A DNA stretch of 64,000 nt, taken from an uncultured Acidobacteriota bacterium (GTDB lineage: Bacteria; Acidobacteriota; Thermoanaerobaculia; UBA5066; Gp7-AA6). Each line of letters begins with the position of its first letter. Within the stretch, counting starts at the first letter, position 1. This document shows positions 1 through 64,000 of the stretch, piece after piece. Location: positions 320,999 through 384,998 of the forward strand of contig CAVXRK010000011.1 of the NCBI GenBank assembly GCA_963764025.1. Direction: 5' to 3'. Below the pieces are notes generated by a model. It searched no databases. It was not told the origin of the DNA and saw only the letters and a list, made by a program, of their open reading frames with translations. The position numbers were made by a program, and so were the translations under genes.

Positions 1-1107
1 GCGGCCGGAAGCGGCCCGGGCCTGGAAGTACTCGTGCACGGCGACGAGGTACCAGAGCGATGCGTCGACGGAGTTGAATTCGGGCTGAACTTTTCCGTCG
101 GGAAAGAGGTTCGGCAGCATGCCCTCCGAGACCGCGCCCGCCCACTGGACGAGGATCTGCCCCGCCTCGTCGAGGCGGCCCGTCGCGAGGCACAGGCCGC
201 GGAGGGCGATGAAGGTGTCGCGTCCCCAGTCGGTGAACCACGGGTAGCCCGCGACGACGGTCCGGCCCTCTCCTCGCCGCACGAGGTAAGCGTCGGCCGA
301 GCGCTCCAGCCGGCCGGGAAAAGCCGCTCGGCGCGTGCGCTCGGAGCTTCGGAACGTCTCGACGGCAGCCTCCGCGGAGCCGGTGCCGAGGGCCGCCTCG
401 TGCCCCTCCGCCGCCATGAGCCAGATCGCGTCGCCCCGAGCGAGGTCGAACGTCAGGGTGCCGGGCGACGCAAGGTCCTCGGAAAAGTCGAGGCCGCGGG
501 CGCGCTCTTCCGCGTAGAGGAAGTTGCGGTACCAGTCCGGAGAGTGCGCGTAAACGCCGTTCGAGAGCATCGTGATGGCGGGCTGGTTGGCGTAGGGACG
601 CAAGCGCAGGCGGCCTTCCTCCGCCGAGGCCGAATCGGCATCGAAGCGAAAGCCCGGGTTCTCGTGGTGAAGCGAGTGATAGTCGCGCCCCGAGAGGAAG
701 GGCCGGACCTCGAGCGTCACGACGCCCGTCCCGGACAGCAGCTTCCACGCGACAGCCGCAGCGGAGGAACCCTTCAGGACCAGGATCTCCTGAGCGATAC
801 GCGTGCCGTCCGGAAGGCGGAACGTCCAGCGCGGCCAGGGCTCGAGCTCGAAGCGGTCGGCGCGGGAGGCGCCGTCGGGGTAGGTGACGTCGGGGCCGTA
901 GGCCTGCGAGGTGATCGCGTAGCGGCCCGAGGACGTCGTGACCCAGGCGTCGAACCCGTTGACGAGGACGACGCGGCCCGTCGGCGGCGTCGTCGCCGTC
1001 AGGAGGAGCGCGTGATAGCGGCGGGTCCGGATGCCGGCGACCGTGCCGGAGGCGAAACCGCCGAGGCCGTCCGCTTCGAGCCACTCCCGGGTCAGGGCGT
1101 CGCTCAT
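1..1107 (-). CDS. glycogen debranching enzyme (amylo-alpha-1,6-glucosidase family), N-terminal part; C-terminus lies off the window
   Basis: Minus-frame translation starting at the ATG at 1107 reads MSDALTREWLEADGLGGFASGTVAGIRTRRYHALL...VLVNGFDAW, typical of the bacterial/archaeal GDE N-terminal domain. The plus-strand 34..1401 ORF is its antisense. Confidence 0.7.
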   Translation of the reverse strand, partial: MSDALTREWLEADGLGGFASGTVAGIRTRRYHALLLTATTPPTGRVVLVNGFDAWVTTSSGRYAITSQAYGPDVTYPDGASRADRFELEPWPRWTFRLPDGTRIAQEILVLKGSSAAAVAWKLLSGTGVVTLEVRPFLSGRDYHSLHHENPGFRFDADSASAEEGRLRLRPYANQPAITMLSNGVYAHSPDWYRNFLYAEERARGLDFSEDLASPGTLTFDLARGDAIWLMAAEGHEAALGTGSAEAAVETFRSSERTRRAAFPGRLERSADAYLVRRGEGRTVVAGYPWFTDWGRDTFIALRGLCLATGRLDEAGQILVQWAGAVSEGMLPNLFPDGKVQPEFNSVDASLWYLVAVHEYFQARAASGR

Positions 1108-1126
1108 CGCCACAGGCTATCCCGTC

Positions 1127-1336
1127 TCACGCGGCGCGAGAGCGCGACAGCTCGATGCGTACCGGCCGGATCGCCACCCGTCCGCAAGCGCAACCGAAGA
1201 CCTCGGCGAGGATTCCCGGAAACTCGTCGTCGCGCGCGTAGGGCCCGTCGCCCGCCCAGCTCAGGTCCAGCCGATCGATCTGCGGCCGCATCTCGTTTCC
1301 GCAGCCCAGGCACCGCATTTCTCTCGCGTCGGTCAT
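1127..1336 (-). CDS. small hypothetical protein with CxxC...CxC zinc-ribbon-like motifs, 69 aa
   Basis: ORF sits 20 nt upstream of the GDE start and has high GC3. It carries CLGC and CAC cysteine pairs. No recognisable family. Confidence 0.35.
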   Translation of the reverse strand: MTDAREMRCLGCGNEMRPQIDRLDLSWAGDGPYARDDEFPGILAEVFGCACGRVAIRPVRIELSRSRAA

Positions 1337-1387
1337 CGATCACCCCCTTGCCCTCCATTCGATGCCGCTCCCACCCCCCCGTTTCCT

Positions 1388-1540
1388 GGGGTCAGCCCTG
1401 AAAGAATGAAAGATTGCCGCGAACCGAATCTCCGACGGCTCAGTTCGACGAGGAAAACCGGCCTCGATGGGGGTAGGACTCTCGAGCGAGTTTCAATCTT
1501 TCAGGACTGGCCCCAAGTGTCAGACTTTCAGGGCTGACCC
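1388..1540. repeat. REP doublet (REPIN-like): GGGGTCAGCCCTGAAAGAATGA on the left, two inverted copies on the right, with an internal GAAAGATTG/CAATCTTTC hairpin
   Basis: The same about 22-nt GGGGTCAGCCCTG(A/C)AAG(T/A)(C/A)TGA element recurs at 11412-11460 and, inverted, at 12451-12500, flanking a RAYT gene. Confidence 0.75.
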
Positions 1541-2550
1541 TACTCGACGAGCTGGAGGAGGTGGCCGTCGGGGTCGGCGGCGAGGAGGGCGCGGGAGAAG
1601 CCGAGGACCGGGGACGGGAGGGTGACGAGGCCGGGCGAGAGGAAGCCGGCGCGAGCGGCGAAGAGGGCCTTTTCGGCGGCGGCGGCGTCGCGGACCCGAA
1701 GCTCCGTCTGCCAGGCGACGAGGTCGTTCGAGCGGACGTCCGGCGGACGCGGGCGTCCGTCCGACGGGGCGAGGTACTCCAGGAACTCGATCCCCGGCCC
1801 CTGCGCCGCCCGCAGCGCCGTGATCCGCAGGCGCGCGCCGAAGACGTTGTTGAGGTGCTCCTGCTCGGTGCCGTAGTTTTCGGCGCCGCCGGCGACCTTC
1901 ATCCCCAGCGCATCCCGGTAGAGCGCGAGGCTCCTCTCCGTGTCGGACACGACGATCGCCGTGTGATCGATTCCGAGAAAGAGGCGCCCCTTCTCCTGCC
2001 ACCGCGGTTCGCCTTTCCCCGGCGGAAACGCCAGGATCTCGAGGGCGTGGCCGTCGGGATCCTTGAAGTAGAACGCCTCGATCCCGCCGGCGTTCGGATT
2101 CCAGTCCGGAAGCCTCTGCGGGCCGCTCGAGGCGTGCCGCACGCGGTGCTCGCGCAGCCGCGCGTAGGCCTTCGCCATGTCGGAGACGATGATCGCGACG
2201 TGCTGGAACCAGCGGTCGTTCGAGCGCGAGTCGACCGGGACGGGACGGCCCTCCGGGGCGAGGTACCCGACGAGCTCGATCCGCTCCGACCCGAGCCGCA
2301 GCGTCGCCGACCGGACTCGCAGCCCGAAGACGCCCTCCAGGCGTTCCCACGCCTCTCCGGCGAGCTCGACCTCGCCGACCTTTTCGAAGCCCAGCACCTC
2401 CGAGTAGAACGCGACGGACCGGTCGAGATCGGAGACCGGGATCGTCACCGAATCGACGGCCGTCACGAGCGGCTGGCCGAGGGCCGCGGCCGCCGCCGTC
2501 CCGACGACGAGGATCGCGACGGCAAGGGCCCGGGTAAGCGGCCGCCTCAC
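1540..2550 (-). CDS. secreted VOC (glyoxalase/bleomycin-resistance/dioxygenase) family protein with two tandem VOC domains
   Basis: GTG start at 2550. N-terminal signal peptide RRPLTRALAVAILVVGTAAAAALG. Two VOC-like halves (VTIPVSDLDRSVAFYSEVLGF... and LGIDHTAIVVSDTERSLALYRDALGM...). Overlaps the GMC gene by GTGA. A REP follows the stop. Confidence 0.7.
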   Translation of the reverse strand: MRRPLTRALAVAILVVGTAAAAALGQPLVTAVDSVTIPVSDLDRSVAFYSEVLGFEKVGEVELAGEAWERLEGVFGLRVRSATLRLGSERIELVGYLAPEGRPVPVDSRSNDRWFQHVAIIVSDMAKAYARLREHRVRHASSGPQRLPDWNPNAGGIEAFYFKDPDGHALEILAFPPGKGEPRWQEKGRLFLGIDHTAIVVSDTERSLALYRDALGMKVAGGAENYGTEQEHLNNVFGARLRITALRAAQGPGIEFLEYLAPSDGRPRPPDVRSNDLVAWQTELRVRDAAAAEKALFAARAGFLSPGLVTLPSPVLGFSRALLAADPDGHLLQLVE

Positions 2551-4115
2551 GCCAGGCGTTCCTTGAGGTGCTCGCCGACCCGCAGCGCGTTCGCGATGAT
2601 GGTCAGCGCCGGATTTACGGCCGCCGAGGATGGGAAGAAGCTGCCGTCGACCACGTAGAGGTTGTCGAGGTCGTGCGCCTTGCAGTTCGAATCGAGCGCC
2701 GAGGCTTTCGGGTCGCGGCCGAACCGGGCCGTTCCGTTCTGGTGCGCCACCCCCGCGAGCGGGATCTTCTCGCCGAGAAAAAGGCTCCGTCCGAAAAGGC
2801 CGACGTGGCACGAGTCCCCGTGCATCGAGCACTTGCGCTGCTTCTGCATTGCCTTCTGCAGGGTCGCGCGGAGGCGCTCGTGCGCGGTCACGTTGTTGGG
2901 CTGGTACTTGAGAACGATGTTCCCGTCGCGGTCGAGCGTCACGCGATTCTCGGGGTCCGGCAGGTCCTCCGAGGTCAGCCAGAAGTCGAGCGAGTGCTTC
3001 GCCATCATCTCGAGCGTGAATCCCGGCGCGATCGCCGGCGCGCCCGCCGAGAGCGCGATGCCATCGAGCTTGCCGACGAAGGAGATGTGGCCCATCGGGT
3101 AGCCCCACTCCTTCGACGCAAAGTAGTAGTCGTTGACGCCGAGCGTCTTCTGGAAGACGGTCGGATTCGGGCAGCGCGAGATCGCGAGCAGGACCGAGTT
3201 GACGTGCCCCATGTAGTGCCGGCCGACGACGTCGCTCGAGTTCGCGAGGCCGTTCGGGTGCCTGTCGTTCGCCGACCGAAGGAGCAGCGCCGCCGAGTTG
3301 ATCGCGCCGCAGGAGACGACCACGACGTCGGCCGTGTATTCCTCGGGCACGCCTTCGCGCTCGACCGAGACTTTCGTCACACGGCGGCCCCCGGCATCGG
3401 TGTGGAGGCGCGTGACCTTCGCGCCGGTCTGCAGCGTCACGTTCGGGTGCGCCAGCGCCGGGTCCACGCAGCAGACCTGGGCGTCCGCTTTGGCCTGCAC
3501 CAGGCACGGGAACCCGTCGCACGACTCGCAACGGATGCACCTGGAAGCGCGGCGGTCCTTCTCGTTCAGCATGATGCCGAGGGGCACGTGGAAGGGGCGC
3601 AGGCCCTGCTGCTCGAAGTCGTCCGAGAGGTCCTGGATGCGGGGCTCGTGCGAGACGGCGGGGTGCGGGAAGGGGGTCGAGGCCGGCGGCTCCGTCGGGT
3701 CTTCGCCCCGGGTGCCGTGGACGCGGTAGAGCTCCTCGGCTTTCGCGTACCAGGGCTCCATCTCCGCATAGGAGATCGGCCACGCCGGCGAAACTCCCCC
3801 GTGGTGCCGGATCTCGCCGAAGTCCTCCTGGCGCAGGCGAAAGAGGGCGGCGCCGTAGAACTTGGTGTTCCCCCCCACCCAGTAGTTGGTGTGGGGATGG
3901 AGGTCCTTGCCGTGCTTGTCGCGCCAGACTTCCTTCGTGGCGTATTTGCCGTCGACGTTGACGGCCTTCGAGCTCCAGTTGTCCTTCTCGCGGGGAACGA
4001 AGTCGCCGCGCTCGAGCACCAGGATCCTCTTGCCCGTCGGCGCGAGCGACCAGAGCAGCGTCCCGCCCCCGGCGCCCGTGCCAATGATGATCACGTCGTA
4101 GTGGTTCGCGGACAT
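2547..4115 (-). CDS. GMC family FAD-dependent oxidoreductase
   Basis: MSANHYDVIIIGTGAGGG Rossmann motif with an AGGGGA SD upstream. C-terminal GMC_oxred_C-like HDLDNLYVVDGSFFPSSAAVNPALTIIA. Confidence 0.85.
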   Translation of the reverse strand: MSANHYDVIIIGTGAGGGTLLWSLAPTGKRILVLERGDFVPREKDNWSSKAVNVDGKYATKEVWRDKHGKDLHPHTNYWVGGNTKFYGAALFRLRQEDFGEIRHHGGVSPAWPISYAEMEPWYAKAEELYRVHGTRGEDPTEPPASTPFPHPAVSHEPRIQDLSDDFEQQGLRPFHVPLGIMLNEKDRRASRCIRCESCDGFPCLVQAKADAQVCCVDPALAHPNVTLQTGAKVTRLHTDAGGRRVTKVSVEREGVPEEYTADVVVVSCGAINSAALLLRSANDRHPNGLANSSDVVGRHYMGHVNSVLLAISRCPNPTVFQKTLGVNDYYFASKEWGYPMGHISFVGKLDGIALSAGAPAIAPGFTLEMMAKHSLDFWLTSEDLPDPENRVTLDRDGNIVLKYQPNNVTAHERLRATLQKAMQKQRKCSMHGDSCHVGLFGRSLFLGEKIPLAGVAHQNGTARFGRDPKASALDSNCKAHDLDNLYVVDGSFFPSSAAVNPALTIIANALRVGEHLKERLA

Positions 4116-5008
4116 CAGCGTCCCCTTTCCGCGGCGGCCGCGGCCGGCGGGCCGCACGGCCTGTAGCCGCACCGGAAGATGCAGCGATGGTCGTTCTCGT
4201 GGTGGAGCTTGGCGCAGAGAACCGAGCTCGTGCCCGAAAGTCGCAGGCGCAGCTTCGGCCGCCGCGAGCATGCCGATCGGCGGGAGCGACGAAGTAGATC
4301 CAGAGGTGGTCCCAGCGCCTGGCGGCCGCCGCCGAGCCGAAGGTCCGGGCCGGGTTCATGCTCATGCCCGAAATCGGGGCCTCGAACGTGATGAAGAGCG
4401 CCACGCAGGCACCGGCGGCGATCCCCGTGAAGCGGTTGGTCCGCGGATCGTTCGAGACCGCGAGCACCACGGTCATCAGGATGAAGGTGATGAGGACCTC
4501 GGCCCCGAAGGCGCGCGCGAGGCCCGCGGGCCCGGGGATCGTGACGGCGAAGTTGACCGCCGGGTGCCGCACCGCGGCGGAGAGGAAGAGCGCCGGCGAC
4601 GAGGCAGCCGGCGAACGCCCCGACAAACTGCGCGGCCGCGTAGAAGAGCGCATCCGGCGCCTCCACCTTGCCGAGCCGCAGGAACGTCAGTGTCGTCGCG
4701 GGGTTGATGTGCGCCCCGCTCCGCTTCCCCCAGCCCGAGTAGATGATCGCGACGGCCGTCATCCCCATCGCCAGGCCCATCAGCGCCCGGCGGACGAAGG
4801 GATCCGGCAGCGCGGCATGGACGGCCGATCCGGGATGCTCGAGGAGCGCGGCGAAGACGCAGGCCGACACCATGAAGAGCCCGAGGAGCGCTCCCTCGAT
4901 GAGGTATTCCGGCCAGTGCGCCCGAAGGGCCGCCGCCAGGACGCCGTTTCGCGGCGCGCGGCGGCCCGGGGCCGCCGGGGAGTCGAGGGATTCGCGCAGG
5001 GCCGTCAC
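4115..5008 (-). pseudogene. aquaporin/MIP family channel, disrupted by at least two ±1 frameshifts (possibly sequencing errors)
   Basis: The N-half (frame of 4115..5008) carries SGAHINPATT (NPA box 1). The C-half continues in the frame of the 1540..4653 ORF with GMSMNPARTF (NPA box 2). The TGA stop overlaps the ATG of the GMC gene. Confidence 0.6.
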
Positions 5009-5093
5009 GATGGCGCTTGGATGTCCGCGGAGCCTCCGCGGTTTCGCCTCCGCCGCGGGCGCCGAGTGCCGGTGGTAGCATCCGCGCGGCGGT

Positions 5094-6240
5094 TTGCCTC
5101 AAATGCCGTTGCTCCCGCCAGCCGAGCTGCCCGCGGACTATCCACCGCTGCTCGCTCTCGCTGAACGGCTCGGGTTCGTCCCTTCGATCTTCCCCGCGCA
5201 GGCCATCCTGCCGCGCGCGATCGAAGCGGAGACGCGACTCCTCCGCGCCCTCCTCATCGAGCCCGGGGCCCTCGGCTGGGAGCGCAAGGAAGAGATCCTC
5301 GTCGCCGTCGCGGCCGCCCGCCGCAACCGGTACTGCCTCGCGGTGCACGCCCGGGTTCTCGGGAACCTGGGCTGCGCCGCGCCGGACATCGCGGCGCTGG
5401 CCGAGGGGCCGCTTCGAGTCATTCGAGAAGAGCCGGGCCGCCCTGCTCGACTTCTCCGTCCGCCTGGCTCTCGCGCCGCTCTCGACCGGGGCGCCGGATA
5501 TCGAGCGGCTGCGGGCGGTCTCCGCGTCGGACGAGGAGATTCTCGAGGCCGTGCAGACGGCCGCCCTGGCGGAGTTCCTTTGCGCGCTCTCGACGGGTCT
5601 CGCCGCGGAGGTCGACGTGCCGATGCCACCCGCGATCCTCGCGGCCGTCGAGCCCGCGGCGGCGCGGGCATCGGCCCCGGCGGTCCCGCGCGCGCCCGGT
5701 GCTTACCTTCGCGCTGTGCCCCTCGCCCCGGACGCCTTCGGTCCGTTCGGGGAGCTCAAGGGCCGCTTCGGATTCGTTCCGGCGCTCTTCCGCGCCCAGA
5801 CGCTCACGCCCGGGGCCCTCGAAGCCGAAATCGAGGCACTGCGCGAAATCCTCCTGACGGAAGACGTCCTGAGCCGGCGGCAGAAGGAGCTCGTGCAACT
5901 CGTCGTCTCGGCGTGGAACCTCGACACCTACGGCGTCGCGCTCCACACCGAGCTCCTGCGCGGCCTCGGCGTGCCTCCCGAGGCCTCGGACCGCGTCGTG
6001 TCCGACCACCGGAACGCGGACCTTTCGGCGGCGGACAGGGCCCTTCTCGATTTCGCCTGGAGGATCACCGCCGAAGGGCCGGCCTACGGCGAATCCGACG
6101 CCGCGGCCCTGCGCGCGGCCGGGTTCTCGGATCCCCAGATCCTCGAGGCGATTGTCGTGACCTCGCTCGCCGGCTTCCTGAGCACGCTCGCGGCGGGACT
6201 TAACCCGAAGCCCGACTTCAAGCCGCGGCGCGACCTCGTC
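5094..6240 (+). CDS. tandem carboxymuconolactone-decarboxylase (CMD)/AhpD-like peroxidase-related protein; +1 shift in a GGGG run near 5409; 3' end uncertain
   Basis: Domain 1 is in frame 0 (FVPSIFPAQAILPRAIEAETRLLRALL...RRNRYCLAVHARVL). Domain 2 is in frame 1 (FVPALFRAQTLTPGALEAEIEALREILL...DTYGVALHTELL). Removing one G from GAGGGGCCG joins them. Confidence 0.65.
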
Positions 6241-6262
6241 GCCGAACGCGCCGCCACGGCCG

Positions 6263-6875
6263 CGCAGCGAGGCCGAGCGCGCCGCCGATCCCGACGCGGA
6301 GCTCGTCGCGCGCGCCCGCGGCGGCGACGTCGCAGCCTTCGAGGACCTCATCCGCCGCAACCAGGCGCGTATCTATCGGAACCCTCGCCGGCCTGACGGG
6401 CAGCGCCGAGGACGCCGAGGACTGCTGCCAGTCGGCGTTCGTCAAGGCGTTCCGGAAGATCGGCGACTTCGCCGGCGCCTCCCGGTTTTCGACCTGGCTG
6501 ACGCGGATCGCGATCAACGAGGGTCTCGATCGCCTGAGGAGCCGCCACCCGTCGGAGCCCCTCGACCTGGCGGCCGCCGGGGACGAGGAGTTCCGTCCTT
6601 CGCCGGGCGAAGCCTGGATCGAGGACCCGGAGCGGCTCTATGCCCGCGAGGAGACGCGGCGGCTCGTCCGGCAGGAGCTGGCGCGCCTGCCCGTGGCCTA
6701 CCGGACCGCCGTCATGCTGCGCGACATCGAGCAGCTCTCGACCGCCGAGGCGGCCGCGATCCTGGATCTGCCCGTGCCGACGCTGAAGACGCGGCTGCTG
6801 CGCGGACGCTTGATGCTTCGCGAAGCCCTGGCGGCGCACTTCGCCGCCGGACCTCCGGGGGCCCGCCCTGCTTAG
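6263..6875 (+). CDS. ECF (sigma-70 family group IV) RNA polymerase sigma factor; frameshift near 6385 (AA run); start codon not identifiable
   Basis: Region 2 reads DAELVARARGGDVAAFEDLIRRNQARIYR, then after the shift TLAGLTGSAEDAEDCCQSAFVKAFRKIGDF...STWLTRIAINEGLDRLRSRH. Region 4 reads AYRTAVMLRDIEQLSTAEAAAILDLPVPTLKTRLLRGR. No ATG/GTG/TTG lies in any frame between 6181 and 6290. Confidence 0.7.
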
Positions 6876-7107
6876 CTGCGACGACGTCCGGGCCGAGCTC
6901 TCGAACCTCCTCGACGAGGACGTGGCGCCGGAGGTGCGCCGAGCGCTCGAGCACCATCTCGCCGACTGCCGGACGTGCCGGATCCTCTACGACTCGACGC
7001 GCAAGACCATTCGGATCGTCACGGACGCGGGGGCGTGGGAGCTTCCGGCGGGAGCGTCGGAGCGGCTGACCGCGAAGATCCTCGCCGCGCTCGAGAAGAC
7101 CGACTAG
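6868..7107 (+). CDS. ZAS-type (zf-HC2) anti-sigma factor, cognate to the upstream ECF sigma factor
   Basis: LLSCDDVRAELSNLLDEDVAPEVRRALEHHLADCRTCRILYDS carries the HxxxCxxC redox zinc motif, as in RsrA/ChrR. Overlaps the sigma-factor stop. The only upstream in-frame candidate start is a CTG at 6868; an ATG is internal at 6922. Confidence 0.65.
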   Translation: MLSCDDVRAELSNLLDEDVAPEVRRALEHHLADCRTCRILYDSTRKTIRIVTDAGAWELPAGASERLTAKILAALEKTD

Positions 7108-7670
7108 CCGCGTCCGCCGGCGCCCGCGAGCACGATCTTCGAGGCGTCGAAGTCCGGCAGAGTTCCGAGGCCGAACGAAACGGTGTTCGCGAACTGCGCG
7201 ACGCCGACCATCAGGATCGTCTCGAGGATCTGCTGCTCGCTGAAGCCGTATGTCCGCAGGCCCTCGATGTCGTCCGCGTCGATCTTGAGCCCCTCTTTGT
7301 TGAGCTTCAGGGCGAAGTTGAGAAGCGCCTTGTCCTCGGCGGCGATGTTGGTGCGATTGTGGTCGAGCGCGATCTGCTCGGGCTCGGGCCCGTGGATCCC
7401 GAGCATGCGCACGATCTCGCAGTGCGCGGTCACGCAGTAGGTCGAAAGGTTCGCAGCCGAGCAGACGAGGAAGACGTACTCCTTCTGGCGCCTCGCCAGA
7501 GCCCCTTCCTTGACCATCACGCCGCCGATCAACGCGAGCTCGGCCTCGATCAAGTCGGGGCGCAACGTCTGCGCCCGGAAGAAGTTCGGAAGAAACCCGA
7601 AGGCTTCGCGGATCTGCTGGAACGGGGGGAACTCGGATTCGTCGATCGGCCCGCGGCCGATGTAACTCAT
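7104..7670 (-). CDS. CMD/AhpD-like peroxidase-related enzyme (single domain, 188 aa)
   Basis: Clean ORF: FLPNFFRAQTLRPDLIEAELALIGGVM...RRQKEYVFLVCSAANLSTYCVTAHCEIV. Paralogous to both halves of the 5094 gene. Convergent with the anti-sigma gene, overlapping it by 4 nt. Confidence 0.8.
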   Translation of the reverse strand: MSYIGRGPIDESEFPPFQQIREAFGFLPNFFRAQTLRPDLIEAELALIGGVMVKEGALARRQKEYVFLVCSAANLSTYCVTAHCEIVRMLGIHGPEPEQIALDHNRTNIAAEDKALLNFALKLNKEGLKIDADDIEGLRTYGFSEQQILETILMVGVAQFANTVSFGLGTLPDFDASKIVLAGAGGRG

Positions 7671-7741
7671 TGGAACCTCCCGGCTTGCAGACTATACCGC
7701 CCATTTGAATCTTTTCGGCGCCCCGGCCCGTCCAATGGACA

Positions 7742-8003
7742 GTGTTTTCCTGCGAGGCGCTCCGCCAGGCGCTGTCCGACCTCCTCGACGGGGAGGTCGA
7801 TCCGTCCGTCCGCCGGGAGGTGGAGATCCACCTTCAGGACTGCGCGGCCTGCCGGATCCTCTACGACTCCGCCCGGAAGACGCTCGCCGTCGTCTCGAAC
7901 GTCGGCACCTTCGACCTGCCGGCGCCGGTGTCGGAGAGGCTGGTTCGCCGGATCCTCGAGACCGTGCTCGACCCGCGCCACTCCGTCCCGGCCGCCTGTC
8001 CCG
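7742..8003 (+). CDS. second ZAS (zf-HC2) anti-sigma-like domain with no stop codon; continues by a +1 shift into the downstream sigma54 activator (possible fusion)
   Basis: GTG start. MFSCEALRQALSDLLDGEVDPSVRREVEIHLQDCAACRILYDSARKTLAVV is paralogous to the 6868 gene. The frame stays open to 8473. The sigma54 activator has no start codon of its own. Confidence 0.5.
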
Positions 8004-8010
8004 TCCCGGA

Positions 8011-10415
8011 CCGCGAAGGGAGACCGCCTCGAGGCCCTCCGCGCCTACGGCGTTCTCGACACCGGCCCCGAGGGGGCGTTCGACGACCTGGCCGACCTCG
8101 CGTCCCGGATCTGCCAGGCCCCGATGGCGCTGATCAGCCTCGTCGACCGGGACCGCCAGTGGTTCAAGGCCAGGGTCGGTCTCGACATTTCCGAAACCCC
8201 CCGCGAGATCGCCTTCTGCGCCCACGCGATCCTGGGTTCCGAACTGATGGTCGTCCCGGACGCCCGCGCCGACGCGCGGTTCGCCGACAACCCGCTCGTG
8301 ACCGGCGACCCCGGGATCCGGTTCTACGCCGGCGCGCCCCTCATGACCGACAAGGGCCAGGCCCTCGGAACGCTCTGCGTGCTCGACCGGGTTCCCCGCG
8401 CCCTCACCCACGACCAGACCGCGGCCCTCGCCACCCTCTCGCGCGAGGTGGTCGCCCGGCTCGACCTGCGTAGGGCCAACGCCGAGCTCGAACGGGTCGT
8501 CGCGGGAGAGCGCGCCGCATCCGAGGCGCTGCGGTCGAGCGAGGAATTCAAGACGCGGATGATCGAGTGCAGCCGCGACTGCATCAAGGTCCTCGACCTC
8601 GAAGGCCGGCTGCTCTCGATGAACGCCGGCGGAATGGAGGCCCTCGAGATCTGCGACATCGGCCAGTACCTGGGCGCGTCGTGGATCGACTTCTGGAAGG
8701 GCCCGGACCGCGACTCGGCGCGGGCGGCGGTGGAAGCCGCACGCAACGGCGGCATGGGTCACTTCGTCGGCTACTTCGAGACCGTTCAGACGCGGCAGCC
8801 TCGCTGGTTCGACGTCGTCGTCAACCCGATCCTCGGCTCGGAGGGCCGGCCCGAGAGCCTCCTCGCCGTCTCGCGCGACGTCACCGAGCGCAAGCGCTCG
8901 GAGGACCTTTTCCGGCGGCTGACGGAGGCCACCGCCGCGACGACGGGCGCCGGATTCTTCAAGACGCTCGTGGAGACCCTGGCCACGGCGCTCCGCGTCC
9001 GGTACGCGTTCGTCACGGAGTGCGGTCCGGGCGACCCGACGGCGCGGATGCTCGCGTTCTGGAAAAACGAGTCGATCGCGGAGAACCTCGAGTACGGCCT
9101 GGCCGGCACGCCCTGCGAGGCCGTCATCCGGGGCGAGGTGCGGTTCTACGCGGACCGGCTGGCCGAGCGCTTTCCCGAGGACACGGGCCTCGTCGACTGG
9201 CGGGCCGAGAGCTTCCTCGGCATCCCGATGGTCGGTCACGACGGCGTCGTCATCGGCCATCTCGCGGTTCTCGACGACCGGCCGATGAGCGAGGCGTCGA
9301 TCGAAATCTCAGTCCTGCGGATCTTCGCCGACCGCGCCGCGGCCGAGCTCGAGCGGCTGCGGGCGCAGACCGAGCTCGAGCGCCTCAAGGATCGTCTGCA
9401 GGCCGAGAACGTGTACCTGCAGGAAGAGATCCGCACGCAGCACAACTTCGAGGAGATCATCGGAAACGCGCCTCCCCTGCTCGACGCCCTTTCGAAGGTG
9501 GAGCGTGTCGCGCAGACGGATTCGACCGTGCTGATCGCGGGCGAGACCGGCTCGGGCAAGGAGCTCTTCGCGCGCGCCATCCACAGCCGGAGCGCCCGGC
9601 GCCAGCGGCCCCTCGTCAAGGTCAACTGCGGAGCGATCCCGGCCGGCCTCGTCGAAAGCGAGCTCTTCGGGCACGTCAAGGGCGCTTACACGGGAGCCCT
9701 CGACAGGCGCACCGGCCGGTTCGAGCTCGCCGACGGCGGCACGATCTTCCTCGACGAAATCGGCGAGCTTCCGCCGGAGACGCAGGTCAAGCTGCTGCGC
9801 GTGCTGCAGGAACGGGAGTTCGAGCCCGTGGGTTCGTCGCGCACGATCAAGGTCGACGTGCGGATCATCGCGGCGACCAATCGCGACCTCGAGGAGGAGG
9901 TCCGGCGCGGGCGCTTCCGCGCCGACCTGCTCTACCGGCTGAACGTGTTTCCGATCGCCGTCCCCTCGCTGCGGGAGCGGCGGGGAGACATCCCGCTGCT
10001 CGTCGCCTTCTTCCTGACCGGCCTCGCCAAGCGGCTCGGCAAGCCGCTCGAAGGTTTCACGCGTTCGTCCATGAACGAGCTCTGCGCGTACTCCTGGCCC
10101 GGCAACATCCGGGAACTGCAGAACGTCGTGGAGCGAGCGGCGATCCTCGCGCCCGGGCCGACGCTCGAGGTGGAGCGGGGCCTGCTGCGGGGCGATCCGG
10201 CGGCGGCGACATCGGCGTCCGCATGGACGGCCCCGTCCGGCGGCGGCGCGAAGCTCGTCGAGATCGAGAAGTCCCACATCCGCGAAGTCCTCCGCTCGAC
10301 CCGGGGCGTGATCGAAGGTCCGGCCGGCGCCGCCCGACGCCTCGGCCTTCATCCCAACACGCTTCGGAGCCGCCTCAAGAAGTACGGCATCGAGCCCCGC
10401 CACGAAGCATCGTAG
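8011..10415 (+). CDS. sigma54-dependent transcriptional activator with a GAF-PAS-GAF sensor, AAA+ sigma54-interaction domain and Fis-type HTH
   Basis: GAF: [51 protein letters not shown]: [29 protein letters not shown]+: [22 protein letters not shown]-terminal HTH: [23 protein letters not shown]. No ATG/GTG/TTG upstream in frame. Confidence 0.8.
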
Positions 10416-10552
10416 CGACCACGAAATTTCGTGGCGCAGGGGCCGCGGCGCGAACCCCGCCAAAATGTATAAGCGACTGAATCCAAACGACTTCGGTCTG
10501 CCACTCGGCCGCCGAAAACCTGGCTCCGCCGTTGCTCTTGCAGGGGTCAGCC

Positions 10553-10795
10553 ATGTTGAGAATCAGCAAAGCCAACGAATGCCTGGTGGTCGAGGGACGG
10601 GTGGCCGGACCCTACGTCGACGAGCTCGCACGGGCGCTCGGGGACGCCGCGGGGATGAAGGCCATCGACGTCTCCGGCGTGGGGTACGTCGACGCGGCGG
10701 GCGCCAGGCTCCTGCAGCGGCTGGTGAAGCAGGGAATCGCGATCCGCGGAAGCTCCGCGTTCGTCGCCGAGACCCTGAAAGGAGCGTCGTCGTGA
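10553..10795 (+). CDS. STAS-domain protein (anti-sigma-factor antagonist-like)
   Basis: MLRISKANECLVVEGRVAGPYVDELARALGDAAGMKAIDVSGVGYVDAAGARLLQRLV. Its stop overlaps the GTG of the downstream ECF sigma (GTGA). Confidence 0.65.
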   Translation: MLRISKANECLVVEGRVAGPYVDELARALGDAAGMKAIDVSGVGYVDAAGARLLQRLVKQGIAIRGSSAFVAETLKGASS

Positions 10796-11433
10796 ACGTC
10801 GAGCTCTCACGCCGGATTCCGGATGCCGAGCCCGCGCCCGGGGCCGCGCCGGCCCTCCCCGGAGAGGCCGGGCTCCTCGAGCGGCTGCGCCGCGGCGACG
10901 AGGAGGCCTGCGAGATGCTCGTGCGCGCGCACAGCGGCCGGCTCCTGTCGGTCGCGCGGCGTTACCTGCGGTGCGAGGAAGACGCGCGCGACGCCGTCCA
11001 GGAAGGGTTCGTCGCGGCGTTCCGGGCGATCGGACGCTTCGAGGGCGGCTCGAGCCTCTCGACCTGGCTGCATCGCATCGTCATCAACGCGTGCCTGATG
11101 AAGCTGCGCTCGAGCCGGCGCCGCCCGGAGACATCGATCGAGGAACTGCTCCCGAAGTTCGACGAGTCCGGCCATCGCGTCGCGGAGCCCGAGGAATGGC
11201 GCGAATCCGCCGAGACCGCGCTCGACCGCAGTCAGACGCGGCGACGCGTCCGCGAGGCGATCGCGCAGCTTCCCGAGCACTACCGCTCCGTCCTGTTGCT
11301 CCGCGACATCGAGGAGCTCTCGACCGCCGAGGCCGCGCGCCTTCTCAACCTCACCGAGAACGCGGTCAAGATCCGCCTCCACCGCGCCCGCCAGGCCCTC
11401 CGCACCCTCCTGGGGTCAGCCCTGCAAGTCTGA
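10792..11433 (+). CDS. ECF sigma factor (sigma-70 group IV)
   Basis: GTG start. Region 2: LLERLRRGDEEACEMLVRAHSGRLLSVARRYLRCEEDARDAVQEGFVAAFRAIGRFEGGSSLSTWLHRIVINACL. Region 4: HYRSVLLLRDIEELSTAEAARLLNLTENAVKIRLHRARQAL. The last residues GSALQV and the stop are encoded by a REP element. Confidence 0.85.
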   Translation: MNVELSRRIPDAEPAPGAAPALPGEAGLLERLRRGDEEACEMLVRAHSGRLLSVARRYLRCEEDARDAVQEGFVAAFRAIGRFEGGSSLSTWLHRIVINACLMKLRSSRRRPETSIEELLPKFDESGHRVAEPEEWRESAETALDRSQTRRRVREAIAQLPEHYRSVLLLRDIEELSTAEAARLLNLTENAVKIRLHRARQALRTLLGSALQV

Positions 11434-11460
11434 AACTTGGGGTCAGCCCTGAAAGAATGA
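11412..11460. repeat. REP doublet (two direct copies of GGGGTCAGCCCTG(C/A)AAG...TGA) on the left flank of the RAYT
   Basis: Direct sequence match to the elements at 1388-1409 and, inverted, at 12451-12500. Confidence 0.8.
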
Positions 11461-11512
11461 CACTTCGGGGGCGGCTCGCGACAATCTAAAGACAGGGGCG
11501 GAGGCTGGAGCG

Positions 11513-12496
11513 ATGTCGCGTGCGCCGCGGATCGAAATCGCCGGAGGCGTCTACCACGTGATCGCGCGCGGGAACGAACGGCGCGACATCTTTCGAGACG
11601 ACTCCGACCGGCATCTCTACCTGGCGCGCCTCGCGGAATGCCGTGACCGATACCGATTCGGAGTCCTCGCCTACTGCCTCATGCCGAATCACGTCCACCT
11701 CGCCGTCGAACGAGGCCCGGTTCCCCTTTCAAAGATCATGCTCGCGCTCCACTCCTACTACAGCCAGAAATTCAATTTTCGACATGAGCGTGTCGGGCAC
11801 CTGTTCCAGGGCCGATACAAGGCTTTTCTGGTCGAACTCGACCGATACCTCGCTGCGCTCGTTCGCTACATCCACCTGAACCCGGTCAAGGCCGGCGTCG
11901 CCGATCGACCCGAGAGCTATCCGTGGTCGAGCGACCGGTGGTATCGCGAAGGTGGCGGTCCAAGCTGGCTCGACGTCGACTTCGTCCTCGCGCGTCTTGC
12001 GCCCAGCCGGTCCAGGGCCTGCGCCGCTTACCGGCGGTGGATGGGGTCCGGTGAACCGGACGACTACGACCGCGCGCGCCCGATCGGCCGCGTCGTGAAG
12101 GGCGACGAGAAGTTCGCCAAACGCTCGATGCGCGAGGCCCGCGTCACTCTTCCCAGAAGAAGTGGTTGGACGCCGTCGAGGTTCGCCGCCGCCGCGAGCG
12201 CGTTTCAGGGATTCTCACTCGGCCGGCTGAAGGGACCGTCCCAAGCCCGAGCGGAGTCACGGGCTCGGCTGATCACGGTCTTCGTCGCGAGGCGCGATCA
12301 TTCGATTCCAGCGTCGGCGCTGGCCAGGTGCTTCGACCGCGACGAATCCGCGTTCGCGCACGGCCTCCGAAGGCTCGAACGTGCGATCGCACGAAATCCA
12401 GAGCTCGCAAGGCACGTCGAGCGCGTGGCCGCCGCGCTGGGCCCCGAAGCGTCAGACTTACAGGTCAGGCCCCAGATTTCAGACTTTCAGGGCTGA
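11513..12496 (+). mobile_element. REP-associated tyrosine transposase (RAYT; IS200/IS605 Y1 HUH family) with a C-terminal extension
   Basis: RIEIAGGVYHVIARGNERRDIF...VLAYCLMPNHVHLAVE (HuH motif)...HLFQGRYKAFLV (catalytic Tyr region). Flanked by inverted REP doublets. The ORF reads through into the right REP (…SDFQG*). Confidence 0.8.
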
Positions 12497-12500
12497 CCCC
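12451..12500. repeat. REP doublet in inverted orientation on the right flank of the RAYT
   Basis: TCAGACTTTCAGGGCTGACCCC is the reverse complement of GGGGTCAGCCCTGAAAGTCTGA, preceded by the variant GTCAGACTTACAGGTCAGGCCCC. Confidence 0.8.
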
Positions 12501-13946
12501 AGGTCGAGGAGGGAGTTGAAGGAGCCGTGGGGGTCGGCCTCGCGCAGCGAATGGGAGGGGTCGGGGAGCCAGCGGGCCCCGTCGACGACGAGCTTGTAGC
12601 GGTGGCGGCCGGGCGGCGGGGCGGGGAGAGCCGGCGCGCCACACGCCGTCCGCCTGCCGCGCCATCGGAAGGCGCGACGCGTCCCAGCCGTTGAAGTCGC
12701 CGGCCACGGCGACCGACGTGGCGTCGTCGTCGTGGAAGGTGAAAACGAGGCGGCCGTCCTCGACGCGGGGCGGCCCACCGACTCGGCCGGCGCCGGCGTG
12801 CGCCTCCCGCCGCGCGACCGCCACCGCCGCGGCGGGGTCCACGACGCCATGCCCCTGGCGCAGCGCCGCGATGCCCGGGACCGGGCTCGCGCTCGCGAGC
12901 AGGATCCGGCGGACTTCCGCCGGCGTGAGCGCCGGATTGGCCTCGAGCATCTGCGCGACGACCGACGCGACGACCGGCGCCGCGAACGAGGTCCCGTCCA
13001 CGTGCTGATAGTGCGCAGCCACGATCTTCTCGGCGCGAAGCCGCTCTTCGACCCAGCTCCGCAGTGCCGCCGCCTGACGCGGGAGCTCCGGGATTCCCCC
13101 ACGGACCTCGTCCGCGAGACGCGCCAGGCGGTAATCCGGCGCCGATGCCAGCCGTGTCAGCGTCTGCGCGCGCCGCCAGGCCGGCGTGCCCGGCAGGATC
13201 GGCGCCGCGACCCACATCGCCGGAGCGATCAATTCCGGCTTGACGAGACCGTCGGCCGTCACGCCGAAGCTCGAGCAGTACGCCGCGAGGTGCCGCCGCT
13301 CGGGATCGTTTGCGTCGTCATATCCGCCGACGGCGATGACCGAGGGCGCCGTGGCTGGAGGCAATACGCGGGGCGCGGGTCCGCACCCGGAATTTCCCGC
13401 GGCGGCCACGAGCACCATGCCGCGGGCGACGGCCGCCTCGGCGAGCTGGTTGATCCGGCTCTCCGCGAGCGTCCGGTCCGCGTCGCCGCCGAGCGACATG
13501 CTGACGATCCGTATCGCGTGCCGTTCGTGGTTCGCGAGCACCCACTCGAGTCCGCGCTCGATCGCGTCGTCGGTGATTCGCCCGTCCCGCCCCACCCGCA
13601 CCAGCACGAGCGCCGCCTCGGGCGCGAGCCCGCGGTAGACGCCGTCGGAAAGCAACCCGCTGCCGGCGGCCGCGACGCACGTCTGCGTGCCGTGCCAGCA
13701 GTCCGGGGCCGGTATCTCCGCGTTCTCCAGCATGCCCTGCGGATCGTGGACGTCGTGATACGCCCGGATCCGCTCGCCCGGCTCGGTGATGTCGGGATGG
13801 GGATGGAAGCCTGAGTCCAGGAAGGCGACCGTCACCCCGCGGCCGCGGAGCGTCCCGTCGTCGCCGAAGCGCTCCGGGGTCGAGACCACGGCGAACCGAT
13901 TGGGCGCGTGGCCGTGGCCCGCGTGCAGCTCTCCCCCGTCGCTCAT
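12479..13946 (-). CDS. cytoplasmic S8 subtilisin-like serine peptidase with a C-terminal CBM48/E-set (glycogen-binding-like) domain; one frameshift near 12650
   Basis: Catalytic triad in context: VAFLDSGF (Asp), HGTQTC (His), GTSFAAPVVAS (Ser). No signal peptide. C-terminus reads RLVFTFHDDDATSVAVAGDFNGWDASRLPMARQADGVWR, then continues in the adjacent frame as ALPAPPPGRHRYKLVVDGARWLPDP (shift in a GG run). The stop is supplied by a REP. Confidence 0.75.
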
Positions 13947-14006
13947 CCACGGATGAGATGCCGCCGGGGGCCGCCGGTTACGCGTCGGCGGTGAAAATCG
14001 CCGCGC

Positions 14007-14858
14007 TCAGCGAGAGGCTGGCAGGACGACGCCCTGGAAGAGTCCCTCGGCCACCCAGTCGCGCAGCCACCGGAAGAGCTGGTCGCCCGCGGAGCCCTGG
14101 AGCCCACGCGCCGCCGTTGCGACGGCCTTGCCGAACGGCCGGCCCTTGACCAGTGCAGCGAGGAAGTCGTGGGCCGGCTTCGAGAGGTCGAGGCGCCAGA
14201 CTTCGTAGTTCTTCCGATAGACGGCGATCCAGGTGGGGCGCCGTCCGGTCGGCGGATGATCGTGATCGTCGTCCTTGACCGACTGCAGGTAGGCGTTGAC
14301 GGGATACGCGAACGCCGCGACCCGCAGGGCCGCCGACGGACGGAGCACGACCCCGGGCCAGGCCGCCTCCGGGACGCGCGCGATCTCTTCGGCCGGCCAG
14401 GCGGGCGACTCGGGCGCGTCGAAGACCTCGGTGACGAGGCTTTCGAGGCGGGCGAGGTCGGCGACGAAGGCCTTCCGGCGGATGCCCTGCGAGCCCCGGA
14501 TGAATTCGGGAAGGCGGTCGCCCAGGCGGTTCAGGGTGTAGCTCCGGGAGGGGTGCGCCGCGACATAGCGCGTCACGAGGTCCGCGAAGTCCTCGGCTCC
14601 GAGCAGGTGCGCCACGGCCGGAAAGTCGTTCTCGAGCGCCTCGACCATGCGGAGCAGATACATGCCCTGGTAGACGCCGACCCGTTCGACCGGCGTCAGC
14701 GTCTTCGACGGCCGGATCACCCGCGCGATCTCGTCCGGCTCGAGCTCGGCGCGCGCAGCGGGCGATGTCACGGCCTCCTCGGCCGTGCCCGGCTGCTCGA
14801 TGACCGCCTGCATCCAGCGCTGGAGGCGCGGGAGCGGCAGCTCAAGAGGCCGCGGCAA
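14007..14858 (-). CDS. DUF2063-family protein (BufC/MbnC-like partner of a DUF692 MNIO enzyme)
   Basis: 283 aa, immediately downstream of and overlapping the DUF692 gene. Paralogous to the 18072..18932 gene (shared LPFL...LARLE, YVAAHP/YLGVFP regions). Confidence 0.7.
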   Translation of the reverse strand: MPRPLELPLPRLQRWMQAVIEQPGTAEEAVTSPAARAELEPDEIARVIRPSKTLTPVERVGVYQGMYLLRMVEALENDFPAVAHLLGAEDFADLVTRYVAAHPSRSYTLNRLGDRLPEFIRGSQGIRRKAFVADLARLESLVTEVFDAPESPAWPAEEIARVPEAAWPGVVLRPSAALRVAAFAYPVNAYLQSVKDDDHDHPPTGRRPTWIAVYRKNYEVWRLDLSKPAHDFLAALVKGRPFGKAVATAARGLQGSAGDQLFRWLRDWVAEGLFQGVVLPASR

Positions 14859-15771
14859 TCGCCTTCTCCTCGTTCCGGAACCGCCGCGCCTTGAGGGCCT
14901 CCGCGTGGACCTCCTCGAACGACGGGATCTCGCCGTCCCACTCGAAGAGCGTCGCGACGTTGCCCGTCCGCGCGACCGCGTGGCGATAGAGCTCCCAGAC
15001 CTCGGGAATCGCCCGGTCGCTGTGCGTGTCGAGGATGTGCGTGCCCTTGTTCGTGTGGCCGGCGAGGTGGTACTGCGCCACGCGCGACGGATCGATCGCG
15101 TCGAGGTAGAGCTTCGGGTCGAATCCGTGGTTGAACGCGCTGACGTAGACGTTGTTGACGTCGAGGAGCATGCCGCAGTCGGCCTTCTCCATGAGCCGGC
15201 CGAAAAACTCCCACTCCGGCATGCTCGAGGCGGAAAACTCCGCGTAGGTCGACGCGTTCTCGAGGATCAGGGGCCGCTCCAGAACGTCGGAGACGATTCT
15301 CACGCGCTCGGCGACGTGGGAAAGCGCCTCCTCGGTGAGCGGCATCGGGAGCAGGTCGTGCGTGTTTCGTCCGGAAACGCCGGTCCAGCACAGGTGGTCC
15401 GACACCCAGAGGGCGCGGGTGCGGGCGGCGAGGGCTTTCAGTTTCGCGAGGTATCCGTGGTCGAGCGGATCGGTCGAGCCGATCGACATCGACACGCCGT
15501 GGAGCACGACCGGATAGCGCTCGGCCACCTGGTCGAGGACCCAGGCGGGCCGGCCGCCGGTGTCGAGGTAGTTCTCGGAGAGGACCTCGAAGAAGTCGAT
15601 CTCGGGCTTCTTCTCGAGGATGTGGGGATAGTGGACCGTGCGGAGACCGATGCCGACGCCGAGGTCGGGAAAGTTCCAGCGGTTTCGGGTGAGCGGCTTC
15701 ACGTGAGACTCGATCTTACGATTGGAAAGTGAACCGGGGGGCGCGGCCTCGGCCGCGACCCCCCGCTTCAC
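14842..15771 (-). CDS. DUF692 multinuclear non-heme iron oxidative enzyme (MNIO; MbnB/BufB-like)
   Basis: LGVGIGLRTVHYPHILE...VLHGVSMSIGSTDPLDHGYLAKLKAL...[11 protein letters not shown]...LILENASTYAEF...GMLLDVNNVYVSAFNHGFDP...YHLAGH..LDTHSDRAIPEVWELY...TLFEWDGEIPSFEE. An alternative GTG start lies about 15705. Confidence 0.85.
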   Translation of the reverse strand: MKRGVAAEAAPPGSLSNRKIESHVKPLTRNRWNFPDLGVGIGLRTVHYPHILEKKPEIDFFEVLSENYLDTGGRPAWVLDQVAERYPVVLHGVSMSIGSTDPLDHGYLAKLKALAARTRALWVSDHLCWTGVSGRNTHDLLPMPLTEEALSHVAERVRIVSDVLERPLILENASTYAEFSASSMPEWEFFGRLMEKADCGMLLDVNNVYVSAFNHGFDPKLYLDAIDPSRVAQYHLAGHTNKGTHILDTHSDRAIPEVWELYRHAVARTGNVATLFEWDGEIPSFEEVHAEALKARRFRNEEKAIAAAS

Positions 15772-15781
15772 GACGGTGAAG

Positions 15782-16204
15782 TCAGGCCGCCTTCTTCGGA
15801 GCCACCGGGACCGCGCAGCCGCCCTTGCCCTTGCAGGAGTTCTTGCCGGCGCAGCCGTTCTCGCCGCTCTTGCAGCCGCCCTGGCCCTTGCAGGAGTTCA
15901 TGCCCTTGCAGGAGTGCTTCATGTCGGCCGAAGCGCAGCCGCCCTTGCCCTTGCAGGAGTTCTTGCCGGAACAGCCGTTGTCGCCGGCCTTGCAGCCGCC
16001 CTTCCCCTTGCACGAGTTCATGCCCTTGCAGACGTGCTTGTCGGAGGTCGCGGCCGCCTTGTCCTTGGCGCCCTTCGCCCGCCTGCCGCTCTTGCCGCCG
16101 GACTTCGCTTCGTTCTTCGGCAGAGCCGAGAGCAGCTGGGAGCCCGCGAGAACGCCGGCCACCGCGAGACCGATCGCCTTCACCTTCAGATCGCCCTTCT
16201 TCAT
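15782..16204 (-). CDS. Sec-signal Cys-rich RiPP precursor, bufferin BufA2-like (BUF_6/12Cys type); 12 Cys in two tandem 33-aa repeats
   Basis: AAGGAG SD 7 nt before the ATG. MKKGDLKVKAIGLAVAGVLAGSQLLSALP signal peptide. Core: HVCKGMNSCKGKGGCKAGDNGCSGKNSCKGKGGCA, then a second copy HSCKGMNSCKGQGGCKSGENGCAGKNSCKGKGGCA. Lies directly upstream of the MNIO and DUF2063 genes. Confidence 0.8.
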   Translation of the reverse strand: MKKGDLKVKAIGLAVAGVLAGSQLLSALPKNEAKSGGKSGRRAKGAKDKAAATSDKHVCKGMNSCKGKGGCKAGDNGCSGKNSCKGKGGCASADMKHSCKGMNSCKGQGGCKSGENGCAGKNSCKGKGGCAVPVAPKKAA

Positions 16205-16277
16205 CCCTGTCTCCTTTCGTCTCCCCGTCTCGGGGTCGCGAATCACCGCTGCAGCCGACATGGCTGCCGCGACTTAC

Positions 16278-16303
16278 CCACGTTGCCGGGTCAAGCCGTT
16301 CGA
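16278..16303 (-). promoter_or_regulatory. candidate ECF-type promoter (GAACGG-N15-CGTGGG) upstream of the precursor operon; speculative
   Basis: Minus-strand sequence tcGAACggcttgacccggcaaCGTgggtaag lies about 75 nt upstream of the precursor ATG. A sigma54-like GG-N10-GC (TGGGTAAGTCGCGGCA) overlaps it. Confidence 0.2.
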
Positions 16304-16539
16304 GCCCCTCGAGCGACTTGAGCCGCGAATTCTATCCCCCCCGCCCGGTGTACCGCGCCACCCTTCGCCTTCCGGAAGCCGCCACCCGCCACGGTGAACG
16401 AGACCCGCGTCCCGCGCCGGTCTCCCGCGGAGTACGCGGAAACCGCCAGGGCTGGATCTCGATCCGAGGAGCGGGCGAGCAGATCGAAGAGGTTGCGCGT
16501 CCGGGCGTCCCCCGGCTCGGCAAAGATGTGGATGGTCAT
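16291..16539 (-). CDS. small hypothetical protein (82 aa), doubtful
   Basis: High-GC3 ORF MTIHIFAEPGDARTRNLFDLLARSSDRDPALAV... immediately upstream of the precursor gene. No recognisable family. It overlaps the putative promoter region. Confidence 0.2.
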   Translation of the reverse strand: MTIHIFAEPGDARTRNLFDLLARSSDRDPALAVSAYSAGDRRGTRVSFTVAGGGFRKAKGGAVHRAGGIEFAAQVARGARTA

Positions 16540-16648
16540 GGGGCTTGGATGCCCCGGCCGTCCCGAGGTTTCGGCGCTCCCCCCGCGCCTCCGGGACGAT
16601 CCTGAAGGATGGGTTAAGAATTTCCCGAGGAGCCCGGGCCGGGCCGCC

Positions 16649-17655
16649 TCAGGCGGAGCGTGGGGGCGGGAAGCGTCCGGCCTGGACGTCGCTCAGGAAA
16701 CCCAGGAGGTGCCGGAAGTAGGGCTCCTGGTCGTCCCACATCGCGAGGTGGCTGCCGTTCTCGCAAATCGCCACCCGGGAACGCGGAAGAAGGGTCCCCA
16801 TCCGGCGGATGTCGTCCGGGTTCATCTCGTCGTACTTCGCGCCGACGACGAGCGTCGGAACGGAGATCTTCGAAGGTCGTCCCAGCGGTCCCAGTCCTTG
16901 AAGGTCCCCGTCACGACGAACTCGTTGGGCCCCTGCATCGTGCCGTAGACCTGGTTGTTGATGTGCTTGAACGCGCGCGCGACCGGGTCCGGCCAGGGAT
17001 CGACGCGGCACACGTGACGCTTGTAGACCCCCTCGTACATCGCCTCCTGGTACTCGGGAGCGTCGTACTTGCCCTGGGCTTCGTACTTCTCGAGCGTCGC
17101 CAGCAGATCCTTCGGCAGCGCCGCGCGGAGCTTCGCGACGTAGGCCATGTACGACGGAATCGAGGCCGTCATGCTCGAGAGCACCAGGCCCTTCAGGTGC
17201 TTCTGGTATTTCAGCGCGTACTCGATCGCGAGCATGCTGCCCCAGGACTGACCATAGAGATAGAAGTCCTCGAGCCCGAGGGCCGACCGCACCTGCTCGA
17301 CCTCCTCGCGGAACCGGTCGATCCTCCAGAGCGACGGGTCGTCGGGCTGGTCGGAGTAGAAGGATCCGAGCTGGTCGTAGTAGTAGAACTCGACGCCCGC
17401 CTGCGGCAGGAAGTCTTCGAAGCACTCGAAGTACTCGTGCGTGACGCCCGGCCCGCCGTGGAGCGTCAGCATCTTGATCGGTCCCCTGCCGAGCTTCTTC
17501 GTCCAGACCTTGTACTTGCCGTCGACGGGGATCAGCCGGATGCCGGCGGTCTTGACCGCGGGTGTCGGCGCGGGACCCGGCCCCGCCGCGGCGAAGCGGG
17601 AGTGGGCGAGCGATGCGGCGGCGAGGGAGAGGAGAGTCCGGCGGTCGAGAGGCAT
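16649..17655 (-). CDS. exported alpha/beta hydrolase, proline iminopeptidase-like (S33 family); frameshift near 16850
   Basis: Tat/Sec-like N-terminus MPLDRRTLLSLAAASLA. HGGPGVTHEYF. Nucleophile elbow GQSWGS. The C-terminus continues in another frame (PKISVPTLVVGAKYDEMNPDDIRRMGTLLPRSRVAICENGSHLAMWDDQEPYF). Confidence 0.7.
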
Positions 17656-17754
17656 GGAGCGAATAGTAGGACAGACCGCAGACGGCAGACCGCGGACGGC
17701 AGAAGGAAAGGACGGCAGAGGCGCCGGGCCGTCTGCCGTCCGCCGTCCTGACCG

Positions 17755-18075
17755 CTACGACTTCTTGACCGACTTCTTGGCCGCCGGCTTTTCCGCCGCC
17801 ACCTTCGTCAGGCTCCCGCCCTGGATCTTCAGACAGGTCTCGGGTTCGAGCCGCAGGAACCCCTGGCCCTTGCAGGCATTCGAGCCGTGGCAGCCGGAGT
17901 GGCGGCATCCTTCGGCGCCGCAGTCGCCGGTGCCCTTGCACTTGTTGACGCCCCAGCACGGCTTGAGCTTGCCGTCGTCGGGAGCGGGTTTCTGGTCCTG
18001 GGCCCGGAGAGCCGCCGGCAGCGACAGCACTCCGGCCAGCGCGGCCGCGAGCAGGGACTTCGACCGAGGGTTCAT
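17755..18075 (-). CDS. DUF2282-type Sec-signal Cys-rich RiPP precursor (bufferin BufA1-like)
   Basis: [35 protein letters not shown] signal peptide. Core: KPCWGVNKCKGTGDCGAEGCRHSGCHGSNACKGQGFLRLEPETCLKIQGGSL matches the DUF2282 pattern (C.G..KC..DC....sC.G.n.CKG.G....TC....GG). Its ATG overlaps the stop of the DUF2063 gene (ATGA). Confidence 0.8.
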   Translation of the reverse strand: MNPRSKSLLAAALAGVLSLPAALRAQDQKPAPDDGKLKPCWGVNKCKGTGDCGAEGCRHSGCHGSNACKGQGFLRLEPETCLKIQGGSLTKVAAEKPAAKKSVKKS

Positions 18076-18932
18076 GAGAATTCCTCCTTGAGGACGTCGA
18101 GAGCCCCGGTCCATCCGGTGCTCCGCTTGATCACGAAGACGTCGCGCTCGGCGAGAGCGCGGAACGACTCGACGAGGCGGTGGAGCCCGGCCGCGTCCGA
18201 GCCGGCGCCCGTCAGCTCCTGCAGGTCCGGAAGCGTCGCGTCGCCGCACGACGCGGCCTCGACGAGGGCGGCCTCGGCGTCGTCGATCCGTTCGACGCGC
18301 ACGCGGCCGTCGCGGCGGAAGATCAGGACGTTCGCGGGCCGGCCCTCGAGGGCGATCGAGATCGCCTCGTCGTCATCCTCGAATCGGCAGGCCCAGAGCT
18401 CGTCGAGCGGCCAGGCCGAGCGCACGAGCGCGACACCCGGAAGAAGGCCGAACCGCAGGGCGAGGAGCTCCTCGGGGGTGCGGCGGCGCAGGTCCTCCCA
18501 TCGGGCGGGGGTTGCGTCCGCCGCGACGAACGACTCGCCGATGGTCCGCTCCAGCCGTGCGAGGTCCGGCAGGAACGGGAGGTCCACGGTCGCCCGGTCG
18601 AACTCGAGAAAGGCAGGGAGCCGGTCGCCGACGCGGGCGAGGTCGAACGAGCGGGGCGGGAAGACGCCGAGGTAGCGCGTCATGAGCGCCTCGAAGGCGT
18701 CGGCGCCGAGGATCCGCCGGATCGCCGCGTACTCGAGGCCCGCGACCTCGACGATCCGGGCCACGTAGCCGTGGGCGTAGACGTGCCAGCGGTCGGCGAC
18801 CGATCCGCGGCGGGGCCGGCGGAAGGCCGTCTCGCGTTCCGCCTCCGACCGCGGCCGCCGGCCGGTGAGGTCGTCGATGAAACCCTGCTGCGCGAGACGA
18901 AGCTCGTGGACGTCAGGCCGCGGTCGCCGCAT
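18072..18932 (-). CDS. DUF2063-family protein (second copy)
   Basis: [24 protein letters not shown]...[54 protein letters not shown]. 286 aa. Located between the MNIO and precursor genes. Confidence 0.7.
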
Positions 18933-19780
18933 GAAACGCCTCCTCCGAATTTCGCTGAATCTCTTCGGCGCGCCGCGCCTCGGCGAGCACCGTCGCGAGC
19001 GGCGGGATTGCCGCGTCCCACTCGATGAGGGTCGGCACGGGGCCAAACCGGGCCACGGCGGACCGATAGAGGCCCCAGACCGCGTCGGCGACGGGATGGT
19101 CGTGGGTGTCGATGACGAGGTCGCCGTGGTCTTCGTGGCCGGCCAGATGCATCTGCCCGACCCGATGCGCCGGCAGCCGCCTGAGGAAACGCCGCGCGTC
19201 GAGGCCGTGGTTGCGGGCGTTGACGTAGAGGTTGTTGACGTCGAGCAGGATCCCGCAGTCGGCTTCGTCCGCGACCGCCGCGAGGAAGTCCGCCTCCGAG
19301 AGGCGGGACGCCGCGTGCTCGACGTAGCTCGAGATGTTCTCGACGAGGATGCGGCGGCCCGAGGAACTCCTGGACGCTCGCGGATCTTCCGCGCCGCGCG
19401 ACACACGGCCTCTTCGGTGAGCAGCAGCGGGAGCAGGTCGTGGCTGTTGTGGCCGCCGAGGCCGGTCCAGCAGAGGTGGTCCGAGACGATGACCGGAGCA
19501 CGCGGTCACAGAGGGCCTTGAGGCGACGCAGGTATCCGCCATCGACGGGCTCGGCCGAACCGAGCGACATCGAGACGCCGTGGAGCGCGACCGGGTAGTC
19601 CCGGCGCACTCGGTCGAGCATCGCGAGCGGGCGGCCCCCGTCGACCATGAAGTTCTCCGAGATCGCTTCGAAGAACGGAACCGCAGGCCGCTCGGCGAGG
19701 ATTTCGTCGAAGTGCTCCTTGCGCAGACCGATCCCGCATCCCGCGAAGCCGCGCGGGCGAAAGCCGCGCCCGCGTTTCAC
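18913..19780 (-). pseudogene. DUF692 MNIO (second copy), broken by about 3 frameshifts (GGG runs and others)
   Basis: Frame 1: [28 protein letters not shown]...[28 protein letters not shown]. Frame 3: [30 protein letters not shown]. Frame 2: [12 protein letters not shown]...[18 protein letters not shown]...MHLAGH...[16 protein letters not shown]...[11 protein letters not shown]. Confidence 0.65.
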
Positions 19781-19784
19781 TTGA

Positions 19785-20243
19785 TCACCGCCGCCCCGCG
19801 AGGGCGATCTCCTCGTCGACCTGGGGCGAATCGCCCGAGACGCCGATCGCGCCGACGAACTGGCCGCCCGAGAAGATCGGCACGCCGCCCTGGAGCGGAG
19901 TGAAGTCCTCGAGGGCGAGCGTGACGATGCGGCCGTTCCTGACCTGCTCCTCGAAGTACCGCGTCGGCCGCTTGAAGTGCGCCGCGGTGCGCGCCTTGCC
20001 GATGCCGACCTTGATCGAGCCGACCTGCGTCGTGTCGAGCCGCTCGAGGAGGAGCAGATTCCCCGCGTCGTCGACGAGGACGATCACGACCGGGAGCCCC
20101 CGCCGTTTCGCGTCGGCTTCCGCGGCCGCGGCCGCCGCCTTCGCGCCCTCGAGGGTGAGAACCTTCTTGTCCGCGACCTGCTCCGCGCGGGCGGAGGCGG
20201 TGAAGATCGTCATTGCGAGCAGAGTCGTGGCGGTTTTGTTCAT
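19785..20243 (-). CDS. secreted DUF336 protein (GlcG/HbpS-like heme-binding family)
   Basis: Signal peptide [20 protein letters not shown]. Core: [21 protein letters not shown]...[12 protein letters not shown]....[39 protein letters not shown]. Confidence 0.75.
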
Positions 20244-20299
20244 ATCAGCGTCCTCGGAAATTCGATGCCGGCGCAGCGCCCGCGTTTCCGAAACGAAAC

Positions 20300-20400
20300 G
20301 GGGTCAGGTCTGGATTTTTCGGATCGTGCGAATCGGGAAGCGGTCGCGGCCGCCCGCTCGATCCAAACCGAAAAAACGAGACCTGACCCCGCCTAGAAGC
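20300..20400. repeat. long imperfect inverted repeat (GGGGTCAGGTCTGGATTTTTCGG ... CCGAAAAAACGAGACCTGACCCC), REP-like arms
   Basis: The arms share GGGGTCAG with the REP family. Lies between the gluconolactonase stop and the DUF336 start. Possible terminator or REPIN variant. Confidence 0.5.
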
Positions 20401-20402
20401 CC

Positions 20403-21340
20403 TAGCCGCGGGTCGTCGTGCGGATGCGGCCGATCGAGTGGTTCGCGGCCACGAAGAGAGTCGAGCCGTCTTCGCCGAAGGCGCAGTTGCCGGTGGCCAC
20501 ACCCGTCTCGATCGAGCCGAGGAGGGCGCCGTCGGGCGCGAACACGGAGACGCCCCGGGCGCCGCGGCCCACACGTTGCCGTGGACGTCGACCTTGAGGC
20601 TGTCGGGAACGCCCGGGCCGGAGGCCGCCCAGGCACGAGCCGTCGTGGAAGCACTCGCGCGGGCCCGAGCGTGCCGTCGGGCTTCACGTCGAAGGCCGTA
20701 CCAGACGGGCCGCGCGGGATCGGCGTTGGCGACGTAGAGCGTCTTCTCGTCGGGGGAGAAGCCGATCCCGTTGGTGGCCCGCGACCTCGGATGGTCAGCA
20801 GCGTCAGCGACGCCGTCCCGCGCGAGCCGGTAGACGCCCTGGAACGGGAGCTCTTTGGCCGGGATCGCCGAAGCGCGCGCGGGCAGGCCGAAGGGCGGGT
20901 CGGTGAAGTAGAGATCGCCGTTCGATTTGAAGGTCAGGTCGTTAGGGCTGTTGAGGCGCTTTCCGTCGAACCGGTCGGCCAGGACCGGTCAAGGCGGCCG
21001 TCCGCCTCGCGGCGCACGATCCGCCGGTCGCCGTGCTGGCAGAAGATCAGCCGGCCCTGCGAGTCGAAGGTCGAGCCCGTTCGAGCCGGGCTCGCGGCCC
21101 GGTGAACGGCGCGGCGCCCGGAGTATCCGCTCGGCGAGAGGTAGGTCGGTCAGGCCCTCGCCCGCCTTCCAGCGGAGGATCGCGTTCGAAGGGACGTCGG
21201 AGAAAAGGAGGGCCTTCTCGCGTCGCGATCCCAGACCGGCCCCTCCGCCCAGGCCACGCCGTCGGCGACCCGTCTCGAGCGTCGCACCGGCGCGGCAGCG
21301 AGCGCGTCGAGGCGCGCGTCCTTGCGGACCACGCGGCCGA
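20403..21340 (-). pseudogene. SMP-30/gluconolactonase/LRE-like (SGL) protein, copy A, multiply frameshifted
   Basis: N-terminal ADGVAWAEGPVWD...ALLFSDVPSNAILRWKAGEG. C-terminal GVPDSLKVDVHGNVWAAAPG, then after a shift in a GGGG run GVSVFAPDGALLGSIETGVATGNCAFGEDGSTLFVAANHSIGRIRT*. Boundaries are approximate. Confidence 0.55.
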
Positions 21341-21344
21341 GCGG

Positions 21345-22345
21345 GCCCGAGGGACGGATGCCCGGAATCCCCAGCCGCATCTTGTAGAGGCCCGATCCGG
21401 GCGCAGAGGTAGAGCGTCTTGCCGTCCTCGTCTCCCCACGCGAAGTTGTGCGGGTGCTTCGGCGGCACGATCGTTCCGAGGTGGCTGCCGTCGGGCCCGA
21501 GAGGATCCACAGCCCGCCGGGCCCGAGACGTAGAGGTTGCCCTGCCGCGTCGACCTTGATCCCGTCGAGCGCGTCCTCGCCGGGCGCCGCGGTCATATCG
21601 AAGAACACCTCGCCCGTTCGCCGAGCCGTGCCGTCGGCGTCGGACTCGTAGCGCATGATGACCTTCTTCTTCTCGTCCCAGTGGCCGACGTAGAGGAATT
21701 CTCGTCGGGCGAGAAGGCGATGCCGTTCGGCCCGGTCAGCTCGGTGCGTCAGCAGCTGCAGCTTGCCTTCCTGCGCAGCGCGTAGACGCCGCTGAACGGC
21801 AGCTCCTTGCGCGGGTCGTCGAAGAATTTCGGGAGGCCGAACGGCGGGTCGGTGAAGTAGAGCGTGCCGTCCGACCGGTAGACGAGGTCGTTCGGGCTGT
21901 TGAGACGCTTGCCCTCGTACCGGTCGGCGAGCACCGTCATCGCGCCGTCCTGTCCAGGCGGACGACGCGGCGGTTGCCGTGCTGGTCGATGGTGAGCCGG
22001 CCCTCGCGCGTCGAGCGTGAGGCCGTTGGAGCCGGGCTGGCCGTACTCGGCGATGTCGGCGCCGGAGTACCCGCTCGGGCTGCCGGAAGGACCGAGACGC
22101 TGGCCCGTCGGGCGCGTATTGTAGATGATGTTGGCTGTTGGGGTCGCGAGAAGAGCAGGTACCTCCGTCGGCGCACCCAGACCGGGCCTTCGGTGAACTG
22201 GAAGCCCTCCGCGAGCTTCCAGACCTTCGGGTTCGGCCCGCACGATCGCGTCGAGCGCCGGATCGTTGCGGACCACCTCACGTTCACCTCGGCCGGCGTG
22301 ATCGCATCGGCGCCGGATCGCCCGGGTAGAATTCGAGCGTGGCGC
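21345..22345 (-). pseudogene. SGL gluconolactonase-like protein, copy B (tandem paralog), multiply frameshifted
   Basis: Pieces lie in three frames: PKVWKLAEGFQFTEGPVW; GKRLNSPNDLVYRSDGTLYFTDPPFGLPKFFDDPRKELPFSGVY; GIKVDAAGQP..GGLWIL; GSHLGTIVPPKHPHNFAWGDEDGKTLYLCA. Confidence 0.5.
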
Positions 22346-22959
22346 ATGCGGATCTAGATGAAGTTCGTCGGCGGATTCGAGAGCGGGCCGTTGATGCCGA
22401 AGATCGCGAGCTGGATCTTCTGGCCGGGCTTCACGTCGCGGCCGACGACCAGGCGGTTGGGGGCGTTCCAGCCGGCGACCACGCGAGCCGCCCCTCTGCC
22501 CGAGGCGACGCGTGCAGCTCGCCGTCGACCCAGACCTCGGCGTAGTCGTCGAGCGACGTCTCGAAGACGACCGTCGATGCCGGTCGTGATCGAAGTCGCC
22601 GACCTTCGCCGGAATCGTCGACGCGCGATGCGGTACCAGTTGAAGCAGAGCCGGCCGGTGCGCGCGCCGCGGCTCCGAGCGCGTCGGAGCGATCGACTCC
22701 CATCCGAGTCGTCGAAGTCCGCCCCGCCGGCGTGCGGCGTCGTAGTCGTAGGTCTCGACCGGCCGGCGCCGGTCGGCTGGTTGTCGGGGCCGGGCCCGCG
22801 GAAATCCGTCTCGACGATCGAGGCGTCGCTGTAGCGCCACTGGCCTTCGACGAGCGTCACGCCCTTCGGCCGTCGCGAGATCGATCGCCGCCTCGGGCGC
22901 GCCCGTCGGCGCGTCCTGGGGCGCCGGCTGCGAAAGAGCGGCGGCGGCGCCGAGGAGAA

Positions 22960-23335
22960 GCGCCGCCGCCGCGAGGAGGACCGGTTTCGTGGCGACATCG
23001 TCAGCGCACCTTCACGACGTAGTAGCTGAATGGCCGCCGGGACCTTCTGGAACCAGTGGGGCATGCCCGCCGGAACGATCATGACGTCACCCTTCTCGAG
23101 CTGCCGCGTCTCGCCGGCGGCGATCGACGGCGCCGCGGACCTCGTCCGGCGCGGTCGTCTTCGGGTCGACCACCGTGCCGCCCGTCACGAACGTGGCCGT
23201 GCCGTCGAGAACGTAGATGATGTCGGCGTCCTTGCGCGTGGACCTCCGCCATGGCCGGCCCCGTCGCGCCGCGTGGCGTGGACCATGTAGCGCTCGCCCT
23301 GGTCGAAGAGCACCGCGCCCTTCGCGAAGGCCGCC
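22960..23335 (-). pseudogene. cupin-domain protein, frameshifted; possibly contiguous with the upstream DUF336 ORF
   Basis: AAFAKGAVLFDQGERYMVHATRRDG...DADIIYVLDGTATFVTGGTVVDPKTTAPDEVRG...GDVMIVPAGMPHWFQKVP is spread over three frames. Confidence 0.45.
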
Positions 23336-23339
23336 CGGA

Positions 23340-23859
23340 CCGTGGCCGGCGTCGAAATAGGTGACCTTCGCCGGCGCCGCCCCGACCGCCGCGGCCCCGA
23401 GCGATCGCGAGCTCCTCGTCCTGCGGCCGCGCTGGCCGCGCCGCGAGACGCCGACCGCGCCGACGATCGGCGCCGTCGACCATGATCGGCACCCCGCCCC
23501 GGAGCGGCGTGAAGTCGCCCACCGTCGTCATGGCGGTGCGGCCCTTGTTGATCAGGTCTTCGAAGAAGCTCGTCGGCTTCTTGAAGAGCGCCGCGGTCCG
23601 CGCCTTGCCGATCGAGATCAGCCCGCCCGCGGCGAAGGTCCCGTCGATCCGCTCGACGGCCATGAGGTTCCCGCCGTCGTCCACGACCGCGATCGCGCCG
23701 GTCGTGCTGCGCTTCTTCGCTTCGCCGACGATCGCGCCGATCGCCCGGTGCGCCCCGTCGAGAGTCAGCGTCTTCTTCTCCATCCACTGGCCGCGCGCCC
23801 GCCGCGGAGATCAGCATCCCCGCGGCCGTCCAGGCCAGGATCGCATTGCGTCGCATCGT
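23340..23859 (-). pseudogene. second DUF336 (GlcG/HbpS-like) gene with a signal peptide, frameshifted
   Basis: MRRNAILAWTAAGMLISAAGA (frame a), then [69 protein letters not shown]...GGVPIMVDG...QDEELAIA (frame b). Confidence 0.55.
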
Positions 23860-24138
23860 CGTCGCCTCCTTGTTTCTCGCCCGTTGGATGCCGTCGCCCC
23901 CGGCCCGTTTCCGGCGAAACCCGGGGCGCGGCCCGGGCACCCACCGCGCCAAGGAGGCACACGCCATGCGCACCCGGTCGTTACTCGGAATCGCTCTGGC
24001 CGCGGCAGCTCCCGCACATGCGCGCCTCGTTCGAGAAGCGGCAGCGGGAGGGCTGGATGACCCGGATCACTCTGTGGAAGCGGGTCGGGGACTGAAGGGG
24101 ACTGGAGGCGGGTGGGTGGCGGGCGTGCCTTCTGCCTT

Positions 24139-24405
24139 CTAGGGCTTCGCCCGCGCCTTGAGGATCGCCCGGACGAGTTCTTCGGGCGCCTCGTCGGCGG
24201 CCGGCCGGTCCGGATCCGCGTAGGCGGCGCGGCCGAGCCGGATCGACTCCTGGTACTGGCGGATGTATTCCCGGCAGGGGTCGCAGACGCCGAGGTGCCG
24301 CTCGAACTCGCGGTGGCGATCTCCCGGCAGCTCGTTTTCGAGATACAGGTAGAGGAAGTCCAGCAGTTCCCGGCAGGTGATGTAGGGACGCTGGTCGGCG
24401 CTCAT
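24139..24405 (-). CDS. ZAS-type (zf-HC2) anti-sigma factor-like protein, 88 aa
   Basis: MSADQRPYITCRELLDFLYLYLENELPGDRHREFERHLGVCDPCREYIRQYQESIRL carries the HxxxCxxC motif. Confidence 0.7.
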   Translation of the reverse strand: MSADQRPYITCRELLDFLYLYLENELPGDRHREFERHLGVCDPCREYIRQYQESIRLGRAAYADPDRPAADEAPEELVRAILKARAKP

Positions 24406-24508
24406 GAGGGGCTCACACTTCACTCCCGACCCTTCGATGCCGGTGCGGGGGGGAGGTTTCGGCGGATTTTCGGACGATCCCGATCTTTGACATAATCCGC
24501 CCACTCTC

Positions 24509-24844
24509 ATGGATCTGGCGACGCGCGAAGACGGCGGGGTGACGATCATCACGGTCACGGGGGACCTCGTGATCGGCGACGCCGAGTCCAACTTCAAGAA
24601 GGCCGTCACGCGCCTTCTCGAGGAGGGCCGCGTGAACCTCCTCATCGACCTTTCCGCCGTAGGGTTCCTCGACAGCTCGGGTCTCGGCGCCCTGGTGCGG
24701 GCGCTGACGAACTCGCAGAAGGAAGGCGGCCAGACCAAGCTGCTGAACGCCGGGCCCCAGATTCGCAAGCTCCTCCAGATGACCAAGCTCGATTCGGTCT
24801 TCGAGATCCACGAGGACATGGAGGCGGCCGTCTCGAGCTTCTGA
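24509..24844 (+). CDS. STAS-domain anti-sigma-factor antagonist (SpoIIAA-like)
   Basis: ITVTGDLVIGDAESNFKKAVTRLLEEGRVNLLIDLSAVGFLDSSGLGALVRAL...KLLNAGPQIRKLLQMTKLDSVFEIH. Confidence 0.8.
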   Translation: MDLATREDGGVTIITVTGDLVIGDAESNFKKAVTRLLEEGRVNLLIDLSAVGFLDSSGLGALVRALTNSQKEGGQTKLLNAGPQIRKLLQMTKLDSVFEIHEDMEAAVSSF

Positions 24845-24881
24845 CCCCGGTGATTCCTTTGCCGTTTCCGGAAGGAGATCG

Positions 24882-27323
24882 TTGGCGGACGAACCCGAGG
24901 AACCCGGCGGCTTAGCGGGTGACGCGGTTGGGGCGTCCGACGGGACCGAGGCGCAGGTTTCGGCCCTGGCGGAGCTCGCTCTGTGCGAGAACCTCGCCCA
25001 GACGTCGGGCTGGGCCGCTCGCTGGAGCGCGACGATGGCCGGCGCCGACGCGACGCTCCTGTGGGCGCCCGACACCGTCCATCCCATCTTCCTGTGCATC
25101 GGCGCCGAAGGCCAGGGCGTCGAAAAGTTCCTGAGGCGTTCGGCGCCGCGGGATACCGGTTACATCCACGAGCTCGTCCGCGACCGCCAGCCGATCGTGC
25201 TGGCCGGAGACGAGTTGACGACGAACGACCCGTTCGTGCGCGGCCTTTCGGGCTATCGGGCGTGCATCGCCGTGCCGCTCGAGGCCGAGGGTCTGGTCGT
25301 CGGCCTGCTCGCGATTTTCTTCATCCAGATGCCGAACGCCGAGCAAGCGCTCGCCCGCCTCGAGCGCTTCCTCGAGCAGGCGGCGCCGGCCCTCGGCCGG
25401 GCGCTCCGGTCCGAGCGCAAGACCGTCGGGATGCTGCACGCGATCGAGCGGCTCACCAACCTCTACGACCTCTCGAAGGCCTTCGGATCGACGATCGACA
25501 TCGACGAACTCTCGACGCTCATCGTCCGCAAGGCCGCCGACTTCGTGACGGGCGAGACGGCGTGCCTCTGGATGCTCGAAGGCGAGGACGACGTCATCGT
25601 CGCGGGGTCCGCCGTCAACGAGAACTACGACGTCGAGTCGCCGCCCGACGCCGTGGGCGGCGCGCTCGTCGGCGACGTCGTGGCCGACCAGGTTTCCATC
25701 CGCCGCAACCGGATCCCCGAGGACGACCCGGTCGCGACCGAGAATCCGTCCTACCCGGTCCGCTCGGCGCTCGCCGTGCCCCTCGTCGAGGACGAGATTT
25801 CCATCGGGGCGCTCGTCGTCGCCAACAAGCGGGGGCGCCACCCCGAGTTCACGGCCGAAGACGAGGAGCTCTTGAACGACCTCGCCCGCCAGGCCGTGCG
25901 GGCGTTGCGCACGGCGCGCCAGCACGAGGCCGAGAAGAAGGTCGAGGAGCTCGACGCCCTGCTCGCCGTCAGCCGTGAGATCACCGCCACCCTCGATCTC
26001 GACAAGGTGATGCAGACGATCGTCAACGCAACCTCGGCGCTGATCGATTACGATCGCTGCGGCATCGCGATCCAGGAGAAAGGAAGGCTGCGGCTGGGCG
26101 CGATCTCCGGAACCGCCGAGTTGGACCGCAAGGACCCGGACGCCCGGCGCATCGAAGACCTGCTCCAGTGGGTCTTCCTCTCAGGAACGGACACCGCGGT
26201 CACCCAGACCGAGGACGGTGCGATCTCGGCGGACCGTCCCGAGACCGAGGAGAAGTTCCGCGCCCTCTTTCAGGAGACGGGCCTACGCTCCTTCTACGGG
26301 GTCCTGCTGAAGGACGAGGAAGGCAAGCTCGGAGCGCTCGGCTTCGAGAGCAAGGAGCCGCTCGTCTTCGACGAGGAGACGCGAGATCTGCTCTCTATCC
26401 TGGTCAACCAGGCCACGGTCGCGGTCCGCAACGCGCAGCTGTACCAGCAGGTGCCGCTCGCCGGCTTCTGGAAGCCGCTGCTCGAGAAGCGGCGCAAGCT
26501 CGCTGCGATCCCGAAGTCACGGCGCCGTGCCTGGGCCATTCGGGTCGGCGTGGCCGCGCTCATTCTCGTCGTGGCCCCGTGGCCCCTGCGCATCACCGGC
26601 CCGGCGCGGGTCCTGCCGGGACGGCGTGCCGCAGTCACCTCCATGGTGGACGGCGTCGTGGGAACGGTGCTGCGCCGGGAAGGGGATCGCGTCGAGGCTG
26701 GCGACGTCATCGCGACGCTCAAGGACGAGAGCTACCAGGCGGCTCTCGCGGAAGCCAGATCGAACCTCACGCTGGCGGAGAGCGATATCGCGCGGTCCCG
26801 CCAGAACGCCGACGCCGGCGCGGTGTTCGACGCCGAGGCGCGGCGCCGCGAGGCCCTGGCGCGCATCGCGCTCGAGGAGGATCGGCTCTCGCGCACCCGA
26901 CTGACCGCCCCCGCCTCCGGGGTCATCGTTACCCCGCGCATCGAGGAACGGGTCGGGCAACTGCTGTCCCGAGGGGCAGAGCTGTGCGTCGTCGCCGACG
27001 TCCGGAACGTCACGGCCGAGGTCGCCGTTCCCGAGTCCGATGCCGGGCTGGTCAAGGCCGGCCAGAAGACTACCTTGAAGTTCAATTCCTACCCTGGCTC
27101 TCTCTTCCGTGGCGAAGTCGCGCGAGTCGCGCCCCGCATTCGCGAGGAGGGCGACCAGCGTTTCGTGATCGCCGAGGTCGCCGTGTCGAACCCCGACGGC
27201 AGGCTGAAGACCGGCATGCTCGGGAACGGCAAGGTCTCCGTCGGCACCCGCCGCGTCATCACGGCGCTCTTCCGAAAGCCGCTGCGCTACCTCTGGAGCA
27301 AAATCTGGCCCCTGCTTCCGTGA
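24882..27323 (+). CDS. triple-GAF domain protein fused to a TM segment and an HlyD-family periplasmic adaptor (membrane fusion protein)
   Basis: Three GAF-like blocks (aa about 20-170, 190-340, 360-520). TM: AWAIRVGVAALILVVAPW. HlyD beta-sandwich/lipoyl-like region: ITGPARVLPGRRAAVTSMVDGVVGTVLRREGDRVEAGDVIATL...LTAPASGVIVTPRIEERVGQLLSRGAELCVV. 813 aa. Confidence 0.75.
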   Translation: MADEPEEPGGLAGDAVGASDGTEAQVSALAELALCENLAQTSGWAARWSATMAGADATLLWAPDTVHPIFLCIGAEGQGVEKFLRRSAPRDTGYIHELVRDRQPIVLAGDELTTNDPFVRGLSGYRACIAVPLEAEGLVVGLLAIFFIQMPNAEQALARLERFLEQAAPALGRALRSERKTVGMLHAIERLTNLYDLSKAFGSTIDIDELSTLIVRKAADFVTGETACLWMLEGEDDVIVAGSAVNENYDVESPPDAVGGALVGDVVADQVSIRRNRIPEDDPVATENPSYPVRSALAVPLVEDEISIGALVVANKRGRHPEFTAEDEELLNDLARQAVRALRTARQHEAEKKVEELDALLAVSREITATLDLDKVMQTIVNATSALIDYDRCGIAIQEKGRLRLGAISGTAELDRKDPDARRIEDLLQWVFLSGTDTAVTQTEDGAISADRPETEEKFRALFQETGLRSFYGVLLKDEEGKLGALGFESKEPLVFDEETRDLLSILVNQATVAVRNAQLYQQVPLAGFWKPLLEKRRKLAAIPKSRRRAWAIRVGVAALILVVAPWPLRITGPARVLPGRRAAVTSMVDGVVGTVLRREGDRVEAGDVIATLKDESYQAALAEARSNLTLAESDIARSRQNADAGAVFDAEARRREALARIALEEDRLSRTRLTAPASGVIVTPRIEERVGQLLSRGAELCVVADVRNVTAEVAVPESDAGLVKAGQKTTLKFNSYPGSLFRGEVARVAPRIREEGDQRFVIAEVAVSNPDGRLKTGMLGNGKVSVGTRRVITALFRKPLRYLWSKIWPLLP

Positions 27324-27329
27324 GCTCTC

Positions 27330-28620
27330 GTCCTGGCCGACTCCTCTCCGCGACCCGCATCGAAGAGAGCGCGGCGGCCCTCGCGGCCCTCCACGGGACG
27401 GCGAGCGACCGACCTGCGATCCGCTCCGACGCCGTGATCCGGCGCGTCGTGCAACTGGGGGAGATCCACTGGGTGATCAAGAACCCGGAGACCACGAAGT
27501 ACTACAACTTCGACGACCCGGAGTGGGGTCTCTGCCAGCTCTTCGACGGCACGCGCACGGTCGCTCAGGTCCACGCCGACTACCAGGCACAGTTCCCGCG
27601 CGAGAGGATCGAAATGTCCGTCATCCGCGAGTACGAGGAGATGCTCCGGGAGATGGGCCTGATCGAGCAGTCTGCGGCCGAAAGGAACCTCAAACTCCTC
27701 GCGAACGCGAAGACCGCGCGCCAGCGCGCCGCCGAGGAAAAGGCCGAGGGCTTCAACCCGTTCTTCCTCCTCTTCCACGTCCTCGACCCCAACCGCTTCC
27801 TGGACCGCACCGTGAAGTACGTCCGCTGGATCTGGACGCCACCGGTCGTGGCCGCCGCGCTGATCTTCGCTGCCTGGGCTTTCGGGGTCATCCTCATGCA
27901 CTGGGGCGCGATCTGGAGCGGGACAGTCGAACTTTACGCCCTGACATCGAAGCCACTTCTCGACATCATGCAGTTCTTCTTCATCTTGACGTTCATCGGG
28001 CTGTTTCACGAGTTCTCCCACGCGTACGTCACCAAGATCTACGGCGGCGAAGTGCACGACATCGGCCTCGCGCTGCTGTACTTCACGCCCGCGTTCTACT
28101 GCGATACGACCGACTCGGTGCTTTTTACAAGCAAGTGGCAGCGGCTGTGGGTCACAACGGCGGGCATCTACATCGAGGCCATCATGTGCTCGGTGGCCAC
28201 CGTCGCGTGGATGGTTTTCGTACCCCGACACGCTCCTCCACGAGATCGCCTTCAAGACGATGCTCTTCACGGGTGTTTCGACGATCTTTTTCAACATCAA
28301 CCCGCTGATCAAAATCGACGGGTACTACGCGCTCTCGAGCGTTCTCGAGATCCCGGACCTGCGGGAGGAGTCATTCCGGTACATCGGGACGTGGTTTCAG
28401 CGCCACGTCCTGCGCCTCCCGTCGAAGTCCCGGCCGTTTCCCGCCGAAAACGCCGGATCTACTGGATCTTCGGCTCGTTCGCTCTGGCTCTGGGTGGCCG
28501 TCGATCATGCGGTTCATCGCCGGGGTCTTCTTCAACCTCTACAACCACTTCTTCCCGAACTGGGCCGTCGTGCTGCCGCCATCACGCTCTACCGCCTCTT
28601 CCGCCAGCGCGTACGCCTGG
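27330..28620 (+). CDS. site-2-protease-like M50 family membrane metallopeptidase, with at least two frameshifts
   Basis: HEFSHAYVTKIYGGEVHD (HExxH) within TM helices. A second motif NINPLIKIDGYYALS (LDG-like) lies in a shifted frame. Start and end are approximate. Confidence 0.6.
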
Positions 28621-28669
28621 TGACGCGCACGGCGCACCTCTTCTATCTCGACAAGAAGGAGTTGCTCAT

Positions 28670-29500
28670 GTCCCTCGCGTCCGCTCGGCGCTGCTGGCCG
28701 GCGCCGTCGTCCTGCTCTGCTTGTCCTTGTGCCATGGAGCCGGCGTACGTTGCGTGCCCCCGCCGCCCTAGGCCGATGGCAGCGGCCCGCCTCGAGGCAC
28801 CAGAGGACGCGGTCGTAACGCGGGCGCTGGTCGAGGAAGGCGACCGGGTCGAGGCCGGCCAGCCGTCCTTCAGCCTCGTGAGCGCAGCGGCAACGGAGGA
28901 GACGGCGGGCGTACGTCTGAGGGCGAGCGGTTGGCTCGGGGAAGCCAGCCGCGAAAGGAGGCCGGTGAGCCGGACGCGTTTTCGCGTCCGAGACCCGCGG
29001 CATGGCGGCAAACGCCGCGCTCAGAAGTGGCCTCGCCCGGGAAGAGCGCCTGCTCATGAAGAGCCCGTGGCCGGCCGCATCCTGACGCCGTACCTGCGCG
29101 ACCTCAGGGTCGTTCCGTCCCCGCCGGAACGCTGCTGGCCGAGGTCGGCGAGGACCGACAGATGGCGGCGGAGCTCACGGTCTCGGAACGGCTCCTCGAG
29201 GACATCGTACCCAATGCGCAGGTTTCGGCGCTCTTCCGCGGTCATCCCCGCCCCGTGCGCGGCACCATCGTCTCGTGGCCCCGGCGGCCATGGCGTAGCC
29301 CAAGACCGCCGGCGGGTTCGACCCGGCCGCGCCGCAGGAACACCCCGAACAGTTCGTCGCCCTCGCCGTTTTCGAAAACACCGACGGGAGCTTGATCGCC
29401 CGGAATGATCGGATACGCCAAGATCTACGGCCGTCGAGCGTCCTACGCCGGTCGGGTCTGGCGAGTGCTCAAGCGGTGGGTGCAGTCGGTGGCGTGGTAG
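28670..29500 (+). CDS. HlyD-family secretion/adaptor protein (second, short), frameshifted
   Basis: AAGGAG SD before ATG 28670. MSLASARR, then after a shift the TM SALLAGAVVLLCLSL. Later: EAPEDAVVTRALVEEGDRVEAGQPSFSLV; LTVSERLLEDIVPNAQVSALFRGHPRPVRGTIVSV; IGYAKIYGRRASYAGRVWRVLKRWV*. Confidence 0.5.
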
Positions 29501-29532
29501 TCGAGGGGGGCCGCGCGGGTTCCAAAAGAAAA

Positions 29533-29554
29533 GCGCCCCGCCGGAGCGGGGCGC
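29533..29554 (-). terminator. Rho-independent terminator (GCGCCCCGC-cgga-GCGGGGCGC followed by a U-tract on the minus strand); possibly bidirectional
   Basis: A perfect 9-bp GC stem with a 4-nt loop. On the minus strand it is followed by TTTTCTTTT. It lies between the convergent HlyD-like gene and the repeat-protein gene. Confidence 0.8.
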
Positions 29555-29587
29555 TTCGAACTCCGAAAAACGTCGACTTAGAAGCTG

Positions 29588-29962
29588 GCCTTGCCCGTCG
29601 CCCGAGCGCCAATCGACTTGCCCGTCGCCCGAGCGCCAATCGACTTGCCCGTCGCCCGAGCGTCGATCGACTTGGCACCCGCACGAGCGTCAATCGACTT
29701 GGCCCGTCGCCCGAGCGCCAATCGACTTGCCCGTCGCCCGAGCGCCAATCGACTTGCCCGTCGCCCGAGCGCCAATCGACTTGCCCGTCGCCCGAGCGCC
29801 AATCGACTTGCCCGTCGCCCGAGCGCCGATCGACTTGGCCCGTCGCCCGAGCGCCGATCGACTTGCCCGTCGCCCGAGCGCCAATCGACTTGCCCGTCGC
29901 CCGAGCGCCGATCGACTTGCCCGTCGCCCGAGCGCCAATCGACTTGCCCGTCGCCCGAGCCG
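29588..29962. repeat. 27-nt tandem direct repeat array, about 14 copies, unit CGACTTGCCCGTCGCCCGAGCGCCAAT, with a few 28-nt and variant units, inside a coding sequence
   Basis: Direct inspection. Units differ by A/G at one position. Two units are 28 nt (TTGGCCCG versus TTGCCCG). Confidence 0.95.
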
Positions 29963-30100
29963 AGACCGAATGGCTCGTGGGCGAATGCGTCGGGATCCGC
30001 CGAAGCTCTCGACGCGAATCTCGGGCAGGTCCTTGCCCGTGGCTTCCTTGATCTTGGCCTTCTGAGCGTCCGTCAGCTTGATCTTGACTTCGTTACCCAT
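29690..30100 (-). CDS. tandem-repeat protein of unknown function (unique N-terminus followed by 9-aa repeats)
   Basis: GAAGGAGGG SD 8 nt before the ATG. N-terminus MGNEVKIKLTDAQKAKIKEATGKDLPEIRVESF. The repeats read as (LGRRASRLA)n or (GKSIGARAT)n depending on frame; the 28-nt units switch frame. A terminator follows the stop. Confidence 0.65.
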   Translation of the reverse strand: MGNEVKIKLTDAQKAKIKEATGKDLPEIRVESFGGSRRIRPRAIRSRLGRRASRLALGRRASRSALGRRASRLALGRRASRSALGRRAKSIGARATGKSIGARATGKSIGARATGKSIGARATGKSIGARATGQVD

Positions 30101-30132
30101 GTGAAACCCTCCTTCTTGATGCCAATACAAGA

Positions 30133-30149
30133 GGCAAGAAGAGGGCCAG
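30133..30149 (-). promoter_or_regulatory. sigma54 (-24/-12) promoter CTGGCCCTCTTCTTGCC upstream of the repeat-protein gene
   Basis: GG-N10-GC spacing with TTGC at -12. About 35 nt upstream of the ATG. An NtrC-family activator is encoded immediately upstream. Confidence 0.55.
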
Positions 30150-30235
30150 AATTGGCGACGCCTGCCTCCGCTCCCAAGCCTTTCGTTTTCAGTTGCTTGC
30201 AAAAGAGCTCCGCCGATCGTCAGGGCCGGCTGGTT

Positions 30236-30272
30236 GAAACTTCCTTTCACCGAGGTTGAATTTCTCAACCGG
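30236..30272 (-). promoter_or_regulatory. candidate enhancer (UAS): inverted repeat GGTTGAG-aaat-TCAACC plus a third TTTCAACC half-site
   Basis: A palindrome about 100-130 nt upstream of the sigma54 promoter, in the intergenic space between the response regulator stop and the repeat gene. Confidence 0.35.
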
Positions 30273-31653
30273 TCAGAGCCCGTGCTTCCGGCAGAGATAC
30301 TTGATCTGGTTGGCGTCGAGCCCCAGGCGGCGAGCCGCTTCCGCCTTCACCCCGCCGGCCGCCGCGATCGCCTCCGCGAGCGTCCGGCGCTCGAAATCCT
30401 CGACGGCCGACGCGAAGTCGCGGACCGTGGATGCCCCGCCGCCCGCGGGAGCGCGCGGCGCCTCCCGGAGGGCCCGCGGAAGCTCCTCCTCGCCGATCTC
30501 GGGCGCGTCGGAAAAGAGGACGAGCATCTCGACGACGTGCTGGAGCTCGCGCACGTTGCCCTTCCACGCGTGGGCCCGAAGCCGGGCGAGGGCGCCCTCG
30601 GAGAAGCGGCGCCCGGTCTTCCCGTGCCGCTGCCCGAAGAGCGCCAGGAAATGGTCGGCGAGCAGCACGATGTCTTCCCCGCGTTCGCGCAACGGCGCGA
30701 TCCGGAGCGGAACGGTGTGGATCCGGTAAAACAGGTCCTCGCGGAACGTTCCGGCGGCGACCCGCGCTTCGAGGTCCTCGTTGGTGGCCGAAATCAGCCG
30801 GAAATCGACGGGGATCGGCCGCCGTCCGCCGACGCGCTCGACCACCCGGCTCTCGAGCACCCGGAGGAGCTTCGACTGCACCCCGGGCGAAAGTGTGCCG
30901 ATCTCGTCGAGGAAAATCGTTCCGCCCGAGGCGAGCTCGAACCGGCCGGGCCGCGATGCGATCGCGCCCGTGAAGGCGCCCTTCTCGTGGCCGAAGAGCT
31001 CCGCCTCGGCGAGCGACTCCGGCAGCGCCGAGGCGTTGACCGGCACGAATGCGCGGTCGCGCCGGGGGCTCGCGGCGTGGATCGACTGCGCGACGAGGTC
31101 CTTGCCCGTCCCGCTCTCCCCCGAGATGAGCACGGTCGCGTCGCTGCCGGCGACCCGCTCGATGTCGCGGGCCAGGGCGAGCATGGGCGCGCTCCGGCCG
31201 ATCAGCCGGTCGAGGGAGCGGGAGGGCTGGGCGGCCGCACGGAGCTCGCGGTTCTCGACGAGCAGCCGCCGGCGCTCGAGCGCGCGGTCGAGGATCAGGA
31301 GGAGCTCCGCCGTGTCGATCGGCTTCTGGAAGAAGTCGAAGGCGCCGAGCGCGACCGCCTGCAGCGCGTACTGCCGCTCCCCCTCTCCGGACATCATCAC
31401 GACCGTCGCCTCCGGGTCGCGCTCCCGCACGTAACGCAGCAGGTCGAGCCCCTCCTGCACCTGACCGGAGGGCGGCAGCCGCATGTCGAAGAGGTAGAGG
31501 TCCGGGTCCGAGGCGCAGAGCGCCCGGCCGTGGGTCGCGTCGCGGGCCGACGACACCGCGAACCGTCCCTTGAGCGCCCAGGTCAGCTGCTCGAGGAGAA
31601 AGGCGTCGTCCTCGACGATGACGATCCGTCCCAGGGGACGCGCCGGCTCGGTC
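30273..31653 (-). CDS. sigma54-dependent two-component response regulator (NtrC family: REC + AAA+ + Fis HTH)
   Basis: GTG start overlapping the kinase stop (GTGA). REC domain: RIVIVEDDAFLLEQL...DLYLFDMRLP. AAA+: GESGTGKD, GAFTGA, ELFGHEKG. C-terminal HTH: AEAARRLGLDANQIKYLCRKHGL. The listed ORF start is an upstream in-frame GTG. Confidence 0.85.
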
Positions 31654-32365
31654 ACCCCGCCTCCCCGGCGCTCCCCGGCAGCGACAGGCGGATCAACGTC
31701 CCCCCGCCCGGCTGCGAAAGGATCCGGATCGATCCCCGGTGGAACTTCACGATCTGGCTGGCGGTCGACAAGCCGAGGCCCACGCCTTCCGGTTTCGTCG
31801 TCTCGTACGGCTGGAAAAGTCGGTCCCGCAGGAACTCCGGCGTCATCCCGGCGCCATTGTCGATGAATTCCACGACCGCGCGGGGCCGCCGCGCGGAGCC
31901 GCCCGTGTAGGTCCGCACGAGGACCTTGCCCTCGGGAATCGCCGCCTCCCACGCGTTCTCGAGCAGGCTCGCGAATGCGTCGCCGAGATAGACCGGGTCT
32001 CCCCAGATCCGCGGAACGTCGCCCAGCGCGAGCGACACGGACGGGCCGTCCCCGGGCGTTCCGCGCGCGCCGCGGCGCGTCGGCTTGCCGGCGATCTTCC
32101 GGAGCAGCTCATTGACGTCGAGCTCGACCTTGACCAGCAGCGCGTCCTCGCGCTCGACGAAACGGCCGGCGATGTCCTCCAGCCGCTCGACGGTCGACGC
32201 CAGGAGGTCGCGTACGGTTTTTCGGAACTCCCCGTCCTCCCAGTGCTCGTCCAGGTTGGACAGCAGGAGCCGGAGGCGAAACGACATGTTCTTGACGTCG
32301 TGGACGAGCACGCGGTCGAGCGCCGAGCGCAGGCGCGCCGAGGAACGGGGCCGTTTCGGCGGCAT
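31652..32365 (-). CDS. histidine kinase (HisKA + HATPase_c) with no sensor or TM domain
   Basis: H-box LVHDVKNMSF. N/G-boxes: LGDAFASLLENAWEA...VEFIDNGAGM...GVGLGLSTASQIV. 237 aa. Confidence 0.75.
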   Translation of the reverse strand: MPPKRPRSSARLRSALDRVLVHDVKNMSFRLRLLLSNLDEHWEDGEFRKTVRDLLASTVERLEDIAGRFVEREDALLVKVELDVNELLRKIAGKPTRRGARGTPGDGPSVSLALGDVPRIWGDPVYLGDAFASLLENAWEAAIPEGKVLVRTYTGGSARRPRAVVEFIDNGAGMTPEFLRDRLFQPYETTKPEGVGLGLSTASQIVKFHRGSIRILSQPGGGTLIRLSLPGSAGEAG

Positions 32366-32388
32366 CGGCGGTCGCGCCAGAGGCGGCC

Positions 32389-33141
32389 CTACCGGGCCGC
32401 GGGCGCCGGGAGGCGGACTTTGACCGCCATCCCGGGGCGCAGCACCGACTTGCCCGGCTCGCGCCGGACGCGGACCACGACCTGGAAGGTGCTGCTCGCC
32501 GCGTCGACGGTCGGGCTGATGAACTGGATCTCGCCCGTCGTCTTCGCGTCGGGGAAGCGCTCGGCAACGACGTCGACCCGGTCGCCCACGCGGACCTGGA
32601 GCAGACGTTCCTCGGGAAGATAGATGCGCGCGAGCAGGGGCTCCGTCGCGGTGATTTTGAAGAGAGGCTCGATGCGGTCTTCGATCACCTTCTGGCCGAT
32701 CCGGGCGTACTTTTCCGTCACCACGCCCGCGAACGGGGCGCGGATTACGGCATAGTCCTTCTGCGTCTTCATCTTCTCCCAGCGCGCCACGGCCACGGCG
32801 TACTGGGCCTTCTTCTCGTCGAGGTCCTGGACGCTCATCACCTTCGAATTCGCCAGGGCCTCCGCGCGGTCGTACTCGGCCTTGCGCAGGTCCATGTCTT
32901 CCTTGGCCTCGCGCACGTCGGCATCGAGAGCCCGCGTATCGAGGGTCGCCAGCGTCTGGCCCTGGACGACCGCCGTGCCCCGGTCGACCACGATCGTCTC
33001 GACGATGCCGGTGATGCGCGCCGACACGACGACGTCCTGGTCCACCATCAGGTGGGTGGAATAGACACCCTCGTCGCCGGGCGCGCCTCGGGCGGCCGCG
33101 CCGGCGAGCAGGAGCAGAAGCAGCGGCAAAGCTCTTTTCAC
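32389..33141 (-). CDS. short HlyD/RND-type membrane fusion (periplasmic adaptor) protein with a signal peptide
   Basis: MKRALPLLLLLLAGAAA signal peptide. Lipoyl/beta-barrel motifs: VSARITGIVETIVVDRGTAVVQGQTLATLD...VIRAPFAGVVTEKYARIGQKV...QVRVGDRVDVVAE. Confidence 0.75.
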   Translation of the reverse strand: MKRALPLLLLLLAGAAARGAPGDEGVYSTHLMVDQDVVVSARITGIVETIVVDRGTAVVQGQTLATLDTRALDADVREAKEDMDLRKAEYDRAEALANSKVMSVQDLDEKKAQYAVAVARWEKMKTQKDYAVIRAPFAGVVTEKYARIGQKVIEDRIEPLFKITATEPLLARIYLPEERLLQVRVGDRVDVVAERFPDAKTTGEIQFISPTVDAASSTFQVVVRVRREPGKSVLRPGMAVKVRLPAPAAR

Positions 33142-33183
33142 GATATCGGAAAAACGACGAGATGCTATCGTTTACGAAGTCTC

Positions 33184-33528
33184 ATGTCGATCACCCTGGC
33201 GAGCGAATCCCCGTCCATCGAGCAGAAGGGTCTGCGGGCGAACTTCTCCTGGACCATGTCCGAGCCCTGGGACGAGCGCCGCCTCGCGGCCTTCCTGATG
33301 ACCAAGCACCGGAGGAGCGACTCGGACTGGACCCGCCGCCCGTCGCCCTTCTTCGCGTCTCTCGGGCAGGCCACCGTCGAGTGCTCGGTTCCCGTCGCCC
33401 GGCCGGAAGCCCTCCCCGACCTCGCCGCGATCCTGACGGTCGAGCTGACGGGTATCCTGACGGGGGCGAGCGCGATTTACGAGCAGATGGTGGCCGGCCA
33501 GGACTGGAAAACGGTCTCCCCGCCCTGA
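33184..33528 (+). CDS. hypothetical protein (114 aa) upstream of the DGQHR gene
   Basis: High GC3 and consistent codon usage (MSITLASESPSIEQKGLRANFSWTMSEPWDERRLAAFLMTKHRRSDSDW...). Same strand, 92 nt before the DGQHR ATG. Confidence 0.45.
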   Translation: MSITLASESPSIEQKGLRANFSWTMSEPWDERRLAAFLMTKHRRSDSDWTRRPSPFFASLGQATVECSVPVARPEALPDLAAILTVELTGILTGASAIYEQMVAGQDWKTVSPP

Positions 33529-33620
33529 AAAGGGCCCCGTTTCCGGCGGTCATTTCTCTAGGCTCCAAACCGCCCGACGGCGGTATACGCTTTCGCCGCC
33601 CGGGCCGAGGGACTTACCCG

Positions 33621-34784
33621 CCGGGCGACCCGGACGGCCAGGAGGTGACCATGATCTCGGTGCCCTCGCTTCGGCTGAACCAGTTTGGAGTGCGGTTCTA
33701 CGAGGCCCTGCTCTCGGGCGCGGACCTGCAGTCCCTGGTCGGCTTCGAAGTCCTGTCCTTCGGCCCCGGCAGCGAAACAACCCGCGGAAAGGCCGCCAAG
33801 AAGGCCCCTCACGGACGGGTCAACTGGGAGTTCCTCGAAAAGCGGATCTCGGCGTCCGAGCAGGCTTTCCAGCGGCCGATCATCAAGAAGAAGATCGACG
33901 AGCTCGTCACCTACTACCTCCAGTGCGCCGACTCCGGGACCCTTCCCGCCATCCCCGGCAGCGTTCTCCTCGTTTCGGAGAAGCGGCTCGAGTACGCCCC
34001 GTCGGGCGGCCGGTCCGACGCCGGCTCGCTCAAGCTCCCGGAGGAGTCCGGCATCCTCCGGGCGCTCGACGGGCAGCACCGCCTCCTTGCCCTCCACCAG
34101 CTCGCCGAGAAGCACAGCCTGCGGGACTTCCAGGTGCCGGCCGTCGTGTTCGACAACCTGACGCCCGACCAGGTCGTCGAGCTCTTCGTGACGATCAACA
34201 GCAAGCACACGAAGCTGAACCCGTCGCACCTGATCTCGCTCGCCGGCCGGCGCCTCTACCGCGACGACAACCTCGCGGCCGCCCACGACGTCGTCCGGAC
34301 GCTCAACGAGGACGAGGGCTCGCCGCTGAAGGGCTCGATCAAGGTCCTCGGCATCGGCAAGGGCACGGTGACCCAGGCCTCGCTCGCCGACGAGCTGCGC
34401 GACGTGTTCGCCGCGATCGACACCGCCGGCGGGCGCGTGGCCCGGGAGTTCCGCGAGAACGCCCGCCGCTTCTTCCTGAACTACTTCAAGGCCGCCGCCC
34501 GGGCCTTCCCCGCGGCCTTCGCCGGACGCAAGTACTCGATCAAGAGCTCGACGTCGCTGCGCGCCTTCATCCGCATCGTCCCGTACGTGATCGCGATGGT
34601 CCGCAAGCGGGGCGGCGACGTCTGGTCCGCCGGCGAGCTCGACGCGGCGCTGCGCCCGTGGGCCGAGGCGATCGGCGACCGCCGCTTCGAGACCGACACC
34701 GTCTGGAAGGAAAAGCTGACGGGCGGAACGCGGTCCGGGGTCGAGATTCTGGCGCGGGAGCTGCGCCAGGGTCTGAACACCTGA
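33621..34784 (+). CDS. DGQHR-domain protein (DndB-like, ParB/Srx nuclease superfamily)
   Basis: AGGAGG SD. Hallmark LRALDGQHRLLALHQLAE motif. 387 aa. No dndACDE genes nearby. Confidence 0.75.
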   Translation, partial: PGDPDGQEVTMISVPSLRLNQFGVRFYEALLSGADLQSLVGFEVLSFGPGSETTRGKAAKKAPHGRVNWEFLEKRISASEQAFQRPIIKKKIDELVTYYLQCADSGTLPAIPGSVLLVSEKRLEYAPSGGRSDAGSLKLPEESGILRALDGQHRLLALHQLAEKHSLRDFQVPAVVFDNLTPDQVVELFVTINSKHTKLNPSHLISLAGRRLYRDDNLAAAHDVVRTLNEDEGSPLKGSIKVLGIGKGTVTQASLADELRDVFAAIDTAGGRVAREFRENARRFFLNYFKAAARAFPAAFAGRKYSIKSSTSLRAFIRIVPYVIAMVRKRGGDVWSAGELDAALRPWAEAIGDRRFETDTVWKEKLTGGTRSGVEILARELRQGLNT

Positions 34785-34837
34785 GCCTTTGAACTCTCGG
34801 GCCGAAAAAGCGTAATTAGAGGCGGAGGAAACGCGAT

Positions 34838-35422
34838 TTGGCCGCAATCGGAGGCTGCCTCGTCATCCTGCTCGTCGGCGCCGTCGTTTGCGCCATTTGG
34901 GCGATCTGGCGCTACAACAACCTCGTCTCGCTCCGCAACCAGGTCGCCAACGGCTGGAAGCAGATCGACGTCCAGTTGAAGCGCCGGCACGACCTCATCC
35001 CGAACCTCGTCTCGGCCGTGAAGGGCGAGATGCAGTTCGAGCAGGACACCCTCGAGAAGGTGATCCAGGCCCGCAACTCCGCCGTCGCCGCCCGGGGCGT
35101 CGCCGACGCCGCCGACAAGGAGAACGCCCTGACGCAGACCCTCTCGCGCCTCTTCGCCCTGGCGGAGAACTACCCGACGCTCAAGGCCAACGAGTCGGTC
35201 AAGACGCTCATGGAGGAGCTCTCGTCGACGGAGAACCGGATCGGCTTCGCCCGCCAGTTCTACAACGACATCGCGACGCGCTACAACACGTCCCAGCAGG
35301 TTTTTCCCGACAGCCTGATCGCGCAGGCGTTCAAGTTCCAGCCGGTCGAGCTCTTCGAGATCCAGGACGCCGCCGAGCGCGCGGTGCCGAAGGTGGACCT
35401 GAGCCTTCGCCCTCCGCAATAG
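34838..35422 (+). CDS. LemA family protein
   Basis: N-terminal TM then RYNNLVSLRNQVANGWKQIDVQLKRRHDLIPNLV...ENYPTLKANESVKTLMEELSSTENRIGFARQFYND. Confidence 0.85.
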   Translation: MAAIGGCLVILLVGAVVCAIWAIWRYNNLVSLRNQVANGWKQIDVQLKRRHDLIPNLVSAVKGEMQFEQDTLEKVIQARNSAVAARGVADAADKENALTQTLSRLFALAENYPTLKANESVKTLMEELSSTENRIGFARQFYNDIATRYNTSQQVFPDSLIAQAFKFQPVELFEIQDAAERAVPKVDLSLRPPQ

Positions 35423-35449
35423 GCCCCGGGTCTCCCCCGGGGGACTTCG

Positions 35450-36410
35450 ATGCCTCTCAATCTCTACGACCAGCAGAAGCGCAACATCGCGAACACGCGG
35501 ATGTTCATCGCCGGGTTCATCCTGCTCCTCGTCCTCGTCGGGCTCGGTGCCGACGGCATGCTCTACGCCGGCGGGGTTTCGCCGGGGCTGCCGATCGCCA
35601 CCCTCGGGGCCCTCTGCCTCGGAAGCTTCTCGGCATGGTGGTCCCTCCAGGGGGGCGACCGGGCCGTGATCGAATCGACGCGGGCCGTTCCCCTCGACCC
35701 TGCCGATCCCCGGCAGCGGGTCCTCGAAAACGTCGTCGAGGAGATGGCGATCGCGAGCCGGGCTGCCGAAGCCCGCGATCTACGTCATCCCGGACGGCGA
35801 CCCCAACGCCTTCGCGACGGGCATCGGCCCCGAGCGCTCCTCGATCGCGGTGACCCGGGGATTGCTCGAGAAGCTCGACCGCGACGAGCTCCAGGGCGTG
35901 GTGGCCCACGAGCTCTCGCACGTCCGCAACTACGACGTGCGATTGATGACCGTCGTCGCCGCCCTCGCGGGCGCGATCCTGCTGCTATCCGACTGGAGCC
36001 GCCGTGGCTTGCGGTTCGGGGGCCGCCGGGATTCCTCGGAGAAGGGCGGAGGCCTCGGCCTCCTCTTCGTCGCGCTCTGGCTGGTGTCGATCGTGCTCGC
36101 GCCGATCATCGCCCAGCTCGTGTCGCTCGCGGTCTCGCGCCAGCGCGAATACCTCGCCGACGCGTCCGGCGCGGAGCTGACGCGCAACCCCCTGGGCCTC
36201 GCGTCGGCGCTCGAGAAAATCGCCGCCTCGGTCGAGCCGACGCCCTCGATCAAGCAGGGCATCGCGCACCTGTGCATCGAGGATCCGCGCGGACGACCCG
36301 TCAACGGCCGGGAGGGCTTCGTCGCGAACCTCTTCGCGACCCACCCGCCCGTCGAGAAGCGGATCGCGGCGCTGCGGGAGATGGCGTACCAGTCGGCCGG
36401 ACGCGCCTAG
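35450..36410 (+). CDS. htpX: HtpX-like M48 zinc metalloprotease; +1 shift in a GGG run near 35765
   Basis: N-terminal TMs (MFIAGFILLLVLVGL). After the shift: LPKPAIYVIPDGDPNAFATGIGPERSSIAVTRGLLEKLDRDELQGVVAHELSHV (HExxH)...REYLADASGAELT. Confidence 0.75.
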
Positions 36411-36438
36411 CCTCCCGAGCTGGCGCCCGGCCCGGAGG

Positions 36439-36729
36439 TCAATCGAGGTCGATGTCGCGAACGGGCTTCGAGGTGTCGCCCTTCGTCTTCTCGAACAGCT
36501 CCTGGAACTTGCGGTTGAGGACTTCCTTCTTCGACTTCTCCGCTTCGACGGAGGCCGCGAACTTCTTCTCGCGCTCCTCGTCCTGGCCCTTGAGAGCCCC
36601 GATCGCGTCGTCGACCGAGCCGAACTTGCGCGGGACCTTCGGCGCCTCGTGGGCGACGACCGCCTTGAGGTCGGCGTCGACCTTGAGGCGCGCGTTGCAG
36701 CAGGGGCAGAGAACGTCGAAATCCATCAC
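36439..36729 (-). CDS. small zinc-ribbon-like hypothetical protein (CPCC, Lys/Glu-rich tail)
   Basis: MMDFDVLCPCCNARLKVDADLKAVVAHE.... Uniformly high GC3 codon usage argues for a real gene. Confidence 0.5.
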   Translation of the reverse strand: MMDFDVLCPCCNARLKVDADLKAVVAHEAPKVPRKFGSVDDAIGALKGQDEEREKKFAASVEAEKSKKEVLNRKFQELFEKTKGDTSKPVRDIDLD

Positions 36730-36736
36730 GCCGAGT

Positions 36737-37150
36737 CTATTCCGAGTCGCCCCGCTTGTGGCGGATCCGGTCGCGCCGGGCCCGCTTGTCGGGGCGCCCG
36801 GCGTTCCGGCGCGGCGCGAGCAGCCGGTCGAGCCGCCGGGCCTCGAGAACCTCGGGCGGCGGCGCCGGGGTCACGTCCTCGTACAGCGTGCGCGCCGCGG
36901 CCTTCGGAATCGAGCGGTCGGCCAGGCCCTTCACGACGAGCTCGCGCCGCATGCCCGAATCGTCGCGCGCCGCCAGCCCGATGCGGTCGCCCGGCCGGAC
37001 CTCCCGATGCGCCTTGGCTCGCGACCCGTTGACGTCGACCTTCCCGCCCTCGCAGGCCTCCTTCGCCTGGCTGCGCGTCGGAAAGACGCAGGCGACGTCG
37101 AGCCACACGTCGAGACGGACGGCCGCGAGGGGCTCGGGCTCGCCCTTGCC
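36737..37150 (-). CDS. S4-domain RNA-binding protein (Hsp15/RlhA-like); start uncertain (possible TTG)
   Basis: S4 motif VRLDVWLDVACVFPTRSQAKEACEGGKVDVNGSRAKAHREVRPGDRIGL. The long N-terminal extension in the ORF is likely spurious. Confidence 0.55.
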   Translation of the reverse strand, partial: GKGEPEPLAAVRLDVWLDVACVFPTRSQAKEACEGGKVDVNGSRAKAHREVRPGDRIGLAARDDSGMRRELVVKGLADRSIPKAAARTLYEDVTPAPPPEVLEARRLDRLLAPRRNAGRPDKRARRDRIRHKRGDSE

Positions 37151-37154
37151 CAAG

Positions 37155-38114
37155 CTACGCGCTCCGGGAGGCGCCGCGGCGGGACTCGAACCAGGCCTTG
37201 AGCTCCGGCGAAGCCGCCGGGGGCTCGGCCGCGGGCCGCGCCAGGAAATACCCCTGCGCGGCGGCGACACCCTCCGCGGCGCAGACGTCGAGGTCCTCGG
37301 CCGACTCGACGCCCTCCGCGATCAGCCGGAACGCGAACTCGCGCGAGAGGTCGGCGAGAAATTTGAGGATCGCCCGCCGGCGCGGGTCGGTTGCGATCCC
37401 CCGCGTCACCTCGCTGTCGACCTTGATGAACTCGGGCTGCAGGGCGTGGCAGAGCTGGAGCGTGCCGTAGCCGGAGGTCACGTCGTCGAGGGCGATCACC
37501 GCGCCGAGATCGCGCGGTACCACGAGGGCGGTCGAGAGGCCGGCGGCAGCCGGCAGGGTCTCGACCTCCACGATGTCGAGCACGAGGCGGGAAAACGAGA
37601 CGCCTCGCCGGTCCGCCTCCTCGCCGAGCGCGGAGAGGGCGTCCTCGGACCGGCCGATCAGGCGAGGATTGACGTTCAGGAACACGAGGGCGCTCTCGGG
37701 CAGCCGAGCGGCCGACTCGAGCACGCAGGCCCAGGCGAAGCGTTCGAAGGCCGGGGCGAGGTTCAACGCGTCGGCGGCCGGAAAGATCTCGGCAGCGAGC
37801 CGCATGATCCCCCGGCCCCGCGCCCGCAGGAGGCCCTCGTGGCCCAGGATGTCCCCGGTCTTCAGGTCGAAGATCGGCTGGAACTCGACGAAGAACTCCC
37901 CCGTCGAGAGCTCGTCGGCGAGCCAGAGCGCATCCACTTCGTGCCGCGCCCGCGGCAGCGGAGTCAGGCGGCTCATGGCGTCCCACTTGGTCTGCTGCAT
38001 GTCCTCGGGCGCGACGCGCACCCGCTCGGCGAGCGGACCGAGGACTTTGCTCAGCTCGTCGAGGAAGTGCTCGGGGGTCCGCTCCACGAGCAATCGACGG
38101 GCTCGGCCGTACAT
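37155..38114 (-). CDS. EAL-domain protein (c-di-GMP phosphodiesterase-like); start may lie further upstream, up to about 38270
   Basis: EFFVEFQPIFDLKTGDILGHEGLLRAR...FLNVNP...ALDDVTSGYGTLQLCHALQPEFIKVD...LIAEGVESAEDL...AQGYFLARP. Confidence 0.75.
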   Translation of the reverse strand: MYGRARRLLVERTPEHFLDELSKVLGPLAERVRVAPEDMQQTKWDAMSRLTPLPRARHEVDALWLADELSTGEFFVEFQPIFDLKTGDILGHEGLLRARGRGIMRLAAEIFPAADALNLAPAFERFAWACVLESAARLPESALVFLNVNPRLIGRSEDALSALGEEADRRGVSFSRLVLDIVEVETLPAAAGLSTALVVPRDLGAVIALDDVTSGYGTLQLCHALQPEFIKVDSEVTRGIATDPRRRAILKFLADLSREFAFRLIAEGVESAEDLDVCAAEGVAAAQGYFLARPAAEPPAASPELKAWFESRRGASRSA

Positions 38115-38305
38115 CGGGGCGCGGACCCAGCTCCGACCGAACGCCGCGGCGACCGCGCGCTCGGCTTCGACGCCGTCGGGCCGTACGAACACCGCGCGCG
38201 CTTTCCGCCAGCGATCAAGTCGGCCAAGGATCTGGCCGTCCAGAACGCTTCCGGATGCTTTCACCGATTCGATTGTACGTGCGGACGGGCCGCGCGGGAG
38301 AGCTT

Positions 38306-39841
38306 TTAACCGAGCTTGCGCAGACTCGGCCAAATCGCGCGGAGCGAGGCCTTCGGCTTCCGGCAAACCCAAACGTCGAAGTGCTGGTACGGCATCGAGT
38401 ACGGATGCTCCACGCGCCCCCCGTACTCGACGGATCCGAAGAGCTCCTCGAGGCGCGGCCGGTCGTCGTCGAAGACGATCAGGACCTGCGGGTCCTCGGC
38501 CGGCGGCCCCCACGCGTGGTACGCGAGGTGCCCGGAGAGGGCCGGTGGAAGCCCGAGACCCGGGCCATACATGTCGATGGCGCCGGCCTGTCCATAATTC
38601 TGCCCGAAGACCCGGGCGTGCGCCTGCTCCTCCGGAGGCAGGGCGTGGAAGATTTCGGCTGCCTTGCCCGCCATCTCCTTCCAGCCGAAGCGGTCGGCGA
38701 AGAGCTGCGGAAGCGGCCCCATGTGGTGAGTCTCGATGCGCGGCAGCTCCATCCCGATCGCGCGCGCGTAACGCACGTACGCCTCGGGCGGCAGGCACGG
38801 GAGGGAGAGGGGCGCGAGGAAGATCCCCGCGGCGGCGAGCAGCCCGGCGTATGCCGGCCGGATCCACGCGACACGACGGCTTCCGAGGAGCCGTTCCGCC
38901 GCCACTCCGCCCGCGGCGAAAAGCATCGGATACGCGGGCGCGAGGTAATAGACGCGGCCGTGCTTCGCCAGCAGGGTCCCGAGCACGACGAGGTAGACGA
39001 TCGCGAGTACCCGGTGCCGCCGCCCGTCGCGTCCGAAAAGGAGCCAGCCGAGGCCGCCGATCCAGAGCGGCGCCGAGAGCGGGAGGAGAAACTCGACCTG
39101 CTGCCCGAGGAAGGCGAGCGGCGAGAGCTCGACGTTCCGGCGGTTCTGCCGGATCGCCTCCTGGAGCTCGAAGAAGGGAAAGCCCTCGCGGACGTTCCAG
39201 GCGAGGTTCGGAAGGAAGACGAAGAAGGCGGCGGCCGCCCCGATCCAGACCCAGCGGCCCCTCAGGATCTCCCGCCCGCGGGCCGTCGCGACGAGCCCGA
39301 CGGCCACGCCGGCACCGAAGAGACCCATCGTGTGCTTGTTGAGCAGGCCGACGCCCGCGATCAGGCCGAAGGCGAGCCAGAGCCGCGGGTCCGCCCCGTC
39401 GAAGAGACGGACGAGGAGGATCCCGCACCCGGTCCAGAAGAGCGGCTCCCACGCGTTCATCGTCGAGAGGCTGTGAATCGCGAGGAAGATCGGCGCGACG
39501 GCGACGCCGATCGCCGAAAGGACCTGCGCCGACCGGCCGCCGCCGAGGTCCCGCGCGAGCACCCCCGTCAGCAGGACGAGCGCGGCGCCCGCGAGGGCCG
39601 GGAGGAGCCGGATGGCGAAGAGCGAGCCCGGCGCGATCGCCGTCACGAGGGCGGTGACCGCCGGATGGAAGGGCGGCATGTCGACGTAGCCCCACGCGAG
39701 GTGCTTCGCGCAGGCATTGAAGTAGAGCTCGTCGACGAAGTACTCGTAGCCGAAGCGGCCGGTCGTGAGCAGATGGGCCAGAAGCTTCACGGCGGCCACG
39801 AACCCGACCGCCGGGGCGAGGCGCTCTCCCCGATGCCGCAC
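38306..39841 (-). CDS. GT39/GT83-like (PMT/ArnT family) membrane glycosyltransferase
   Basis: 511 aa, polytopic. VDELYFNACAKHLAWGYVDMPPF...LNKHTMGLF match the dolichyl-phosphate-mannose-protein mannosyltransferase/ArnT fold. Confidence 0.65.
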   Translation of the reverse strand: MRHRGERLAPAVGFVAAVKLLAHLLTTGRFGYEYFVDELYFNACAKHLAWGYVDMPPFHPAVTALVTAIAPGSLFAIRLLPALAGAALVLLTGVLARDLGGGRSAQVLSAIGVAVAPIFLAIHSLSTMNAWEPLFWTGCGILLVRLFDGADPRLWLAFGLIAGVGLLNKHTMGLFGAGVAVGLVATARGREILRGRWVWIGAAAAFFVFLPNLAWNVREGFPFFELQEAIRQNRRNVELSPLAFLGQQVEFLLPLSAPLWIGGLGWLLFGRDGRRHRVLAIVYLVVLGTLLAKHGRVYYLAPAYPMLFAAGGVAAERLLGSRRVAWIRPAYAGLLAAAGIFLAPLSLPCLPPEAYVRYARAIGMELPRIETHHMGPLPQLFADRFGWKEMAGKAAEIFHALPPEEQAHARVFGQNYGQAGAIDMYGPGLGLPPALSGHLAYHAWGPPAEDPQVLIVFDDDRPRLEELFGSVEYGGRVEHPYSMPYQHFDVWVCRKPKASLRAIWPSLRKLG

Positions 39842-39851
39842 CGCCCGGCGC

Positions 39852-41948
39852 CTACTCCTGTTCGCCGAACCTCTTCAGGTCTTCCGGGCCCTCCCTCGTC
39901 GCAATCTGCTCCTTGCCCTGCACGGTCTCGCGAATCTGCTCGACGATGTCCGGATTGGCCAGTGTCGTGATGTCGCCCGTGGCCAGGTGATTGGAGATGG
40001 CGGAAAGGACGCGTCGCATGATCTTTCCGGATCGGGTCTTGGGCATGTCGGGGACGATGTGAACCATCTTGGGCCGCGCGATCTTGCCGATGATCGTCTC
40101 GAGCGCGGCGACGACCGAGTCGCGGATCTCCTTGCTGGCCGTGTAGCCGGGCTTCAACGCGATGTAGATCTCCGGAACGCGCCCCTTGATGTCGTCCATG
40201 ACCGGGACGACGGCCGCCTCGGCGACCTCCGGAACGGTCAGGCAGGCCGACTCGAGCTCCTTGGTGCCGAGGCGATGCCCCGCCACGTTGATGACGTCGT
40301 CCACGCGGCCGAGGATGCGGAAGTAGCCGTCGGCGGCGAGCACGGCCCCGTCGGCTGCGAAGTAGGGCCAGTCGCGCCAATCCTTGCTCCCGGGGTCCTT
40401 GCGGTACTTGGAGTAGTACTGGTTCACGAACCGGTCGCGGTCGCCCCAGATCGTCTGGATGATCCCCGGCCACGGGTTCCGGATGCAGATGTTGCCGGCC
40501 CGTCCGGTCCCCGCGCCGACCGCCTTGCCCTCCTCGTCGTAGATGACCGGGTAGATTCCGGGCACCCCGGGCCCGGCGCTTCCCGGCTTCATCCGGTCGA
40601 TCGCGGGCTTCGTGCTGCAGAGGAAACCGCCATTCTCGGTTTGCCACCAGGTGTCGACGATCACGGCCTCGCCCTTGCCGACGACGTCGTAGTACCACCT
40701 CCAGACCTGGGGCTCGATGGGCTCGCCGACCGTCGTCATGTGCTTGAAGCGGTAGTGATACTTCTTCGGCTCCTCGGGACCCGCCTTGCGCAGCATGCGG
40801 ATGGCCGTCGGCGACGTGTGGAAGATGTTGACGTCCAGGCGCTCCGCGATTCGCCACACGCGCCCCGCGTCGGGAAAGGTCGGAACCCCCTCGTAGATGA
40901 CCGAGGTCGCGGCGAGCGCGAGCGGACCGTAGACGATGTAGGAGTGGCCGGTGATCCAACCGATGTCCGCCATGCACCAGTACACGTCCTCCGGGTGGAT
41001 GTCCTGGATGTACTTGGACGTCCCCGTCACGTACGCGAGATATCCGCCCGTGCGATGCTGGCAGCCTTTGGGTTTTCCGGTGGTGCCGCTCGTGTACATC
41101 AGGAAGAGGGGCGCCTCGGAGTCCATCGGAACGGGATCGACGCGCTGGCCACGGTAGTTGCCGATGATCTCGTCCACGAAGAAGTCCCGGCCCTTGACCA
41201 TGGGCGTCGCGGACGAGCCCTTTCCGGGATACCGCCTCCACACCAGGACCTTGTCGATCGTCTGTCCGGCCGCTTCCGCCGTCGCGACGGCGATGTCGGC
41301 GGACGCCTTGTGATCGATCATCTTTCCGCTGCGGTAGTAGCCGTCCATGTAGATGAGCACGCGGCTGCCGGAATCGGCCGCGCGCAGGCCGCACGCTTCG
41401 CCGCTGAACCCTCCGAAGACGACGGAGTGGATCACGCCGAGGCGCGCGCACGCGAGCATGGTGATCGGCAGCTCCGCGAGCATCGGCATGTGAATCGTGA
41501 CGCGGTCGCCGGCCTTCAATCCCGCGAAGTCGCGCAGCAGCGCGGCGAACTCGTTGACCCGGACGTACAGCTCCTGGTACGTCACGGTGACGGGATCCTC
41601 TCCCTCCGGCTCCGGGACCGAGATCAGAGCCGCCTTGTTCTTGTGCTTCGCCAGGTGACGGTCCACGCAGTTGAAGGAAGCGTTGAGCTTGCCGCCCACG
41701 AACCATTTCCAGAACGGCGGGTCGCTGGTGTCGAGCACCGTGTCCCAGCGCCGGGACCACGTGAGCATCTCCGCGTACTCCTCGAAGCAGCGGGGAAAGT
41801 TCTTCTCCGCGAAGCGCTCGTTGACCGAGGGATCCTTCAGGTTGGCCTGCGCGACGAACCCGGCCGGAGGGTCGTAGTACTCCTCTTCCTTCCAGTGGAC
41901 CGCGATCTGCGCTTCGTTCGCCTCCGCCGTGGTCTTCAAATCCGTCAT
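39852..41948 (-). CDS. acs: acetyl-CoA synthetase (acetate--CoA ligase)
   Basis: ACAS_N region WKWFVGGKLNASFNCVDRHL. AMP motifs YTSGTTGKPKG, YWCMADIGWITGHSYIVYGP, TWWQTE. C-terminal PKTRSGKIMRR. 698 aa. Confidence 0.85.
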   Translation of the reverse strand: MTDLKTTAEANEAQIAVHWKEEEYYDPPAGFVAQANLKDPSVNERFAEKNFPRCFEEYAEMLTWSRRWDTVLDTSDPPFWKWFVGGKLNASFNCVDRHLAKHKNKAALISVPEPEGEDPVTVTYQELYVRVNEFAALLRDFAGLKAGDRVTIHMPMLAELPITMLACARLGVIHSVVFGGFSGEACGLRAADSGSRVLIYMDGYYRSGKMIDHKASADIAVATAEAAGQTIDKVLVWRRYPGKGSSATPMVKGRDFFVDEIIGNYRGQRVDPVPMDSEAPLFLMYTSGTTGKPKGCQHRTGGYLAYVTGTSKYIQDIHPEDVYWCMADIGWITGHSYIVYGPLALAATSVIYEGVPTFPDAGRVWRIAERLDVNIFHTSPTAIRMLRKAGPEEPKKYHYRFKHMTTVGEPIEPQVWRWYYDVVGKGEAVIVDTWWQTENGGFLCSTKPAIDRMKPGSAGPGVPGIYPVIYDEEGKAVGAGTGRAGNICIRNPWPGIIQTIWGDRDRFVNQYYSKYRKDPGSKDWRDWPYFAADGAVLAADGYFRILGRVDDVINVAGHRLGTKELESACLTVPEVAEAAVVPVMDDIKGRVPEIYIALKPGYTASKEIRDSVVAALETIIGKIARPKMVHIVPDMPKTRSGKIMRRVLSAISNHLATGDITTLANPDIVEQIRETVQGKEQIATREGPEDLKRFGEQE

Positions 41949-42158
41949 GATTCGTCTCCCTCTGGCCGCGTCGGTCCGTGAGCGGCTGACGTCATTACGG
42001 CTTTCGTCGAAGGTTGCTTCTCTCCGCCTTCGCCTCGAAGCCCGCCCGCATCTTATTGCAGTCCCCGCCGGCGGCGGACCGGTGGCGGCCGATGCATTAC
42101 GATCCCCGGGAAGGCCCGGGCGGAACTCGGGGAAGCTGATCCGCCCCTGGAGGTCCCC

Positions 42159-43988
42159 ATGGAAGGCAAGTCGGGTTTACCGGAGCTCATGGATCCGGCG
42201 GCCTTCCTGCGGACCGTGCACCCGTTCGACGGCCTGCCGCCCGAGGCCTTCGCGAAGGCGGCCCGTCGGCTCGAGATCGGCTATTACCCCCGGGGAACCC
42301 GTCTCGTTTCCACGGGCGGCGAGCCGAGCAAGGCCCTCTGGATCATCCGCAAGGGCGCCGTTCGCCTCGATCGACACGGTCAGACGGCGGCCACGCTCGA
42401 GGAGGGCGACGTTTTCGGGTATCCGTCCATCCTCTCGGGAAAGGGATCATTCGACGTATTCGCGGAAGAGGAGTTGCTCGCCTACCTCCTTCCGGAAGAT
42501 GTCTTTCGCGAGCTGCTCGCCGAGCCCGCCTTTGCGAGGTTCTTCACGCTGGCGCTCGCCTCCCGCCTGCGCCACTCGCTGCCCCGGCCTTCCGAGACCG
42601 ACCCGTCGGTCGACTTCAACCGGCCCATTGGAGACCTGCTCTCGCGAGGTCCGGTGACGATCGCGGCTTCGGCGACCGTCGGGGACGCGGCCCGCCGGAT
42701 GCGGGACGAACAGATCAGCTCCATCCTGGTCGAGGCGGACACCTGGGGCATCGTCACCGACCGGGACCTGAGGAGTCGGGTGCTGGCGGAAGGCCGCGGG
42801 GCGGATCTCCCGGTTCGCGACGTCGCGAGCTTTCCGCTCCGGACCGCGCCCGCCGAAACACCCGTCTACGGCGCCTGGCTGACGATGCTCGAAGAAGGGA
42901 TCAACCACCTTCCGGTCACCCGCGACGGCCGCATCGTCGGCGTTCTGACCGACACGGACCTGCTGCGCCACCACACGCACGGCCCGCTCTTCGCGTTCAA
43001 GCGAGTCCAAAGGCTGCCCGGCCGATCCGCCCTCGGGGGGTATTCGGAGGACCTCCATCGCATGGCCGAGGTCCTGCTCTCGAGCGGGCTCGACGCGATT
43101 CCAATCGCCCGCCTCGTGTCGCGGGTCAACGACGCCCTCGTCGAAAAGATCCTGGAGTGGGCGCGTGCCGACCTGGGCGAGGCGCCTCAACCATTCGCCT
43201 GGATCTGCTTCGGCTCGGAAGGACGGTACGAGCAGACGTTGCTGACCGATCAGGACAACGCGATCATCTGGGAGACCGAGTCGCCGGAGGCCGTCGCCTA
43301 CTTCGAGGCCCTGGCCGAGCACGCCGTCAACGACCTGAAGGCGGCGGGGTTCCCCGCGTGCCCCGGCGGATACATGGCCACCCGGTGGCTCGGCCCCCTG
43401 GAGCAATGGGAAAACCGGTTCCGCGCCTGGATCGAGGAACCCGAGCCGGAGGCCCTGCTGCGGTCCTCGATCTTCTTCGACCTGCGACGCGTCGCGGGCG
43501 ACCTGAGCCTGGACCCGATCGCCGAGATCCTGAAGACCGCCCCTTCCCATGCGCCTTTTCTCGCCCGTCTCGCCTCCGTGGCCCTCGAGTTTCGACCGCC
43601 GCTGACCCTCTTCCGGACCGTGCGGGAGGAGGAAGGGGGCGTCGATCTGAAAAAGGGGGGCCTGATGCCGATCTCGGGTCTGGCCCGGGCCTACGGGCTG
43701 CAGTGCGGCTCGAGCGCCACCAACACGCTCGATCGGCTCCAGGACGCCTCGGCGTCGGGCCTCCTCCCCGAGGAAGACGCGGAAAACCTGCGAGAGGCCT
43801 ATCGCTTTCTTCTCCAGCTCCGGCTCAAGAACCAGCTTCGAGACCTGGACGCCGGTTACCCTCCCGGCAACCGGGTGGCGCTCGAGTCGCTGTCGCCCAT
43901 GGAACGCCGACAACTGAAGGACGTCTTCCAGGCCCTCTCCGACTTTCAGGACGCGGCCGCCTTTCACTTCCACACGGCCGAGCTGTAG
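42159..43988 (+). CDS. cNMP-binding + tandem CBS + DUF294 (putative nucleotidyltransferase) signal-transduction protein (COG2905-like)
   Basis: cNMP domain (YYPRGTRLVSTGGEPSKALWIIRKGAVRL...EEGDVFGYPSIL). CBS pairs. ICFGSEGRYEQTLLTDQDNAII (nucleotidyltransferase motif). Confidence 0.8.
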   Translation: MEGKSGLPELMDPAAFLRTVHPFDGLPPEAFAKAARRLEIGYYPRGTRLVSTGGEPSKALWIIRKGAVRLDRHGQTAATLEEGDVFGYPSILSGKGSFDVFAEEELLAYLLPEDVFRELLAEPAFARFFTLALASRLRHSLPRPSETDPSVDFNRPIGDLLSRGPVTIAASATVGDAARRMRDEQISSILVEADTWGIVTDRDLRSRVLAEGRGADLPVRDVASFPLRTAPAETPVYGAWLTMLEEGINHLPVTRDGRIVGVLTDTDLLRHHTHGPLFAFKRVQRLPGRSALGGYSEDLHRMAEVLLSSGLDAIPIARLVSRVNDALVEKILEWARADLGEAPQPFAWICFGSEGRYEQTLLTDQDNAIIWETESPEAVAYFEALAEHAVNDLKAAGFPACPGGYMATRWLGPLEQWENRFRAWIEEPEPEALLRSSIFFDLRRVAGDLSLDPIAEILKTAPSHAPFLARLASVALEFRPPLTLFRTVREEEGGVDLKKGGLMPISGLARAYGLQCGSSATNTLDRLQDASASGLLPEEDAENLREAYRFLLQLRLKNQLRDLDAGYPPGNRVALESLSPMERRQLKDVFQALSDFQDAAAFHFHTAEL

Positions 43989-43994
43989 CCCGCC

Positions 43995-44597
43995 ATGCCT
44001 CCTGGCTCGACGGCCTGGGCGGACGCGGTCTACTGGGCGCTGGATCTCGAGACCGGGGGCTTGTCTCCGGGCCGGGACCCGATCCTGTCCGTCGGGATGG
44101 TCCCCATCCGGGACGGGGTCGCACGCCTGGCGGAGTCCTACGCCACGATGGTCCGGCCCCCGCGAAGCTCGGGAGCTCCCTCGGCCGGGGCGGTCGCGGC
44201 GCACCACATTCTGCCGGGCGAGGCGACCAACGGGCTGCGGCTCGTCGAGGTCCTGCCGGAGATCGACCGGCGGCTCCGGGAGGGCGTCCTTCTGGTGCAT
44301 CACGCCCGCATCGACGTCACTTTCCTCAAACGCGCGTATCGAGCCATGTTCCGGAGATGGCCCCGGCCGAAGGTCGTCGACACGGTCTCCCTGATCTGGA
44401 AGCTGTCCTGGCGCGGGCGATTCCTGGGAGCCCCTCCGGGCACCGTGCCGACGCTGCGGCTCTCGGAGATCCGTGACGAGCTGGGTCTGCCGGGCTACCC
44501 CGCCCACGACGCCCTGACCGACGCGGTCGCAACGGCCGAGCTCTTTCTCGTGCTGCGGGCCCGGCTGGGGGCAAGAAAGCTCCGGGAGCTGCTTTGA
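43995..44597 (+). CDS. DEDD-family 3'-5' exonuclease (DnaQ/epsilon-like)
   Basis: YWALDLETGGL (Exo I)...LVHHARIDVTFL (Exo II)...YPAHDALTDAVATAELF (Exo III). Confidence 0.8.
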   Translation: MPPGSTAWADAVYWALDLETGGLSPGRDPILSVGMVPIRDGVARLAESYATMVRPPRSSGAPSAGAVAAHHILPGEATNGLRLVEVLPEIDRRLREGVLLVHHARIDVTFLKRAYRAMFRRWPRPKVVDTVSLIWKLSWRGRFLGAPPGTVPTLRLSEIRDELGLPGYPAHDALTDAVATAELFLVLRARLGARKLRELL

Positions 44598-44630
44598 GCC
44601 CGCCGGACGGGAAATAATCGGCCACATCTC

Positions 44631-45815
44631 ATGGAGCACGCCGGCGGATTCGGTCCGTTTCTCCTCGCGTTCGCCCTGGCGCTGATCCTGGCGAAGCTTT
44701 TCGGGGAGCTCGCCGAGCGTCTGCGCCAGCCGGCCGTCCTCGGGGAGCTCGTGGCCGGGACGATTCTCGGGCCGTCGGTCCTCGGGCTCGTCCCGCTCTC
44801 GGCCGAAATCACCCTCGTGGCGGAGATCGGGGTGGTGCTCCTCCTCTTCGAGGTCGGGCTCGAGACGGACCTCGAAGAGCTCAAGCGCGTGGGCGGACCG
44901 GCCCTCGCGGTCGCGGTCGTGGGAATGGTCCTTCCGTTCATCGGAGGATTCCTCCTGACGCGATGGGCGGGGTTCTCGGCCCTCGTCTCGATCTTCGCCG
45001 GGGCCGCGCTGACCGCCACGTCGATCAGCATCACGGCGCGGGTCCTTTCCGAGATCGGGGCCCTGGCGTCCCGGGAGGGACAGATCATCCTGGGGGCCGC
45101 GGTCGCCGACGACGTGCTCGGTCTCGTGGTTCTGGCCGTCGTGAGCCAGCTCGCGAAGGGTGCCGGTCTCGACGCCGCGATCGTCGTCCGATCCACGGGG
45201 CTCGCCGTCGGCTTTCTCCTGCTGGCCCTCGTCCTCGGGATCCCGATCGGTCATCGCCTCGTCCGGGAAGTGGGCCGGGCCCGCGTCCGAGGCATCCTTC
45301 TGGTCGCCGCCGTGGCCTTCGCGCTTCTGGTCGCCTGGGGCGCGCAGCGGGCGGGCTCGGCGGCGATCGTCGGCGCGTTTGCGGCCGGACTCGTGCTCGC
45401 CCGGACCAACCGGCGGCACGACATCAACGTCGCCCTGCGGCCGGTGGTGGACATTTTCGCGCCCGTCTTCTTCGTCGTCGTGGGCGCCCAGGTCGACGTC
45501 CCGAAGCTCAATCCATTCGCTCCCGATAATCGGCCTGCGCTGCTGCTGGCCGCCGGGCTGACGGTGGTGGGAGCCGTCGGAAAGTTCGCCGCCGGTTTCG
45601 TGGCGTGGGGCCCCACGCGGCGCGCCTTCGTCGGAGCGGGGATGCTGCCCCGGGGGGAGGTCGGCCTCATCTTCGCCTCGATCGGGCGAGCGACGGGGGG
45701 CCTGCCTCCCGAGGCATTCAACGCCGTGGTCATCGCGATCTTCGCCACCACGTTCCTGGCGCCGCCCCTGCTCGGGCTGCTGCGGCCCGCGGCGGCGCGC
45801 TCAAAAACGCCTTGA
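44631..45815 (+). CDS. cation:proton antiporter (CPA1/CPA2 Na+/H+ exchanger family)
   Basis: 12-TM profile. LVAGTILGPSVLGLV...LLLFEVGLETDLEEL. Confidence 0.8.
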   Translation: MEHAGGFGPFLLAFALALILAKLFGELAERLRQPAVLGELVAGTILGPSVLGLVPLSAEITLVAEIGVVLLLFEVGLETDLEELKRVGGPALAVAVVGMVLPFIGGFLLTRWAGFSALVSIFAGAALTATSISITARVLSEIGALASREGQIILGAAVADDVLGLVVLAVVSQLAKGAGLDAAIVVRSTGLAVGFLLLALVLGIPIGHRLVREVGRARVRGILLVAAVAFALLVAWGAQRAGSAAIVGAFAAGLVLARTNRRHDINVALRPVVDIFAPVFFVVVGAQVDVPKLNPFAPDNRPALLLAAGLTVVGAVGKFAAGFVAWGPTRRAFVGAGMLPRGEVGLIFASIGRATGGLPPEAFNAVVIAIFATTFLAPPLLGLLRPAAARSKTP

Positions 45816-46056
45816 CATCCGGCCCGGCTTCTCAAAGGCTTGGCAAAGTTTCGAGCGCCTTACCTGCAGTCCGCCTGCCGGGAGGGTCTATGGAAGGGGT
45901 TGTCGAGGCCGTCCGCCTTCCTTGCGCGGCCCAGCCGCCAACCCGAGACCCGCGTCCCGACATCTCGATCGCAATGGATGTTTCGAGTCCGCACGGCTAC
46001 TCGGAAAGGAGGAACGGGATGGTCCTGAAAGGTCCGCTCGGCTGGGGAGGCTCGCC

Positions 46057-46329
46057 ATGTCACAACATCTGACGCCCGAACAGAAACACGCGTACTGGGA
46101 TTACAACCGCCGCCTGGTCGTCATCCTGCTCGCCATCTGGTTCGTCGTCACCTATCTCTTGTCCGGGCTGTGGGCGGCCACCCTCAACAAGGTCAGCTTC
46201 CTCGGATTCCCCTTCGGCTACTACATGGCAGCGCAGGGATCGCTGATCATCTTCGTGATCGAAATCGCGATCTACGCTCGGCTGATGAACAAGAAGGACC
46301 TGGAGTACGGGATCCAGGAGGAGGGCTAG
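46057..46329 (+). CDS. yjcH: DUF485 (YjcH-like) inner-membrane protein
   Basis: MSQHLTPEQKHAYWDYNRRLVVILLAIWFVVTYLL...GFPFGYYMAAQGSLIIFVIEIAIYARLMNKKD. Immediately precedes actP. Confidence 0.8.
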   Translation: MSQHLTPEQKHAYWDYNRRLVVILLAIWFVVTYLLSGLWAATLNKVSFLGFPFGYYMAAQGSLIIFVIEIAIYARLMNKKDLEYGIQEEG

Positions 46330-46334
46330 AAGCG

Positions 46335-48281
46335 ATGAGCCTGCGCAAGATCTTCACGCTCTACACGGTCGCCTTCCTCGGGGTCACGATCCTGATCGGC
46401 ATCGCGGAGCAGGCCTTCGGGCTTCCCAACCGGTGGATCGGTTGGATATTCATGGGCCTTTCGCTCGGGATCTACATCGTCATCGGCATCGTGACGCGGA
46501 CGGCGGTCGCCGACGAGTACTACGTCGCGGGCCGGAACGTGCCGGCGATCTTCAACGGCATGGCGACCGGCTCGGACTGGATGTCCGCGGCGTCCTTCAT
46601 CTCGATGGCGGGCGCCCTGTTCATGCTGGGCTTCGGCGGCCTCGCCTACGTGATGGGGTGGACCGGCGGCTACCTGCTCCTCGCGGTGTTCCTCGGCCCG
46701 TATCTGCGCCGCTTCGGCGCCTACACGATTCCGGACTTCCTCGGCGAGCGCTACGGCGGCAACGCCGCCCGCCTCATCGGCGTGCTCGCGGCGATCACCT
46801 GCTCCTTCACCTACCTGATCGCCCAGGTCACCGGCGTCGGCCTGATCGTCTCGCGATTCATCGGCCTCGACTTCAAGGTCGGCTGCTTCGTCGGACTCAT
46901 CGGCGTTCTGTTCTGCTCGGTCCTCGGCGGCATGCGCTCGGTGACCTGGACGCAGGTCGCCCAGTACATCATCCTGATCACCTCCTACCTCGTTCCGGTC
47001 GTCGTGCTCTCGTTCAACATCTTTCACGTTCCGATCCCGGAACTGACGTACGGGCGGCTCCTTCAAAAGAACTCCGAGCGCGCCGTCCAGATCACCCGGG
47101 ACCCGCAGGAGAAGGCGACGCGCGCCATCTGGAAGCAGGAGGCCGACGAGATCGCCGCCAAGCTCAAGGCGGGCGGGCTGCCGGCCGGCGAGAAGGAAAA
47201 GCTGACCGCGGCGCAGAAGCTCGCGACCCAGCAGGCGACGGCGCCGGCCCCGAGCGATGACGCGACCACGAGCAACTACCTGGCCGTGCCCAAGGGCGTC
47301 AAGATGTGGAACTTCCTCGCCCTGACCTTCTGCCTGATGGTGGGAACGGCGGGGCTTCCCCACATTCTGACGCGCTACTACACGACGCCCTCGGTCCGCC
47401 AGGCTCGAACGTCCGTCGGATGGTCCCTGTTCTTCATCTTCCTTCTCTACTTCACGGCCCCGGCCTACGCGGCCTTCGCGCGCTACGAGGTCTACGACAA
47501 GCTGGTCGGAACCCAGATCGCCGACCTGCCGCGGTGGGTGACACTGTGGAAACCGGCGGGGCTCTTCGAGATCGTGGACAAGGCCAAGGACGGGATCGTG
47601 CACTTCGCCGACTTCGCCATCAAGAGCACGGACTTCGTCGTGCTCGCGACGCCCGAGATCGCGAAGCTGCCCTTCGTCATCACGGGACTGGTGATGGCGG
47701 GCGGCCTCGCCGCCGCCCTCTCGACGGCGGACGGCCTCCTCCTGACGATCGCCAACGCGATCTCCCACGACCTCTACTTCAAGGTCATCGATCCGAAGGC
47801 TTCGCTCGTGAAGCGGCTGACGATCACGAAGGCGCTCCTGGTGATCACGGCGCTCATCGCCGCCTCCGTGGCGACGTTGCGGGTCGCCATCATCGTCGAG
47901 CTCGTGGCCTGGGCCTTCAGTCTGGCGGCCGCGTCGTTCTTCCCGGCCCTCGTGATGGGGATCTGGTGGAAGCGGGCGAACAAGGCCGGGGCCCTCGCGG
48001 GCATGTGGGTCGGCTTCCTGCTCACCCTCTACTACATGATCGGAAGCCGTTTCTTCAGCGTGTCGTGGTTCGGGACCGCCACGATCGCCTCGGGTGTCTT
48101 CGGGATCCCGCTGGGCTTCATCGTGATCTGGATCGTCTCTCTGGCGACGAAGGCCCCGCCCCAGGAGGTCCAGGACTTCGTCGCGAACATCCGGTATCCC
48201 GAGTCGGGACGGCGCAAGGCCCCGCCGACGTTCGGGACCAAGGATGCGGGAATGGGAGGTGCGGAGCCGTCGGCCATCTGA
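46335..48281 (+). CDS. actP: cation/acetate symporter ActP (sodium:solute symporter family)
   Basis: GRNVPAIFNGMATGSDWMSAASFISMAGAL...GLPHILTRYYT. 13-14 TMs. GGAGG SD. Confidence 0.85.
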   Translation: MSLRKIFTLYTVAFLGVTILIGIAEQAFGLPNRWIGWIFMGLSLGIYIVIGIVTRTAVADEYYVAGRNVPAIFNGMATGSDWMSAASFISMAGALFMLGFGGLAYVMGWTGGYLLLAVFLGPYLRRFGAYTIPDFLGERYGGNAARLIGVLAAITCSFTYLIAQVTGVGLIVSRFIGLDFKVGCFVGLIGVLFCSVLGGMRSVTWTQVAQYIILITSYLVPVVVLSFNIFHVPIPELTYGRLLQKNSERAVQITRDPQEKATRAIWKQEADEIAAKLKAGGLPAGEKEKLTAAQKLATQQATAPAPSDDATTSNYLAVPKGVKMWNFLALTFCLMVGTAGLPHILTRYYTTPSVRQARTSVGWSLFFIFLLYFTAPAYAAFARYEVYDKLVGTQIADLPRWVTLWKPAGLFEIVDKAKDGIVHFADFAIKSTDFVVLATPEIAKLPFVITGLVMAGGLAAALSTADGLLLTIANAISHDLYFKVIDPKASLVKRLTITKALLVITALIAASVATLRVAIIVELVAWAFSLAAASFFPALVMGIWWKRANKAGALAGMWVGFLLTLYYMIGSRFFSVSWFGTATIASGVFGIPLGFIVIWIVSLATKAPPQEVQDFVANIRYPESGRRKAPPTFGTKDAGMGGAEPSAI

Positions 48282-48329
48282 TTCGATTCCACGGGGCCGG
48301 GCGGACGGCCGCCCGGCCCACGGGTTCTC

Positions 48330-48623
48330 ATGAACGAGTGGCTTTTTCGCGTGCTCTACGTGCTTCGGTTCATCGCCTTCATGGGCACTTTCTATCTGGC
48401 GCTCCACCTCGTCGTGGCGCGGTGGCTTCGGGACCCGACGAGCAAGGTCGCCGCGTTCTTCACCATCCTCACCGCGCCGCTGGTGCGTCCCGTCCGGGGA
48501 CTGCTCCCGCCCGGGCGCAGCGAGCAGCAGGTCCGCCTGGCTGCGTTCCTCGTGTTCCTCGTTCTCTGGCTTTCCCTCGCGCTCGTGTCCGCCTGGGCGG
48601 CCGCGAGCTTCGCCGGATCCTGA
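48330..48623 (+). CDS. small hydrophobic hypothetical membrane protein (97 aa)
   Basis: Two to three predicted TM helices. Sits between actP and the ABC substrate-binding gene. Confidence 0.4.
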   Translation: MNEWLFRVLYVLRFIAFMGTFYLALHLVVARWLRDPTSKVAAFFTILTAPLVRPVRGLLPPGRSEQQVRLAAFLVFLVLWLSLALVSAWAAASFAGS

Positions 48624-48636
48624 AAGGAGGCTCGAC

Positions 48637-49971
48637 ATGTCTCGCAAACACCGTCGCGGGTTGACCCGAAGGCAGTTCGCAAAGCTCACGGGAGCCGGGG
48701 CGCTCGCCGCCGCCGGTCCCGCCTTTCTCTTCCCGGCCCGAGCCGCCGCACAACAAAGGACCCTGAAGATCCTGCAGTGGAGCCACTTCGTCCCGGGTTA
48801 CGACAAGTGGTTCGATGGCGTCTTCACCAAGGAATGGGGAAGCAAGCACGACACCAGCGTCGTCGTGGACCACATCTCGATCGGCGAGGTCAATGCGCGG
48901 GCCGCCGCGGAAGCCTCGGCCAAGAAGGGCCATGACCTGTTCATGTTCCTCGCCCCGCCGGCGGCCTACGAAAAGCAGGTCATCGACCACAGGGAGATCT
49001 ATCAGGAGGTCGAGAAGAAGCACGGCAAGATGATCTCCCTCGCCGAGAAATCGACCCTGAACCCGAAGACCAAGAAGTACTTCGCCTTCTCGGATTCCTA
49101 CGTCCCGGATCCCGGCAACTACCGGAAAGACCTCTGGGAAAAGGTCGGGTTCCCCAACGGCCCCGACACTTACGAGGATCTGCTGAAAGGCGGCAAGAAG
49201 ATCAAGGACGAGTTCGGCAACCCGGTCGGGATCGGGCTCTCGCAGGAGCTCGACAGCAACATGGCGATGCGCGCCGTCCTGTGGTCCTTCGGCGGCTCCG
49301 TGCAGGACGCCGGGGGCAACGTCGCGATCTACTCCAAACAGACCATCGAGGCGATCAAGTACGTCCGGGACCTCTACAAGCAGACGATGACTCCGGAAGT
49401 CTTCACGTGGGATCCCTCCTCGAACAACCGGGGAATCATCGCCGGCAAGCTCTCCTTCGTCGACAACGCGATTTCGGTCACCCGCACCGCCGAGAAGGAC
49501 AACCCGGACATGTCTTCCAAGATCTGGCTGACTCCGGCGCTCAAGGGCCCCGTCCGCCGCATCGCGGCCGAGCACGTCATGGACTGCTACGTGATCTGGG
49601 ACTTCGCCGAAAACAAGGAGGGCGCCAAGCAGTTCCTGGTCGACTACATGGATTCCTTCGGGGCGGCCTTCAAGGCCAGCGAGTTCTACAACTTCCCCTG
49701 CTTCCCTCAGACCGTGCCCGACCTCGCGGCGCAGATCTCGAACGACCCGAAGGCCAATCCCCCCGACAAGTACAAGGTCCTCGCCAACGTGCTCGACTGG
49801 GCGACCAACGTGGGGTACCCCGGCTATGCGACCGCCGCCATCGACGAGGTCTTCAACACGTTCGTCCTCCCGACGATGTTCGCCAAGGCCGCCCAGGACG
49901 TGCTGAGCCCGGAGGACTCGGCGCGCGCGGCGGAGAAGGAGATCAAGCGGATCTTCGACAAGTGGAAGTGA
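48637..49971 (+). CDS. ABC transporter substrate-binding protein (carbohydrate uptake family 1) with a Tat signal
   Basis: RRQFAKLTGAGALAAAGPAFLFPARAAA twin-arginine signal. 444 aa. Followed by ATPase and permease genes. Confidence 0.8.
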   Translation: MSRKHRRGLTRRQFAKLTGAGALAAAGPAFLFPARAAAQQRTLKILQWSHFVPGYDKWFDGVFTKEWGSKHDTSVVVDHISIGEVNARAAAEASAKKGHDLFMFLAPPAAYEKQVIDHREIYQEVEKKHGKMISLAEKSTLNPKTKKYFAFSDSYVPDPGNYRKDLWEKVGFPNGPDTYEDLLKGGKKIKDEFGNPVGIGLSQELDSNMAMRAVLWSFGGSVQDAGGNVAIYSKQTIEAIKYVRDLYKQTMTPEVFTWDPSSNNRGIIAGKLSFVDNAISVTRTAEKDNPDMSSKIWLTPALKGPVRRIAAEHVMDCYVIWDFAENKEGAKQFLVDYMDSFGAAFKASEFYNFPCFPQTVPDLAAQISNDPKANPPDKYKVLANVLDWATNVGYPGYATAAIDEVFNTFVLPTMFAKAAQDVLSPEDSARAAEKEIKRIFDKWK

Positions 49972-49979
49972 GTTTCTGA

Positions 49980-51019
<1,040 letters not shown>

Positions 51020-51023
<4 letters not shown>

Positions 51024-51907
51024 GCCGCCTCTCGCGGCGGAGCTGGCTCGGGCCGGCGATGCTGCTTCCCGCGATCGTCTACGTGATCGCCCTCGTCGGC
51101 GTGCCCTTCCTCCTCGCCATCGTCTACGCCGTCGGTGACGTGAAGGTCGGGTCGACGGGATATCACTTCGTCGGCTTCGCCAATTTTGCGTCCGTGCTCG
51201 AGAACCCCGGATTCCGGCGGGCGCTGCGAAACTCGATCGTGTTCACCGTCTGTTCCCAGTTTCTCGTCCTCGTCTTCGGCAACATTCTGGCGATCGTCCT
51301 CAAGGACGCCTTCCGCGGCCGCCGGCTCGTCCGCTTCCTCGTGATTCTCCCCTGGGTCGCCCCCGTCTCGATCGGGAGCATCGGGTGGAAGTGGATTCTC
51401 GACAGCCTCTACAGCGTGATCAACTGGGTTCTCATTCGGCTTCACCTCGTCGATCCGTTGTCGCCGCCCATGTGGCTGGGCGAACCGACGCTGGCGATGA
51501 TCTCGGTGATCCTGGTCCACACCTGGCACGTTCTCCCGTTTGCGACGGTGATCCTGCTCGCGGGCTGGACCGCCATTCCCCGGGACATCCCGGAGGCGTG
51601 TGCCGTCGACGGAGCGGGCTACTTCCGAACGCTCTTCCAGATCACGCTCCCGATGCTCCGGCCGATCATCAGCGTCGCGCTTCTCTTCGGCATCGTCTTC
51701 ACGTTCACCGACATGACGGTGATCTACATCCTGACGCGGGGGGGGCCGTACGACACGACCCAGGTCCTTCCCTCGATGGCGTTCTTCACCGGCATCCTCG
51801 GCAGCGACCTGGCGGAAGGGGCCGCCATCTCGATCTTCCTGCTTCCCCTGCTCGTGGTCGTGGCCTGGCAAATGCTGCGCACGGCCCATCGCGCCGAGGT
51901 CGCCTGA
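51020..51907 (+). CDS. ABC transporter permease (MalF/UgpA-like)
   Basis: 6 TMs and an EAA-like loop (EACAVDGAGYFRTLFQITLPMLRP). Confidence 0.85.
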
Positions 51908-52760
51908 TGGCCGTCGGACGCCGCGCCCGCCGGACGTTCGCGGCCACGCTGCGCTGGGGGATCCTCGCCGGATTCGCGACGGCGCTGTCGTTTCCCTTCT
52001 ACTGGATGCTGATCGCGACCTTCAAGCAGTCGAGCGACCTCTACGACCTCAAGAACAACCCGTTCCTGTTTCACGAGGCGCCGACGCTCGACCACCTGCG
52101 GCTGCTCTGGAACGAGACCCTCTTCCCGCGCTGGCTCTGGAACACCACCATGGCAGGCGTCATCGTCGTCGCGATCACGCTGCTCCTGTCGCTGCCGGCG
52201 GCCTACGCGCTGGCGCGCCTGACCGGAGCCGTGGGGAGGGCGCCTCGGGAATCGCGATCTTCCTGACCTACCTCATCCCGCCGACGCTGCTCTTCATTCC
52301 CCTTTCCCGCGTCGTCGCCACCTTGGGGCTCCAGGACACCATCTGGTCGATCGTCGTCGTCTATCCGAGCTTCACGATTCCGTTCTCGACCTGGCTGCTC
52401 ATGGGTTTTTTCAAGTCGATCCCCCGGGAGCTGGAGGATGCCGCCATGGTCGACGGCCTGACCCGGTTCCAGGCCTTCCTTCGGCTGGTCGTTCCGATCT
52501 CGGTCTCGGGCATCCTGACCGTCGTCATCTTCTCCTTCACGCTGGTGACCCAGGAATTCGTCTACGCCCTGACCTTCATTTCCTCGGCCTCGCACCAGAC
52601 GGTCGGCGTCGGCGTCCCGATCTACCTGGTCCGGGGCGACGTCTACTACTGGGGCTCGCTCATGGCCGCCTGCCTGATCGCGAGCCTCCCGATCGGCTTC
52701 GTCTACAACCTCTTCCTCGACCGGTTCATCGCCGGTTTTACGTTCGGGTCGGTCAAATGA
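51907..52760 (+). CDS. ABC transporter permease (MalG/UgpE-like); one shift in a GGGG run near 52240
   Basis: N-half in the frame of 51385..52266, C-half in the frame of 52323..52760 (EDAAMVDGLTRFQAFLRLVVPIS, EAA motif). ATGA overlap with the preceding gene. Confidence 0.75.
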
Positions 52761-52990
52761 GAAGGTCGGGAGCAAAAACCGGACTAAGATGGCGTCCAGA
52801 GGGCCGCGAGAGGATGCGGAGTCGACCGGCCACGGTGGCGTCCTCGGTTTCTGCGAAGAAGCGGGACACCGAACGACTGCCCCGCGGACCCGCGTCCTGC
52901 CGCCCTCCCTGACGCTCCCGCCCAGATTCCCATCCGGCGGCTCCTCGCCGGAAAGGCGCACTTCCCCATTCGGAGGGAGAAGGAGGGTCA

Positions 52991-54208
52991 ATGAGGTTTG
53001 CAGTGCGCTCCATGGTCATTCTGGCATTCACGGTTCTCGCGGCTGGCGAGGCGTCGGCGCAAAGCACTTTCCAACTGGGCACCGCCGGCACGCTCACGTT
53101 CAAAGGGTTCTTCAGCGTCACGGCTTTCGCGCAGGACCAAAACTTCATTTTCGGCAACGGACAGAACGCCGAAGTCCCGGTTGGTCCGGACTGCACGGTC
53201 GACTGCTGGTTCGGCGGCGCGGACGTTCGCAACACCCGCCTGACGATGGTCTTCGACGGGCCCAAGATCACCGGCGACTGGAAGGTCGGCGCCACCCTCG
53301 AGATGGATTTCTTCGGAGGGAACAACGGAGTCGGCGCGTTCAGCGGCCAGCAGCCGGTGCCGAGGCTGCGCCTGGCTTACATCGACTTCGGCAACGGCAG
53401 CACCACCATCCGCATGGGCCAGCAGTGGTCCCCGCTCTTCGGCAACGTGGCCGTCTCGCTCTCCCACATCGCGTTTCCCCTGGGTTACGGCGCGGCGGGC
53501 GACATCGGCTGGCGCTTTCCGGGAATCTTCATCTACCAGAAGCTCACGTCCAAGGACTCGGTGGTCAACGCCGAGCTCCAGGGCGCGATCATGTCCGGCT
53601 CGTGGAACGGCCCGGACTGCACCGCGGCGACCAACAACTGCAACAACTGGGACACGGCCGGGAACGCGTCGTATCCGCAGTTCGAGCTGCGATTCAACCT
53701 CGGCGGCAAGATGGGCAGCAACAGCACGTGGTCGACCTACATCGTCGGACACTACGACGAGAAGGACCTGTCGGGGCCGGGCGCGTCCGCGCCGAACGAC
53801 AGGCTCACGGGCTCGGCCGTCGAGATCGGCGCCAAGTTCCAGATCGGTCCGGTCCTGATCCAGGGCAACGGCTACTCGGGACACTCGATCGGCCAGAACT
53901 TCGGCATGATCACGCAGTTCGGGAAGATCCAGGGCCAGGGCGGCTGGGCCCAGATCGGCTTCGACATCACGAAGAACTGGGGCGTCTTCGGCTTCTGGGG
54001 CATCGACGATCCCAAGAACACCGACGTGCTGCGCGCCGTCGGCGCCAACGGCCGGATGAAGAACACGATGTACGCCGGGATGCTGCGCTGGAAGTCCGGG
54101 CCGCTCGCGTTCGGGTTCGAATACATCTACGACAAGCTGCTGACGGGCGTGGCCGAGGTCAAGACCGGCGGAACGCAGCTCGCGCTCTCGGCGCTCTACA
54201 ACTTCTAG
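52991..54208 (+). CDS. outer-membrane beta-barrel porin-like protein
   Basis: Signal peptide MRFAVRSMVILAFTVLAAGEASA. Alternating amphipathic strands. C-terminal ...LSALYNF (terminal Phe). Confidence 0.7.
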   Translation: MRFAVRSMVILAFTVLAAGEASAQSTFQLGTAGTLTFKGFFSVTAFAQDQNFIFGNGQNAEVPVGPDCTVDCWFGGADVRNTRLTMVFDGPKITGDWKVGATLEMDFFGGNNGVGAFSGQQPVPRLRLAYIDFGNGSTTIRMGQQWSPLFGNVAVSLSHIAFPLGYGAAGDIGWRFPGIFIYQKLTSKDSVVNAELQGAIMSGSWNGPDCTAATNNCNNWDTAGNASYPQFELRFNLGGKMGSNSTWSTYIVGHYDEKDLSGPGASAPNDRLTGSAVEIGAKFQIGPVLIQGNGYSGHSIGQNFGMITQFGKIQGQGGWAQIGFDITKNWGVFGFWGIDDPKNTDVLRAVGANGRMKNTMYAGMLRWKSGPLAFGFEYIYDKLLTGVAEVKTGGTQLALSALYNF

Positions 54209-54249
54209 GAATCCGGGCGGGAGCCGGGCGCTCCCGCCCTCCCTTTGCT

Positions 54250-56160
54250 TCAGTCGCGGCCGGCGCGCACCTGCTCCCGCATGGCCTGCCAGGCCTGCCG
54301 GGCTTCGTCGACCGAGCCGCCGTCCTCGATCGTCGTGATGTCGCCGGGCTCCATGTCGAGCGTGACGGCCTTGAGAACGCGGCGCATGATCTTTCCGCTC
54401 CGCGTCTTCGGCAGCGAGTTGACGAAGTTCAGGTCTCCGATGACGGCGACCGGCCCGAGCTCGCGGCGGATCGTGGCGAGGATGTCCTGCCGCAGCCCCT
54501 CCGACGATTCGTGCCCCTGCCGGAGCACGACGAACGCCGAGATGACCTCTCCCCGAAGCTCATCCGGACGGCCCGTCACGCCCGCTTCCGCGACCGCCGG
54601 ATTCTGGAGGCAGGCCGTCTCGACCTCGATCGTCCCGATGCGATGCCCGGCGATCTTGATGATCTCGTCGGCCCGGCCGGCGAACCAGACGTAGCCGTCC
54701 CCGTCGATGTGGGCGGAGTCGCCGGTCGAGTACACGCCGGGGATGCGCTCCCAGTAGTCGCGTCCGTACCGTTCGGGTTCCCCCCACAGGGACGCGGTCA
54801 GTCCCGGGAAAGGCCGCCGGATCACCATGATCCCCTTCTCGTCCGGCGCGCAGGGCGCGCCGTCGGCGGTCACGATGGCCGCATCGATCCCCGGAAGCGC
54901 GACCGTGGCCGAGCCCGGCTTGATCGGCAGCATCGCGAGCCCGTACGGATTGCCGAAGACCGGGCCGGCCGTCTCGGTCTGCCACATGTGATCGATGACC
55001 GGGACGCGTCCGCGAAAGACCTTCTCCTGCAGCCACTCCCAGGCCGGGGCGTTCAGGACTTCGCCCGCGCAGAAGACGCGCTCGAGGCGGGAGAGATCGT
55101 GCCGGTGCGCCGGGGCCTCCCCGTACCGCATCAGCAGCCGCACCGCGGTCGGGGACGTGAACATGCCGGTCACGCCGAAGTCCTCGACGAGCTTCCAGAC
55201 GGTTTCCGGATCCGGATGGTCGATCGCGCCCTCGTAGGCGAGCGTCGTGCACCCCGCGAGCAGCGGCGCATAGACGATGTAGCTGTGCCCGACGATCCAG
55301 CCGATGTCCGAGGTCGACCACCACACATCGCCCGGGCGCAGGCCGAAACACCAGCGCGCCATGCTCGCGATGTGGACGGCGTAGCCGCCGTGCGTGTGCA
55401 CCGCCAGCTTCGGCTTGGCCGTCGTGCCCGAGGTCGCCAGGATGAACGCCGGCTCGTTGGACTCCATCTCGACGTGCTCGCCCGTGTGCCCGCGGCCCTT
55501 TTCCAGGAAGTCTTCCCACGTCACGTCGCGGCCCGGGGTCATGGCGACCGCGCCGCCGCGGCTCCAGACCACGACCCGCTCGACGGCATGATTTCCGCCC
55601 GCCAGGGCCTGGTCGACGATCTCCTTGAGCCCCACGTCCTTGCCCTTCCGGAAGGTCTTGTCGGCGGTGAAAACGGCCTTCGAGCCGCTCGCCCGGATGC
55701 GGTCCCCCAGGGCGCCGGAGCCGAATCCGGCGAAGACGACGACGTGGATCGCGCCGATCCGGACGGCCGCGAGCATCAGCACGATGGCTTCGGGACACGT
55801 CGGCATGTAAATGGTGATCCGGTCGCCCTTGCCGACCCCCATGCCCCGGAGGGCCGCGGCGACGCGCTCGACCTCCGAGAGCAGCTGGGCGTACGTGAAT
55901 ACCCGCCGTTCTCCGCGCTCGTTCAAGCCGACGAGGGCCGCGTGCCCTCCCCGCCCGCGGTTCACGTGGTGATCGAGCGCGTTCCACGCGAGGTTGGTCC
56001 GGCCGCCCACGAACCAGCGAAAGGTGGGAGGCTCCCAGACCAGGGTCTTCTCCCACGGCCGGAACCAGGGTAGCTCGCGGGCCGCCCGGGCCCAGAATGC
56101 CTCCGGATCCGCGGTGCCGTCGCCGAGCCAGCGGCGCACGATCGGGTTGATGAGATTCAT
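54250..56160 (-). CDS. acyl-CoA synthetase, ACS family (propionate/acetate--CoA ligase-like)
   Basis: FRWFVGGRTNLAWNALDHH. ATSGTTAKPKL. WWSTSDIGWIVGHSYIVYAP. WQTETAG. PKTRSGKIMRR. Confidence 0.85.
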   Translation of the reverse strand: MNLINPIVRRWLGDGTADPEAFWARAARELPWFRPWEKTLVWEPPTFRWFVGGRTNLAWNALDHHVNRGRGGHAALVGLNERGERRVFTYAQLLSEVERVAAALRGMGVGKGDRITIYMPTCPEAIVLMLAAVRIGAIHVVVFAGFGSGALGDRIRASGSKAVFTADKTFRKGKDVGLKEIVDQALAGGNHAVERVVVWSRGGAVAMTPGRDVTWEDFLEKGRGHTGEHVEMESNEPAFILATSGTTAKPKLAVHTHGGYAVHIASMARWCFGLRPGDVWWSTSDIGWIVGHSYIVYAPLLAGCTTLAYEGAIDHPDPETVWKLVEDFGVTGMFTSPTAVRLLMRYGEAPAHRHDLSRLERVFCAGEVLNAPAWEWLQEKVFRGRVPVIDHMWQTETAGPVFGNPYGLAMLPIKPGSATVALPGIDAAIVTADGAPCAPDEKGIMVIRRPFPGLTASLWGEPERYGRDYWERIPGVYSTGDSAHIDGDGYVWFAGRADEIIKIAGHRIGTIEVETACLQNPAVAEAGVTGRPDELRGEVISAFVVLRQGHESSEGLRQDILATIRRELGPVAVIGDLNFVNSLPKTRSGKIMRRVLKAVTLDMEPGDITTIEDGGSVDEARQAWQAMREQVRAGRD

Positions 56161-56353
56161 CGCCCCTCCTTCGAAACGCCCGTTTCGCGGCGTTTTGCAG
56201 CCGACGAAATGCTACTTTACGGCGCCCGGCCGCCCCTGATGCACTTGCGTCATGCGGCCCGTCTCCCGGGCCGGTTCCGTATCGCCGGCGGCCGCCCCTC
56301 GAGCAGCCCCCGCGAGAACTCAGGTTCACTGTATCGTGATCCGATATTCGCGC

Positions 56354-56382
56354 TTGACAAGAGACACCGCGAGGACTTGAAT
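56354..56382 (+). promoter_or_regulatory. candidate sigma70 promoter (TTGACA-N17-TTGAAT) upstream of fdnG
   Basis: A perfect -35 with a weak -10, about 50 nt before the fdnG ATG. Confidence 0.25.
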
Positions 56383-56431
56383 CGCTTCTGGACGTGCTCT
56401 TTCCCGGGAGGCGATCCCGAAAGGAGGGGCC

Positions 56432-59400
56432 ATGGAGGTCACGCGTCGAGGGTTCCTGAAGGCCACCGGTCTCGGAACCACCATCGCCCTCGGGTTCGAC
56501 GTCTCCACGGCGCGGGCCGAAATGCGGGAGCTCAAGGTCTCCCGCACCACCGAGACGCGAAGTACCTGCCCCTACTGCGCCGTCTCCTGCGGGATGATCA
56601 TTCATACGCTCGGAGACAAGGCCAAGAACGCGACGCCCGCCGTCGTGTACGTCGAGGGAGACCCGGACCATCCCATCAATCGAGGCACCCTCTGCCCCAA
56701 GGGGGCGACCGTCAAGGACGACATCAACAGCAAGACCCGCCTGATGAAGCCGCAGGTCCGGCGGCCGGGCTCGGACAAGTGGGAGGACATCTCCTGGGAC
56801 GAGGCGATCGCCAAGATCGCCCGCCACATCAAGGACACCCGCGACAAGAACTTCGTCGGCAAGAACGCCAAGGGTCAGGTCGTGAACCGCAATCCGGGCA
56901 TGGCCATGATCGGCGGCTGCACGGATACGACCGAATTCAACTACCTCTACTGGAAGTCCGCGTCGGCCTGGGGGGTGCCGTACCGCGATACCCAGGCCCG
57001 GGTTTGACACGGCCCCACGGTGGCCAGTCTGGCCGCCACGTTCGGTCGGGGGGCGATGACGAATGGATGGGTCGACATCAAGAATGCCGACGTCGTCCTG
57101 TGCATGGGCGGCAACCCCGCCGAGAACCATCCCTGCGGATTCAAGTGGGCCATCGAGGCCAAGAAGACCCGTAACGCAAAGCTCGTCGCGGTCGATCCGC
57201 GCTTCACACGGACGGCGGCCGTCGCGGACCTCTACTCCCCGATCCGCACGGGAACCGACATCGCCTACCTTCTCGGCATCATCCGCTACGCGATCGCGAA
57301 CAACCGGTACCACGAGGAGTACGTCAAGACTCTTCACGAACGCGCCGCTGTCTGATCAATCCACGAGTTCAAGTTCGACGAGGGGCTCTTCTCCGGTTTC
57401 GACGAGGCGGCCGGCAGCTACAAGCGCGACACCTGGGCCTACCAGCTCGACCCGAAGACGGGATTCGCGAAGACGGACCCGACGCTCCAGGACCCGCAAC
57501 TGCGTCTTCCAGCTGCTTAAGAAGCACGTCGACCGGTACACGCCGGAGATGGTCGAGAAGATCTGCGGGACACCCGAAGGAGACGTTCCTGAAGGTGGCC
57601 GAGGTCGTGACGTCGACCGGCAACGCCGCGCGATGCGGCACGATCATGTACGCGCTCGGCTGGACGCAGCACTCGATCGGCGTGCAGATGATCCGGACGG
57701 CCGCGATGCTGCAGCTCCTGCTCGGCAACGTCGGGCGGCCCGGCGGCGGCGTCAACGCGCTCCGCGGCCACTCCAACATCCAGGGGGCGACCGACACCGC
57801 CGGCGTCTTCGACATTCTCCCCGGCTACCTCAAGACGCCGCAGGCCCAGTGGCAGACCCTCAAGGAGTACGGAAGCGACGCCAACGTGCCCCAAGCCCCT
57901 CGGCCCCTCCATGAACTACTGGCAGAACTACCCGAAGTTCATGGCCTCGGTCCTCAAGGCCTGCTACGGCAAGGCGGCCACGAAGGAGAACGAGTTCGGC
58001 TACGGGTGGCTGCCCAAGATCGACGGGAACTACTCCTGGATGTACATCTTCGACGACATGTACCGCGGCAACTCGACTCGCGCCGGCGGGCAGGAGCCGG
58101 GCCCCGAGGGCCTCATGACGTTCGGGATGAACCCGGTCGGGATCGGCCCGAATTCGCCGAAGATGGTCGCCGCGCATGCAAAGCTGAAGTGGCTCGTCGT
58201 CGTCGAGAATCACGAGGTCGAGACCGCGACCTTCTGGCGGGCTCCGAAGGAGTACGGCGCGCCGGATCCCTCGAAGATCCAGACCGAGGTCTTCCAGCTT
58301 CCCGCATCCAATTTCGCCGAGAAGGACGGGTCCTTCACCAACTCCGCGCGCTGGATCCAGTGGAAGTGGAAGGCCGTCGATCCCCCGGGACAGGTCAAGA
58401 CCGACCAGGAGATCCTGGCGCGCATCTTCCTCGCGGTGCGCGAGCTCTACCGGAAGGAGGGCGGCGCGTTCCCGAGGCCGTGCTCAACGTGGACTGGAGC
58501 TACACGAACCCGGCGGCGCCGGACCTGCCGAAATCCTGAAGGAGCTCAACGGCAGGGCCCTCGCCGACATCCCGGACCCGAAGGACAAGACGAAGGTCTC
58601 AAGACCGCCGGGCAGCAGCTCGACGGCTTCGGCCAGCTCCAGGACGACGGCTCGACGATGTGCGGCAACTGGCTGATGTCGGGCGTCTACACGGAAGCCG
58701 GGCAACATGGCGCAGCGCCGCGTACTCGACCGACGACCCGAGCGGCCTCGGCATGTTCCACAACTGGACCTTCTCCTGGCCGGCCAATCGCCGCGTGATG
58801 TACAACCGCGCGTCGGCCGACGCCGAAGGCAAGCCCTGGGACCCGACACGCGTCGGGATCAAAGTGGAACGGCCGAAGTGGGTCGGCGACGTCCCCGACA
58901 TGAAGCCGGATGCGCCCCCGGGGACGTTCGGGGCTTTCATCATGCTGCCCGAGGGCTCGGCCGCCTGTATCGCGCCGGCCTGAACGACGGCCCCTTCCCG
59001 GAACACTACGAGGCGGTCGAAGCGCCGGTCGCAAAACCTCCTTCATCCGAAGGTCACGTCCAACCCGGCTCCAAGAAATTCAAGTCGGACAAGGACGTCT
59101 ACGGAAACGCCGCGGACTTCCCGATCGTCTGCACGACCTACCGGCTGACCGAGATGTACCACTACTGGACGAAGCACATCAATCGCCTCAACCAGCTGCA
59201 GCCCGGGTTCTTCATCGAGATTCCGGAGGCGCTCGCCAAGGAGAAGGGCATCGTCAACGGAGGCAAGGCGCGGGTCACCTCCGCGCGCGGCTCGATCGAA
59301 GGGGTCGCCATGGTCACCAAGCGCATGCGCCCCCTCCAGATCGACGGCAAGCAGCACTGGCAGATCGGCTTCCCCCTCCACTGGGGCTACGAGGCAACGG

Positions 59401-59507
59401 CCGACCACACCGGCCCGCTGGCGAATTTCCTGACGCCGTCGGCCATGGACCCGAACACGTGGACCCCCGAATACAAGACCTTCCTCGTCAAGCTCGAGAA
59501 GGCGTGA
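56432..59507 (+). CDS. fdnG: formate dehydrogenase alpha subunit (FdnG/FdoG-type, periplasmic, Tat-exported) with an in-frame UGA selenocysteine; several apparent frameshifts
   Basis: Tat motif RRGFLKATG. 4Fe-4S CPYCAVSCG. RDTQARV-[TGA at 57005]-HGPTVASLAATFGRGAMTN collinear with E. coli FdnG around Sec196. Remaining blocks (ALGWTQHSIGVQ, NALRGHSNIQGATD, CTTYRLTEMYHYWTKH, TPEYKTFLVKLEKA*) lie in alternating frames. Confidence 0.85.
57008..57050 (+). promoter_or_regulatory. SECIS element (selenocysteine insertion stem-loop) immediately 3' of the UGA
   Basis: CACGGCCCCACGGTGGCCAGTCTGGCCGCCACGTTCGGTCGG parallels E. coli fdhF CACGGCCCATCGGTTGCAGGTCTGCACCAATCGGTCGG. Stem GGTGGCCA/TGGCCGCC with loop GTC. 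Confidence 0.7.
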
Positions 59508-59520
59508 AGGGAGGAGCGCG

Positions 59521-60405
59521 ATGAGCACACAAGCCCTCGACATTCGCCGCTCCTCGGCGTCCGTCCTCGGCAGCCGGTCGGGGCTGCGAACGGCGACGAC
59601 GGTTTCCAAGTACATCGATACCTCGACGTGCATCGGCTGCAAGGCCTGCGAGGTCGCCTGCCAGGAGTGGAACGATCTCAAGATCGTCCCGACGCAGCAG
59701 ACCGGGACCTACCAGACGCTGCCGACCCTTCACCCCGACTACTGGAACCTGATCCGCTTCAACGAGCGCGACTTCGACGGCGGCATCGTCTGGCTGATGC
59801 GCAAGGACCAGTGCATGCACTGCGACGAGCCGGGCTGCCTCGCGGCCTGCCCCGCGCCCGGCGCGATCGTCCAGTACGCCAACGGCATCGTCGACGTCAA
59901 CGCCGACCAGTGCATCGGCTGCGGCTACTGCGAAACGGGCTGCCCGTTCGACGTGCCGCGCTTCTCCGCGACGACCGGCAAGATGTCGAAGTGCACTCTC
60001 TGCGTCGATCGCGTCTCCGTCGGCCTCGAGCCGGCCTGCATCAAGGCCTGCCCCACCGGCTGCCTGCACTTCGGAACCAAGGAGGACATGGTCGCCCTCG
60101 GCCGGCACCGCGTGGATCAGCTGAAGGCCGGAGGGTTCACCCACGCCGTGCTCTACGACCCGCCCGGCGTCGGCGGCACGACCGTCGTGACCGTTCTGGC
60201 GCATGGTGACCGGCCCGACTGGTACGACCTTCCCGCGGATCCGCACGTGCCCTGGGGTGTGAAGCTGTGGAAGAAGGTCGTGCGACCGCTCGGCGTCATC
60301 GCGGTCTTCGGCGCCGTCATCGGCGCCTTCGGGCACTACATGAACCACGGACGGAAGGGTGTCCAGGGCGCCGACACGCACGACGCCAACCTTCCCGAGG
60401 CATAG
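59521..60405 (+). CDS. fdnH: formate dehydrogenase beta (iron-sulfur) subunit
   Basis: Four ferredoxin-like Cys clusters (CIGCKACEVAC, CMHCDEPGC, CIGCGYCETGC, CTLCVDR...CIKACP) and a C-terminal TM anchor. Confidence 0.9.
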   Translation: MSTQALDIRRSSASVLGSRSGLRTATTVSKYIDTSTCIGCKACEVACQEWNDLKIVPTQQTGTYQTLPTLHPDYWNLIRFNERDFDGGIVWLMRKDQCMHCDEPGCLAACPAPGAIVQYANGIVDVNADQCIGCGYCETGCPFDVPRFSATTGKMSKCTLCVDRVSVGLEPACIKACPTGCLHFGTKEDMVALGRHRVDQLKAGGFTHAVLYDPPGVGGTTVVTVLAHGDRPDWYDLPADPHVPWGVKLWKKVVRPLGVIAVFGAVIGAFGHYMNHGRKGVQGADTHDANLPEA

Positions 60406-60414
60406 GAGGATCGC

Positions 60415-61116
60415 ATGAGCACCGCCGCACCGTCCCGCCGGCCCATGGATCCCGCCGTCCTCGTGGCGCGCGACAAGGAAGACGTCCTCGTCGGGAACGA
60501 GATCATCCGTCACAAGCTCTCCTCGCGCGTCATCCACTGGATCGTCGCCGTGACGTTCTTCGGGTGCCTCTTCACGGGAATGCCGATCTGGACTCCGGTC
60601 TTCGGCTGGATGGCATCTCTCTTCGGCGGCCTGACCGTCTGCCGGGTCATCCACCCCTGGCTGGGAATCGCGTTCTTCATCGCGGTCCTGGTCGAGACGA
60701 TCGACTGGGCCTCGGACATGAAGTTCGAGCCGCAGGAGCGGGGATGGTGGGGACCGAAGCTCATCCGCTACATGCGCTGGGAGGTCGAGGACGAGGAGGT
60801 CGGGAAGTACAACGGAGGTCAGAAGTTCTTCTTCTGGTCCATGGGGCTCGGCGCCCTCGGGCTGCTCCTGTCCGGCCTGCTGATGTGGTTTCCCCGCAGC
60901 TTTCCGCGGATCCTGATGGAGTTTGCGTTTCTGCTCCACGACGTCACCTTCATCCTGTTCGTCGTGGCCATCGTGTTTCACGTCTATCTCGGCACGTCGG
61001 CGGAACCGGGCACCTTCCGTTCGATGACCCGCGGCACGGTCACCAAGAAATGGGCGCGCCTCCACCACTCCCGGTGGTACCGCGAAGTGATGGGTGAAGA
61101 GCCCCGTCGCCCGTAG
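60415..61116 (+). CDS. fdnI: formate dehydrogenase gamma subunit (cytochrome b556)
   Basis: 4 TMs with heme-ligand His (RVIHWIVA, HPWLG, HDVTF, HVYLG). NrfD/FdnI-like. Confidence 0.85.
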   Translation: MSTAAPSRRPMDPAVLVARDKEDVLVGNEIIRHKLSSRVIHWIVAVTFFGCLFTGMPIWTPVFGWMASLFGGLTVCRVIHPWLGIAFFIAVLVETIDWASDMKFEPQERGWWGPKLIRYMRWEVEDEEVGKYNGGQKFFFWSMGLGALGLLLSGLLMWFPRSFPRILMEFAFLLHDVTFILFVVAIVFHVYLGTSAEPGTFRSMTRGTVTKKWARLHHSRWYREVMGEEPRRP

Positions 61117-61912
61117 CCTCTCCGGGGTGGCTTCCGAGTTCGAGCGCCGCGCGGCCCGCGCGGAGACGCTGGCGCGCATCGCCGGCGCCCCGCGCGACCC
61201 GCTCGAGTTCGCGGCCGGACTCTTCCGCGCCCAGGCGCGCGTGGCGGCCGCCCTCGAGGACCTGCACGCCGACGACCCTCTCTCGGGTCGCCTGGCCGAG
61301 GACGCCGAGCGCCTCGGCGCGCAGGCCGCGGTCGTCCTCCGTTATGCCGCCGAGTGCGGTCCTCCCGGACTCGCAGCCGACGCGCTCTCCCGCCGGGAGG
61401 ACACGGCCTCCACGGCCCGGACGCGGATGCTCGTCTGGTGGGAGGGCGGCCCGCCCGCGCGGGAGGACTACCTGTCGCGCGCGATGCTGCGCCCGTACGT
61501 CGCGGTCCTGCGGACGCTCGGCATCGCTCCCGACCGCATCCACCGTCGGGGCGCGTGTCCCTACTGCGCCGGCGCGCCGTCGGCGGCGGCGCGCCGCGAG
61601 GGCTCGCTGATGGAGGGAGCGAAGCGCATGCTGGTATGCGCGCTTTGCGGAGACGAGTGGTCCTTCGGCCGCATCCTGTGCCCGTGTTGCCTCGAGGAGA
61701 ATCCCGAGCGGCTCCCGTCCTTTTCGGCGTCCGCGCACCCCACCGTGCGGATCGAGGCGTGCGAGACGTGCCGTCGCTACGTCAAGTCGATCGACCTGTC
61801 CGAAGACGCCCGCCCGATTCCCGAAGTCGACGACCTCCTCTCCCTCTCGATGGACCTCTGGGCCCGCGAGCAGGGCTTCGAGCGAATCGAGCCGGGAATC
61901 GCGGGACTCTGA
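61094..61912 (+). CDS. fdhE: formate dehydrogenase accessory protein FdhE
   Basis: Four CxxC pairs (CPYC, CALC, CPCC, CETC) spaced as in FdhE. Overlaps fdnI. Confidence 0.8.
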   Translation: MKSPVARSLSGVASEFERRAARAETLARIAGAPRDPLEFAAGLFRAQARVAAALEDLHADDPLSGRLAEDAERLGAQAAVVLRYAAECGPPGLAADALSRREDTASTARTRMLVWWEGGPPAREDYLSRAMLRPYVAVLRTLGIAPDRIHRRGACPYCAGAPSAAARREGSLMEGAKRMLVCALCGDEWSFGRILCPCCLEENPERLPSFSASAHPTVRIEACETCRRYVKSIDLSEDARPIPEVDDLLSLSMDLWAREQGFERIEPGIAGL

Positions 61913-61926
61913 CGTGGAGGACGCGC

Positions 61927-62360
61927 TCGCGCTCCTCAATGCGGACGCAGGCCGCCCTGCGCGACCGCTTCGACGACTTTCACCGGGCCTTCGAACGCCG
62001 CGACGAGGCCGCGTACCGCATGGCCCTCGCGGATTTTCACGACTGGCTGTGCCGCTGGACCGCCGCCGAGGAGAACGCCCTCCTCCCGGCCTTGCGGCGC
62101 GCCCGCCTGCCCGACCGCGACCCCCAGCGCGAGCTCAAGCTCGAGTACGTTCAGCTCCGGGAGCTGACCCGCCACACGCGCGAGCAAATCGAGGCCCGCG
62201 CCCGGATGTCCGACATTCTCGGCCTGATCGAGAATCTCTCCCGGCGCTTCGACGCGCACGAGCGGGGAAATCTCGACGTGTATTACCCGGCCGCGGCACC
62301 CCTTCTGACGCCGGCGGAACGCGAGATCGCTGGAGGAGGCGGCGCCCGCCGCCTGACGCG
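61927..62360 (+). CDS. hemerythrin-like (HHE cation-binding) domain protein; 3' end uncertain
   Basis: FDDFHRAFERRDEAAYRMALADFHDWLCRWTAAEENALLPALR...RFDAHERGNLDVYYPA pattern of H/E ligands. The frame stays open beyond 62360, so there is a likely indel near the end. Confidence 0.4.
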
Positions 62361-62362
62361 CC

Positions 62363-63339
62363 CTAGCCGAGCTGCGGCATGTCCATCGCGACGGCGGCCT
62401 CGTTCGACGGCCGCAGCGCCGCGTAGGCACCCGCCAGGCGGTCCTGCGTCCAGCCGAGAAAGATTCCGTCTCCCCGGTAGGCGGCCGCGCCCGGACCGAG
62501 CTCCACCAACGCGATCGTGCCGGCCCCTTCGTCGGCGCCCACCGTCAGCCGCCATGCCGAGAGCGTGACGGACGCTTCGCGGGAGCGGATCGGGAATCGA
62601 TCGAGGGCGAGGCCGCGAGGATTCGTCAACCCTTCGACGATCGTTCCCGCGGGCCCGGTCAAGGCCGCGCCTTGCAGGAGAAGATCTGGGCGCGGTCGTC
62701 GGTCCGGAGGATCAGATCGCCACCCACTTGCACGGCTTCGCGGGCGCACGGCCCGGACGTCTCCCCGTTCTCGTCCCTGCAGGCGTCGGCGCCGGCGACG
62801 TCGCCGAGATAGACGCAGCCCTTCGCCGCACCCCGGTCCGCGGTGATGCGGACCCGGGCGCCGGGCGGCGTCTCCATCGGTGGCGTGCCCGGAGTCGGCT
62901 CGGGCATCGGGGCCGTCGACGGAGGAGCCGGGAGCGTCGCGGACGGTCGAGGAGCCGTCACGGTCGGCGTTGGTTCCGTGGGCGTGGCGGGAGGGGCCTT
63001 CGCGGAACCCGTTCCGTGCCCCGAGCAATCGTAGGCCTCCCCGACCGGTCCGTTCATCAGAAGCGTGTCACCGCCCGCGAGTCGGACCTGATATCTCAGA
63101 CATTCCTCGAACGTCGGCTGCACGGTCAGGCCGCAGCCTCTCTGCGAATCACGCGAATCGACTCCCCGGATGAGCCGACAGGCGGCGACGTCCCCGCGAT
63201 TGGTCGTCACCCTCACGTCCCAGATCGAGCTGGTCGCCTGGTACGTCTGCTTGTAGTCGGTGCAGCCCGAAACGACAGCGAGTGCGGCGAATACCGCGAG
63301 CGCCGAAACCGCGCCGGTTCGGAGCCGTCTCCCGCTCGA
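62363..63339 (-). CDS. Cys-containing lipoprotein with a Pro/Thr-rich linker; probable frameshift near 62660 joining two ORFs
   Basis: GTG start. Signal RRLRTGAVSALAVFAALAVVSGC (lipobox). Two Cys-containing domains separated by PPATPTEPTPTVTAPRPSATLPAPPSTAPMPEPTPGTPP. The downstream frame (LTGPAGTIVEGLTNPRGLALD...) runs to the stop at 62363. Confidence 0.45.
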
Positions 63340-63428
63340 ATGAAACGACGGACGCACTCCTCCAAGCGTATCAAGTTGAGCCTTCGCCGCAACGGTCGAC
63401 CCGCCTGCCCCGCCGGCGCGACCGCCGA

Positions 63429-63890
63429 TCAGCCGCCGGCGTTGCGTCGCCGGGAGGAGGCCACGAGCCGCTCGCTCGTCACGAGGGCCCTCCGGTGGGT
63501 GGCCCGGCCGATCTCGCCCCCGCCATCGCGCGCGACGACCTCGAACCGATGGAGCTTGCCCTCGCGCCCCACGTAGCGCGCGGTCGCCGTCACCCGGGCG
63601 CCTTCGGGGGTCGCCGCCGAGTGCGTCACGTCGACGGTCACGCCGACCGAGAGCTCGCCGGGGCCGAGAAACGGCCGGAGCACGCGCGCGGCGGCGAGCT
63701 CCATGAGGGCTACCATCCGCGCCGTCGCGAGGACCGGCGGGAAAGCGTCCTCCGGACCCAGCCTCAAGGCGCTGGCGAGGTCGGAGGCCGCAACGACGAG
63801 CTCCACCGACGCCGTCGCGCCGATCTCGGGTGCCGCGCCCTCCGCCGTCGGCGGCGGCGGCGGCGGGATTTCCGCGCGACGTCATGCCCC
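63429..63890 (-). CDS. hotdog-fold thioesterase family protein; one shift in a GGG run near 63850
   Basis: AAGGAGGGGG SD + ATG (MTSRGNPAAAADGGG), then after the shift AAPEIGATASVELVVAASDLASAL...FPPVLATARMVALMELAAARVL...GVTVDVTHSAATPEGARVTATARYVGREGKLHRFEVVARDGGGEIGRATHRRALV. Confidence 0.65.
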
Positions 63891-64000
63891 CTCCTTCTCG
63901 ACGAAACGGTAGAAGGAGGCCCCCCGGACGTTCTCGTCGATCCCGAGCTTGCGGTGGATGGGCGGGAACGCGCGCTGGTCGCAGTCCATGCGCTCGCACA
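63888..64000 (-). CDS. C-terminal fragment of an unidentified protein running off the window end
   Basis: ...MDCDQRAFPPIHRKLGIDENVRGASFYRFVEKEGA*. The stop overlaps the thioesterase ATG (ATGA). Confidence 0.3.

Follow-up and report, generated by a model that had tools for sequence, protein, structure and literature searches.

The described system closest to the gene considered here is Buf2 of Caulobacter vibrioides, the founding member of its family. The Caulobacter precursor (CCNA_03001) goes together with BufB2 and BufC2 (PMC11626156, PMC12452194); it is copper-induced and protective, and four of its six Cys lose 4 Da each (PMC11626156). Precursors with six Cys located beside genes for DUF692 and DUF2063 proteins were noted in 2021 (PMC8692599), and the name BUF_6/12Cys dates from 2024 (PMC11626156). 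A survey from 2025 reported six Cys in 90% of the Buf2 precursors and 12 in the rest, the latter modelled as 'duplicated 6-Cys-containing domains' (PMC12452194), and in a 2026 paper on captophorins the BUF_6/12Cys precursors are placed in the 'Cys-Lys' group (PMC13097082). Buf1 binds Cu 1:1 in an N2S2 site (PMC11626156). For Buf_EGKCG/oxazolin/fontiphorin it has been described that an MNIO and a DUF2063 partner make 5-thiooxazoles and that copper is bound (PMC13097082, PMC11252979). In the literature searched, experiments with a 12-Cys Buf2 member did not turn up, and the subclass is described there only bioinformatically.

The gene lies in a window of 64,000 nucleotides, which is the whole stretch of DNA that was analysed; its source is an uncultured Acidobacteriota-like genome, whereas the Buf2 founder comes from Pseudomonadota. 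We consider it probable that the product of the gene is a two-module bufferin precursor belonging to the Buf2 family (BufA2, BUF_6/12Cys, 'Cys-Lys captophorin') and that this architecture is old and conserved. The precursor is a member of the already described 12-Cys subclass (published example: WP_077285100), which makes up about 10% of Buf2, a class published in 2024-2025. The gene and its parts are:

15782..16204, minus strand: bufA2-like precursor gene, 12 Cys (intact ORF, NF050166 match, full-length homologs)
16211..16216, minus strand: Shine-Dalgarno sequence AAGGAG, 6 nt 5' of the ATG at 16204 (read from the sequence)
16124..16204, minus strand: signal peptide, residues 1-27 (hydropathy and inspection)
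16043..16123, minus strand: variable Lys/Ala/Gly-rich linker, residues 28-54 (poor conservation in the family consensus)
15926..16042, minus strand: module 1, residues 55-93, DKHV-C-x5-C-x5-C-x6-C-x5-C-x5-C-ASA
15806..15925, minus strand: module 2, residues 94-133, DMKHS-C-x5-C-x5-C-x6-C-x5-C-x5-C-AVP

The minus-strand ORF 15782..16204 holds 140 codons and a stop and gives the unbroken translation MKKGDLKVKAIGLAVAGVLAGSQLLSALPKNEAKSGGKSGRRAKGAKDKAAATSDKHVCKGMNSCKGKGGCKAGDNGCSGKNSCKGKGGCASADMKHSCKGMNSCKGQGGCKSGENGCAGKNSCKGKGGCAVPVAPKKAA. An initial annotation of this DNA had pointed out that an indel could have put the reading frame wrong. Homologs align with the precursor end to end, with identities up to 89% and a coverage of 100%, so the frame holds and is not an indel artefact. 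The Shine-Dalgarno region GAAAGGAG is kept in nine related loci. A longer ORF starting at 16261 was considered and rejected: it is the ATG at 16204 that has the Shine-Dalgarno sequence before it, the residues between both ATGs are unconserved, and three relatives have ATT there.

The N-terminal part consists, as the initial annotation had it, of a signal peptide followed by a spacer rich in Lys and Ala, which is the Lys/Ala/Gly-rich linker listed above. The signal peptide has a Lys-rich n-region, MKKGDLKVK (residues 1-9), and a hydrophobic core, AIGLAVAGVLAGSQLL (residues 10-25), which by hydropathy is the sole hydrophobic stretch of the precursor. Its AVAG.LAG core is kept in homologs, and by inspection residues 25-27, L-S-A, present small residues at the likely cleavage site. 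It looks like a Sec-type rather than a Tat-type signal peptide because it is without an RR motif. Signal peptides of twin-arginine type, with RR-x-F, are seen in roughly 40% of the relatives. Compared with the 89%-identical ortholog in the related locus L001, the linker carries an indel. In the mature part (residues 28-140) Gly accounts for 21%, Lys for 20% and Cys for 11% of the residues; the net charge is about +19, and there is no hydrophobic segment.

The 12 Cys are located at residues 59, 65, 71, 78, 84, 90, 99, 105, 111, 118, 124 and 130, that is with gaps of 5,5,6,5,5,8,5,5,6,5,5 residues. This is the pattern C-x5-C-x5-C-x6-C-x5-C-x5-C twice over, just as the initial annotation had read it, and the CKG(K/Q)GG motif described there recurs four times in the form CKG(K/Q)GGC. 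The same annotation took the core to be a tandem repeat of 2 x 33 aa; there are indeed two modules, but the period is 40 aa (120 nt) and the Cys-to-Cys core of each is 32 aa. Tandem Repeats Finder reports a 120-nt period at 15813..16039 with 1.9 copies, 90% matches and zero indels, and in the same gene nested periods of 57 nt and 18 nt. Across the 40-aa period the two modules are identical in 31/40 aa and 99/120 nt, and in the 32-aa cores in 28/32 aa and 88/96 nt. Residues 54-133 have a best self-identity of 0.775; 20000 composition-preserving shuffles averaged 0.24 and went no higher than 0.395, thus none (0/20000) reached the observed value. Each module in turn divides into two half-repeats of 13 residues with the pattern C-x-G-x-N-x-C-K-G-x-G-G-C, and the four half-repeats read CKGMNSCKGKGGC, CSGKNSCKGKGGC, CKGMNSCKGQGGC and CAGKNSCKGKGGC.

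It had been put forward as an alternative that this region is a low-complexity linker without a conserved core. The core is strongly conserved: an alignment of 73 homologs has 25 invariant columns, among them all 12 Cys, and beside these Cys also Asn and Gly residues are invariant. Two positions ahead of Cys I stands a His (K-H-x-C) that never varies in module 2 and that 99/104 homologs also have in module 1; we speculate that this His may be an extra ligand. After the last Cys of module 2 the homologs have V in 103/104 and P in 104/104 cases. Eight of the 12 Cys precede a Lys (C-K), which is the 'Cys-Lys' signature of PMC13097082, none of the 12 follows one, and the motif EGKCG is absent; the smallest Cys spacing is 5 residues, and C-C and C-x-C clusters are absent. 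AlphaFold2 run on the 73-sequence alignment gave no confident fold (pLDDT 47.7, pTM 0.17), and a PDB sequence search with the precursor returned nothing at E <= 1.

The initial annotation likened the lattice to the 6/12-Cys bufferins rather than to DUF2282 and proposed an alignment with BufA2-type precursors. This comparison was made with the NCBIfam profile and by profile-profile alignment to single-domain relatives. The precursor matches NF050166 (Cu_RiPP_BufA2, BufA2 family periplasmic bufferin-type metallophore) in two stretches with E 4.2e-15 and 55.7 bits, a score just under the curated (equivalog) cutoff of 60 bits, and the best stretch spans profile positions 22-63 of 79 only. All aligned homologs (73/73) match the same profile, with a best E of 3.1e-22. 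In Pfam there is no match of the precursor to PF10048 (DUF2282) at E <= 0.01. A metallothionein match was found neither in Pfam nor in the PDB sequence searches, and tblastn against plasmids found nothing. The significant profile match, the lack of PF10048 and a BufB-type MNIO gene and a DUF2063 gene downstream agree with the assignment to the 6/12-Cys bufferins.

The likeness to Buf2/BufA2 thus lies in a Cys-rich precursor bearing a signal peptide with a significant match to the BufA2 profile; the differences are the score just under the cutoff and the lack of a confident AlphaFold2 fold. BufA1 and BufA2 are small folded domains with a two-stranded sheet and a disulfide that joins the first Cys to the last. 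The modules match only the Cys-loop part of the profile. The C-terminal aromatic/beta-strand and last-Cys segment of BufA2 is replaced in each of them by the third Cys, which completes the second half-repeat. Another precursor gene is present in the window:

17758..18072, minus strand: second precursor, single-domain 6-Cys bufferin-like, with MNIO and DUF2063 partners

Profile-profile alignment (hhalign) of the precursor family with single-domain 6-Cys relatives, including the one at 17758..18072, gives a probability of 98.2% and E 3.5e-14, and the register is the same for the signal peptide and for Cys I-V. Shared by both is C-x-G-x-N-x-C-K-G-x-G-x-C ... C-x-G-x-N-x-C-K-G, and the single-domain precursors are also paired with MNIO and DUF2063 proteins. 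Their C-terminal end, however, is a beta-strand region, G-[FYW]-L-x-L ... C-L-K-I-Q-G-G, whose final Cys lies 12 residues past Cys V, whereas the modules here have G-G-C after the Cys V stretch. It should be noted that in precomputed Pfam most of the single-domain homologs of 17758..18072 (alignment A3) carry a PF10048 (DUF2282/BufA1) flag. Buf1/BufA1 itself (DUF2282, PF10048) is like the present system in its enzyme pair, export route and predicted role; it has four Cys, two of them modified and two in a disulfide, on the scaffold of a small folded protein, in contrast to the precursor here with its 12 Cys and no PF10048.

The Buf_EGKCG/oxazolin/fontiphorin group (PMC13097082, PMC11252979) also has repetitive Cys precursors with signal peptides. 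In these 'Lys-Cys' captophorins Lys comes ahead of Cys (E-G-K-C-G) and the repeats are 5-mers or 17-mers, whereas the motif here, N-x-C-K-G, has Lys after Cys and lies on a 6-residue lattice. FonBC left an N-A-C-K-G substrate unprocessed (PMC13097082). The enzymes differ as well: the MNIO of the 'Lys-Cys' captophorins has E-R-D-F-N, and so has the structure 3BWW, which is of the Lys-Cys type, at the place where the BufB encoded here has E-W-D-G-E. An acidic residue one to two positions after the catalytic Asp is usual in this BufB and its orthologs. The E-W-D-G-E sequence fits, although only loosely, the proposal that the Lys following a Cys is recognised (PMC13097082). From metallothioneins the precursor differs by its signal peptide, by the adjacent MNIO gene and by having no C-C, C-x-C or C-x-x-C clusters.

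The precursor gene opens a bufA-bufB-bufC operon, in which a hairpin separates bufA from bufB. The features downstream of it are:

15729..15771, minus strand: GC-rich RNA hairpin, beginning 11 nt past the precursor stop codon
14842..15702, minus strand: bufB, MNIO family bufferin maturase (matches to NF050167, PF05114 and PDB 3BWW)
14007..14813, minus strand: bufC, DUF2063 / HvfC-like partner protein (Pfam DUF2063)
12465..13946: S8 subtilase gene, directly downstream of bufC

BufB scores 349.8 bits with NCBIfam NF050167 (MNIO_BufB, cutoff 310) and 358.5 bits with Pfam PF05114, and it matches PDB 3BWW with E 8.5e-50. The bufB ORF is open to 15771; since the hairpin sits within this 5' extension, bufB probably starts past it, with the GTG at 15702. 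BufC scores 72.8 bits with Pfam PF09836 (DUF2063, cutoff 27.2) and matches the NCBIfam HvfC profile with E 1.1e-14, which is under the HvfC cutoff; its ORF is open to 14858, and alignment with the L001 ortholog places the likely start at the ATG at 14813. Precursor, MNIO and DUF2063 gene without DoxX is also the composition of the Caulobacter buf2 operon (PMC11626156). No DoxX, ECF sigma factor or copper-resistance gene adjoins the operon, and the copper role is for this reason drawn wholly from homology.

The hairpin region has a minimum free energy of -54.8 kcal/mol (101-nt stretch, z -4.9), and its U tract is weak. A GC-rich hairpin of unrelated sequence is found just past the stop codon in most of the first 40 related loci, in 28 of them at z <= -2.5, and in some related loci the hairpin is followed by a run of U. 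A consensus scan for sigma-70 promoters and intrinsic terminators gave no sites and did not call the bufA-bufB hairpin, and an Rfam search of 15600..16700 gave no match. We infer that the hairpin probably is an intercistronic attenuator or stabiliser which favours the precursor over the enzymes.

Among 80 genome loci, which come from several phyla, 67 have a bufB homolog directly downstream of the precursor gene, followed by bufC in about 62; in the remaining 13/80 related loci no MNIO gene lies within 5 kb. The latter could be taken to mean that the precursor acts unmodified, as an exported metallothionein-like Cys-rich metal binder or redox buffer, and that the MNIO serves another substrate or is dispensable. 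Sizeable proportions of stand-alone precursor genes have likewise been reported (PMC12452194), and a polypeptide with 11% Cys, no hydrophobic core and no confident fold would suit such a role. Nevertheless bufB comes directly after the precursor gene here as in the 67 loci, the sequence around the Cys, C-K-G / N-x-C-K-G, is typical of MNIO substrates of the 'Cys-Lys' kind (PMC13097082), the C-C or C-x-C clusters typical of metallothioneins are lacking, and free thiols would be expected to form disulfides in the oxidising periplasm. We therefore regard an unmodified binder as improbable and keep to the two-module bufferin.

The S8 subtilase gene next to bufC raises the question whether the bufferin-type precursor is split after export into two independent 6-Cys peptides with the subtilase as the processor, and the linker between the modules, ASADMKHS, is short and exposed. 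This gene adjoins the locus only in L001 and L010 among the 80 loci, however, and in L001 a gene for a TonB-dependent receptor lies between it and bufC. The linker A-[ST]-A-x-K-H is strongly conserved and has an invariant His, which suggests that it is a functional part of the binding array and not a cleavage spacer, and in the bufferins characterised the signal peptidase is the sole processing enzyme (PMC11626156). Splitting of the precursor is accordingly very unlikely. The S8 peptidase and an alpha/beta hydrolase were also considered as partners of the system and were discarded, being present in close relatives only.

The initial annotation proposed that the duplication is recent at the DNA level. 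In that case the modules would be a lineage-specific tandem duplication, by which a 6-Cys precursor was newly expanded in this organism, and the 90% nucleotide matches without indels reported by Tandem Repeats Finder appear to speak for it. The distribution of the lattice does not. Scored with the precursor, 7258 proteins among 8000 candidates have E <= 1e-3, and the pattern 5,5,6,5,5,(7 or 8),5,5,6,5,5 is present in 104 of the 120 best homologs, from several phyla. In 585 species genomes or more there is a gene for a relative of the precursor; Acidobacteriota (Thermoanaerobaculia, Vicinamibacteria, Blastocatellia, Holophagae and Terriglobia), Planctomycetota, Gammaproteobacteria and Elusimicrobiota are among them. 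Furthermore, the homologs share residues which tell one module from the other: before Cys I they have V/A/I in module 1 and S/A/G/D in module 2, at position 10 K/Q versus Q/L/M, and after Cys VI A-[TS]-A versus A-V-P. The mean identity is 82% between the modules within one protein, 80% between the same modules of different proteins and 80% between different modules of different proteins. Since the identity within a protein is about the same as that across proteins, the similarity of the modules reflects constraint and not youth.

The codons were used as a further measure of age. Where the modules have identical residues, 25/28 codons are also identical. From the codon usage of neighbouring genes 18.8 +/- 2.1 would be expected (P = 0.003), which favours a recent duplication, but the gene's own usage predicts 24.6, so that the outcome hinges on the codon table chosen and the test is unable to prove recency. 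The codon bias of the gene is extreme, with GGC in 26/28 and AAG in 27/27 cases. The two modules differ in 8/96 nt, and the orthologous copies in L001 differ in 8/96 and 4/96 nt, so the divergence between the modules equals that from an ortholog. P0045 and P0058 are close relatives that have only one module, and this too would favour a recent duplication; they are, however, chimeras with the head of module 1 and the tail of module 2, and could be secondary deletions, products of unequal recombination or assembly collapses. Variants with 6, 12, 15, 18 and 24-25 Cys occur among the relatives. Taken together these observations leave hardly any probability for a recent duplication. The high DNA identity of the modules is due to sequence constraint and the extreme codon bias of the gene, and the two-module 12-Cys layout is an old, widely shared design of the family.

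By analogy with Buf1 and Buf2 of Caulobacter the two-module bufferin would work as follows. In the cytoplasm the MNIO BufB with its DUF2063 partner BufC would oxidise Cys residues to 5-thiooxazoles, each site losing 4 Da; export by Sec would follow, and signal peptidase would remove the signal peptide. The mature peptide of about 113 residues, very basic and rich in Gly and Lys, would sequester copper in the periplasm by the N and S donors of the thiooxazoles and so buffer copper stress. The initial annotation counted 12 potential sites per peptide. We find a range of 8 to 12 modified Cys plausible, with 12 as the upper bound. Eight are suggested by Caulobacter Buf2, in which the first and the last of the six Cys are left unmodified (PMC11626156). 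Up to 12 could be possible because all six Cys of each module are in Gly/Lys-rich loop contexts and none is in a strand context of the kind that holds the unmodified Cys of the single-domain relatives. As Buf1 uses two thiooxazoles per Cu, 8-12 modified Cys over the two modules might bind roughly 4-6 Cu per peptide.

A more far-reaching model hypothesizes that the 12-Cys proteins are scaffold-free arrays of four 13-residue half-repeats rather than doublets of the folded 6-Cys bufferin domain. Such an array would be a disordered copper sponge, metallothionein-like and poly-thiooxazole, with up to 12 modified Cys and a number of repeats that changes by unequal recombination. The absence of the beta-strand/last-Cys segment, the 21% Gly and 20% Lys, the charge of about +19 and the lack of a confident AlphaFold2 fold fit with such an array. 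If the model were true, the twin-arginine signals of relatives would mean that export takes place after modification or metal loading. We hold it to be possible but rather doubtful, and the Buf2-type two-module bufferin remains the reading we prefer.

Bufferins are thought to protect bacteria against copper stress. The current picture of the Buf2 family is not changed by the present locus, and the main practical result is that the idea of a recent duplication is corrected and that of 12 sites tempered. The locus is a clean and intact example of a 12-Cys Buf2 from an uncultured Acidobacteriota-type genome, and as such it could be a test case for the number of Cys modified by an MNIO when the substrate has several modules and for the number of Cu ions bound per peptide.

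The 12-Cys precursor belongs to a family in which a sequence of 13 residues, C-x-G-x-N-x-C-K-G-x-G-G-C, here called the half-repeat, is found in different numbers, ranging from 2 to 8 per protein. The cysteine content of homologs of the precursor varies as follows.

Cysteines in homologs of the 12-Cys precursor
P0045 and P0058: 6 Cys
P0028 and P0034: 15 Cys
P0026 and P0037: 18 Cys
P0035: 25 Cys

Odd numbers (5 half-repeats) also occur, which suggests that the family is built from half-repeats as its basic unit.

Among the 120 closest homologs, about 50 (within P0019-P0119) have an N-terminal R-R-x-F motif before the hydrophobic core, for example MNRRDFNKL and MDRREFTKIM, and to judge from sequence they resemble twin-arginine (Tat) signal peptides. 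A lipobox-like Cys is present in about 22. The window protein has K-K rather than R-R, and its signal looks like a Sec-type signal. Tat is absent from both bufferin survey papers, in which the signals are described as Sec only.

The region upstream of the precursor gene (16205..16340, minus strand) was compared among the close relatives L001-L010, in which three elements are kept.

Elements kept upstream of the precursor gene
16336..16328, minus strand: GATAGAATT box, similar to a -10 element
about 16266..16250, minus strand: inverted repeat GCAGCC-ATGTC-GGCTGC
directly before the Shine-Dalgarno sequence, minus strand: CCCC-n5-GGGG hairpin

These elements may be a promoter together with an operator or a leader. 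Compensated pairing with changes on both sides is seen in 3 of the 12 predicted pairs, covariation is negligible (covariation term -0.01 kcal/mol), and a search of 15600..16700 against Rfam gave no match for the upstream region.

A second bufferin-type locus is located at 17758..19780 (minus strand), approximately 1.5 kb from the 12-Cys locus, and is accompanied by an HbpS-like gene.

Genes of the second locus, in gene order, and the accompanying gene
about 18931..19780, minus strand: MNIO
18075..18914, minus strand: DUF2063
17758..18072, minus strand: precursor
19785..20243: HbpS-like gene

The order MNIO, DUF2063, precursor is unusual; the same arrangement is present in the related loci L001, L010 and L011. 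Seven Cys are present in this precursor, spaced C-x5-C-x5-C-x4-C-x4-C-x5-C-x12-C. Its score with the BufA2 profile is 55.8 bits, whereas most of its homologs carry the PF10048 (BufA1) flag, and we therefore place it between the two families.

Compared with intact orthologs in L001, frame changes are found in the MNIO gene of the second locus (at about 19499 and at 19350-19377), the alpha/beta hydrolase gene (about 16870), the S8 peptidase gene (about 12620) and the SGL-like gene (20500-21950). So many frame changes within about 10 kb suggest that these are assembly indel errors and not pseudogenes. In the 12-Cys locus of the window, bufA, bufB and bufC are all intact; in L001 the bufB beside the 12-Cys precursor appears truncated (called as 109 aa). 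L001 also has a TonB-dependent receptor gene between bufC and the S8 gene, which is absent from the window. The S8 gene is adjoined by an ORF of 327 aa (11513..12496, plus strand) that looks like a REP-associated tyrosine transposase, and the syntenic counterpart of this ORF in L001 is called PF01797 Y1_Tnp.

Weak matches to PF24646 (DUF7640) were obtained with 36 of the 73 aligned homologs of the 12-Cys precursor (best E 5.5e-6), and the window protein itself reaches 16.8 bits, where the gathering score is 28.1. DUF7640, an uncharacterised Pfam family, may overlap the group of 12-Cys bufferins.

Follow-up and report, generated by a model that had tools for sequence, protein, structure and literature searches.

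A conserved gene set of soil Acidobacteriota in which an M50 protease-HlyD fusion adjoins a tandem-repeat peptide gene

Introduction

What function could unite an intramembrane protease, periplasmic HlyD adaptors and cytoplasmic signalling domains at a locus that encodes no export pump? The question arose from the initial annotation of part of a 64,000-nucleotide stretch of DNA from an uncultured Acidobacteriota bacterium (here called the window), which proposed two answers: a signal-gated device for peptide processing and export, or a regulated intramembrane proteolysis (RIP) device of the kind found in anti-sigma cascades. Here, we report that the flagged genes are members of an uncharacterised gene set conserved in soil Acidobacteriota, the features of which are listed in Table 1.

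Table 1. Position and supporting evidence of the features discussed, numbered from the first nucleotide of the window
Feature	Position	Strand	Evidence or remark
zf-HC2 (ZAS-type) protein, 88 aa, soluble	24139..24405	-	PF13490 37.9 bits vs cut-off 22.2
STAS protein, 111 aa, anti-sigma-antagonist type, DSSG motif	24509..24844	+	PF01740 7.7e-21; TIGR00377 73.2 bits vs 53.45
3xGAF-TM-HlyD protein (GAF-HlyD), 813 aa	24882..27323	+	GAF 6e-32 (3 stretches); HlyD_D23 2e-23
M50-HlyD, single gene, ~728 aa	27320..29500	+	Frameshift-aware alignments to relatives; intact ORF in L004
Intrinsic terminator hairpin after peptide gene	29530..29557	-	12-bp stem, then T-run
Candidate substrate gene, ~173 aa	29578..30100	-	Leader + tandem repeats; leader family without Pfam/NCBIfam model
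Sigma-54 type -24/-12 promoter TGGCCCTCTTCTTGC	30134..30148	-	48 nt upstream of peptide ATG
NtrC-type sigma-54-dependent response regulator	30273..31655	-	Sigma54_activat 4.3e-66; Response_reg 1e-17; HTH_8
Histidine kinase core, 237 aa, soluble	31652..32365	-	HATPase_c 3.5e-17; H-box LVHDVKN
HlyD/MFP protein, 250 aa	32389..33141	-	TIGR01730 152.3 vs 94.9; HlyD_D23 2.8e-23

Results

The plus-strand operon begins with the STAS gene, which is kept in every related genome locus that reaches far enough upstream and also occurs at 35 distant loci from metagenomes. Neither an RsbW/SpoIIAB-type kinase nor a PP2C phosphatase belongs to the conserved module, whose sole HATPase_c protein carries a histidine-kinase H-box. 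The second plus-strand gene encodes the 813-aa protein that had been described as joining three GAF domains, a TM helix and an HlyD adaptor. The GAF, HlyD_D23 and TIGR01730 scores (the last 113.4 against a cut-off of 94.9) bear out this description: three cytoplasmic GAF domains are followed by a single TM segment and a periplasmic HlyD/MFP adaptor. The gene starts at a TTG codon with the ribosome-binding site GGAAGGAG and has no frameshifts relative to locus L001. A GAF-HlyD protein of identical architecture is encoded at the distant locus L081.

Does the ZAS gene on the opposite strand belong to the same system? Both members of the proposed ZAS/STAS pair are real, as is their divergent layout, but the ZAS gene is limited to the closest relatives. 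It was found in only 5 of 39 related loci (L001/L005, L008, L009 and L040), while the rest of the module was kept elsewhere, and it is probably a neighbour rather than a module member. The ZAS protein has the zinc motif H-x3-C-x2-C (HLGVCDPC) and scores below the cut-off of the RsrA equivalog model (30.6 versus 62.5).

These observations bear on RIP signalling, in which the M50 enzyme would cleave a membrane anti-sigma factor (ZAS or another) and the GAF, STAS and HlyD parts would act as sensors. M50/S2P proteases do carry out RIP in anti-sigma cascades, and zf-HC2 and STAS proteins lie directly upstream. However, the ZAS protein has no TM segment, its gene lies between those for STAS and an HbpS-like protein with no ECF sigma gene beside it, and it is missing from most related loci. 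Moreover, the protease has an RRE-like domain where RIP proteases typically have PDZ or CBS domains, and the conserved regulator is a sigma-54 activator and not an ECF sigma factor (see below). The anti-sigma proposal of the initial annotation is thus unsupported, and we consider it very improbable.

The next stretch of the plus strand had been divided into an M50/S2P-like peptidase gene and a short HlyD-like gene. Frameshift-aware alignment revealed that the latter is the C-terminal part of a single M50-HlyD gene. The peptidase motifs are present as described, but the peptidase is not a separate gene, and the supposed HlyD-M50-HlyD trio consists of two genes; a third HlyD gene lies outside it, on the opposite strand. 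The GTG start codon of M50-HlyD overlaps the stop codon of GAF-HlyD (GTGA). In the window, the M50-HlyD gene carries about 13 frameshifts and one in-frame stop, all within 28218-29400. These frameshifts are most likely long-read assembly errors, because the Illumina-assembled relative L004 has the gene as one intact 728-aa ORF.

One potential alternative is that the locus is a decaying pseudogene cluster in this genome and that the frameshifts in the M50-HlyD and peptide genes are real, in which case the system would be dead in this organism. The density of lesions in M50-HlyD, confined to 1.2 kb, is in keeping with this idea, as are three more frameshifts in the peptide gene. Nevertheless, the frameshifted half of the protein is as high in amino-acid identity to relatives as the intact half, the flanking genes have no frameshifts, and an unrelated HbpS-like gene carries a similar cluster of about 15. 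In addition, the nearest relatives are nanopore MAGs (genomes assembled from metagenomes), each with a C terminus that runs out of frame in a different way; in Illumina MAGs the gene is intact. Decay of the locus is therefore quite unlikely in our view.

M50-HlyD comprises a PqqD/RRE-like N-terminal domain, an M50-type intramembrane metalloprotease core, more TM helices and a C-terminal HlyD/MFP adaptor. The core contains HEFSH and NINPLIKIDGYY (NPLIKIDGYY). Among 76 homologues, H236 never varies, and E237 and H240 are nearly invariant (at least 90%); in the second metal-ligand motif, which is of the M50/site-2 protease type (NxxPxxxxDG / LDG), N331, N333, P334 and L335 never vary, with D339 and G340 again nearly invariant. 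The AF2 model of the protein (pLDDT 89.8) places HExxH, the zinc motif of M50/site-2 proteases, inside helix 219-246. Of the profile models suggested by the initial annotation, those for GAF and HlyD matched the GAF-HlyD protein, but Peptidase_M50 (PF02163) gave 26.4 bits for the window protein, just under the gathering score of 27.2. The scores for L004 and L081 were also below it (21.8 and 21.5 bits), and we therefore place these proteins in a divergent M50-like clade, of which some homologues carry a precomputed PF02163 match. The best named HMM matches were to RiPP leader proteases (daptide_HExxH, 1.6e-48; YydH/LiaK, 4.9e-12).

A profile of the N-terminal domain searched against the PDB gave as top matches PqqD and the lasso RREs TbiB1 and TfuB1, with E values of 3e-4 to 0.04 (5sxy, 3e-4; 3g2b, 4e-4; TbiB1, 5e-3). 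The AF2 model of this domain has strands at E45-51, E54-61 and E66-71 and then three helices, at a pLDDT above 90. PqqD models fall below cut-off for the window protein (TIGR03859, 18.4 versus 46), and some homologues carry a precomputed PF05402 match. The C terminus scores 47.4 bits with HlyD_3, and its top Foldseek matches are MexA, AcrA and MacA. Since the MFP domain dominates Foldseek matches of the whole model, these searches gave no independent match to an S2P or RRE fold. Divergence of the RRE-like domain between leader families does not exceed that seen elsewhere in the protein, and thus there is no specific signal of co-evolution between RRE and leader, only co-inheritance. A distant solo M50-HlyD (P0083) lies beside an HD-GYP/GGDEF gene and is uninformative for the module.

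What might such a protease cut? Just downstream of M50-HlyD, on the opposite strand, lies a gene for a peptide with a conserved 45-aa leader (MGNEVKIKLTDAQKAKIKEATGKDLPEIRVESFG), a short linker, about 14 copies of GARATGKSI with a period of 27 nt, and the end GKASF. The frameshift errors in this gene are at about 29986, 29836 and 29700. Profile searches with the leader retrieved 102 and 143 relatives, all of them unnamed. Purifying selection acts on each of the repeat units, which are translated. Repeat periods are all multiples of 3, except in one indel-ridden array; differences between units of an array fall at codon positions 1, 2 and 3 in the ratio 75/38/364, with 339 synonymous versus 90 non-synonymous. 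The sequence of the unit varies between lineages, and peptides of the third leader family are very short (22-38 aa). The leader is better conserved than the enzyme, for instance at L041 (72% identical versus 38% for M50-HlyD). The units are hydrophilic, unlike classical site-2-protease substrates.

AF2 modelling of a repeat peptide gave a helix for the leader and low-confidence disordered coil for the repeats, which speaks neither for nor against discrete products. A beta-helix of pentapeptide-like units (AQDLS and others, with weak Qnr/pentapeptide matches) was considered and rejected because of this low-confidence coil; the 7-10-residue units of other lineages also speak against it. Another peptide, 'ELEERIAP' (P0222), has no M50 or HlyD gene nearby and is uninformative for the module. 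The terminator hairpin after the peptide gene sits between two convergent transcription units, and Rfam gave only sub-threshold, terminator-like matches there.

The peptide gene has a sigma-54 promoter. The -24/-12 motif occurs 43-76 nt upstream in 40 of 41 related peptide genes of the first leader family, next to a sigma-54 activator. The peptide gene of the window likewise combines a GG-N10-GC promoter with an adjacent gene for a bacterial enhancer-binding protein, as is characteristic of a sigma-54-dependent transcription unit. The response regulator is composed of REC, AAA+ and HTH_8 domains, is free of frameshifts and is conserved in related loci; its GTG start overlaps the kinase stop codon. 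The kinase has no TM segment and no sensor domain. Its best named match, at 6.9e-35, is to the C-terminal part of PrsK; the score of 121 bits lies below the cut-off of 300. PADLOC assigned no defence-system membership, the sole match being the generic AAA+ part of the regulator.

Is the association of protease and peptide conserved? The initial annotation had suggested a survey of the gene neighbourhood; the module does recur, but not as the three-gene trio described. In 84 of 95 related loci (Thermoanaerobaculia and Ca. Acidiferrales), M50-HlyD is followed closely, on the opposite strand, by a small ORF that has its own ribosome-binding site and sigma-54 promoter. This linkage spans three leader families, including loci only 31-34% identical and L002 at 29%. 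In distant loci, only STAS, GAF-HlyD, the short HlyD and the sigma-54 activator are conserved around M50-HlyD. Start/stop overlaps join the GAF-HlyD and M50-HlyD genes, and likewise the kinase and regulator genes. Soil metagenomes contain the module in abundance (at least 1,419 protease homologues at E<=1e-20), and its carriers are all uncultured. An MbnB-type cluster at 17-19.5 kb of the window is a separate unit.

The third adaptor, a 250-aa HlyD protein with an N-terminal signal peptide (VKRALPLLLLLLAGAAARG), is a secreted periplasmic protein whose gene opens the minus-strand operon. At distant loci, the homologous gene is placed between GAF-HlyD and M50-HlyD. The initial annotation held that no ABC or RND pump is encoded here, and this was upheld: no energised inner-membrane transporter (ABC, RND or MFS) was found in the tested window ORFs, nor do the conserved genes of about 80 related loci include one. 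Correction of the sequence yields the M50-HlyD fusion and no transporter, not a conventional RND/ABC pump. Likewise, no TolC-family outer-membrane factor was found in the scanned window ORFs or among the conserved neighbours of related loci. The export step is therefore one without a known motor. A RiPP cluster comprises a precursor and at least one tailoring enzyme; the conserved module has a precursor of leader/core type and an RRE-like protease but no tailoring enzyme, and an RRE would thus serve only a protease here.

Could the HlyD proteins be ordinary efflux adaptors for an unlinked ABC, RND or MFS pump, with the M50 part as an anchor and the repeat peptide unrelated? All three HlyD domains pass MFP models and share the fold of MexA, AcrA and MacA, and NCBI names homologues accordingly. 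This explanation nonetheless appears distinctly improbable: the 76 homologues show little or no variation at the catalytic residues of HExxH and NPLxxxDG, no pump gene is conserved nearby in the roughly 80 loci, and the peptide gene and its sigma-54 promoter co-occur with the protease across leader families.

Alternatively, the system may be a sensor or regulator and not an exporter. The repeat peptide would then have a regulatory or structural role in the cytoplasm or at the membrane and would undergo controlled degradation by the M50 enzyme. The soluble kinase would be informed of the state of the envelope or of metabolism by the MFP and GAF parts. That the kinase lacks a sensor domain of its own, that GAF and STAS are cytoplasmic signalling domains, that no transporter is encoded and that the repeats are predicted to be disordered all fit this explanation. 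It leaves three periplasmic adaptor domains with alpha-hairpins that are hard to explain without a conduit role, however, and the leader/core layout and the very short peptides of the third family resemble secreted-peptide precursors. We regard it as unlikely.

Discussion

On balance, the ten-kilobase module at about 24.5-33.1 kb of the window seems somewhat more apt than not to make and process a small ribosomal peptide, with export only probable. The signal-gated processing and export device of the initial annotation is supported by the RRE-like N-terminal domain, the HMM matches to RiPP leader proteases and the adjoining leader-plus-repeat gene. The repeat peptide is probably what the protease/adaptor machine cuts and exports, and we favour leader-guided processing and export gated by GAF and STAS.

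Such a system could operate as follows. The kinase and the sigma-54 response regulator would turn on the sigma-54 promoter of the peptide gene. In the cytoplasm, the PqqD/RRE-like domain of M50-HlyD would bind the lysine-rich, conserved leader of the peptide, which we infer to be the substrate of the protease. The intramembrane metalloprotease would remove the leader and may also cut the array, at putative sites, into identical 9-residue units. The three MFP domains (of the M50 fusion, GAF-HlyD and the secreted HlyD) would form a periplasmic conduit through which the product moves outwards, perhaps into an unlinked outer-membrane channel. From the cytoplasmic side, the assembly would be gated by the three GAF domains and the STAS protein, through whatever cue these may sense. 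Our preferred guess is that the product serves as a lineage-specific signal.

A bolder proposal, which we offer tentatively and think rather less than even in its chances, is that the module is an unrecognised kind of bacterial peptide factory, widespread among the uncultured Acidobacteriota of soils. A tandem-repeat precursor would give rise to many copies of a lineage-specific peptide of 5-10 residues, delivered outside by an RRE-guided M50-adaptor fusion, a GAF-gated adaptor and a free adaptor, with no ABC, RND or MFS motor. Through the adjacent kinase and sigma-54 regulator, the system would form an autoinduction loop and amount to a new quorum-sensing-like language.

Full-text literature searches found no description of an M50-HlyD fusion with a peptide precursor. 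In public databases, the module proteins go by the name 'efflux RND transporter periplasmic adaptor subunit' or 'hypothetical protein', and genome-mining pipelines miss the module as a result. If our reading is true, the module represents a new architecture for leader-dependent peptide maturation and export, with a protease-adaptor fusion, a sensor-bearing adaptor and no dedicated pump. It would also define a new class of bacterial substrate: multi-copy precursors built of tandem repeats, with a unit that is constant within an array and different between lineages. A further question is what would allow an assembly of adaptors to function when no transporter is linked to it. In Acidobacteriota, a soil phylum that is dominant but poorly understood, the module offers a concrete, testable way into cell-cell signalling or peptide secretion.

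How does the module compare with known systems? Gram-negative exporters of double-glycine peptides consist of a peptidase-containing ABC transporter, an MFP and TolC (e.g., CvaB-CvaA-TolC). They resemble the module in coupling leader recognition and cleavage to MFP-lined export of an un- or lightly modified peptide. The module differs in having an M50 and not a C39 peptidase, no ABC ATPase, an MFP fused to the protease and a second MFP with three GAF domains. The HlyD, MacA and AcrA/MexA adaptors share the barrel-sandwich, alpha-hairpin and beta-barrel fold, and TIGR01730 is passed by GAF-HlyD and the 250-aa HlyD; unlike these adaptors, those of the module have no linked pump or outer-membrane factor (about 80 loci), and their cytoplasmic extensions are sensory (GAF) or catalytic (RRE-M50).

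The Eep/RseP site-2 proteases cut hydrophobic, signal-peptide-derived substrates and have PDZ domains and no MFP fusion. In Eep/RseP pheromone maturation, too, an M50-family enzyme frees a small secreted peptide, whereas M50-HlyD has an RRE-like domain in place of PDZ, plus the MFP fusion. Multi-copy precursors are known from yeast alpha-factor, from Kex2-processed fungal repeat proteins such as the ustiloxin precursor, and from cyanobactin multi-core precursors. They share with the repeat peptide one leader and many identical units, constant within a precursor and different between lineages. Here, by contrast, the units abut without a spacer or recognition sequence, the host is bacterial, control is by sigma-54, and release of discrete units is only putative. 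The sigma-54 pair PrsK/PrsR of the PEP-CTERM/XrtA system likewise combines an NtrC-type partner with a kinase whose C terminus ours resembles, but our kinase is without the PrsK membrane domain, the peptide has no PEP-CTERM motif and there is no exosortase gene.

M50 proteases are already known to cut RiPP precursors, and EpeP is thought to cleave and export its peptide (PMC10885120). The EpeP/YydH-LiaK and daptide proteases (NF058609 and NF041824) are, like M50-HlyD, polytopic HExxH intramembrane metalloproteases with a small precursor gene alongside, and the N-terminal domain of M50-HlyD, too, falls within the match to the daptide model. Nevertheless, M50-HlyD reaches only 165.8 bits against the cut-off of 300 for NF041824 and 46 against 225 for NF058609, and the module has no daptide tailoring gene, no radical-SAM epimerase and no ABC transporter. 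What sets M50-HlyD apart from the epipeptide and daptide proteases is its fusion to HlyD, its pairing with GAF-HlyD and its probable substrate, a tandem-repeat peptide.

A single gene encodes the M50 peptidase and the second HlyD-like protein

Because the G+C content of the window is ∼69%, mechanical ORF lists were crowded; coding frames were chosen by third-position GC. The zf-HC2 (ZAS) protein, the STAS protein and the triple-GAF/TM/HlyD protein (GAF-HlyD) of the initial annotation were all recovered as described there. An M50-like peptidase with an HEFSH motif had also been reported, followed by a separate HlyD-like gene. The former stands, while the latter does not exist on its own: the coding frame shifts near 28218 and repeatedly thereafter, and frameshift-aware protein-to-DNA alignment with relatives joins the whole region into a single protein of ∼728 aa (M50-HlyD), so that the two are one gene. 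To join the frame, ∼13 indels of one or two bases and one stop codon have to be corrected; all of them lie within 28218-29400. In L004, an Illumina-assembled relative, M50-HlyD is a single intact ORF of 728 aa that matches HlyD_3, HlyD_D23 and, below threshold, Peptidase_M50.

Features of the window
Feature	Position	Strand	Remark
GAF-PAS sigma-54 activator gene	6876-10415		1179 aa
Small ORF	10481-10795		
Sigma-54-type motif TGGCTCCGCCGTTGC	10521-10535	plus	directly 3' of the activator gene
Bufferin/MbnB-type RiPP unit	17200-19505	minus	
ORF of the RiPP unit	18075-19505	minus	MbnB_TglH_ChrH and DUF2063 matches
HbpS-like gene	22545-23856	minus	PF03928
zf-HC2 (ZAS) gene	24139-24405	minus	88 aa
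STAS gene	24509-24844	plus	111 aa
GAF-HlyD gene	24882-27323		813 aa; three GAF stretches, one TM segment, HlyD/MFP domain
Trp-rich tail of GAF-HlyD	27285-27323		LRYLWSKIWPLLP
M50-HlyD gene	27320-29500	plus	HEFSH; GTG start at 27320 overlaps the preceding stop codon
Trp-rich tail of M50-HlyD	29460-29497		WRVLKRWVQSVAW
Terminator of peptide gene	29557-29530		12-bp stem
Peptide gene	30100-29578	minus	between M50-HlyD stop codon (29500) and regulator gene
Sigma-54 type motif of peptide gene	30134-30148		TGGCCCTCTTCTTGC
ACTGAAAA-N6-8-GCTT motif	30175-30193	minus	
DndB-like, LemA and peptidase M48 genes	33651-36410	plus	

Are these frameshifts real? We consider it very probable that they are assembly errors, since flanking genes are clean (the GAF-HlyD, response regulator, kinase, 250-aa HlyD and DndB genes have zero frameshifts relative to L001, a 79%-identical locus), the unrelated HbpS-like gene is also hit (∼15 frameshift and 2 stop corrections), and the broken half of M50-HlyD is as similar in amino acid identity to relatives as the intact half. 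In addition, the nearest relatives come from long-read MAGs (MFD isolates), in which the M50-HlyD copies have out-of-frame C termini of their own that differ. The HbpS-like gene, whose collinear counterpart in L001 encodes 436 aa, forms a second local indel cluster among clean neighbors; such clusters suggest uneven consensus quality in a long-read assembly.

The module is conserved without a linked transporter

L001 is collinear with the window across ∼20 kb. A genome scan returned 39 Thermoanaerobaculia/Acidobacteriota loci, in which the STAS, GAF-HlyD and M50-HlyD genes lie on one strand wherever the contig is long enough. Convergent to them, the opposite strand carries the small gene with repeats, the gene of a sigma-54 response regulator (REC, sigma-54 AAA+ and HTH_8 domains), that of a 237-aa kinase (H-box and HATPase_c) and that of a 250-aa HlyD protein, which bears a signal peptide and scores above the cut-off of the membrane fusion protein (MFP) model. 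Domain models and sequence revealed no membrane or sensor domain in the kinase. The stop codon of GAF-HlyD overlaps the start codon of M50-HlyD, and that of the kinase gene overlaps the start codon of the regulator gene.

Scanning metagenomes with an alignment of the family added 80 further loci, ∼70 of them just 31-34% identical and, judged by the names of identical proteins, from Candidatus Acidiferrales. The gene order in these distant loci is STAS (divergent), GAF-HlyD, short HlyD and M50-HlyD; these are followed by either one or two small genes and the gene of a sigma-54 activator, all on the opposite strand. Only STAS, GAF-HlyD, short HlyD and the sigma-54 activator are conserved around M50-HlyD in the metagenome loci, and the flanks vary. 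The lack of an ABC or RND pump noted in the initial annotation extends to the metagenome loci, where no ABC, RND or TolC gene recurs around M50-HlyD. Correction of the sequence yielded the M50-HlyD fusion and not a conventional RND/ABC tripartite pump, which is ruled out as there is no linked transporter. A device for regulated intramembrane proteolysis in an anti-sigma cascade, the other option raised initially, is not supported: the ZAS gene was detected in only five of the 39 genome-scan loci.

Other elements were seen in the window. Upstream, there is a distinct RiPP unit of the bufferin/MbnB type; in L001, the collinear region (523-1699) carries BufA1 (PF10048) and HvfC_N genes. The sigma-54-type motif next to the GAF-PAS activator gene, the second exact one in the window, may drive the small ORF there. 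Downstream of the module, the DndB-like, LemA and M48 genes have an equivalent in L001 (16373-19089); LemA and M48 are present in many, not all, Thermoanaerobaculia loci and are missing from distant loci.

A leader-repeat peptide gene is carried under a sigma-54 type promoter

The small repeat gene was missed in the initial annotation. It has a strong ribosome-binding site and carries three frameshifts in the window; after their correction, the product consists of the leader MGNEVKIKLTDAQKAKIKEATGKDLPEIRVESFG, a short linker, ∼14 copies of GARATGKSI and the C terminus GKASF. A gene of this kind occurs in every related locus. No sigma-70-like promoter was found for the gene in the window. Of 41 such genes, 40 have a sigma-54 type motif (TGG[CT]-N8-TGC) 43 to 76 nt 5' of the start codon. 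We also observed the motif ACTGAAAA-N6-8-GCTT ∼30 to 45 nt upstream of the -24 element of this promoter, and at an equal position in L001, L003, L004, L011, L024, L026 and L037; it may serve for the binding of IHF or of an activator.

A small downstream gene is present in 84 of 95 loci (all those with at least 600 nt downstream), and of the loci scored as negative, L007, L034 and L040 at least do possess the peptide gene. The leader is ∼45 aa long and conserved, with M1, V5, L9, T10, Q13, K16 and I17 invariant. This first leader family is small, with 81 representatives at E ≤ 1e-10 in 1.84 billion proteins, all unnamed. Small genes of the distant loci are also under sigma-54 promoters, with leaders of two other families. 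In one, MSI(E/Q)KKSLISTLKTAKKA precedes arrays of, for example, (KSINK)n, (PNKLTGG)n, (SRITAP)n or (SKVALG)n; the other comprises repeat-free peptides of 22 to 38 aa, for instance MAKKTLKKAKKLEATKPL with a short tail that varies. The still more distant L002 (29% identity) has an unrelated N terminus and then (PTRVNAI)x7. The clades of M50-HlyD follow the leader families.

L023, L028, L029, L031, L032 and L048 each have a second peptide gene, a paralogue under a sigma-54 promoter of its own. In L023, L028, L029 and L048, a shortened leader (MAEKEVKVELTDAQKAKIREASPEAKEL…) runs directly into (AQDLR/AQDTRVE) repeats; L031/L032 (MSKEVRIELTDAQKSKIKAATGKTV…) retain the full-length leader. The weakest leader matches (P0217-P0222) are peptides of 53 to 60 aa with LTPEQKxxIKxATGK, then …ELEERIAP and a short tail, with no repeats. 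The single context recovered for them contains genes for TIR, peroxidase and HxlR proteins and neither an M50 nor an HlyD gene; they may be part of a wider leader-peptide family.

Repeat units are coding and constrained

The unit differs by lineage (for example, AGKSIAGRA, SARSARSVEA, AQDLS, RANTP, SPSLK, APRVA, DALRD and TKAPLRAG). The DNA periods of the arrays (15, 21, 24, 27, 36, 48 and 60 nt) are all multiples of three, the only exception being one indel-ridden long-read locus, and periods in the distant metagenome loci are likewise multiples of three. In 20 arrays, differences between units and the array consensus number 75/38/364 at codon positions 1/2/3, and 339 are synonymous against 90 non-synonymous; in several arrays, 16 to 36 synonymous changes stand beside 0 or 1 non-synonymous. 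This excess of third-position and synonymous differences indicates purifying selection on the amino acid sequence of each unit, yet the unit itself changes between deeper clades. AlphaFold2 modeling of one peptide gave a short leader helix and repeats in low-confidence coil. Peptides of the window's clade (L001, L003, L007-L010, L037; P0130, P0139, P0142, P0153, P0166) end in a C-terminal Phe after a truncated unit (…GKASF, GKAGF, GKAQF, KANF); those of other clades have acidic or polar tails instead.

M50-HlyD joins a recognition-like domain, a protease and an adaptor

The best NCBIfam match of M50-HlyD is daptide_HExxH (1.6e-48; 166 bits versus a cut-off of 300), followed by YydH/LiaK (4.9e-12), with a weak PqqD match at the N terminus. 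A daptide or epipeptide protease equivalog is ruled out, as scores are under the cut-off and the genomic context is missing. The Pfam M50 model scores slightly under threshold on the window protein, hence our assignment to a divergent M50-like clade. Among solved structures, the top matches to a profile of the N-domain (first ∼135 residues, ten homologues) were PqqD (5sxy, 3g2b) and two recognition proteins for lasso peptides, TbiB1 and TfuB1.

An AlphaFold2 model of homologue P0002, built on a 76-sequence alignment (mean pLDDT, 89.8), has an N-domain of three strands and three helices. The core is helical and membrane-embedded, with HExxH in helix 219-246, then a beta-hairpin and an NxNPL...DG motif. 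The model has about seven membrane helices altogether, so that the N-domain is predicted to be cytoplasmic and the C-domain periplasmic. The C terminus is a barrel-sandwich, alpha-hairpin and barrel module closest in structure to MexA, AcrA, MacA and ZneB. H236, N331, N333, P334 and L335 are invariant across the 76 sequences, and E237, H240 and D339 are nearly so (≥90%). A Trp-rich amphipathic tail ends both GAF-HlyD and M50-HlyD, is kept in distant homologues (L072, L079, L083, L092; …WLWQKLWSWLP, …WRWVRSQFW) and is lacking in the 250-aa HlyD; the tail may act at the membrane interface or in docking of a partner.

A putative peptide maturation and export device

In its anatomy, the module fits a device for the leader-guided maturation and export of a peptide. 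A precursor made on induction would be the starting material, and a cytoplasmic recognition domain, joined to an intramembrane protease, would act on it; three periplasmic adaptor domains would form part of the device, and cytoplasmic GAF and STAS modules could gate its assembly. M50 enzymes have an established role in RiPP leader cleavage, and one of them, EpeP, is believed to export its own product too (PMC10885120). This fit, together with the known M50 leader proteases, lends support to the signal-gated peptide processing/export option of the initial annotation. A strict RiPP cluster is ruled out, as no tailoring enzyme is conserved in the module.

We infer that the peptide would be the protease substrate, that the array may be cut into units, and that export would proceed without a linked motor. 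The same inference extends to the cleavage sites, to ligand sensing by GAF and STAS and to the function of the product. A lineage-specific signaling peptide with autoinduction would be an attractive guess, because the units are held by selection and replaced between lineages, and a two-component system and a sigma-54 promoter are adjacent.

Carriers of the module are all uncultured, and the protease is annotated in public databases as an efflux adaptor. Full-text literature searches turned up no account of M50-HlyD fusions, of GAF-HlyD proteins or of the repeat peptides. Closest in working are the double-glycine peptide exporters, which likewise combine a protease with an MFP; the module, known from sequence, has an M50 protease where they have a C39-ABC unit.

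Follow-up and report, generated by a model that had tools for sequence, protein, structure and literature searches.

What is the function of a gene that consists of a short head followed by a long array of 27-nt tandem repeats, and that lies beside a two-component pair in the genome of an uncultured Acidobacteriota bacterium? A sequence-only reading of this locus had proposed that its copy number varies like that of a contingency locus, and that variant 28-nt units flip the gene between two reading frames. We re-examined these proposals within the window, meaning the whole stretch of 64,000 nucleotides that was analyzed, whose relevant features are collected in Table 1.

Table 1. Features of the repeat gene and of its neighbors, in positions of the window.
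Feature	Position	Strand	Remarks
STAS-domain protein (anti-sigma-antagonist type)	24509-24844	plus	37 nt upstream of GAF-HlyD gene
GAF-HlyD fusion	24882-27323	plus	three cytoplasmic GAF domains, transmembrane segment, periplasmic HlyD adaptor
Fusion of RRE, HExxH M50-type membrane protease and C-terminal HlyD-like domain	27404-29500	plus	broken by ~16 single-base indels from 28215
GC-rich hairpin terminator	29530-29557	unstranded	12-bp stem; separates two convergent genes
Corrected CDS, leader-plus-repeat protein	29578-30100	minus	~173 aa; stop TAA 29578-29580; from intact homologs
27-nt tandem array	29590-29960	minus	13.7 copies, 93% matches (Tandem Repeats Finder); encodes (GKSIGARAT)n
Assembled ORF of repeat gene	30100-29690	minus	136 aa; ends at in-array TGA 29690-29692
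Extra C, second 28-nt unit	29701/29702	minus	leads to in-array TGA 29690-29692
Extra C, first 28-nt unit (gggCCaag)	29837/29838	minus
First frame break	29992-29994	minus	C-run one base short, after ESFGG; true reading probably ESFGGSPTHSPTSHSVSARATGKS
Near-invariant 34-aa N-terminal leader	29999-30100	minus	MGNEVKIKLTDAQKAKIKEATGKDLPEIRVESFG, then G[GS]xPAxS linker
Start codon ATG of repeat gene	30100-30098	minus
Shine-Dalgarno AAGGAGG	30108-30114	minus	7 nt before ATG; conserved among loci
Putative sigma-54 -24/-12 element	30134-30148	minus	TGGCCCTCTTCTTGC (CTGGCCC-TCTTC-TTGCC); 33 nt before ATG; correct GG-N10-GC spacing
UAS site 2, degenerate second copy	30232-30251	minus	ggtgaaaggaagtTTCAACC; seen in sequence
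UAS site 1, perfect palindrome	30254-30270	unstranded	GGTTGAGAAATTCAACC; ~106 nt upstream of promoter; 3 nt past regulator stop codon
NtrC-type response regulator (REC, sigma-54 AAA+, Fis HTH)	30273-31952	minus	real start probably near 31650
Soluble histidine kinase	31652-32365	minus	only H-box (HDVKN) DHp and HATPase_c; no sensor domain, no transmembrane segment
Short HlyD/RND-type periplasmic adaptor	32389-33141	minus	N-terminal signal peptide; first gene of kinase-regulator operon

Reading frame of the repeat gene

Much of the initial description of the gene held up. The coding array has the expected size of about 14 copies, the Shine-Dalgarno sequence is a strong one, and the N-terminus is unique, although it spans 35 aa as assembled (MGNEVKIKLTDAQKAKIKEATGKDLPEIRVESFGG) and not 33. 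The gene was also said to end at a GC-rich terminator, and the hairpin is indeed present, but the assembled ORF does not extend to it and stops within the array instead. The GKSIGARAT frame alone reaches the TAA located just ahead of the terminator, and three frame corrections are required for it to do so. Of the two frames in which the repeat had been considered readable, only one was retained. Because homologs fix it, the translated frame can be considered resolved, at the level of sequence comparison, as (GKSIGARAT)n ending in GKASF and a stop codon: intact homologs terminate in GKASF or GKAGF (the C-terminus of homolog P0002 is ...GKSIGARATGKASF followed by the stop), and units differ from one another synonymously in the GKSIGARAT frame only. 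LGRRASRLA does not stand as a translated frame. We discarded the idea that the array is CRISPR-like or otherwise non-coding, as spacers are absent and codon-level selection is clear. A scan of positions 29300-30400 against Rfam returned only sub-threshold, terminator-like matches at the hairpin, and therefore no known RNA in that region.

The two 28-nt units do exist and do shift the frame, as had been noted. Their biological interpretation did not survive comparison with relatives, upon which our verdict is based. The three frame breaks of the repeat gene are among the ~19 single-base indels that crowd the 1.8 kb between positions 28215 and 30000, ~16 of which break the convergent protease gene within 1.2 kb, while the genes flanking this stretch are intact. 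All of the 24 complete copies recovered from short-read metagenome contigs are in frame, as are the copies in short-read MAGs, and frameshifted members of the family are confined to Flye-style long-read assemblies (L009, L010, L019, and L020), which carry other fragmented genes as well. Because the stretch is dense in indels, its flanks are intact, and the short-read copies are all in frame, the frame flips are most likely consensus indel errors in a locally poor portion of a long-read assembly, and not biology. Programmed frameshifting was rejected, given that no relative shares the shifts. It would be very surprising, in our estimation, if the frame changes were real, either as a pseudogene decaying along with its protease or as a frame-switching, phase-variable locus (with LGRRASRLA, GKSIGARAT, and VDWRSGDG as products). 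Such a scenario would fit with the extra Cs of the two 28-nt units being separated by exactly 136 nt, the spacing that would result from duplicating a 5-unit block with the extra base in it, and with both functionally linked genes being affected while the regulators are intact. However, nucleotide identity is undiminished across the indel-rich stretch and remains at 0.80 over the first eight indels of the protease gene, whereas true decay would bring substitutions and larger deletions, and the extra base of the 28-nt units does not lie within a slippery tract; the in-frame short-read copies and the confinement of synonymous variation to the GKSIGARAT frame also argue against it. More generally, frame-switching repeats in long-read metagenome assemblies call for caution, as they may be local consensus errors.

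A conserved leader and a variable repeat tail

Comparison with homologous sequences supports the repeat gene as a genuine member of a conserved family, made up of ~60 clusters at 50% identity and found nearly exclusively in Thermoanaerobaculia. The leader is carried by the ~60 cluster representatives, and 27 columns of its alignment are invariant, with EVKIKL and PEIRVE among the invariant segments. We found no description of this family or architecture in the literature, where the daptide paper discussed below was the sole relevant one; the family is thus a previously undescribed one of uncultured Acidobacteriota. Neither the assembled nor the frame-corrected version of the small protein could be assigned to a family by Pfam and NCBIfam scans, and a sequence search of the PDB with the family profile gave no match. 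The protein lacks a signal peptide, and the only ordered part of its AF2 model is a helix at residues 11-22, the remainder being predicted to be disordered.

The conserved head is followed by a hypervariable, lineage-specific, and usually polycationic repeat tail. In 45 of 50 tails the pI is ~12, the net charge is between +10 and +30 per 100 residues, Ala, Lys, Arg, Ser, Thr, and Pro abound, and Cys and Trp are absent; the remaining five (L017, L036, L041, L047, and L048) are acidic or neutral. Repeat units range from 9 to 54 nt, always in multiples of 3, the shortest encoding 3-5 residues (TKA, KVAP, APRAN), and the C-terminal residue of the protein can be F, V, I, L, A, Q, or others. Judging from codon differences between adjacent units, the repeats are under purifying selection at the protein level: 583 differences are synonymous and 479 non-synonymous in the coding frame, against ratios of 126:923 and 36:995 in the other two frames, and single arrays can be almost free of amino acid changes (synonymous to non-synonymous counts of 15:0 in L003, 51:8 in L004, and 35:4 in L034). 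From one lineage to another the repeat units are replaced wholesale, yet within a single array their amino acid sequence is held constant.

With regard to slippage, the suggestion that copy number varies was correct. Two loci with 100% identical flanks (L013 and L035) differ in length by exactly one 27-nt unit, and a difference of 69 nt separates L047 from L048, whose flanks are 99.5% identical, bearing in mind that repeats may collapse in short-read assemblies. The copy number is therefore variable among near-identical strains, as far as these assemblies indicate, and it varies in frame, which makes it a length polymorphism and not an on/off switch. As in contingency loci, the tandem repeat forms part of a coding sequence, and near-identical strains differ in its copy number. 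Unlike in such loci, however, the repeat unit consists of whole codons and is usually imperfect at synonymous sites, and neither the 27-nt nor the 69-nt difference would switch the frame or the strength of the promoter. Because slippage of whole-codon units alters length and not expression state, contingency locus is the wrong category for this gene. The idea of perfect 27-nt repeats could not be extended to the family either, as in most relatives the units have diverged at synonymous sites.

Regulators, promoter and the convergent operon

Domain scans agreed with the neighbors having been described as a sensor-less kinase, a sigma-54 response regulator, and an HlyD adaptor. The regulator matched Sigma54_activat (4.3e-66) in addition to REC and HTH_8 domains, and its best NCBIfam match was the PEP-CTERM-box regulator, at 427.4 bits, under the cut-off of 502.6. 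The kinase scored 120.7 bits against PrsK (cut-off 300), with only PrsK residues 482-679 being matched, so that neither protein has an equivalog-level match to PrsK/PrsR, the nearest curated NtrC-family pair, which belongs to the PEP-CTERM/XrtA system. The regulator resembles PrsR in its REC, AAA+, and Fis-HTH domains; the kinase, on the other hand, misses the whole membrane and sensor part of PrsK, and the target protein lacks a PEP-CTERM motif. In 38 of the 40 loci with enough upstream sequence, the regulator lies upstream of the repeat gene on the same strand, in keeping with the proposal that a repeat gene with its own sigma-54 promoter and upstream activator sites (UAS) is placed directly downstream of the kinase and regulator.

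That proposal had placed a -24/-12 element about 35 nt upstream of the gene and a palindrome about 100 nt further up, and both were found at very nearly those distances (Table 1). Taken alone, the promoter pattern is not significant in the window, where three matches were seen and 1.1 expected. It is the conservation across loci, and not the window count, that makes the element significant: it occurs at -43 to -93 relative to the ATG in 47 of 47 homologous loci, and in only 0.25% of shuffled sequences. The UAS core TTGA-N5-TCA was found ~118-120 nt upstream of the promoter in 25 of the 47 loci using a strict pattern (0.8% of shuffles), and most loci show a second site in tandem. These comparisons support a conserved sigma-54 promoter accompanied by a conserved palindrome at the position of an upstream activator site. 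The -24 GG and -12 GC lie 10 nt apart, a cognate AAA+ activator is encoded next to the gene, and the paired palindromic sites fall ~110-120 nt from the GG-N10-GC promoter, within the ~100-150 nt seen for activator sites and as in NtrC-family sigma-54 control. A search upstream of the HlyD-kinase-regulator and GAF-HlyD operons turned up neither a similar -24/-12 element nor a similar UAS, and the small gene is the sole gene in the window to bear the putative site of the regulator.

What the sequence-only reading had missed is the convergent operon encoding the STAS, GAF-HlyD, and RRE-M50-HlyD proteins, which is the best clue to function. The convergent protease gene was present downstream in all of the 32 loci with enough downstream sequence, even where regulator identity falls to 53-60%, and the 3' end of the STAS gene proved conserved when the 12 other loci were inspected. 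The N-terminal 95 residues of the protease were modeled by AF2 as three strands and three helices (pLDDT 75-89), and the top PDB matches obtained with Foldseek were TbiB1 (5v1u), PqqD (5sxy), lasso B1, TigE, CteB, and SkfB, at a probability of 1.00 and TM-scores, normalized to the target, of 0.63-0.77, which points to the fold of a RiPP recognition element (RRE); homolog P0052 also carries a precomputed Pfam PqqD assignment. The closest curated family is NF041824, the daptide RRE-fused intramembrane leader peptidase (1.2e-33), at 116.8 bits against a cut-off of 300, and the protease is hence a relative of the daptide leader peptidase and not a member of that family. Pfam and NCBIfam scans recognized no RiPP modification enzyme in the conserved cluster, and no ABC, RND, MFS transporter or TolC-like gene was found in its flanks.

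A proposed role for the repeat protein

In light of these findings, and partly by inference, we consider it about an even chance (probability ~0.5) that the small protein is a leader-guided precursor or substrate of the RRE-M50 protease, under autonomous sigma-54 two-component control. According to this model, the phosphorylated regulator would bind the paired GGTTGA-N5-TCAACC sites and activate sigma-54 transcription of the repeat gene, whose product would be ~173 aa long and would consist of a 34-residue leader, a short Gly/Pro/Ser linker, ~14 copies of GKSIGARAT, and the end GKASF. The invariant N-terminus may then be bound as a leader by the RRE domain of the protease, which could cleave near the conserved FG-G/S-x-PAxS boundary and release the repeat tail as the functional product, probably to the envelope or the exterior, a destination proposed only because of the three HlyD-type periplasmic adaptor domains encoded in the cluster. 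A conserved head joined to a hypervariable tail does resemble leader/core precursors, and a short nearby gene with a conserved leader and variable core is what RiPP loci display. On the other side, the cluster has no recognizable modifying enzyme, and the product may fall outside the RiPPs as strictly defined; export lacks an identified motor, with no transporter or TolC-like gene nearby; the protease operon is convergent, is not co-transcribed with the repeat gene, and lacks the sigma-54/UAS signature; units as small as TKA or KVAP point to a bulk polycation rather than to discrete bioactive peptides; and 5 of 50 tails are acidic or neutral. A more specific version, which we put forward only tentatively, is that the RRE-M50-HlyD protease, the GAF-HlyD protein, and the free adaptor could form a new machine for peptide maturation or delivery that works with no ABC ATPase. 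After recognizing its invariant leader, such a machine would release or export the polycationic repeat peptide specific to each lineage, with no separate modifying enzymes, and the sensor-less kinase, the NtrC-type regulator, and the sigma-54 circuit would be dedicated to this single gene.

A somewhat doubtful alternative is that the gene encodes a cytoplasmic, polycationic, disordered protein, induced through sigma-54 and binding DNA, RNA, polyphosphate, or membranes, while the protease operon would be merely syntenic or would govern only turnover. The extreme pI and charge of 45 of the 50 tails speak for this possibility, together with the predicted disorder, the missing signal peptide and nearby transporter gene, and units of 3-5 residues, which suggest that composition outweighs sequence. 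Bacterial histone H1-like repeat or polyanion-binding proteins, such as AlgP, Chlamydia Hc2, and Bordetella BpH1, likewise combine a variable number of Ala/Lys/Arg/Pro-rich tandem repeats with an extreme pI. Those proteins, however, differ from the family studied here, which has a conserved 34-aa leader, obligatory synteny with the RRE protease, and some acidic tails, and no sequence homology to them was detected through Pfam, NCBIfam, or the PDB profile search. The 32/32 synteny with an RRE-bearing protease in spite of the divergence of the regulators also weighs against a simple polycation, as does the fact that an RRE requires a peptide ligand and that, besides the small gene, no conserved short ORF was found in the cluster. 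Furthermore, the acidic and neutral tails would be difficult to accommodate, and the conservation of exact units through synonymous changes (L003, L004, L034) goes beyond what composition would need.

It is also conceivable, albeit unlikely, that the small protein, or a fragment freed from it by proteolysis of the regulated intramembrane type, serves as the missing input of the sensor-less kinase, with cues from the cytoplasm and the periplasm acting through the STAS, GAF, and HlyD proteins to gate the protease, and with an autoregulatory loop closing on the sigma-54 promoter of the small gene itself. A kinase reduced to DHp and CA with no transmembrane segment would suit such a loop, and so would the signaling parts of the cluster (STAS, three GAF domains, an M50 protease, and a two-component pair) and the restriction of the regulator's site to the small gene. 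Nonetheless, this feedback scheme is drawn purely from architecture, and it leaves unexplained both a hypervariable repeat tail under unit-level purifying selection and the three periplasmic adaptor domains.

Returning to the precursor model, the nearest known counterpart is found in daptide biosynthesis, where an RRE-fused M50 peptidase (MpaP/DapP) has been proposed to remove the leader (10.1101/2023.03.08.531785). In both systems an HExxH M50-type membrane protease bears an N-terminal RRE, and a gene next to it encodes a short precursor whose leader is conserved. The protease described here differs in being extended at its C-terminus by an HlyD-like domain, a long tandem repeat takes the place of the core, and the precursors lack the C-terminal Thr that in daptides is converted to Dmp (the window protein ends in GKASF). 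None of the daptide enzymes (the DUF-RRE accessory protein, the alcohol-dehydrogenase-type decarboxylase, the aminotransferase, and the methyltransferase) was found by Pfam and NCBIfam among the ORFs of the cluster and its flanks.

Precursors with multiple cores or repeats are known from graspetides such as plesiocin, cyanobactins, fungal KEX2-processed repeat peptides, and yeast alpha-factor. They share with the present family a layout in which a single leader precedes a short peptide that is repeated several times, its copies having the same amino acid sequence while drifting at synonymous sites. The locus studied here differs in having no ATP-grasp enzyme, cyanobactin protease, or other maturase, and in having units as short as 3-5 residues with no evident recognition or cleavage motifs between them. 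PCAT systems, which are peptidase-containing bacteriocin exporters with an HlyD accessory protein, are conceptually similar in that a leader-recognizing peptidase is physically coupled to components of the periplasmic-adaptor type; unlike them, the locus has neither a C39 peptidase nor an ABC ATPase. A double-glycine leader of the C39 type was rejected, as the FGG boundary and the hydrophobic spacing are unfit and the C39 peptidase is absent.

RRE-fused site-2 proteases have only recently become a discovery handle, and for one RiPP class, the daptides. The locus points to a second and architecturally different use, in which an HlyD-fused protease is paired with a polycationic tandem-repeat substrate that carries a conserved leader. 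The system is compact, comprising six or seven genes with a single dedicated sigma-54 promoter and a single candidate RRE ligand, and it occurs in Thermoanaerobaculia, a poorly known and uncultured class. Should the maturation or delivery machine suggested above prove real, RRE-site-2 proteases would gain their first family of tandem-repeat substrates, and the way in which protease and adaptor are joined would be a new architecture.

Layout and reading frame of the repeat gene

Reading of the sequence and domain scans showed that the sequence-only reading of this locus had been essentially correct as to the array, the Shine-Dalgarno (SD) sequence, the promoter, the palindrome and the neighbouring genes. 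On the minus strand, the SD, the ATG, a unique N-terminus, the array and a hairpin follow one another in that order, with Tandem Repeats Finder reporting 13.7 copies of a 27-nt unit at 93% matches.

Features of the repeat gene and its neighbourhood in the window
Feature	Position	Strand	Remarks
HbpS-like protein	23079-23783	-	wider neighbourhood
zf-HC2 anti-sigma-like ORF	24139-24480	-	divergent from STAS gene
STAS protein (anti-sigma-antagonist type)	24509-24844	+	convergent operon; 37 nt upstream of GAF-HlyD gene
GAF-HlyD fusion	24882-27323	+	convergent operon, second gene; three GAF domains, transmembrane segment, HlyD adaptor
RRE-M50-HlyD fusion	27404-29500	+	convergent operon, third gene; ~730 aa; HExxH M50-type membrane core, C-terminal HlyD-like domain
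GC-rich hairpin	29530-29557		12-bp stem, beyond array
27-nt array	29590-29960	-
Unique N-terminus MGNEVKIKLTDAQKAKIKEATGKDLPEIRVESFGG	between ATG and array	-	sequence read
ATG start	30100	-	sequence read
SD AAGGAGG	30108-30114	-	sequence read
Sigma-54 -24/-12 element CTGGCCC-TCTTC-TTGCC	30134-30148		correct GG-N10-GC spacing
Second palindrome copy	30232-30251		degenerate
Perfect palindrome GGTTGAGAAATTCAACC	30254-30270		begins three bases past upstream gene's stop codon
NtrC-type regulator	upstream of small gene	-	REC, Sigma54_activat (4.3e-66), AAA_lid_14, HTH_8
Kinase, 237 aa	upstream	-	H-box and HATPase_c only, without hydrophobic segment
HlyD/RND-type adaptor, 250 aa	upstream	-	signal peptide
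DGQHR-domain (DndB/DpdB-like) protein	33162-34784	+	divergent from HlyD-kinase-regulator operon
583-aa ORF	35450-37201	+	after DGQHR gene; zero Pfam matches
EAL-domain protein (cyclic-di-GMP phosphodiesterase type)	37155-39695	-	wider neighbourhood

The gene had been thought to end at the terminator; as assembled, however, the ORF runs for 136 aa before an in-array TGA (29690-29692) stops it. The three frames of the array read LGRRASRLA, GKSIGARAT and VDWRSGDG, and two 28-nt units (gggCCaag; 29837/8 and 29701/2) make the ATG frame run through all of them. The GKSIGARAT frame closes with GKASF-TAA (29578-29580), leaving 20 nt to the hairpin. A protein search recovered relatives, P0001 and P0002 (...VSARATGKSIGARASGKSIGARASGKSIGARATGKASF) among them, in which this N-terminus precedes an intact tail, and the translated frame is therefore GKSIGARAT, so that of the two readings originally left open this one stands and LGRRASRLA falls. 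Keeping this frame throughout requires three corrections, one base added and two extra C's removed; the first concerns a C-run one base short (29992-29994), and the mended reading ESFGGSPTHSPTSHSVSARATGKS matches ESFGSPTHSPASKAVSARAAGKS of the homologous locus L001.

Compared with intact orthologs, the convergent plus-strand gene (27.4-29.5 kb) shows repeated frame changes from 28215 on. Nucleotide alignment with the intact ortholog of locus L003 revealed 16 single-base indels at 28215-29394 (relative to it, the window has 11 deletions and 5 insertions) and none at 27330-28215, with an identity over the first eight indels of 0.80, equal to that of the clean part. For the regulator, the kinase, the DGQHR gene and the two remaining HlyD genes, the alignment to a relative is in each case a single unshifted segment spanning the whole conserved length. 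Elsewhere in the family, frameshifted members are confined to assemblies whose contigs are named in Flye style: two MFD MAGs (L009, L010) carry shifts inside the array, and two ENA contigs (L019, L020) hold frameshifted copies with other genes fragmented too. All complete copies on short-read JGI metagenome contigs (24/24), as well as short-read MAG copies, are in frame. Because about 19 indels fall within 1.8 kb without extra substitutions, the frame changes, when judged by comparison with relatives and not by reads, very probably reflect a locally poor long-read consensus, not decay or programmed frame switching, and the flipping of frames by 28-nt units noted earlier would be an artefact; that the switching is real, or the gene a pseudogene, appears highly improbable. 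The patch at 28215-30000, with about 16 indels in the protease gene, three in the repeat gene and intact genes on either side, looks un- or poorly polished around the tandem array of a long-read assembly, and the copy number of 13.7 calls for the same caution as the frame shifts.

A family with a conserved head and a changing repeat

The database search with the N-terminus that had been suggested did find a family: exhaustive HMMER searching with a 35-aa query returned 66 cluster representatives (50% identity), and about 60 are small proteins of this kind. Loci were recovered from genomes (18) as well as metagenomes (29), those from genomes all lying in Acidobacteriota/Thermoanaerobaculia MAGs bar one bin labelled Acidithiobacillales. 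This exception, L015 (JBLMYG010000459.1), is a complete cluster on an 8.4-kb contig and could be due to a binning error or horizontal transfer. Relatives are named "hypothetical protein" throughout; the small protein had no family match in Pfam, NCBIfam or PDB, and no description of the family was found in the databases and literature searched.

The motif M-x-NEVKIKLTDAQKAKIKEATGKDLPEIRVE-S/T-FG is common to all members, and 27 columns are invariant across 12 aligned sequences. Next come a G/S-x-PAxS linker and tandem repeats whose unit changes between lineages (GKSIAGRAA x17-18, ARSARSVEA, TKAATKASLRAG, TKAPLRAG, MRAAKS, TKA and KPTAKVALR; also SLKSP, AAPRG, APRAN x25, TTRAN, SPRTN, KVAP and KHLKHT). 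Strongly polycationic tails (pI ~12, net charge +10 to +30 per 100 residues) make up 45 of the 50 analysed. Ala accounts for 26% of the overall composition and Arg, Lys and Ser for 11% each; Cys and Trp are absent. AlphaFold predicts one helix at residues 11-22 and disorder in the remainder. Rare acidic or neutral units (e.g. DTSIESA, SKDLS, EQGLR) characterize a minority of loci (L017, L036, L041, L047, L048) with a more divergent leader (MAKEVRIxLT...), and in L017 at least the gene cluster is the same. One 66-aa homolog, P0107, carries a leader-like segment twice in tandem (SRLRIQLTDDQQKQISDATGKSVT / SRLTIRLTDDQQKQIKDATGKSVTELTVGS); its repeat tail is all but missing.

Codon differences between adjacent units were 583 synonymous vs 479 non-synonymous in the coding frame, and 126:923 and 36:995 in the other two, with single arrays being particularly striking (L003 15:0, L004 51:8, L025 32:3, L034 35:4). 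Since the synonymous excess is seen in the coding frame only, purifying selection acts on the units at the level of the peptide. The majority of arrays are imperfect DNA repeats. Copy number, suspected to vary, does differ between near-identical alleles, by exactly 27 nt in L013 vs L035 (identical flanks) and by 69 nt in L047 vs L048 (flanks 99.5% identical). It always varies in frame, however, and we therefore reject the proposed likeness to a contingency locus in favour of length polymorphism without an on/off switch. L025 and L031 share flanks, yet APRAN fills the whole array of one and TTRAN that of the other; in this pair, as in L036/L041 (TAKDLS/SKDLS mixtures), leaders and linkers are near-identical and the unit is swapped array-wide, which indicates rapid concerted turnover.

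A sigma-54 promoter beside its putative regulator

All 47 upstream regions contain a TGG[CT]-N7-[TA]TGC element between -43 and -93 relative to the ATG (0.25% of shuffles), and TTGA-N5-TCA lies, under a strict pattern, about 118-120 nt farther upstream in 25/47 loci (0.8% of shuffles), mostly as two adjacent sites. In 38/40 loci the gene directly upstream, in the same orientation, is that of the regulator, and the perfect palindrome occurs once in the whole window. The -24/-12 and upstream activator site (UAS) motifs are absent from both the regulator operon and the convergent operon. Because promoter, UAS and regulator position are conserved, phylogenetic footprinting strongly supports the sigma-54 dependence and activation by the adjacent regulator that the sequence-only reading had proposed. 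The architecture is that of a textbook NtrC/sigma-54 module; assignment of kinase and regulator to the PrsK/PrsR equivalog was rejected.

Two more TGGC-N7-TTGC matches, at 10521-10535 (+) and 34935-34949 (-), the latter within the DGQHR gene or antisense to it, have no UAS palindrome nearby and are probably due to chance (3 found vs 1.1 expected in the window). The DGQHR protein is 85-98% identical over loci whose regulators are just 60-85% identical; its gene, present in most loci, is probably outside the cluster core, being absent from L011 and L013-L016.

The convergent protease and a leader-precursor model

In all 32 loci whose downstream sequence extends for 1.5 kb or more, the small gene faces the convergent operon across a shared terminator. 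Among curated families, the M50-HlyD fusion best matches the daptide intramembrane metalloprotease (NF041824; 116.8 bits vs a cut-off of 300), and the N-terminus of the fusion matches PqqD weakly. For the intact N-terminal half, AF2 confidently models a three-strand, three-helix domain (pLDDT 75-89), and the structures in the PDB that match it best are RiPP recognition elements (RREs): TbiB1 (5v1u/5v1v), PqqD (5sxy), lasso B1 (6jx3), TigE, CteB and SkfB, with probability 1.00 and TM-scores, normalised to the target, of up to 0.77. These RREs were solved with leader peptides or are part of RiPP maturases. In daptide clusters, leader removal has been proposed for the same RRE-site-2-protease fusion (10.1101/2023.03.08.531785). 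The window's system resembles RRE-dependent leader-peptide systems, and its protease has a relative in the daptide leader peptidase; the cluster is nevertheless not assigned to the daptides, because the precursor lacks a C-terminal Thr, the class enzymes are missing and the protease scores below cut-off. No recognisable modifying enzyme was found in the cluster, nor ABC, RND, MFS or TolC genes near it. The 3' end of the STAS gene is conserved in 12 other loci inspected, and this gene, together with the zf-HC2 ORF, suggests a partner-switching input into the protease operon.

Because the protease bears an RRE, the repeat protein is the only conserved short ORF found in the cluster, and its head is conserved above every surrounding enzyme, the best-supported model is one of RRE-guided leader cleavage. 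The 34-aa head would be the leader bound by the RRE, and the protease would cut near the conserved FG-G/S-x-PAxS boundary, leaving the repeat tail as product. A cytoplasmic H1-like polycation, its protease link reflecting turnover control or coincidence, would best fit the very short units (TKA, KVAP), but is unlikely, as the 32/32 synteny with the RRE-bearing protease, the purifying selection on units and the acidic tails all fit a leader and precursor better. Less likely still is that the small protein serves as a proteolysis-gated feedback input to the sensor-less kinase. The gene, its promoter, the regulator link and the family are solid; the protease-substrate and export steps of the leader-precursor model are inferred. 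Its weakest step is the destination of the tail, which, because three HlyD-type periplasmic domains are present, may be the envelope or the extracellular space.
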